A stretch of DNA of 38,679 nt from Chrysochromulina tobinii (taxonomy: Eukaryota). The notes beneath the pieces were generated by a model. That model was given only the letters and a program-made list of their open reading frames with translations, ran no database searches and was not told where the DNA came from. The position numbers and the translations under genes were made by a program. The DNA lies in NCBI GenBank assembly GCA_001275005.1, contig JWZX01003071.1, forward strand, positions 1-38,679, written 5' to 3'. Shown in pieces: positions 1-38,679 of this stretch (the stretch's first letter is position 1; each line of letters opens with the position of its first letter).

Positions 1-124
1 CACCGGTGAGCTGCGCGACGGTCTCGGCCTCCTCGTAGCCCGCTTCCGGCGGCATCATCTTGTCGCCCGGTGGCGTGGGAGCCACCGCGGCATCGACCTC
101 CTCGCGCGAGAAAAAGGCGCCCAT
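1..124 (-). CDS. 5' part of a gene running off the left edge; possible N-myristoylated protein (MGAFFSREEVDAAVAPTPPGDKMMPPEAGYEEAETVAQLTG...)
   Basis: ATG at 124, open to the window edge; MGxxxS myristoylation consensus; too short for the ORF track. Confidence 0.45.
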   Translation of the reverse strand, partial: MGAFFSREEVDAAVAPTPPGDKMMPPEAGYEEAETVAQLTG

Positions 125-141
125 CGCACCGCCGCTTGTCT

Positions 142-243
142 GTGGCCTAAGTGTCCTGTGGGGTGCTTCACTTCCGTGTGGTGGTTACAAAAAGTTGGGA
201 AACCTCAGGTGCCCCCCCCGGAGGGGGGGGCCACTTAGGCCAC
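142..243. repeat. Inverted repeat GTGGCCTAAGTG / CACTTAGGCCAC enclosing a G-C8-GGA-G8-C hairpin
   Basis: 142-153 is the exact reverse complement of 232-243; 211-231 forms a 9-bp stem with a GGA loop. Confidence 0.8.
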
Positions 244-498
244 GTGTTTAGGGGCCAGGGTCCATACCCACCCTTAGTAAATGACAGGCCGGAGGCGCGG
301 TGACTGGTATTGCTAATTACGCGCGGTACAGTTACGAGTTATTTCTGATAGTGTTCGTGAAAGTTACGAAAGTATCGTATGTATGATTACACGTACTTAT
401 GATTGAATCGACTCTGCACAGCTAACGCACAGCGCTCACGGCTCACGCGAGAAACGCAGGGTTGCTTGTCACTCCCTATCCCTTCCTCGCCGCGCGCT

Positions 499-840
499 CA
501 CGCGAGCAACGGCGAGCCGCCGAGGCCGCCGCCGAGGCCGCCGCCGTTCCTCCCCCCTGGCTGTGACCGCCGTCGAAGCGCAGCCCAGCCGGCGCATCCA
601 CGACTCGTTGCTCTCGTGGAGGGCCTCCTTGGCACGCGGCCAGCCGCCTTGATGGCGCGCTTCTTAGCACGCGAGCAACGGCGAGCCGCCGGGGCCGCCG
701 CCGAGGCCGCCGCCGAGGCCGCCGCCGTTCCCCGGGCCAGAACCGCCGTCGAAGCGCAGCCGGCGCATCCACGACTCCATGCCCTCGTGGAAGGCCTCCT
801 TGGCACGCCGGACAGCCGCCTTGATGGCGCGCTTCTTTGC
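499..840. repeat. Tandem duplication of ~170 bp (499-667 and 668-840)
   Basis: Both copies run from CACGCGAGCAACGGCGAGCCGCCG to CAGCCGCCTTGATGGCGCGCTTCTT, with small indels. Confidence 0.9.
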
Positions 841-1261
841 ACGCTCTGCGCACGATGACGACCGCCACGAGCAATTCAGATGCAGGCAAGCGGCCGCACG
901 GCCACGCGCGCGCGAGGCGAGAGCACTCACCTTCTCTTCTCTTGTTGATGCCTGCGGGCGAGCGCTCGTTGGCTTTGCAGTGCGTCAGCCGCAAGCAACG
1001 GCGGTGCTGCCCCTTGTCGCACCGTGGGCACTGCGAATTATCGCCCGAACCGTCGTCATAGTGCGCCCATCTTCTCTGTTTCGGGCGTGCCTTGGCACGC
1101 TCGCGCACGAACTTCTTGAATCCCGACCTGCGAGTGTGGCGGCGGTGTGGGCAGGGGTGAGCGGGCGTCGCGGCCGAAGTCGACGATTGGGGCATGATTG
1201 GGGTGGGTTTTCCGATCGTATAGGAGGTCGCCGGCCCGAAGAGCGGGTACTTTTTGGCCAT
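664..1261 (-). CDS. Small basic hypothetical protein, two exons (1261-931, 845-664), 170 aa, Gly-rich C-terminus
   Basis: A GTGAG...CGCAG intron (930-846) joins the 476..1366 frame (MAKKYPLF...INKRRE) in frame to the 664..930 frame (ERAKKRAIK...LLAC*); 513 nt total; C-x2-C-x3-H-x2-C-like cluster in exon 1. Confidence 0.55.
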
Positions 1262-1398
1262 TGGAGCGCGTACCGAGCCCGGCGGGGAGAGGGACGATTT
1301 CAGCCGCGGAACGGCCTCACGCCCACACCCGCGTCGACAATCCCGAAGATAGTTACGGAACCTCAAGTCTTGTTATCGAGGCCGAAAGCGTTCGAATT

Positions 1399-1435
1399 TC
1401 AAGTCAAGTCGAGTGACTTGACTTGACTTGACTTG
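1399..1435. promoter_or_regulatory. Palindromic TCAAGTCAAGTC / GACTTGACTTGA element followed by (ACTTG)n, between divergent genes
   Basis: 12-bp perfect inverted repeat with a 4-nt loop, lying between divergent ATGs at 1261(-) and 1446(+); a regulatory role is inferred. Confidence 0.4.
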
Positions 1436-1445
1436 CGCAGAGTCG

Positions 1446-3437
1446 ATGGCAGAGCACAGCATGAAGACACGCAAAGTCAGCATTTCGCACGTGACCGAGC
1501 AGCTACGCCCCGTGCTCAAGCGCCCTCGCGACGAGGAGCCGCAGAGCTCGAAGGTGCAAGAGCAGGGCAAAGCGGTCAAAGCTGCACAGAAGCAGAAATG
1601 CTGCCAGAGCAGCAGCGGCGGCAGCGGCAGAAGCGGCGGCAGCAGCGGCGGCAGCAGCAGCCAGCCACGGCTTTCCACGGCTTCTAAGGTAGCTGGACCT
1701 GGGAGCTGGGCGGCCGAGGAGGCCGCAGTGCTGCGAGGCTTCCGCGCGCGCTTGGACGGGCCGGTGGTCTTCGTGGGCGACTCGATCGCAGAGGAGCTTG
1801 CGCAGTACCTGCAGTCGCGGGTGGGGCTGAAGGAGGTGAGCTGGTGCACCAAGCGCGGCGCCATGCCCGTGGACATTGGCTCGCAGCTCCGGCAGTGGCT
1901 CGCGGTGCCGCACAACCACCAGCTGCTCACCAACGCGGGGCTGCTCATCGTGTGCGCGGGCAAGAACCTCGCACGCACCATGCCGTCGCTGATCGCCGTG
2001 GAGGTGCACAAGCATCTGATCACGCCGCTCCAGAAGCTGTGCGCGGGTCACAAGATCCTCGTCGGACCGCTCACGCGCGAGTACTTTGACTACGCCGGTG
2101 CTGGCGCCGGCAGCGGCGACCAAGGCGCCGGCAGCAGCGCGAGCAGGAGGAGCGAGCGTAGTGGTGGCGCCTACGGATTACCAAGCTGCCCGTCGCTGCT
2201 GCACCGCTCCAACCTCGAGCTGGAGCGGCGCTCGCTCGACGGCGGCTTCGGCTTCGTCAACCTCTTTGGCGGGCGCCTCTCGGTCGACGACTTTCGCGAC
2301 AACCTGCACCTAAAGGACGAAGGGTACCTCAAGATGTTGCGTGCCGTGCTTGAGGTGATGGGCGGCGAGGGTGCACACGACGAGTGTGCACTGTCAGAGG
2401 CGCCGCCCGGCGCACCGATGGAGACGGCGCCGGGCAGCAGTGCTGCACTGGTGGCTGCACCGGCGGCCGCGCAGGCGGCGGCACCGGCGGCCGCGCAGGC
2501 GGCGGCACCGGCGGCCGGTCCCCCACCAGCCAAGGTGCTCACAACGGCGCTCCGTCCTGCCGAGGAGCTGCCGACACCACCAGAGGACACCACGCTACTG
2601 TCCGAGGGCGACGGGGTCGAGGAGGGGGCGGCTGTGTCAGCCCTGGACGTGCGACGCGTGTGGTGCGACGCACACGTGGTCAAGCTGCGCTGGCAGAAGG
2701 CCAAGGCCAAGGAGCCACACGTGACAGCAGTGAAGCTTCGCTTTGAGGGATGGGACCCGAAATGGGATGAGTGGGTTCTCCTCAATTCAGGCAGGGTTCG
2801 CCTAAAGGACGATCCTGCTGCAAAGGCGGCGGCCCTGGCGATTGCGCTGCCGGCCGCGTCACCTGCGTTCGCGAAGGCGCCTCTGCCGCCGGCCGTTTCA
2901 GCACAAGCCCCCCAGCCCACAGCAGCCAAGGAGCCGGGAGTGCGCCCAGCGAGCGTCAGATGCCTGGGTTGCATACCGGGTAGGAAGAAGGCGCACACAT
3001 GCGGGCACGCCGCCCGCATGCTCAGTGGTGCTGCGGCCGCGGCGGCGGCCGCGGACCTTCCCGAGCCTCTGACGAAACAGCCCGAGCCTCTGACGAAACA
3101 GCATGAGCCACTGACGAAACAGCACGAGCCTCTGACGAAACAGCACGAGGAGCGGATCGCTTCGCTTCGGCGACAGCTCGCTTGCGCCAGCCAGGCCACT
3201 GCCGAGGCTACGAGCACCCTCGAGCGCGCTGCGCTGGAGGCCCGCGAGGCGGCGGCGGACGAGGAGGAGGCAAGAGCAACCTATAAACGTGCGCTGCAGC
3301 GGGCCACACAGGCCCACGAGCTGGTCAGAAGTCTGGCGAAGGCGCGCGAAGCGGCACAGCAGCAGCAGGCAGTCCTTGAGGAAGAGCTCGAGAAGCTCCT
3401 CGCCGACCGCTGTGATGCGTCCGCAACGTCGTGTTGA
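1446..3437 (+). CDS. SGNH/GDSL-type hydrolase fused to a chromo-barrel (Tudor-knot) domain, a CxxC-HxC motif and a C-terminal coiled coil
   Basis: SGNH blocks VFVGDS (1776-1784), RG, AGKN and DNLH (2298-2309); chromo-barrel signature ...VKLRFEGWDPKWDEWV (~2600-2805); CLGC...AHTC (2961-3002). First ATG in the ORF is 1446. Confidence 0.75.
   Translation: MAEHSMKTRKVSISHVTEQLRPVLKRPRDEEPQSSKVQEQGKAVKAAQKQKCCQSSSGGSGRSGGSSGGSSSQPRLSTASKVAGPGSWAAEEAAVLRGFRARLDGPVVFVGDSIAEELAQYLQSRVGLKEVSWCTKRGAMPVDIGSQLRQWLAVPHNHQLLTNAGLLIVCAGKNLARTMPSLIAVEVHKHLITPLQKLCAGHKILVGPLTREYFDYAGAGAGSGDQGAGSSASRRSERSGGAYGLPSCPSLLHRSNLELERRSLDGGFGFVNLFGGRLSVDDFRDNLHLKDEGYLKMLRAVLEVMGGEGAHDECALSEAPPGAPMETAPGSSAALVAAPAAAQAAAPAAAQAAAPAAGPPPAKVLTTALRPAEELPTPPEDTTLLSEGDGVEEGAAVSALDVRRVWCDAHVVKLRWQKAKAKEPHVTAVKLRFEGWDPKWDEWVLLNSGRVRLKDDPAAKAAALAIALPAASPAFAKAPLPPAVSAQAPQPTAAKEPGVRPASVRCLGCIPGRKKAHTCGHAARMLSGAAAAAAAADLPEPLTKQPEPLTKQHEPLTKQHEPLTKQHEERIASLRRQLACASQATAEATSTLERAALEAREAAADEEEARATYKRALQRATQAHELVRSLAKAREAAQQQQAVLEEELEKLLADRCDASATSC
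3060..3149 (+). repeat. Four 21-nt tandem units encoding (P/H)EPLTKQ
   Basis: Direct reading: GAGCC(T/A)CTGACGAAACAG repeated with period 21. Confidence 0.95.
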
Positions 3438-4016
3438 TTACGTTCTTGTCTCGAATATTCCGAATGTACGTACATCTTACATGCGCTAGAGTCCTAGAGT
3501 GTAGCGTAGAGACAGGTCCTCAGGTGCACAAGTCACGCGCACATACCGACAGTTTGCCTGTGTGAGGTCGCCGGTCGCCCGCTCGCGGCTCGGGCAGGCG
3601 AGGTGGTGAGCTCCTAAGCGCGCGCATTCTTATATCTTAAAATCAAATTACAACAATGAACTCGAAATTCGATCAGGATCACACGACGCGACCGCCGACC
3701 GGACCCGACCCCCGCACCCGGGCCGGCGGGGTCCGCGTCCGGGGACCCGACCGGACGGTCACGGTGACGTCGATCGCACCCGCACGTCCGGACCGGTCGA
3801 CCGAAACGTATGGAGAGTCTGTATACTGTAGAATCGACTCGAGACTCGGTTCTCGGGCTCTCGCGCAGACGCTGCTGCCACATGGTCATGCTTTACGGGT
3901 TGGTGCCCCATAAGTGCCGCCATGCTCACGTACAAGCGTAGACACGTAGACACGTACATCGATTGCGGCGGATCGTCCCGGGGCATGCGCGTGCATGCAT
4001 CCTTTGCGCCAGCCGC

Positions 4017-4805
4017 CTAGCGCTGCTCGTCCTTGACGCTGCTTGTCGACGACTTTGTCTTCTTCTTCTTACCGGGCAGGAGCACAGCGGCAGGCGGCGG
4101 CACGCTCGTAGACGTCTCCTCCATCGTCTTCTTGATCTTCTTCCCCTTGCTACCTGGCAGCGCAGCGACAGGCGGTGGCGAGGCGGCGGTGATCGTCGGC
4201 TTCTTCTTCTTCCCCTTGCTACCTGGCAGCGCAGTTGCGCTGCTCTCGATGTGCAGACCGCGGTTGGCATCGTACGTGAGGTACTTGGACGCTTTAGGCG
4301 GCGGCGGCGACAGCGTGGCTGTGCTCGCCGTGTTCTTTCCGCCATCTTTTGCGTGCAGCGCGCTCACGGCGCTCTGAACGGCGCGGTACCGCTTGTACTC
4401 AGCGCCCAGCAGCTTGTGGATTTCGGCGTCGGTCGCCGAGGCAATCTTCCTTTTCTCATCCTTGGAACCTGGCGCCTTCCTCGCCTCACGCAGCCTCTTC
4501 ATGAGCTCCATGAAGGGCTTGCGCATCTTCTGATCGAGGGACTTGGTGAAGGCGCTAAAGGGACTACTGCTGCTGCAGGCGAGACACGAAGGATGAGTCG
4601 GGCCAAGTGCCCAGGGTGGCGTGCACGTTAGCGTGGTGCATGGGTGGTCGCCTTATTAGGTGGCCTATTGGAGGGGAGCAGCGCACTGATGCTTGGTCTT
4701 GTTGAGTGATGGCAGCGTACTTGCACTGCTCGTCGGAGTTTGCGCTAAAACCAGTGCGAGGATGGATAGATGCGCAAGTACGACGCGAAACAGGGGCGAC
4801 GCCAT
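4017..4805 (-). CDS. Secreted Lys-rich hypothetical protein, two exons (4805-4687, 4572-4017), 224 aa
   Basis: Exon 1 gives a signal peptide MASPLFRVVLAHLSILALVLAQ; GTGCGC...CCTGCAG intron (4686-4573, NAGNAG acceptor) joins in frame to ORF 4017..4526; internal repeats ALPGSKGKK. Confidence 0.65.
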
Positions 4806-5139
4806 CTGGGAGCGACTTTTAGGGAGCGACGGGCGCAAAGGATCAGAAAGGGATCGAAAGATAGGCCGTCAAGTTTTTTGACAATGCTGAACCGATTTTG
4901 TTCTTGTGCATGCATAAGTGCATGCACACACACAATTCACATCTGGCGACCAGAGAACAAACGCCCGGCTTGCCCTGCTGATGCACACCCAGCACTGCCC
5001 CACGGAGTTTGGCACCCCCAGGCCCCAGCTGAGTCGCCGAGTTCGGGCCGTGCGTAGACAATTTCACGAGGCGAGCCCGTCAAGATCGCGTGAAATTGCA
5101 CCATCGAACGTACAAAAATGATCGCGGAAGTTCCGCGAA

Positions 5140-5415
5140 AATTGGGTCACCCCAAAAAGCCCTAGGAGGGTCCCACACTCCAAAGACCCAACGTAACACA
5201 CCAACCCAGAAAGCGACAACGCGTGTTCCTCGCACACATCTCTGCCTTGATCTCTGCTCTCGGCAGGCAAAGTGCGAAAATCGCACGGAGCAGTGCGAGA
5301 GCCCCCTTCGCACTGCGCGGGCGCGCGGGGGCAGTGCGTTTCGTTGGATTGGTGTGTTACGTTGGGTTGGTGTGTGGAACACGGGGACACGGGGCACACC
5401 TATTTTTGGGCACCG
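5140..5415. mobile_element. MITE-like / fold-back element upstream of the giant gene
   Basis: Perfect 19-bp inverted repeat ACCCAACGTAACACACCAA (5186-5204) / TTGGTGTGTTACGTTGGGT (5349-5367); outer CCCAAAAA/TTTTTGGG and CCACAC/GTGTGG matches; internal GCAGTGCGA/TCGCACTGC hairpin. No TSD identified. Confidence 0.4.
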
Positions 5416-5756
5416 TTCACGGTGTTTATTCGCATAGAAGGCTCCCACAGAGAGCGGTCAACTCATTGAGAAAAAAGGCTTCCTCCCTCAAGGTGGCTTG
5501 CCTCCCAACACGCCCACGCAGCACAGCTGCCGCGAGAGGCTGGCAGCTAGCTGTTCGTGGTTCGAGTGCCACCTTAGCCGGCCGACACCAGCCGCTGCGC
5601 GCCCGCCCCGCGGCTATTGCCTTGCAGCGCTCCCCTGCTCTCCCTATAGCAAGGAGCTCAGCCCGACCTCCATCCACTCATGAGCTCAGCCCCTTCCATT
5701 GTTCGTGTTGCAGGCTCTTCGAGGGCGCTTCAGTAGTGGCGGTGAGTGCGCTGCGC

Positions 5757-8700
5757 ATGCCGGCGGTCAAGGAAGGGAGTGACCGCTCGGCCAAGGGCCA
5801 GTCGGCGGTCAAGGCGGCAAAGGCTGCGCCCGGGCTTGTCGCGGTGATCAAGGCCGATGTAAAGGCCGAGAAGTCGCCCAAGGATAATGCACTTCCCGCA
5901 GGCAGCGCTTCTCCCAAGGTCGCCAGGAAAGAGGTGAAGCCGGCCGAGCACAATCAGGGGAGCGATCGAAAGGGAGCGGCTGATAAGGGCGGGCAAGGGA
6001 CTGGGCGGAAAGCCGAGGCCGTCAGCGGGAAGCCGAAGCCGACGGGCAGTGCCCTGGGTGGCATTGCTCTGGGTGGCCTGCCGAAGGCCGGGCCGCTGCC
6101 GCCGATGTCGCCCCAAGCGGCCCCCGAGCCGGTGCGCACAACGGCCGGCCCCAGGGTCGACTATTACAGCGCGGAGCTGCTCAGCCGACAGCCGCTCGCG
6201 GCAGCGGCGCGCGAAGCCCTTTACCGCAAGTGCGGCAAGAAGGACAAGGACGTGTGCTACACGCGCAACGAGCAGCATCGGCCGAGCGGCGTCGAAGACG
6301 GCAAACCCTCGCGCCACGAGCGCGTTCCGCCGGGCAAGATCGTGCTCATGTTTAATTGCGCGCGGTCGAGCTTCGAGTTGACGCACGGTGATGTGGCGAC
6401 CTTGCCCGATTCGGAGACCATCGACCTGCGCGCGCTCACGAGCGGCGCGGCGCTCGGGCGCATCAAGATTTCGCCCGAGAAGGGGACCCCCATAGAAGAT
6501 CGTATCGATTGCCCCAATGAGTGGCGTGTGGGGGCCGAGCATGGCCTGGTGCACGATGGACTCCAGTCAGACGGGAGCCTCGAGGTGCGTATCGACTGGC
6601 GCGATCACGATGGCGATTCGCACGTGGCGCTGCTCCGTTTCAACCCTTGGCTCGCGTACGGCTGCGGCGAGGGCGCGCGCCTCGCCATGCGCAAGCCCGG
6701 GATGCTCGAGGGCACAGCCGCGACGGTGCAGCGCACGCTGCGCGACGACTCGGTCGTCGTGCGCCGCGACGGTGTGGCGATGGGAGAGGTGACCGTCGAC
6801 CCGACGCCATTCACGGTGGTGAAGGCATTGAACCCACGGCATGCGCCGGGCACGCGGCTACTGTTCGTGCATGACGGTGCCTCCGTCGATGCGCTTGTCG
6901 AGCCCTGGCACGAGAAGGAGATCGATATCAAGGAGGGCTCGCGCCACAATTTAGCAGTGCAGAGTCGCCTCATGTCGGGTTGGGTGACCATGTCCACCAA
7001 AGATGGCATCGACAACCTCAAGCGTGTGGAGGAGGGCGGCGAGGGCGACGTGCCAGGCGAGGAGAATGTGGTGTACGTTCTCTGCTCGGCGAAGCCTCTC
7101 GCCCTACGAGCCGGGTGCGACCCTCTGAACAGCGAGAAGTGCGGCACGCTCATGCCCAAGACGCCGTGCCGCGTTCTAGAGAAGCGCGAGACGGAGGAGT
7201 TTGGGCTGCGCGCGTACATCTCATCGCTCCCTGGCATGGTGGTCTCGCTCTGCGCGGCGCTCAACGAGTTCAACCACGCGGTGCAGCGCTTCCCCTCAGT
7301 GTCCGAGTACGAGGCAGCGCGTGCCAATTATTTAGAGGATATCGTGACACGTGAGGCGCTTGTCGAGGACGCGATCACGGGGAACAACCTGCGCATCAAG
7401 GACCAGACGCTGCACGTGTCGACCGGGACGGAGCAGCAGGACAACTCACGCATCCCGTCCGAGTGGAATGTGAGCGACGTACGTGACCTCGTGACGCTGC
7501 TGCTCCAAGCCTCGCCCAACCGTCACATGGGGTTGCACCCGGCACTGCCCGTGCTCGTGCGCGCCGGGCCGGGAACCGGCAAGACGTGGATGGCGAAGCA
7601 GGCGGTCTTCACGCTCGCCGATCGTCTGCTGCGCGGCGCGGGCGCCAACGACGGCATCCGGCTCGTGCCGATTGTCGTCTTCGTGCAGCGCATCATCTAC
7701 CTGCTGCGCGAGGCGTCCGCCTCGAACCAAAGCAAGCATCAGTCTTTGCTCGGACGGTACATCGAGTCGATGTACAGCGGCAAAAAGTTCCAGTCGTGGT
7801 GTGACATGCTCATGCAGGCGTACGAGATGCGCGCGCTCATCGTGCTGCTCGACGGCGTCGACGAGGCCGCCGGTCTGCGCGAGCAGATCGACGAGTTTGT
7901 GCACAAGGACATCGTGCCCAGCGGCAATCGCGTGCTGGTGACCACTCGGCCTGAGGGCATCCTGCTCTCGTCTTACATCAAGACCTTTGTGGTGATGAAC
8001 CTGTGCCAGCTCACCAACGAGCAGCAGAGGCGCGTGATCAACATCCAGATGGAGGGCAACGAGTTCTTCGACCACCTGCTCTCGCTTGGCGAGGTGCGCA
8101 AGGGGCTGGACGACGCGTACAAGAAGATTGGCGCCGTCACGCGCGCCGACCTCGAAGCGTTGTGGGCTCCGAGTGGATGGCTTATGGCCGACTCGGACGA
8201 CTTCGACCCGGCGGAGCGCCAGAAGGACCAGACGGGTACGCGGGTAGTCGCCGAGAGCCACCGCGCCATCCGCTCGGCGTACCTCAAGGAGCTCGACGAC
8301 GGCATGCGCGAGGCCCGAGGCGCGAGCCGTGTGCCGCTGCTCGACCGCATCGACACTGCCATGGCCAAGGTGTCTGTAGGCGCGCAGGCCAAGGAGTTTG
8401 CGCAGGTGCTGCTCGCGGACGCGGGCGACACGTCGGGGGGCACGAAGCCGCCCTTCTCGGTCGCCCTCAAGCTGAGCAGCCTGTTGCAGGGGCGCAAGGA
8501 AGAGCTGCAGAAGCTCGAGGCAACCACCGATAAGAAGAAGAAGAAGGAGATCCAGGCGAAGGAGGCACTCGAGGTGAAGGCGGCCGAGGCGATGTGGAAG
8601 ACCATGTGCCAGCGCACGGACGAGATCTACATGGTCGCTGAGCACATGGAGCCCGTCTTCAAGAAGGTCGTCGCCAAGCTCGTGACCGAGGTCGGCAAAG

Positions 8701-17271: not shown

Positions 17272-18591
17272 CTACGGCTCCCAGTCAAGCTCCCAGCGGT
17301 CATACAGCTCACCATACTCCCACTCATCTGGTTCCCAACGTTTAGGATCATCTGGAGCATACCTACTGTTCATCAGGAAGAGGCCCAATTCGATCTGCCG
17401 CCACTTCTCCTCACGATTGGTGCGCTCCTTCCTCTCTTGCCTCACGAGATCCTCCTGCCTTTTGACCCCCTCCTCGAACAGTTTGTAGTTCTCCTTGGCC
17501 TCCCAGGCATCAATCTTTGCCCCATCGAGTGCATCAGCGGCCTCCATGTGAACGCGGCTGGCTGCACGCCACCTCACTGCCAACTCCGTCCGCTCCTTCG
17601 TGGCGATCTGCCAATTCTCGTCCGAGATCTGCAGCTGGCGGCGGGGGTTCTCCATCCACTTCTTCTTGTTCTCGTACGCCTGCTTAGCGCGCTCGCGCTC
17701 GCGCTTCGCGCCAGCGGCAAAGGCATCGGCCTGCATCAGCGCTCCCTCTGCTGCCCGCAGCGCACTCAGCAGGTCATGACGGCGGTTGCGAACCTCGCGC
17801 GCCGCTGCCTGCGCCGGAGTCTCTGATGGATCAGCGGGCTCAGCGGGCTCAGTGGGCTCAGCGGGCTCAGCGGGCTCAGCGGGCTCAGCGGGCTCAGCGG
17901 GCTCAGCGGGAAAGGGAAGCTCAACGGGGGCCATGCGCCTCGTATTTTCCTCCTTGGCTGCAGCGACCCACTCCTCCTCCGATGCGTGCTTTCGCTTGCG
18001 AACGCGCCGCGTTGGAGAGTCAAAGTTTGCCTGCAGCGTCGGTGCTCTCTTGGCCGCCTTGCGCCCGACCTTGAACGCGTCTTCATGTTCGATCAGGCGG
18101 CCGAGCCTCACGTCGCCAAGGAGCCATCCGAGCGCGACGACCCGGTCAAAGTTGCCGTAAGCCTGAGATAGAGCAGGCCCATGCTCGTCGCACAGCTCGT
18201 TGACCGCCCACCAGGCAAGCTGCACGAGCTCCTTGGTCACAATTGGCGTCAGCGCCTTCCGCCCGGAAGCCATGGGCCCTGAGGCGTCGAGCTTGAACAT
18301 CAACTTCGACCTCTCCGTGAGCTCAGCTGCTGACATCGTCGGCGCTGCTTCAGCAGGCTCAAGCCCGCCAGCTGCGGCATCAGCGGTGGCAGAACCAGCT
18401 GCTACCGGCGATGCCGTGATCGCAGGTCCTTCCGCATGATCAGCGTGGGCCCGCCCCTGCCACACGCGGGAGGAGCACGCATGAGTTGTGGCAGATACGT
18501 TGTAGGAGGCGCTGAATGTGCGGTCGGTGTGCAGCCAGCTCACCTCATCCTCATTGCGCTGCGGGCGGTTCCTGAATGGGCTTAGCGGCAT
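17272..18591 (-). CDS. Hypothetical protein with (AEP)n repeat and C-terminal coiled coil; probable 87-nt intron 18543-18457
   Basis: Long ORF with coding-like composition; GAG|GTGAGC...GGCAG in-frame intron candidate; start chosen at MPLSPFRN (uncertain). Confidence 0.55.
   Translation of the reverse strand: MPLSPFRNRPQRNEDEVSWLHTDRTFSASYNVSATTHACSSRVWQGRAHADHAEGPAITASPVAAGSATADAAAGGLEPAEAAPTMSAAELTERSKLMFKLDASGPMASGRKALTPIVTKELVQLAWWAVNELCDEHGPALSQAYGNFDRVVALGWLLGDVRLGRLIEHEDAFKVGRKAAKRAPTLQANFDSPTRRVRKRKHASEEEWVAAAKEENTRRMAPVELPFPAEPAEPAEPAEPAEPAEPTEPAEPADPSETPAQAAAREVRNRRHDLLSALRAAEGALMQADAFAAGAKRERERAKQAYENKKKWMENPRRQLQISDENWQIATKERTELAVRWRAASRVHMEAADALDGAKIDAWEAKENYKLFEEGVKRQEDLVRQERKERTNREEKWRQIELGLFLMNSRYAPDDPKRWEPDEWEYGELYDRWELDWEP
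17831..17910. repeat. ~9 copies of the 9-mer TCAGCGGGC (encodes PAE repeats on the minus strand)
   Basis: Direct reading. Confidence 0.95.
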
Positions 18592-19154
18592 GTCGAACGT
18601 GCTCTCGAATAGCGGCGGCGAAGAGACGGTATTCGGATGCAGGTTCACTCCTCACAACGGCGGCGACGAGTGGAGCCTCGCTGGGACCAGGCTTTTCCAT
18701 TGGTTTGGGAGAGAAAAACGAGCTGCGAGGTTCTTTTGGGGTCCCCAGAGGTGTCCGACCGAGCTAGCTATCATTTCCGCCGCGGAGCGACTGTCTACTT
18801 CGTGCTTTGGTGGCCGCTTTGGCGCTGCGACGTTCCGTTCTAGCTTCTACGGTTCCGACGCAACTTTTTTGATATCGCCCGGCCCCCGCGGCCGCGGCCC
18901 GTCGTGCTGGCGCGATCCAGCATCCACCCACCGCGCAATTTTCATGGGGCGTGGTCCGCGTCCCGCCAATTGGTAGGAAGCTCGACTTCGCCTCCTTGTT
19001 CAGCTACAAATCTCTCTCTCGCCGACTAAGGTCTTTTGGCGCACGCGGATTGGGACTTTCACTTTCCAAGACTGCGGCGTGCGGGAGGCCACGCTCTGTT
19101 GACGCTCTGCTCTCGGGCACCGTCCGGTCTATACCCCAGAATGTGTACGGCCGC

Positions 19155-19991
19155 TTAGGGCGCGCACGGGCACTCTTGTCGCATCCGTCGAACCGCGTGG
19201 TAGGTGTCGCAGCTCGGGTTGCACGAGTTGTGCCCCAGCTTGCGGCTGCTCTTGCTTAGCGCAGAGCCGTTACGAACGAGGTGGCACGGCAGGTGCACGT
19301 GCGGTGCCGCTGGTGCGTCCGCGTCCGCCGTCCACCACGCCCAGAGTGCTTGCTGCATGGTGGTGCCGCCGATGCGGTAGCCGATGAAGGCCTTGGTCGA
19401 CAGCCCCGCTACGTGCTCGTTGCACGAGGTGATGAACGCGCCACACCCGCGCCGCTCGAGCACGCCCGCCGCACGCAAGTCGGCTACAAAGGCATCGAGC
19501 ATGCGGTTGGTCTCGTCAACGTCCGCGTCGATCTGCTCCGAGATACACCAACAACTCGCAATCACTCGCAATCACTGGCAATCACTCGCCATCACTCGCC
19601 ATCACTCGTCATCACTCGTCATCACTCGCCGTCCCAGCGCAATCACTCGTCATCACTCGCAATCACGCAATCAATTGCCTGCTCCGAGGTACACCCGGCG
19701 GCGCCGTCCCAGCGACAGCGCGCGAAGCGACGCCACACATTGACCATCTGCCACGCGTCGATGGCCGAGTTGATGACGAAGACGGGCACGCGCAGTGCCG
19801 CCGCCGCGTGCCGCCCAAACAGGCATCGCCAGCGCTGCGCTTCCGGAAGGTCATGCCCGCAACCTCCCTCGAGCAGCGCTCCTGTGCAGTTGTGCAGCTC
19901 GCACATGCGTCGCATCTTAGAGACCCACGGCATGCAAGTGGTGGAGGAGGCGTGGCCGCGGCGGCACTCGGGCGCGTCGTCGGCGGCGTGC

Positions 19992-20062
<71 letters not shown>

Positions 20063-20809
20063 GAGCCGCCGGCCAAGGCGGATGTCGGTGCCAGTGTCCG
20101 GTGCCGCCTCAGGACCGGGCTCAGGCGATGCGCGGCCAGAGTCGCTGGCGACGGGTGCGGCGGAGCTGCCAGTGCTACCGAGAGCGCCCCGGCGGCTGCT
20201 TCTGCTCCGGGCGCTGCGCTGCTCCAGAAAGTAGCCCGAGAGGATCATCACCTTGAAGCGGCGCGCTCTTGGCAGCTCCGCTCGTAGCCACGGGGCCGCA
20301 TGCATCGCGGCGATGCCGCCGGCGGACCCACCGGTGAAGAGCACCTCGTCGGCGTCTCGCAGGCCCAGCTCGAGCGCCGCCGCAATCTGCGCTGCGAACA
20401 CGCGCCGGCCGCGCAAGTAGAGCAGCTTGCCGTCGGCCATCGTGATCGGCGTGGCACGGTCGCCAGCAAAGGAGGCGCCGTCGCAGTAGTGCAGATGCAG
20501 CCGATGAAAGCTGGCAAACCCAGGATTGACAGCATCATTCTCGTCCATCGGGCCGGCGTACGGCCAGAAGCTCTTCGGGGCGCTGCTCGTCGAGCCCTTG
20601 AAGCCACGCGCGCGGCTCTCGCAGCTATGCTGATCGTAGCACCAAGCGCCGCCGTCGAGAAAGATGAGCCAGGATCGCGCAGTGGCCGCCGAGTTAGCCG
20701 CCTGGTACCAGAAGCCAGGCACAGTGCCGTCGAGGCAGTAGGCGCCCAGCGCGAGCGCGCGGGAAGGTCCGACGCTATGGAAGGAGGTAGGGCGCGTCCC
20801 TCTGCCCAT
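19155..20809 (-). CDS. Pectin acetylesterase / Notum-family alpha/beta hydrolase, two exons (20809-19679, 19532-19155), ~502 aa
   Basis: CLDGT, FLDGGAWC, YCDGASFAG, GGSAGG nucleophile motif, D in NSAIDAWQ, FITSCNEH and terminal CNPSC; phase-0 GC-AG intron 19678-19533 joins ORFs 19643..20809 and 19155..19571. Confidence 0.88.
19533..19678 (-). other. GC-AG intron made largely of ~10-nt GAGTGATTGC/GAGTGATGAC repeats
   Basis: CAG|GCAATT donor and ...GGAGCAG| acceptor; removal restores the PAE reading frame. Confidence 0.8.
19994..20062. repeat. (CTG)23 microsatellite (one variant codon) encoding 23 Ser in the PAE gene
   Basis: Direct reading. Confidence 0.95.
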
Positions 20810-20870
20810 GGCGCCGCTCCTCTTTCCGACACCCCAGGGTCCGAAGGCACGTGCGCGCGCGCCGCGCGAC

Positions 20871-20932
20871 GAACTTGACGTGACGCGACTTGTTTGAACT
20901 TGAACTTGAACTTGTACTTGAACTTGACTTGA
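20871..20932. promoter_or_regulatory. (A)ACTTG repeat array between divergent PAE and AKR genes
   Basis: About 8 ACTTG units between ATGs at 20809(-) and 21011(+); same core as 1399-1435. Confidence 0.4.
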
Positions 20933-21010
20933 TTTTCACGCAGGCCAAACTTGCCGACGTCTCCGTGGCCTTCCTGCATCCCCGCGGCGTCCCCGGGAAG
21001 AATCTTCACC

Positions 21011-22372
21011 ATGTCGGTCATTCGCAAAACAGAGCTGACCAAGGTGAAGTTTGGTCGGAGTGACATGATGGTCACCGAGTGCTGCATTGGCACGATGACC
21101 TGGGGCTCATTCAACGGTAAGGAGGAGGAGGCGTTCGCGCAGCTCGACAAAGCGGTGGAGATGGGCGCAAACTTCTTTGACACCGCTGAGCTGTACCCCG
21201 TTGCCTTCAACTACGGCAAGACGACCGAGGCGTGGATGGGCAAGTGGCTGACCGCACGCACACGCGAGGGCAAGATCAAACGCCAGGACCTGTACATCGC
21301 GACCAAGTGCAACCCGTCGCGGATTGGTGGGCCCGACTGGATTGAAGGCGTGGATGGGCCAGGCAAAAACATGCCCGCCGGCTACTGCCACTCTTATGAA
21401 GCCGACATCCTCGAGAAGTCATGCCGCGCCTCGATCGAGCGCCTGTGCTGCGGCTACATCGACCTGTACCAGCTCCACTGGCCGACGCGCGACTGCCCCA
21501 TCTTTGGCTGCTTCTCGTTCTCGCCAGCCGGTGTCAACCGGCCGATGCCGCATGCAAATACGCTTGCGCCGGGCGAGCCGGGCTACGCCGTCTTCGAGCG
21601 CCAGCTGCTCGCGATCAAGCGGCTGCTCGACGCGGGTCTCATCAAGAATTGGGGCCTGAGCAACGAGAACGCCTTCGGCATCACGATGTTCTGCACACTC
21701 GCCGACAAGCTCGGCATGGCGCGTCCGGTCTCGTGCCAGAACGACTTCAGCCTGCTCAACCGCACGTACGAGAGCGACACCTGGGAGGCCGCCTACCGCT
21801 TCGGCGTCGTCGGGCTCCCGTATGGTTGCCTCGCAGGAGGCGTTCTGACGGGTAAGTACTTTGACGGCACCAAGTGGTCTCAGGCCGCTGCTGCCGACCG
21901 ACCGCTCGACCTCTGCCGTATGCGCAAGGAGAAGGACTTCCAGCCGCGGTACGGCATGCCCATGGCGATGCTCGCCGCGGCCGAGTACATCAAGCTCGCC
22001 GAGCAGTACGGAATCACGCCGACGGAGCTGGCGCTGTCGTGGGCGCGCCAGCGCCAGTGCAACACGTCGATCATTACCGGCACGACCACGGTGCTGCAGA
22101 TGGAGGAGTGCATCAACGCGTTCAAGATCGAGCTCCCCGAGGAGCTCATGAAGGCCGTCGACGTGCTGCACGAGCAGTACCGCCACCCGACGCAGTACTT
22201 TGTCGACAAGCCGGCCTGCATGGACGCCAAATGGCTCGGATCGGCCGCGCGCTCAGCCAAGGATCCGCAAGGCCGTCTCACGAGCGCGGCGCGCTCGCCG
22301 CTCGTCCGGGTGGCCGTCGCAGCCGCCGCCGCGGGTGCAGCCGTTGCGCTGCTCATCACGCGCCCTAAGTAG
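21011..22372 (+). CDS. Aldo-keto reductase (Tas-like) with C-terminal hydrophobic tail
   Basis: GTMTWG, FFDTAELY (D, Y), IATK, IDLYQLHWP, GLSNE, LAGGVLTGKY: complete D-Y-K-H tetrad; start MSVIRK at 21011. Confidence 0.93.
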   Translation: MSVIRKTELTKVKFGRSDMMVTECCIGTMTWGSFNGKEEEAFAQLDKAVEMGANFFDTAELYPVAFNYGKTTEAWMGKWLTARTREGKIKRQDLYIATKCNPSRIGGPDWIEGVDGPGKNMPAGYCHSYEADILEKSCRASIERLCCGYIDLYQLHWPTRDCPIFGCFSFSPAGVNRPMPHANTLAPGEPGYAVFERQLLAIKRLLDAGLIKNWGLSNENAFGITMFCTLADKLGMARPVSCQNDFSLLNRTYESDTWEAAYRFGVVGLPYGCLAGGVLTGKYFDGTKWSQAAAADRPLDLCRMRKEKDFQPRYGMPMAMLAAAEYIKLAEQYGITPTELALSWARQRQCNTSIITGTTTVLQMEECINAFKIELPEELMKAVDVLHEQYRHPTQYFVDKPACMDAKWLGSAARSAKDPQGRLTSAARSPLVRVAVAAAAAGAAVALLITRPK

Positions 22373-23229
22373 ACCACACGCCTTGCGGCAGCGAGCATTT
22401 CGCGAGCATGTGGGATGTGTGCCGAGGGGACGGGTGGGGGGGAGCGGGGCGAGCTGAGCAGCAGACCCACATGACGCATCAACGGGCGAGCGTAGGGTCC
22501 CTGGAGAGCCGCTTCGACTTAACTTAGGCTCTCTCTGAGAGCGCTATAGGGGCGTAGGGGGCCGTCGCTATCTCTGCTGCCGGTGCTGGTGCTGCAGGGA
22601 CTCTTCGTTCGCATCGCGCCTCTCCTAATCAGAAGCGCCGCTGGCTCCGAAGCTCGATCGCGCCCGCGTCGCAACTTGCATGTGTGCCGGGATCGCGCGC
22701 GTTCCGGCGCGACTTAAGCGCGGCTTCACCGTTTTTACCGGCGCGACGCGCGAGCAGCCGCGGCGCTCGCGTTCCGGGCGGATCGCGGATCCCGCTTCCC
22801 GGCGCGGCATCGCGGCTATCGACCGCATCTCGATAAGGTCGATTAACAATTTTTTCCCGTCCCGTCGCTCACGGCGGGCGCTCATCCCACCATAATCGGA
22901 AGAGCCCGAGAGAGCGAGTACTTAGTACTTGAGTGACCGAGGGGTGCGGAGCCGTTGAGACTGACAGGTGTGGTGAGCGCGGGGGGGACCGCGCGACGTG
23001 AAAGCGTGAAAAACAAACTGCGCTGAGAGACTCGGAGCCCATACGCGCCACACAGTCACCCAATACGAAAATTGTTTCGCCATCAAAATGTTGCAAATTT
23101 TGTCCCCGCTCCGCCTCTTTCACGGGAGAACGTCGCCACATTCGGACACGCCCCTGGGGTCCTGCTCTTGTGGTGCTTGGTGCCGCGGGCCCACAAAGGG
23201 CTTACCGTAGTTGGCGCGCTCTAGGCAGC

Positions 23230-26073
23230 ATGATGCCGCCGCCGACCGAACGATTTTGCACCGTGCTCATTAACTCGGACAAGGCCCCGCCTCCGAATGA
23301 GGAGGAGCTGCGGGAGGAGCTCGAGTCCAAGGATATTGAAAAGAAGGTGGTGGGCTTGAAGAAGCTGATCTCGCTGCTGTTGAACGGGGAGAGCATGCCC
23401 AAAATGCTCATGGTGGTCATTCGTTTTTGTGTCACTTGCGACGACCACAAGATCAAGAAGCTGCTTCTGATCTACTGGGAGGTTTGCGAGAAGCACGGAC
23501 CGGATGGCAAGCTTCTGCCAGAGATGATCCTCGTGACCAACGCAATCCGGAACGACCTCGTGCATCCGAGTGAGTGGGTCCGCGGGTGCACGCTTCGTTT
23601 CATGTGCAAGCTCAAGGAGGCCGAGATCCTCGAGCCGCTCATCCCCGTCGTCAAGAATAACCTCGAGCACCGCCATGCTTACGTGCGCCGGAACGCCGTG
23701 CTCGCCGTGTTCTTGATCTTCAAGAACTTTGAGCACATGATCCCCGACGGGCCCGAGCTGGTGGAGAAGGTGCTCCAGGCCGAGGCCGACCCCTCGTGCA
23801 AGCGCAATGCCTTCCTCATGCTCTTCTCGTGCGACCAAGAGCGAGCTGTCCACTTCCTTTCCAACAACCTCGATCAGGTCGCCAACTACAGCGACACGCT
23901 GCAGCTCGTCGTGCTTGAGCTGATCCGCAAGGTCGTCAAGTCCAACCCGCTCGATAAGTCCAAGTACGTGCGCTGCATCCTCACCCTCTTCAACTCCTCC
24001 TCGAGCGCGGTCGTGTATGAGTGCGCCTCGACGATGATTGCGCTCTCGTCCTCAGCTACCGCGATCAAGGCGGCGGCGAGCTCGTACACGCAGCTGCTCG
24101 CGACCCAATCCGATAACAACATCAAGCTGATCGTGCTGGAGCGCCTGCAGGACCTGAAGAAGCAGCACCCCAAAGTCCTCTCCGAGCTCATCATGGATAT
24201 CCTCCGCGCCCTCGCCTCGGCCAACCTCGACATCCGCAAGAAGACGCTCGACATCATCCTCGACCTCGTCACCCCGGCGACCATCCCGGAGGTGATGCAG
24301 GTGCTCAAGAAGGAGGTGGCCAAGACGGCCGGCGAGGACGGCGACAAGAGCGCCGAGTACCGCGCGATCCTCATCTCCTCCATTCACAAGTCAACGACCA
24401 AGTTCCCCGAAGCCGTCTCCACCGTCGTTCCCATCCTGATGGACTTTTTGGGCGACAGCAACCAGGCGTCGGCTGTCGACGTGATCCTGTACGTGCGCGA
24501 GATCGTCGAGACCTACCCACACCTGCGCGAGGCCACCATGCGCAAGCTGCTGCAGTCCTTCCCGACGATTCACTCCTCCCGAGTCGCGCGCGTCGCTCTC
24601 TGGCTGGTGGGCGAGTACTGCACCGAGGCGCAGGACGTGGCGCTCGCGTTCACCACGCTGAAGGAGGGGCTGGGCGAGCTGCCCTTTGCCTTGGAAGCCA
24701 AGGAAGAGGCGCCGGCTGCTGCCAAGCCGACGACGCAGCCAGTCGGCCGCCCAGTCGTCCTCAAGGACGGCACCTATGGGCATACATCGGCGGCGACGGA
24801 GGGGAGCGCCGGGGCCGTGCCCGACTCTGGCAAGCTGCGTGCGCTCTTGTGCGGGGGTGATTTCTTCCTCGCGACTGTTGTGGCGACGACGATGACGAAG
24901 CTCGCGCTGCGCACGCGGGCGCACGTGCCCGTCCGGACCGCCAATCTTGTCTGTGCGGATGTGCTCTTGATCTTGACTGGCCTCTTGCAGATGGGGCAGG
25001 CGGGGAAAGGCATCCCGCCGATCGATAAGGACTCGCACGAACGTATCACCATCTACCTTCAGATCCTGTCCAATCCTTCTGACGAGCTCAGCCAGCTTTG
25101 CCTTGTCGAGTGCCGCGAAGCTTTCTCGGCTATGCTGGCCGAGCGCCACGCGGCTGAAGCCGTGGACGCTCCCAAAGCGGACGCCGCACTCGAGGTGAAT
25201 CGACAGACCGACGACCTCATCTCCGTGCGGCAGCTCCGGGGACGTGCGCAAGATCCGACCTTTATGGATCTCGACGACGACGATGACGCGGCCTTTTCTA
25301 AGGCCACGGGCGGTGGGGCGAAGGAGGACTTTGCGGAGCGTCTCAAGCGAGTGACCCAGCTGACTGGTTTGTCGGACACGGTGTACGCGGAGGCGTACGT
25401 GACCGTACACTCGTACGACATCATGCTGGACCTGTTGCTGATCAACCAGTCCAAGGAGACCATGTACAACATGTGCCTCGAGCTGGCTACAGTGGGCGAT
25501 CTCAAGCTCTGCGACAGGCCCCAGAGCTACACGCTCAAAGCCGGCGAAAGCAAGCACATTAAGACGAACATCAAGGTGTCTTCCACCGAGACCGGCATCG
25601 TTTTTGGGACGATCGTCTACGACAACGCTCCTACCGGCAACACGCAGGATCGGAACTGCGTGGTGCTCAACGACATCCACATTGACATCATGGACTACAT
25701 CAATGCCGCGTCCTGCACCGACTTGGCGTTCCGTGCCATGTGGGCCGAGTTCGAATGGGAAAACAAGGTGGCCATCGACACGGACATCACCGACGTGCAT
25801 GTGTTCCTCGCACACCTGGTCACCTCGACGAAGATGAAGTGCCTCACTCCCGCGTCGGCGCTCGAGGGCGAGTCGCGCTTCCTCGCCGCCAATTTGTATG
25901 CAAAGTCCACCTTTGGAGAGGACGCCTTGGTCAACGTGTCGCTGGAGAAGCGCTCGGCTGGAAGCCTCTGTGGATACATTCGCATTCGCTCCAAGACGCA
26001 GGGCATCGCGCTCTCCCTCGGAGACAAGCTGACGCTCAAAATGAAGCGCAAGGGGGCAGGGGCAATGACCTGA
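23230..26073 (+). CDS. COPB1: Coatomer subunit beta (beta-COP / Sec26), intronless
   Basis: Conserved LLLIYWE, EMILVTNAIRNDLVHP, RGCTLRF, LEHRHAYVRRNA, QLTGLSDTVYAEAY, WAEFEWENKV, RIRSKTQGIALSLGDK. Confidence 0.97.
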   Translation: MMPPPTERFCTVLINSDKAPPPNEEELREELESKDIEKKVVGLKKLISLLLNGESMPKMLMVVIRFCVTCDDHKIKKLLLIYWEVCEKHGPDGKLLPEMILVTNAIRNDLVHPSEWVRGCTLRFMCKLKEAEILEPLIPVVKNNLEHRHAYVRRNAVLAVFLIFKNFEHMIPDGPELVEKVLQAEADPSCKRNAFLMLFSCDQERAVHFLSNNLDQVANYSDTLQLVVLELIRKVVKSNPLDKSKYVRCILTLFNSSSSAVVYECASTMIALSSSATAIKAAASSYTQLLATQSDNNIKLIVLERLQDLKKQHPKVLSELIMDILRALASANLDIRKKTLDIILDLVTPATIPEVMQVLKKEVAKTAGEDGDKSAEYRAILISSIHKSTTKFPEAVSTVVPILMDFLGDSNQASAVDVILYVREIVETYPHLREATMRKLLQSFPTIHSSRVARVALWLVGEYCTEAQDVALAFTTLKEGLGELPFALEAKEEAPAAAKPTTQPVGRPVVLKDGTYGHTSAATEGSAGAVPDSGKLRALLCGGDFFLATVVATTMTKLALRTRAHVPVRTANLVCADVLLILTGLLQMGQAGKGIPPIDKDSHERITIYLQILSNPSDELSQLCLVECREAFSAMLAERHAAEAVDAPKADAALEVNRQTDDLISVRQLRGRAQDPTFMDLDDDDDAAFSKATGGGAKEDFAERLKRVTQLTGLSDTVYAEAYVTVHSYDIMLDLLLINQSKETMYNMCLELATVGDLKLCDRPQSYTLKAGESKHIKTNIKVSSTETGIVFGTIVYDNAPTGNTQDRNCVVLNDIHIDIMDYINAASCTDLAFRAMWAEFEWENKVAIDTDITDVHVFLAHLVTSTKMKCLTPASALEGESRFLAANLYAKSTFGEDALVNVSLEKRSAGSLCGYIRIRSKTQGIALSLGDKLTLKMKRKGAGAMT

Positions 26074-26424
26074 TTTGCCTTGCGAACCAACACAGCGCAA
26101 CGTAGCACGGACGTGAAGCAATAGCGCTCCCATGTGCCACCGCACGGCCCGGGCCCTCGGGGCTGACATCACGCACACACGAGCAACGTTCTCGTTGTCG
26201 ACGGGTCAGGTTGGGAGCGCTTTTTTGCTTCGTAAACCCCTCGGAACTTGTGCTGCGCACTGGTTGGGTTTACCATTCTCGTGTACGCGTGAACTACACA
26301 GCCGGCAGGCCCCGAACCTTGCACCGTCCGCATGCTGCACTGTTGAAGATGTTTGTTGATGTTTGCCCCAAAAATGGAAACGGAAAGTCATCTTGCTCGC
26401 CATGCTGAGAGGGCGAGAGGGCGA

Positions 26425-27291
26425 ATGTCATCTTGCTCGCCATGCTGCAAGCCTTCCAAGTTCAACGTCGCGTTCTGGGTTATCATGACCTTTATTGGCG
26501 CCTGCCAAATCCTCGCATGCGCGCTTCAGTTGCGCTCGGCATCGGCCGGGCTCCATGATGATACCGTTTGCATTGTGGAGACCATCCACTTGCTCACTGC
26601 GCCGCCAGCCACATGCCCGGTGCCCGAAGTGGATGCATTGGACCAGATCTCACAGGAGTCTATCAAACAAGTCGTTATGGCCCTCGACTGGGGGGATGCC
26701 GCCATGATGGCACCCGGCGCCATTTATGTTGGCGTCCTTCTACTTGCGGTGCTCTTCGCAATCATTGCGCTCGGATGTACAGGGGAGTGTGCACCGACGA
26801 CAAGCAAGCTCTTCATCTTCCTCGGCTGGTTTGCGGCGGTGGTCGCATTCATCTTCTTCGCCATCTGCGCGGCAGTTGGCTCCGTGTCGAAGTTTCCGGA
26901 GGCGTCCGGCTTCTGGGACGCCACTATCGTCCAACCGTGCGACACGTCCACTGTGACCTTCAAGAGCGAGCTCAACAAAGCGAACGCCACCGTGCAGCAG
27001 TGCTTTCGGACTTCGCCCGATCCGCAGGTCGACTGCGCTCAAGCGAGCTCCCTCCTCGACTGCGCCGCCGCACAGATGGTCCTATTGAACCGCTTCTGCG
27101 GCTGCGCGACGCCGTTTCTGGTAATGACAGAGCCGCTCGCGGCGCCAGGGCTGTTGGGCGCGGGCGCGACTCTCCTCGGCCTCATATCCTCGCTCGGCCT
27201 GTGCTGCTCACTCGCGTGCTGCGGCTCCTTCACGCACGCCATCAAGGCCACGAAGGATTCCAGTGAAAAGACTCCACTCATCCGTAAGTAG
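26425..27291 (+). CDS. Cys-rich four-transmembrane protein (tetraspanin-like topology)
   Basis: Four hydrophobic segments (VAFWVIMTFIGACQILACAL; IYVGVLLLAVLFAIIALG; LFIFLGWFAAVVAFIFFAICAAVG; GLLGAGATLLGLISSLGLCC) and a Cys-containing loop between TM3 and TM4. A 21-bp direct repeat (26387-26407 / 26427-26447) overlaps the start. Confidence 0.65.
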   Translation: MSSCSPCCKPSKFNVAFWVIMTFIGACQILACALQLRSASAGLHDDTVCIVETIHLLTAPPATCPVPEVDALDQISQESIKQVVMALDWGDAAMMAPGAIYVGVLLLAVLFAIIALGCTGECAPTTSKLFIFLGWFAAVVAFIFFAICAAVGSVSKFPEASGFWDATIVQPCDTSTVTFKSELNKANATVQQCFRTSPDPQVDCAQASSLLDCAAAQMVLLNRFCGCATPFLVMTEPLAAPGLLGAGATLLGLISSLGLCCSLACCGSFTHAIKATKDSSEKTPLIRK

Positions 27292-27527
27292 CGACTACTC
27301 GAGCGACTCTTATAGCGTGTTTGCCGTCGACGGCAGAGGCGACAAGATGTGTCTCCATGGTACATGTAAAGCATAGCCGTATACACAGTACTCGTCGTAG
27401 CTCGTACTTTAGCTCGTGCATGTATACATTGTACATTACGCGTCTCTTTCGCTGCCACACCCTCAGGAGGTCGCGGCTAGTATCTCTCGCAGAGAGGCGC
27501 CGCCTCGCGTCGTGCTGTGATCGTATA

Positions 27528-30510
27528 TCATACCATGCTATCGCGAGGAGCGCGAGCGCCAAATGAAACCTGCTTCGTAATCTGCTTCGTAATGGCCCGC
27601 ACTCCCGCTCGGCTCGGCGAGCGCAGCACCAGCTCGTACACCTCGTCGATGCGCATCGGGAGCACGTATGGCTCTTGGAAGAAGGCGCGCGCCGCCTCGG
27701 TGCTCGCGCGGTCCGCGTCCGTGGCGAGGCGCACGGGCGCGTTGCACCGGTCATCCTTGAGCACGCCGCGGCTCGATGAGGCAAGCTCATCGTGCTGGGC
27801 ACTTAGTGCGCCGATCATAGAAGCTGTGGAAGCTGTGGTTGGGATCCCTAGGTCATGCACGATCCCTAGGTCCTGGTGCGCCTGCCGGACCCACTCGAGG
27901 CCTGCGCCGTAAAAAACGCGTCGGTACTGTTTCGTGCCAGCGAAGGCGGCGAAGTCCTGGAGATGGTACCGTTGTAGCTCTTCGGAGCTCATGGCAGGCA
28001 CATCATAGCTCATTGAGAGCACGTACCGGCCTTCGGACACGTCGAGCAGCGCCTTTTCGATGCCACCCGTGACCATGAACCTTGGCGTACAGCTCACGAG
28101 AGCCCACTGCGGATGCGCGTCTGCCACGTACGCGATTGCTCGTGTGAAGGTGTGAACAGTGCCGATGCCCGCTCGCACGCCGCGCTTGTCGACCCGGAGA
28201 GCGTGCGCGATCGCGTCGGCCAGACAGGCGGACGTGTCGTCGCGATCGATGTATCGTTCAGATGGACTCGTAGAACATGTAGTAGACGGACTCGTAGATG
28301 GACCATGGTGGGAGGAGTGAGAGGAGGGCTGAGAGGCGGCGGCTCCTTCCTCCTCCACCTGGTGCGATGCGGAAGCTCGAAGGCAACGGTTCCTTCGACT
28401 GGGAGGAGGAGGAGGAGGAGGTTCCTCCGAGTAGGGGACCTCCGAGGTGGTAGTTGCGGCATGCGTTGCGGTGGAGGCTTCGAAGCGTCTTCGAGCCACC
28501 GCGACGATACCCGGAGTGGCTGCGGGTGCAGCTGCGGGTGCAGCTGCGGGTGGAGCTGCGCTCATGCAGCGCGAGCGGCGCGGCGGAGGCGCCGGAGGAG
28601 GCGCGCACGAGGGCTGGTCCTTGAGCGGCCCTTGCGGGGATGAGGGCCGCGAACGACGCGGCGGCGGCGGCGGCGGGCGGGGGCGGCGGCGTCGGCGGCG
28701 GGATGGACTGCGAGAAGGCGGACTTGAACTCGTCGTAGTCGATCGAGCCGCTGGCAGAGGCGGTGCACGCATGCAGCACTGCCTGGATCGATGGGTCGTT
28801 TTGGCGGTCTTCGGAGATGAAGCCCCAGTGCTTGAGGGCACGTTCCAGCTGCTCTTTGCTGACCGTGCCGCTATTGTCCACGTCGATGTAACGGAAGGCG
28901 GCTTGCAAGCTGGCATCGATGCTGCTGCTCGAGGCAGCCGGTGGCGCACCTCCCATCCCTCCATCCAGCCTGCTGGGTGCGGAGGTGGAGTCTTGAGTCA
29001 GAATCTCACCCAGGTCGAAGGTAGGACTCAAGATTTCCCCACATCGGATGGCCAGCACACGATCGCCCATGCGTACGGCGCCCAGCCTGCTGCTTTCAAC
29101 GGAGGTGCCCGGAGAGGTGCCCGGAGAGGTGCCCTGCCCGTTGCCCACCGGAGCATGGCCGATGGAGAAGGAACGACGAGGCAGGACCCTGGCCGTGCCC
29201 GGCGTCTCATCATGAGCCTGCCCAGAGTGTGGGCTCGCTCTGGGTCGACACGCACTCGGGTCGACACGCACTCGGGAGAACGAGGGGACCCGGTGGCTCA
29301 GCCCGGCCCTCCACATCTGCTGTTGATGGGCGCCGAGCTCTGCAAGTTGTATCTGGGAAACGTCAGCGAGTTGTACCACTTTGGAGGTGCTAGGGACCCT
29401 GCTTGAGGTGGTGCTGGGGGAGGTGGGTGTGCTCGTGTTCGTCGTGGTGGCGCTGATGGCCTTGTGGGAGAGTTTCGGCTCCGGCGTTTCCGCCGACATC
29501 ATCTCAGGCACCGATCGGGCGTCTCCACTCACGGAAGAGAGCCCGTTCTCGGCCCAGGCTGGGGGCCTGTTCCGCTCGGCGGCAGCTAGTTGCGCCAATC
29601 TCCGTCTTCGACAGAAGCCGTACACAAAGAAGCGATAGAAGGCGAATACGAGGATCAACGCGATCATTCCAAACACGATCGTCGACAGGTGTTCTTGAGA
29701 GAAAGAGATCGAGGTAAGCGAGGACCTCGTAGGGGTGGAGGGGAGGAAAGGCGGCGAGGATGGCGGCGGCGAGGGAGGCGGCATGGGCGGTGGAGAGCTC
29801 ATCGGTGGTGAAAGAGGCGGTCGTGCGGGCAGAGGTGGCGGTGGCGGCAAGGGTTCGGGAGAGGGAGGCGGAGGAGGAGGCGCAGGAGGCGGCGAGGGCT
29901 CTGGGGTCAAGGGAGAGGGCGGCGGTGGCGGTGCGGGCGGTAGCAAGGGCCGCGGTGAGAAGGGTGGCAGCAGATTGATGTTCAGGCACTGTGTCGAGTG
30001 CGTCATCAAATGATTCACGTAGCTAGCGTACGCGGGTACCGATCGGCTATTGTTGAAGCGTGCGTTGATCGACACGCAAAACATTCGCCGCAATGCCCCG
30101 CCAAGCCAGGTACTGGTCGTCTGGGCCAGGCTGTTGTGATAGTACGCACCACTTGAGTCGACTTGGCAGCCTAGAAGACCTTGGTTGGATCTATTCGTCA
30201 CCGTGGTTGCCGATGAGGACGAATATAGGAACGCAACCTCCTCGCAAAAAGCAGGTCCCATTGTCATGCTCTCGCTCATTGGGCAGAATCCTGGCGTCGT
30301 GCACGCTCGGTGGCATCGCTCGCCCTGGCTTTCAAGCGTGGCACAGCTCACCTGAGCAGCAAGTGAAGACCATCCACTTGGATTCGCAGATGACCCTTGC
30401 TGCAGTTCCCAGCAGCGCCCCGCGGCGTTTGTGGTTGTGCAGCTGATTGCAAACGCCCCAAACCCCAAGCAATCAGCAACCACGACGACGACGAGAAGAT
30501 GCCATCGCAT
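27528..30510 (-). CDS. Receptor-like type I membrane protein: signal peptide, Cys-rich ectodomain, Pro-rich stalk, TM, EF-hand pair, C-terminal globular domain; apparent 1-nt frameshift at ~28676
   Basis: ORF 28258..30510 carries SP, TM (~29615-29683) and EF-hands (DVDNSGTVSKEQL, SASGSIDYDEF). Removing one G from the CGG run at 28675-28677 continues into the coding-like frame of ORF 27528..28964. Confidence 0.6.
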
Positions 30511-30779
30511 CGCACCGCGCGACCGTGGGCGACCCCGCCACCTCCCGAGCGCAACTTATCAAGTGTTCTTGGGTTTCTCGTTTCAACCGTTTCCGTTACA
30601 AGCATGCGAGTCTCGAATTTCTCTCGAGCTCCTCTTGCGTCTCCTCTCTCGTCATCTCTCTTGCCGCACCACGCCAGGCCATCGACACCCGACGACTTGA
30701 CGCGCTCCCGGCGCCTCTGTCCCTCCCCTTCTGCCGCGTCGTCTCAGCGCGCATGCATGCTTTCGCCGTCGGTGGAATC

Positions 30780-31928
30780 TTACCGCTGGTAGTCGGTGTC
30801 GATCGCCTTCTTGCGCATCGCCGAGTCCTGCCGAGCCATCTGAGCCTGCGCCTCATCTTCCCACACGGCGAGCTTCCCCTCTGCATGCGCCTCCTCCTCG
30901 ACCTGCTCGAGGTCCCACACGCTCACGGACGCCTGGTCCCACGCCATGTCCTGCGCCTGGCGCGCGGTGAGCTCCTTCCCGCCCGCTAGGTCGAGCGCAA
31001 TCGCCTCCGCCTCCTCCGCGATCTCCTCGAGCCGCTTGACGAACCCCGTGTCGTACTGCTCGTCGACGTTACCGAAACGTAGCTTGATGTCTTGGATGGC
31101 GGCGGCGAGCAGGCGTGGCGGTACGTCGGGCTCCGTAGACTTGGCATCCTCCTGCTCTTGCTTGCTCACCGTGCTCAGCAAGATGCCACTCGAGCCTTGC
31201 TTCGGCTTCATCTTCTCGCGCAGCAGCTTCTGACGCGCATCGGCGTCGTCCATGCGCAACAGCCGACGCAGCAGCGACACCTGCTTTGGAAGCTTTGTGT
31301 CCATCTCGGTCTGCACGCGCTGCTGCAGGCGTGACAGCACGCGCACCGCGCCGGCACCCGCCTCTCCAGCGGCCTCCGCCTGCTGCTTGTTGGCCTCGAG
31401 CAGCTGCATCAGCGCATCGTCGATCCGGCCCTGCCGTGCGAGCGCCGCGATCTTACCCTCCATCACAATGGGCGTTGGCGAGGTGACGAGGTCCTTCATC
31501 GCCTGCGCGGCCGCGGTCATGCGCTTGGCCATCTCGGAGTTGACCGCCGTCTTGATATCCCTGAGTCGCTCAATGTTCTCCTCGTTGCCCTGCCCAATCA
31601 ACTCCTCGAGCCGCTGCAGAAAGGCATAGTCGACCATCGCATAGTTGGCGCTGATCTGCGCCTCGAGGTTCTCGTTGGTGTTGAGCAGTGTCGAGAGCAT
31701 GACGCCATACGTCTCCGTCGACATGATTCGCCCAGATTCGGTCATTGCACTCATCCTCTCCGCCATCGCGGCCGAGCCATCCTCGGCCGGCGGCGCCACT
31801 GCATGGACGGCGGCGCGGGCTGCAACGGGCCGCGAGAGGCCGCTCGTGCAGTGCGGGCCAGCGGTGACGCACGAGTAGGCTGCCACACTCGGCAAGACGA
31901 GGAGCACGATCGGCATGAGCAGCGGCAT
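30780..31928 (-). CDS. Plastid-targeted helical protein, At4g37920/PRDA1-like
   Basis: Signal peptide MPLLMPIVLLVLPSVAAYS plus Ala/Arg-rich transit-like region; LVTSP..MEGKIAALARQGRIDDAL and PKQVSLLRRLLRMDD..R resemble that family (from memory). Confidence 0.65.
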   Translation of the reverse strand: MPLLMPIVLLVLPSVAAYSCVTAGPHCTSGLSRPVAARAAVHAVAPPAEDGSAAMAERMSAMTESGRIMSTETYGVMLSTLLNTNENLEAQISANYAMVDYAFLQRLEELIGQGNEENIERLRDIKTAVNSEMAKRMTAAAQAMKDLVTSPTPIVMEGKIAALARQGRIDDALMQLLEANKQQAEAAGEAGAGAVRVLSRLQQRVQTEMDTKLPKQVSLLRRLLRMDDADARQKLLREKMKPKQGSSGILLSTVSKQEQEDAKSTEPDVPPRLLAAAIQDIKLRFGNVDEQYDTGFVKRLEEIAEEAEAIALDLAGGKELTARQAQDMAWDQASVSVWDLEQVEEEAHAEGKLAVWEDEAQAQMARQDSAMRKKAIDTDYQR

Positions 31929-32246
31929 GGACTGGGGTGAGCGTCAACCCAGTCCGGCTCTGCTCTGGAGCTGGAGCGGGGTCTCACACACGAGGTCACG
32001 ACGGGGCGTGCGGTGTGAAGTTAAATCGCGTTACATGCAAGCGCGCCAGCGTCGAGCGCGCTTACATGACTGTGTGACATGCTGTGTGAATTTGAAACGG
32101 GTCAAGGATGTCAGCAGACAGCACAGCTTCAGCTTGTACTTACTGTATTTCCGGTGGTGCAGGAGGTAACAATCTTACAACTTACGACAAGACCACACGG
32201 ACACGGGCCACACAAACACCCCGGCTCACATCGCGACACGCGTGTA

Positions 32247-32338
32247 ACACGTGTTTGCTCAGACGGCGCCATTCCAGGCGGCTTAGGTATCCCCAGGCCT
32301 ATTTTGGATTTCAGTTGCCGTCGTCATACACCACGTGT
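32247..32338 (-). promoter_or_regulatory. SECIS element in the 3' UTR of the selenoprotein gene
   Basis: Minus strand: helix I ACACGTG/CACGTGT, AUGAC...UGAG quartet, helix II GACGGC/GCCGTC, AAA 11 nt above the quartet, apical TCCA/TGGA stem. Confidence 0.8.
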
Positions 32339-32402
32339 GAGGGGGGAAGGAAGTGCAGCCAAAGAGACACATCCCCTGAAGCAGGCAGCGCCCAAGATCG
32401 AT

Positions 32403-32873
32403 CTATAGCTCGGAGTGTGGAGGTGAAGCTTCTTGAACGAATCCTGGATCGATGTGAACGAATCCTGGATCGATGTGATCAGGAATCGCAGCTGGAGGAT
32501 CAGCCTGAAGTACAGAGTGCAAGGGGTGATAAGGGTGCCCTCCCCCAGGCTCGCCTGTTCCTGCCTTGCGCTGGATGCCATAGTCGGTCATCAGCCTGTG
32601 AAGCGCTTCCTGCGAATTGTACTGAGTCAGGTCGATCCGCTTCTTCTCGAGGCCAAGGTCGTCGTAAAGCACAAGGTCGGGGTTGTGGCCAGGAATGAAG
32701 TTGACCTCGATTTCATACGCGCTCACGCCGCCATTTCCATTGTCTTTGACGAACGCCTTCACCTCCGTAACCTTGTTGAGCTTTCACCCGGAGCAGGTCT
32801 CGATCCTTGCTTTCACACCATTCGCGACCACTGTGACGAGCAAAAACAGCAGTTGCACGATGATGGACCGCAT
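32403..32873 (-). CDS. SELENOM: Selenoprotein M (Sep15/SelM family), 156 aa with Sec at codon 30
   Basis: MRSIIVQLLFLLVTVVANG signal peptide; ARIETCSG-TGA(32786-32784)-KLNKVTEVKAFV matches the SelM CxxU region; IPGHNPDLVL; ER-retention-like HSEL; downstream SECIS. Confidence 0.9.
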
Positions 32874-33149
32874 GAGACGCTGGAGCTGCGGTCAGATCGC
32901 GAGTCGAGCAGCGACGTACGTCATGCTTCGGCGGGTATTGGGAACGAATGCGGATCCTTTCCATGGGCCACGGGTTAGCTCCTGGGCGGGGGCTTCTCGC
33001 CGAGTCTTGCGGCGCACAGGAGTGCTCAAGCATCACACGGATGGGCTCTGTTTGGTATGTGAATGTGTGACGATGACGTCCCCCCAACACCTCAGAAACC
33101 CGTTCCCACACTGCTCCCACAGACTACCCTCTCTTCGCGGGCCTTTTCT

Positions 33150-35762
33150 ATGGACGAACCGACTTCTCTCGCCTCGTCCGTGCCCGCCGCGCTGCTCAAG
33201 AAGCTGCAGTCGCGCGGTGGCAGCGATCGGAGACTCACGACCTCACTCAAGGAAAACAAGGAGAATGACGACGACACGTCTACCGCGCCGACGCCGGAGA
33301 AGCCCACAAGAATGCCCTCCGACCGGCTCTCACCATGTGCCCGTGAGGCACAGCGGCTTGAAGAGAAGCGACGGCTGCGGCGCCTCGAGCAGGATACTGC
33401 GCGTGAGCGCGCGGCGCTCACCGACGAGACCTCTGAATTCAAGGAAATGATCACGCTTTTCAGAGAGAAGAATGTCACCGACGCAGTGGCCGCAGGCGCC
33501 GCTGCGTCGGCCGAGCGGCTGCGTGTCTGCGTGCGCAAGCGGCCGCTCCTACCGTCCGAGCTGCAGGCCAACGAGTTCGATGTGATCACTGCGTTCGGCC
33601 GCCGTGCTGTCCTGCATCAGACGCGACGCCGTGTCAACCTCGAGCGCTGCCTCGAGAACCATAGTTTCACATTCGATGCTGTCTTCGACGAGGCTGCGGG
33701 CACGGAGGCCGTGTACGCGGCGACGGCGCGCCCGCTCGTTCGCGGCGTCCTTACCGCCGGTGGCCGCATGACGTGCTTCGCGTACGGCCAGACCGGTAGT
33801 GGCAAGACGTACACCATGGAGGGCGGCGGCGGCGGCGCTGAGTCAGGCCTGTACTCGCTTGTTGCTCGGGACTGCTTCGCCGCGGTCGAGGCAGCGGCGG
33901 CAGCGGGGACGCCGCTGCGCCTGAGCATGAGCATGTTCGAGATCTACCGCGAGACCGTCTTCGACATCCTCACGCCCCAGCCATCGACGTCCAAGGTATC
34001 TGTACTCGAGGACGCCGCAAGCGAGGTGGGTACTCTGCCTACCTCTCTGACTGTGCATGCTGATTGCCTCCTTCATCTCTGTACTCGAGGACGCCGCAAG
34101 CGAGGTGGGTACTCTGCCTTCCTCTCTGACTGTGCATGCTGATTGCCTCCCTCATCTCTGTACTCGAGGACGCCGCAAGCGAGGTGATTGCTAGGTGATT
34201 GCCACTGATGACCTCATGAGGACGCCGCGAGCGAGGTGCGCCTGGTGGGTCTGACAACGAGTGCTTCTCTCGTTGCATGCTCACGAATGACTCCCGCAAC
34301 TGAATGGCATGCAAGTGGAACTAGTGGGTCTCACTGAGTGCATGCTGATTGCCTCCCTCATCAGGTGCAACTAGTGGGTCTCACCGAGCAACGGCCCGCC
34401 GACGCCGAGCAGGTAGCCGCGCTGCTCGAAACGGCGCGTGCCGTGCGACGCACCGGTAGCAACGGCGTCAATGAGCGCTCATCGCGCAGCCACGCGGTGG
34501 TGCAGTTCGTCCTCCGTGCCGAGTCGACTGCGGCCGAGGGCGCGACACTGGGGGCGACACTGGGCAAGATTACTCTCGTGGACCTGGCGGGGAGCGAGCG
34601 GGCGGCGGACACGATGGAGGCGCGAAGCGGCGACGCGCGTGTGCATGCGGAAGGTGCGGCCATCAACCAGTCGCTCCTGTCCCTCAAGGAATGCATTCGT
34701 GCCATGGAGAAGGGCGCTCATCACGTCCCGTTTCGTGGCTCGAAGCTCACGCAGGTGCTGTGATTGCACCTGATGACTCCCCTGATTGCCTCCCTCATCA
34801 TCTCGCAGGTGCTCTGATTGCACCTGATGACTCACCTGATTGCCTCCATCATCATCTCGCAGGTGCTCTGATTGCACCTGATGACTTGCCTGATTGCCTC
34901 CATCATCATCTCGCAGGTGCTGCGCGACTCATTCCTTGCGGACGCATCGACGACGGTGATGATCGCGCATGTGGCGCCTGCGAACTGCACGAGTGAATCC
35001 GCACTCAACACGCTGCGCTATGCCGAGCGCCTCAAGGCAGTAGCTGCTGCCTCCACCGCCTCCACCGGCTCCACCGCCTCCATCTGCGTCGCTTCTCCCG
35101 CCAACGGCACTGCCTCCGCTGCCAGTGCTGCCAGTGCTGCCTCTCCGGCTGGCGCGCCGCCTGCCGTGCGTACCGGTATGCCCTACGCTCTGGCCGGTGC
35201 GGAAAGCGGCCTGCCGCCGCCGCCTGCCTCGCCAGCACGCCGGCCACCGCGCACGCCACTGCCGCTGCCGCCTGCCTCGCCAGCACGCCGGGCCACCGAA
35301 GGCCAGGCCGGCTTGCGCAGCGCCGTACCGAGCAGCCCTAAGGTCTTCAAGCCCGCCGCCGCCGCAAGCCCCGCCGGCCGCACCGCCGGTGCAGTCGCCG
35401 CGTTGAATGCATACATCGACGCTTCTTCTGCGGGCTCCTGCAGCGCCGTCGCGGGCTCCTGCAGCGCCGTCGCGGGCTCCTGCAGCGCCGTCGACGCCTC
35501 TTCAGCGGGCTCAGCTGCGGCCTCCGCTGTCGACGTCTGCCGCGATCTGCTGCGCGTCGCGTACGATGCCGACGGCTGGAAGCAGGAACTGAGCTACCTC
35601 GACGCCCTCGCGACTCGCCCAGGCGGGGTCGAGGTCGGGCGATACTTTGATCGGTTGGAGACGGTGATGAGCGAGCGGCTGCAGCTGCTTCACGCCCTAC
35701 AGGCCCGTGTGCCGCAGCTGCGCGCGCACTACTGCGGCGACGCGCTCGATGCGTCGCGCTAG
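33150..35762 (+). CDS. Kinesin-13 (KIF2/MCAK-like), three exons 33150-34025, 34365-34754, 34917-35762, 703 aa
   Basis: RVCVRKRPL, LENHSFTFD, FAYGQTGSGKT, NERSSRSHA, LVDLAGSER, SLLSLKECIRA, HVPFRGSKLTQ|VLRDSF, LNTLRYA; both introns GT-AG, phase 0. Confidence 0.93.
34026..34364 (+). repeat. Kinesin intron 1 composed of repeated intron/exon-junction units (two 79-nt copies plus diverged copies)
   Basis: Units 34026-34104 and 34105-34183 each end in a copy of the exon-1 3' end (TGTACTCGAGGACGCCGCAAGCGAG). Confidence 0.9.
34755..34916 (+). repeat. Kinesin intron 2 = three tandem 54-nt GT...AG units
   Basis: 34755-34808, 34809-34862 and 34863-34916 are near-identical (GTGCT.TGATTGCACCTGATGACT...CATCATCTCGCAG). 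Confidence 0.95.
35430..35492 (+). repeat. Three 21-nt tandem units encoding AGSCSAV in the kinesin tail
   Basis: GCGGGCTCCTGCAGCGCCGTC x3. Confidence 0.95.
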
Positions 35763-35806
35763 ATAGCACTGCGAAGCCAGTTCGTGGGGGCGAGAGACCG
35801 GGCAGC

Positions 35807-35892
35807 GGGGATGACGAAGCCGCTCGTGGATGACGAAGCCACACGTGGGGATGACGAAGCCGCTCGTTCCGTGGGGATGACGAAGCCACACG
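35807..35892. repeat. Four copies of GGATGACGAAGCC just downstream of the kinesin stop
   Basis: Direct reading; followed alternately by GCTCGT and ACACG. Confidence 0.9.
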
Positions 35893-36763
35893 ATACGAGC
35901 GGCAGCAGTGGTGGCAGTGCACAGGGCCTGCAGTTCTGATTCGAGATCATACGAGATTGTGGCACACGGTGCGTGCGACACCACTTTGGAAAGTCTCTGC
36001 ATGTGCGCGGTGCGAGAGAGAGAAGGTGGAGGAGAGAGACCGAGAGAGAAAGGTCTGCGAGTCAGACACGAGACGACAATGACGAGAGCGGAGACAGCGA
36101 TCCAGCGTGGAGAGAAGCGAGAAACGGGAGAGATAGAGTACAGAGTTGCGGTCACTCTGGAGAGTGTACTGGCGAGAGTGTGGAGTACTCAGAAGTCTCA
36201 GACGCCGAGGGTCCGAGTGATGAGTGTGCGTCGCAGCCCGTGCCACGCTGGCCGGACGCTCTCGTAGCTCGCCGCGCGCCGCCAACTTGGCGTAGGCCGC
36301 GACCGGACCGTCACCGTGCGGCTGCCGAGCCGGCCGGCGAGCGGCGTGCGCGGTGGTATCTGCCGGTGGCCGGTGCGGCGCCGGGCCCCGGTGCCCGCGT
36401 GGCCGTGGGGCGGCACGTCGTGCGGCCATTTTCGGGACCGCGCACGTCGAACAAGATATCGAAAAAACCCTAAACCGCAATGTTGAATCTTGAATGTATG
36501 ATTCGTATCCGCCGTGCGGATCGAGAGACGATGACACGAATACATTGCGGCAGCTGCAACAGTAGCTGCACAGTATCGAGTATGCGTGCAGGGGCGGTGT
36601 GGGCAGCGGATGACATGGAATGTCGGCCCGTCAGTCTTCGAGATATGTCAGCTGATGTCGACGCCCGACCGAGCCGAGCCAGTGCCGTGCCCCGCAACAC
36701 GCAAGGCGCCGAAAAAAGAACGTTCATCGCTCTACACGGTTCCTCCCTTGACTCCATAATATC

Positions 36764-38679
36764 TCATGATTCCACATCACTGTGCTGCAGCAGCATCAAG
36801 CCCCGTGCTTCATACAGCCGCGCCTCCATGTACTCATACTCATCGTTGCACCAGCGGTAATCCTCTTGGAGAAGGCGCGTGCTCGACATCGCCCCAGCCA
36901 CCGCCCGGAGGCGCTTGTCAAAGCGAGAGTCTGCTACGAACGCGCTGGCGCGGAGGGCCTCATCGCGGCTGAAGCACGCCTTACCCTCGCTGTCCCAGTG
37001 GAACAGGGTCGATGCCCCCGATGTATCCGTCTCAGATGGTGTGACAGCTGCACCTCCTGGGAGCACGGCAAGTGGCAACGGGCGTACTCGCCCGGTGCCA
37101 GCGATGAGTTGATCGATCGCCGCTGCCACGCCACCACCATGGCCATCGACTGCGGGTGCCACGAGCAGGTCAAGCGCCTCCATGCCGACCGGCATGACCA
37201 GATCCGCACCGGCCATCTCTCCGCCCTCAACCGGCACTCTGTAGCGCGCCGACTCGACATCATCCCTTGTCTCTGTCGACAGGCCGCACCGGGTGAAGAT
37301 AGCACGCAGTTGCACAGGCGAGAGGTTGTTCACGACCACTTTCGAACCAGCGACGCGCTTCCGAGCGACGCGTCTCGAATCAGATTCGATGCGTATGTTG
37401 GCCGTGTCGATCCCCAGCGCCTCGAGCCAGCGACGCGCGCTCGCCTCGAACGCCGCGTCCGTCTCCCATTTTTCTGGTGTGCCATACCACGAGTAGTGGT
37501 GCGGGCGCTCAAGCACGACCCGCAGCCCCGCTTGCATGGTGTACTTGTAGTCCGAGCCGGCGGCTCCGTCCGCGGGCAGCGTCGCGGACGACCAGTGATT
37601 GCACTCGTCGCGCAGCTTGCGGAGCGGCGGCGTCGGCACGCTCAGCAATTCCATCTCATTCGAGGCATGAGGATCCTCAAAGCCGCCCCCATCTGCGAGG
37701 TGCGGGCTCCATGAGGCAAGCGAGCCTGTGCCTTCTGCGGCGGCCGCTCTCTCACGCGCGCCACGCAAGCCGGTGCGCCGCACAGCAAGGATATTGTCAT
37801 AAGAGCCGAGGGAGAGCCAAACGAGCTCGCCATCTTTGGACGGGTCGTCCGCATTCTTCGTCTTCTCGGCGTCGATGAGGCGCTCCACAGCCTTCTTCTT
37901 CATCAGTTCGGGGTGCACCCGGGTGATGCAGCCCTTCTTCACGGCCAGCTCTTGCCAGTCGCGAGGGCGAATCTTACAACCACTAAGGTCCACGAGAGCC
38001 GGAGGCTTACTCTTCTCTACAGGCTGAAGCTCGACGTCGTCGTGGCGCGACCCACATGTTTGCATGTCCGTATATGTACGCTCAGGGTAGCCATCCTCAT
38101 TGTAGATGGAGCCCCAAGACCAGCCAGAGCAGACGACGACTCGGAATGGCACAAAAGGGAGCCTGTGCTCCGACGCGTAGCTCACAAGGCTCGCCAGGCG
38201 CGCCTCGCTCTCGCACACGATCAGGTCGGGCAGCGTGGTTGGTCCGCGGCAGAGGGGTGACCCCTCTTGCCCGAACGCATAGTTGGCATCCAGACAGAGA
38301 CGCGCCGGCAGGCCGGCGAAGAAGTAGCGAATGAGGTCCAGACGAGCACGGAATGTCGAGAGGCCCACTGGGCGCCCAAGGAGGATGTCGTAGATGACGC
38401 CAAACTCATTGTACGTGCACGCATCGCACTCATAGCGCACGATGCCAGCAGCATCGCCCGCCCGGCCCACCGAGCCAGCCCAACGCTCCTCCAAGAGTGT
38501 TTTCAGCATGTTCCCGCCGCTAGCTCGAACGTCGGCAGCCGAAAGGACGTACGCTGGTCGGCTCGCCTCACGCATCAGATCCACGCTGCCAGCCGACGAT
38601 GCCTCGGGCTCTTCAGACGGGAAGACGACGTGCAGCAGCACCTCATCGGCGTGCCGTGGGCGCGGTCTTCCCCACAGGG
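36764..38679 (-). CDS. Hypothetical protein with possible N-terminal BTB/POZ-like domain; 5' end lies beyond the window
   Basis: Frame of ORF 36764..38641 stays open to the right edge; NMLKTLLEERW...ECDACTYNEFGVIYDILLG resembles KCTD-type BTB. Confidence 0.55.
   Translation of the reverse strand, partial: LWGRPRPRHADEVLLHVVFPSEEPEASSAGSVDLMREASRPAYVLSAADVRASGGNMLKTLLEERWAGSVGRAGDAAGIVRYECDACTYNEFGVIYDILLGRPVGLSTFRARLDLIRYFFAGLPARLCLDANYAFGQEGSPLCRGPTTLPDLIVCESEARLASLVSYASEHRLPFVPFRVVVCSGWSWGSIYNEDGYPERTYTDMQTCGSRHDDVELQPVEKSKPPALVDLSGCKIRPRDWQELAVKKGCITRVHPELMKKKAVERLIDAEKTKNADDPSKDGELVWLSLGSYDNILAVRRTGLRGARERAAAAEGTGSLASWSPHLADGGGFEDPHASNEMELLSVPTPPLRKLRDECNHWSSATLPADGAAGSDYKYTMQAGLRVVLERPHHYSWYGTPEKWETDAAFEASARRWLEALGIDTANIRIESDSRRVARKRVAGSKVVVNNLSPVQLRAIFTRCGLSTETRDDVESARYRVPVEGGEMAGADLVMPVGMEALDLLVAPAVDGHGGGVAAAIDQLIAGTGRVRPLPLAVLPGGAAVTPSETDTSGASTLFHWDSEGKACFSRDEALRASAFVADSRFDKRLRAVAGAMSSTRLLQEDYRWCNDEYEYMEARLYEARGLMLLQHSDVES

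What the first reader, a model, noticed from the sequence alone, without database searches (positions are those of the whole stretch)
8610..9230. RelA/SpoT-like alarmone-synthetase domain nested inside the NACHT module
About 400 aa separate the end of the NACHT NBD (~8070) from HD1 (GIP, 9300), where NLRs normally have a short linker. The insert has RSH SYNTH-like motifs in order: KDPVRLYEK, DVVRCR, NKF..HFRS, EVEVH. Known small alarmone synthetases make (p)ppGpp or (p)ppApp or pyrophosphorylate tRNA. There is no plastid-targeting signal, so this is unlike plant chloroplast RSH. The GY->HF and EXQ->EVE changes suggest either altered chemistry or an inactive nucleotide-sensing or decoy domain.
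Basis: partly seen in the sequence, partly recalled or inferred. Interest (0 to 1): 0.8.

Follow-up and report, generated by a model that had tools for sequence, protein, structure and literature searches.

The report
Alarmone-synthetase fold inside algal NLRs
A giant immune-receptor-like (NLR) gene, likely from a haptophyte alga, carries a domain predicted to have the fold of bacterial alarmone-making (RelA/SpoT) enzymes, built into the middle of its nucleotide-switch module; the same arrangement runs through a large algal protein family and likely serves as the receptor's own, still untested, enzymatic output.

Summary
Confirmed and extended. All motifs lie in frame in one 3593-aa NACHT-LRR-Roc gene; the window's frameshift near 10414 is absent from four other assemblies. 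Pfam misses the insert, but its model (pLDDT 87) ranks RelA/SpoT synthetases first in the PDB (Z 13.7, top 11 rows; best other fold 7.9), and profile alignment agrees. The insert splits helical domain 1: NOD2 superposes across it. The family is large (500 hits at E<=1e-3), with named haptophyte and bolidophyte members; 50 of 52 testable members have the NBD upstream. The metal-binding Asp/Glu (167/171, 145/150) and a basic cluster are kept. The first Arg and the G-loop Tyr/His are changed family-wide; the window's clade also lost RxK and reads ExE. Best reading: an ATP-using pyrophosphotransferase-like output with a non-canonical acceptor (0.5); rival: a nucleotide-binding pseudo-enzyme (0.3). 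RelA_SpoT-NACHT fusions are known in fungi, N-terminally; I found no paper on the nested form. No earlier scan note matched this DNA.

The parts
5493..5713 (+). GT..AG intron (221 nt) upstream of the first ATG
   Evidence: L002 begins with 12 exact exon-1 bases joined to 5714; a contig of RNA-labelled run X4 has a 20-letter loose end at 5712 that matches the exon-1 end
5757..16540 (+). One giant CDS, 3593 aa in L001: low-complexity and beta-rich N-terminus, NACHT with RSH insert, LRR, Roc, likely COR, C-terminal domain
   Evidence: about 49-51% identical over most of its length to Chrysochromulina tobinii KOO31139.1; L001 vs L003: 63 synonymous, 18 non-synonymous codon changes
7554..8036 (+). 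NACHT nucleotide-binding domain; Walker A GPGTGKT at 7566, Walker B at 7842
   Evidence: Weak Pfam NACHT hit (E 0.013); paralogues pass the cut-off; model's best matches are NOD2, NLRC4, NLRP3
8016..8051 (+). First helix of HD1, just before the insert
   Evidence: Model helix H214-225; assignment to HD1 inferred from NACHT anatomy and the NOD2 superposition
8061..8579 (+). N-terminal half of the insert, mostly helical, fold unassigned, no conserved His-Asp pair
   Evidence: Present in 108 of 113 members with room; 16 of 168 positions at least 75% conserved; not folded alone
8580..9230 (+). RelA/SpoT SYNTH-fold domain
   Evidence: 43 of 225 positions at least 75% conserved, 25 of them polar or charged
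8751..8777 (+). Phosphate-binding motif equivalent: K999, R1003, K1007 (RelP K80, S84, K88); the Arg before it (RelP R78) is absent
   Evidence: K 148/163, R 150/166, K 151/168; Arg at the R78 position in 3 of 163; RelP roles from PMC5794853; mapping
8838..8855 (+). D1028 (Mg ligand, RelP D107), new R1031 (Gly/Ala in RSH), R1033 (RelP R112)
   Evidence: 167/171, 161/171, 138/171; mapping
9039..9092 (+). Acceptor side: RxKD-equivalent site (RxKN in the family, QLIN here) and G-loop equivalent DPTHFR
   Evidence: In register with RelA EFDD and GYQSIH; counts
9135..9149 (+). E1127 (Mg ligand, RelP E174), E1129 (Gln in RSH and most of the family), H1131
   Evidence: E 145/150; Q 116 and E 32 of 154; H 118/150
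9243..9347 (+). Rest of HD1 with the GIP motif at 9300
   Evidence: Model helices H623-641 and H644-657; follows the insert in 97 of 114 members with room
10411..10415 (+). Two extra bases in the window that shift the frame; likely an assembly error
   Evidence: Absent in L001-L004 and in runs X4, X6, X12 at full depth
10418..13090 (+). Leucine-rich repeats
   Evidence: Pfam LRR_8, LRR_4, LRR_6, LRR_14
13211..13579 (+). Roc GTPase domain, followed by a likely COR region
   Evidence: Pfam Roc E 4e-10; COR-B is only a weak hit in the orthologue, E 6e-5

Best explanation
The stretch 8580-9230 is a predicted RelA/SpoT synthetase-fold domain inserted into helical domain 1 of a NACHT switch in a giant algal NLR-Roco protein, and it likely works as the receptor's built-in enzymatic output, binding Mg-ATP and transferring pyrophosphate to an acceptor that is likely not plain GDP/GTP. 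Shown: the sequence, the single ORF, the constant nested position across the family and the residue conservation. Predicted: the fold and the split HD1. Inferred: the LRR or other flanking repeats sense a cue; the NACHT exchanges nucleotide and oligomerises; the insert, riding on NBD-HD1, is unmasked or clustered and becomes active. Also inferred: R1031 and R1003 replace the lost RelP R78 and R91, keeping five basic residues at the ATP site. In the wider family the RxKN site suggests a nucleotide acceptor. In the window's clade its loss suggests an acceptor without 5' phosphates, such as an RNA 3' end, as in tRNA-targeting toxSAS.
For: Fold: RSH first in three searches, hhalign 89-94% against controls of at most 2.6%. 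Nesting: NOD2 aligns over model residues 1..683 with 247 residues (Z 11.6, rmsd 3.8) while RelP aligns to 403..636 (Z 10.3, rmsd 3.9, 174 aligned). Both Mg ligands kept together in 136 of 144 at a median 33% identity to the window. K999/R1003/K1007 all kept in 139 of 163. Gln of ExQ in 100 of 108 and R/K of RxKN in 94 and 92 of 108 outside the window's clade. The NACHT+insert core is constant while flanks vary: LRRs in 14 of 31 scanned, plus WW, Kelch, F5/8, EF-hand, DUF285, ankyrin and decapeptide repeats. Walker A Lys intact in 47 of 48. A spliced contig holds the whole ORF with the insert unbroken (L002). Precedent: RelA_SpoT as a proposed NLR effector in fungi (PMC4986451, passages); tRNA-targeting FaRel2 has a smaller basic acceptor patch (PMC11782079, passages).
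Against: No activity was measured. The adenine-stacking Arg (RelP R78) is present in only 3 of 163 and the R91 position is never basic (0 of 172). The G-loop Tyr is Phe in 142 of 166; Tyr-to-Phe is the substitution used to impair toxSAS enzymes (PMC11782079). The G-loop His is lost (Leu 97/163). The window's clade also lacks the Gln that PMC9974481 calls catalytic (section 10) and lacks RxK (1 and 0 of 18). Identity to solved RSH is 10-15% and rmsd 2.5-4 A. The compensation idea rests on alignment spacing; side-chain geometry of the model could not be inspected. 13 of 163 members keep at most one of the three basic residues, so some copies decay. NLR-type activation is assumed by analogy.
Confidence: 0.5

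Rival explanations
1. The insert is a pseudo-synthetase: it binds a phosphorylated nucleotide (ATP, GTP or an alarmone from bacteria, prey or plastid) without turnover, and passes that signal through HD1 to the NACHT switch. This fits the window's own clade best.
For: Loss of the R78 and R91 equivalents, G-loop Tyr and His family-wide, and of Gln and RxK in the window's clade. HD1 adjoins the NACHT nucleotide pocket (established NLR anatomy, recalled). Pseudo-SYNTH regulatory domains exist (PMC9974481). The window's clade carries a long variable loop (48-135 residues between two motifs, against a median of 39).
Against: The known pseudo-SYNTH lost the Mg-binding Asp and most phosphate ligands; here Asp and Glu are the best conserved sites (167/171, 145/150), also in the window's clade (18 and 17 of 18). 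Many members show no other Pfam-recognised effector.
Confidence: 0.3
2. The insert is an ordinary (p)ppGpp synthetase with drifted motifs.
For: The best structural matches are RelP, RelQ and Rel; the family keeps RxKN in register with the RxKD motif linked to GTP preference (PMC3153485 passages).
Against: [quoted passage not shown] RelP, Rel and CapRel rows differ by Z 1.6 or less, so the fold does not pick the product.
Confidence: 0.1
3. The insert is an integrated decoy or a structural spacer with no nucleotide function.
For: It sits in an NLR, where integrated decoys occur (10.1101/2024.11.26.625400 mentions them, passage); some copies have degenerate motifs.
Against: It is not sporadic: 59 of 60 full modules carry a 300-480-residue insert at the same site (these were found through the insert, so NACHTs without it are not counted), and 25 of the 43 conserved positions are polar or charged.
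Confidence: 0.08
4. The arrangement is an artefact of assembly, an unspliced intron or a chance motif match.
For: The window does contain one frame error; Pfam, NCBIfam, PADLOC and PDB sequence searches find nothing for the insert.
Against: Same ORF in four assemblies, in a spliced contig, in genome-annotated haptophyte proteins and in EukProt/MMETSP entries; structural and profile controls.
Confidence: 0.02

Closest known systems
Fungal NLRs with an N-terminal RelA_SpoT domain (Dyrka et al. 2014, PMC4986451; Sordariales survey 10.1101/2024.11.26.625400)
   Same: An RSH synthetase-type domain and a NACHT in one eukaryotic protein, proposed as the effector (passages)
   Different: [quoted passage not shown] Here it is inside HD1, missed by Pfam, constant across an algal family and often followed by LRRs. 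The fungal domains were not fetched or compared.
Small alarmone synthetases RelP/RelQ (6FGK, 6EWZ, 5DED) and Rel SYNTH (8ACU)
   Same: Fold (Z 13.3-13.7), Asp/Glu metal ligands, K80/K88/R112 equivalents
   Different: 10-15% identity; R78, S84, R91, G-loop Tyr and His equivalents changed; embedded in a 3593-aa protein
toxSAS enzymes CapRel (7ZTB), Tas1 (6OX6), FaRel2
   Same: Fold (Z 12.1 and 11.7); RSH domains used as conflict effectors with non-guanosine acceptors
   Different: No antitoxin; those keep the first Arg and the G-loop Tyr (FaRel2 R64, Y128); activity here untested
Pseudo-SYNTH of Acinetobacter SpoT (7QPS, 7QPR; PMC9974481)
   Same: A degenerate SYNTH kept as a possible regulatory domain; fold match Z 11.8 and 8.9
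   Different: That domain lost the catalytic Asp and most phosphate ligands; these are kept here
Animal NACHT-LRR receptors (NOD2, NLRP3, NLRC4) and Roco proteins
   Same: NBD-HD1 superposes on NOD2; LRR-Roc order
   Different: A 390-residue insert in HD1; NACHT and Roc in one chain

Membership tests
RSH SYNTH superfamily (fold) | SYNTH alpha/beta nucleotidyltransferase fold closer to RSH than to other Pol-beta-like enzymes | tested here: met
   Predicted model; ranks 1-11 of 48,161 chains are RSH, Z 13.7-8.9, next 7.9
RSH SYNTH superfamily (fold) | Profile similarity with motifs in RSH order | tested here: met
   hhalign 89-94%, E 1e-7 to 2e-6 for a pairwise comparison; controls at most 2.6%
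Pfam RelA_SpoT PF04607 | HMM match | tested here: not met
   No hit for the window or 14 aligned members; none among the families shown for 31 paralogues
Canonical (p)ppGpp synthetases | Mg ligands Asp107 and Glu174 (RelP numbering) | tested here: met
   D1028 167/171, E1127 145/150; roles from PMC5794853
Canonical (p)ppGpp synthetases | Full ATP site R78, K80, S84, K88, R91, R112 | tested here: not met
   K80, K88, R112 equivalents kept; R78 in 3 of 163, S84 is Arg in 150 of 166, R91 basic in 0 of 172; 12 of 13 reference RSH show the R-x-K-x3-S pattern
Canonical (p)ppGpp synthetases | G-loop Tyr for the acceptor base | tested here: not met
   Phe here and in 142 of 166; Tyr in 7
Canonical (p)ppGpp synthetases | ExQ glutamine | tested here: not met
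   Glu in the window and 16 of 18 clade members; Gln in 100 of 108 other family members
Canonical (p)ppGpp synthetases | Synthesis of (p)ppGpp | not testable with these tools
   Needs an assay
Long RSH (plant/algal plastid Rsh, Rel) | N-terminal HD hydrolase domain and plastid targeting | tested here: inconclusive
   No conserved His-Asp pair in the insert's N-half and no Pfam HD hit, but the N-half was not folded alone and no targeting predictor was run
NACHT NLR | NBD with intact Walker A/B, HD1 GxP-like motif, C-terminal repeats | tested here: met
NACHT NLR | Ligand-induced oligomerisation and immune output | not testable with these tools
   Inferred by analogy only
Fungal RelA_SpoT-NACHT NLRs | RelA_SpoT domain N-terminal to NACHT | tested here: not met
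   The domain lies after Walker A/B and before GIP

The most novel reading that the evidence does not exclude
Haptophytes and other marine algae have an undescribed, widespread NLR class whose effector is inside the NACHT module: a divergent RSH enzyme that on activation makes a new nucleotide signal or pyrophosphorylates an RNA or protein target, with the window's clade (ExE, no RxK) having switched acceptor or chemistry. This would be alarmone-type chemistry used for innate immunity outside the plastid of eukaryotic phytoplankton.
Probability: 0.3. Interest if true: 0.9.

Novelty: new variant of a known kind. Interest (0 to 1): 0.72.

Why it matters
Antiviral and antibacterial mechanisms of microalgae are poorly known; NACHT, LRR and TIR genes are up in virus-recovered Emiliania cells (10.1101/2025.04.29.650402, passages). 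This family offers a concrete, assayable candidate output domain that standard annotation misses (public members are named only 'leucine rich repeat', 'nlrc3' or 'NACHT domain-containing'). It also departs from the effector-NBD-sensor layout by placing an enzyme fold inside HD1, and gives a natural series (RxKN/ExQ members against the ExE clade) for testing how RSH acceptor choice evolves.

Tried and rejected
Sequence-only searches gave no family for the insert: Pfam, PDB sequences (only nucleoside diphosphate kinase at E 1.6-1.7, rejected as chance), NCBIfam and PADLOC. No relative in viral contigs with one peptide pattern (24 stretches matched, 0 confirmed); prokaryotic genome contigs were not scanned, so the donor of the domain is open. 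Foldseek against viral models gave phage RelA/SpoT-like proteins at 11-16% identity only. ESM Atlas look-alikes are leads only: unnamed clusters with TPR or ankyrin domains and diatom-rich clusters (TM 0.73-0.79), then RelA_SpoT clusters. No whole genome is held, so paralogue number per genome is unknown. L001 vs L003 show no change at all over NBD and insert: uninformative for selection on the insert. The tree (FastTree, 126 of 177 family domains plus 13 RSH, 189 columns) joins family and RSH by a long branch (2.3) and says nothing on origin. The C-terminal domain looks ADP-ribosyltransferase-like by recalled motifs, but Pfam, PDB and NCBIfam gave no support. Short Prorocentrum and Pyramimonas fragments and one archaeal MAG label in member clusters were not counted as range evidence. 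Ten literature searches found no paper on an RSH domain nested in NACHT; I saw listings and keyword passages, one full section, no supplements, and subscription journals are not covered.

Full report
Observation. The reading frame from 5757 carries Walker A (7566), Walker B (7842), then KDPVRLYEK (8751), DVVRCR (8838), NKF (9048), HFRS (9075), EVEVH (9135) and GIP (9300). In the window this frame stops at 10418 and LRR-Roc continues in another frame. Four other assemblies of the locus lack two bases at 10411-10415 and give one ORF, 3593 aa from the ATG in L001; three RNA-labelled runs lack them too. L001 and L002 are 99.9% identical to the window and may not be independent of it; L003 and L004 are 98-99% identical. 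Between L001 and L003 the gene has 63 synonymous and 18 non-synonymous changes. L002 starts with a junction that skips a GT..AG intron at 5493-5713 and then runs through the whole ORF, insert included. The neighbours are eukaryotic (coatomer beta, kinesin, aldo-keto reductase) and the best named orthologue is Chrysochromulina tobinii KOO31139.1, so the source is inferred to be a haptophyte.

Fold. Sequence searches do not recognise the insert. A model of 8574-9236 from 83 sequences has pLDDT 87 and pTM 0.80. Foldseek ranks RelQ and RelP first (E 2.7e-5, TM about 0.5). VIA-align on Foldseek's candidates puts 29 RSH entries first (Z 13.7-9.5) before TdT (8.8). The unbiased search of 48,161 chains puts 11 RSH chains first (6FGK Z 13.7, rmsd 3.9, 155 aligned; 8ACU Z 13.5, rmsd 2.5, 142 aligned), best other fold 7.9. 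hhalign of the family against 13 bacterial RSH domains gives 89-94%; reversed and 20 shuffled controls give at most 2.6%.

Position. A model of 7377-9440 (45 sequences, pLDDT 88, pTM 0.81) matches NOD2, NLRC4 and NLRP3. NOD2 residues 217-505 superpose on model residues 1..683 with 247 aligned (Z 11.6, rmsd 3.8), and RelP superposes on 403..636. Helices flank the insert on both sides (8016-8051; 9243-9347), so the 390-residue insert splits HD1. It has an unassigned helical N-half (8061-8579) and the SYNTH domain.

Family. A profile of 14 sequences finds 500 proteins at E<=1e-3 and 265 at E<=1e-10 among 50%-identity representatives; only the best 150 were listed. Of 178 collected proteins with the domain, 50 of 52 with room upstream have the NBD, 108 of 113 the N-half, and 97 of 114 with room downstream have HD1 directly after; the insert is 300-480 residues in 59 of 60 full modules (profiles built from the same family, so this tests context, not detection). 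Named members: C. tobinii (two paralogues), Prymnesium parvum (two), P. polylepis and the bolidophyte Triparma laevis. Flanks vary: LRRs in 14 of 31 scanned, and WW, Kelch, F5/8, EF-hand, DUF285, ankyrin or decapeptide repeats.

Active site. RelP roles are from PMC5794853 (passages); the mapping is; counts are from 177 aligned domains. Kept: Mg ligands D107 (167/171) and E174 (145/150), K80 (148/163), K88 (151/168), R112 (138/171). Changed: R78 (Arg 3/163), S84 (Arg 150/166), R91 (basic 0/172), the small residue three after the Asp (Arg 161/171), G-loop Gly-Tyr (His 143/167, Phe 142/166) and the following His (Leu 97/163). The family has RxKN in register with RxKD/ExDD, the motif tied to GTP or GDP preference (PMC3153485, passage). 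The window's clade (18 sequences, support 0.98) keeps the ATP-side residues (17-18 of 18) but has lost R (1/18) and K (0/18) of RxKN, reads ExE (16/18) where others read ExQ (100/108), and has a longer loop.

Mechanism. I favour an enzymatic output (0.5): the most conserved sites are metal and phosphate ligands, the core is constant while sensor-like flanks vary, and two new arginines could stand in for the two lost ones (inference from spacing only). The acceptor side is remodelled, so plain (p)ppGpp synthesis is unlikely (0.1): the G-loop Tyr is critical in known synthetases and Tyr-to-Phe impairs toxSAS (PMC11782079, passages). The loss of RxK in the window's clade parallels the smaller basic acceptor patch of tRNA-targeting FaRel2. 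The main rival (0.3) is a nucleotide-binding pseudo-enzyme coupled to the NACHT switch; it fits the loss of the Gln called catalytic in PMC9974481 (section 10), but that pseudo-SYNTH lost the Asp that is kept here. Sensing, oligomerisation and immune role are inferred from NLR biology and untested.

Known and new. RelA_SpoT is a known, rare N-terminal domain of fungal NACHT NLRs (PMC4986451; 10.1101/2024.11.26.625400; 10.1101/2022.03.16.484565; PMC10197012; passages only). Divergent eukaryotic SAS are listed for fungi, Dictyostelium and diatoms (PMC3153485). Passages of 10.1101/2022.07.19.500537, PMC7159879, PMC10434055, 10.1101/575399 and 10.64898/2026.03.27.714854 showed nothing on a nested form. 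Ten searches found none; supplements were not read and could list such architectures. Earlier scan notes: none by sequence, place or a second word search; one note on an E. coli NACHT gene beside a separate RSH gene, not checked here.

Verdict. Real, a new variant of a known kind: an RSH-fold domain inside HD1 that defines a large, unannotated algal NLR family. It works like an RSH SYNTH domain in fold and metal site but fails three defining features of canonical (p)ppGpp synthetases. Interest 0.72.

Noticed in passing
window 15470-16510 (+): C-terminal domain with motifs (LRLFS, YWRG, GFLSLT, SFLSAFP) that I recall as ADP-ribosyltransferase-like; about 36% identical in L006 and L008; no Pfam, PDB or NCBIfam support.
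   Followed up: partly
window 5757-16540 (+): A NACHT NTPase and a Roc GTPase in one 3593-aa chain, also in C. tobinii KOO31139.1.
   Followed up: partly
window 10411-10415: Two-base insertion that breaks the gene only in this window; likely an assembly error. Single extra bases also at 16753 and 16801, downstream of the stop.
   Followed up: yes
window 6240-7376 (+): Conserved beta-rich N-terminal region without a family hit; shared with the window's clade and with the paralogue P0178; relatives L005, L006 and L008 carry extra repeats of a similar-looking unit upstream.
   Followed up: partly
window 8061-8579 (+): N-half of the insert has its own conserved polar residues (R781, D785, R821-Q822, G827, S840) and no assigned fold.
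   Followed up: partly
P0065, P0088, P0138, P0144, P0159, P0178 (tree): Neighbouring branches have lost the K/R/K basic motif together, suggesting inactive paralogues that could serve as natural controls.
   Followed up: no
L006 9500-10250: Short intron-like interruptions inside the insert that repeat flanking coding bases at their borders; L005 lacks them.
   Followed up: no
window 19646-35759: Housekeeping neighbours: pectinacetylesterase (19646-20935 -), aldo-keto reductase (20933-22369 +), coatomer beta (23002-26070 +), EF-hand protein (28261-30555 -), kinesin (33063-35759 +); no NLR cluster seen.
   Followed up: partly
ESM Atlas rows for P0023 241-420: Closest structural look-alikes are unnamed clusters with TPR or ankyrin repeats and diatom-rich clusters (TM 0.73-0.79), hinting at a wider unannotated RSH-like group in protists.
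   Followed up: no
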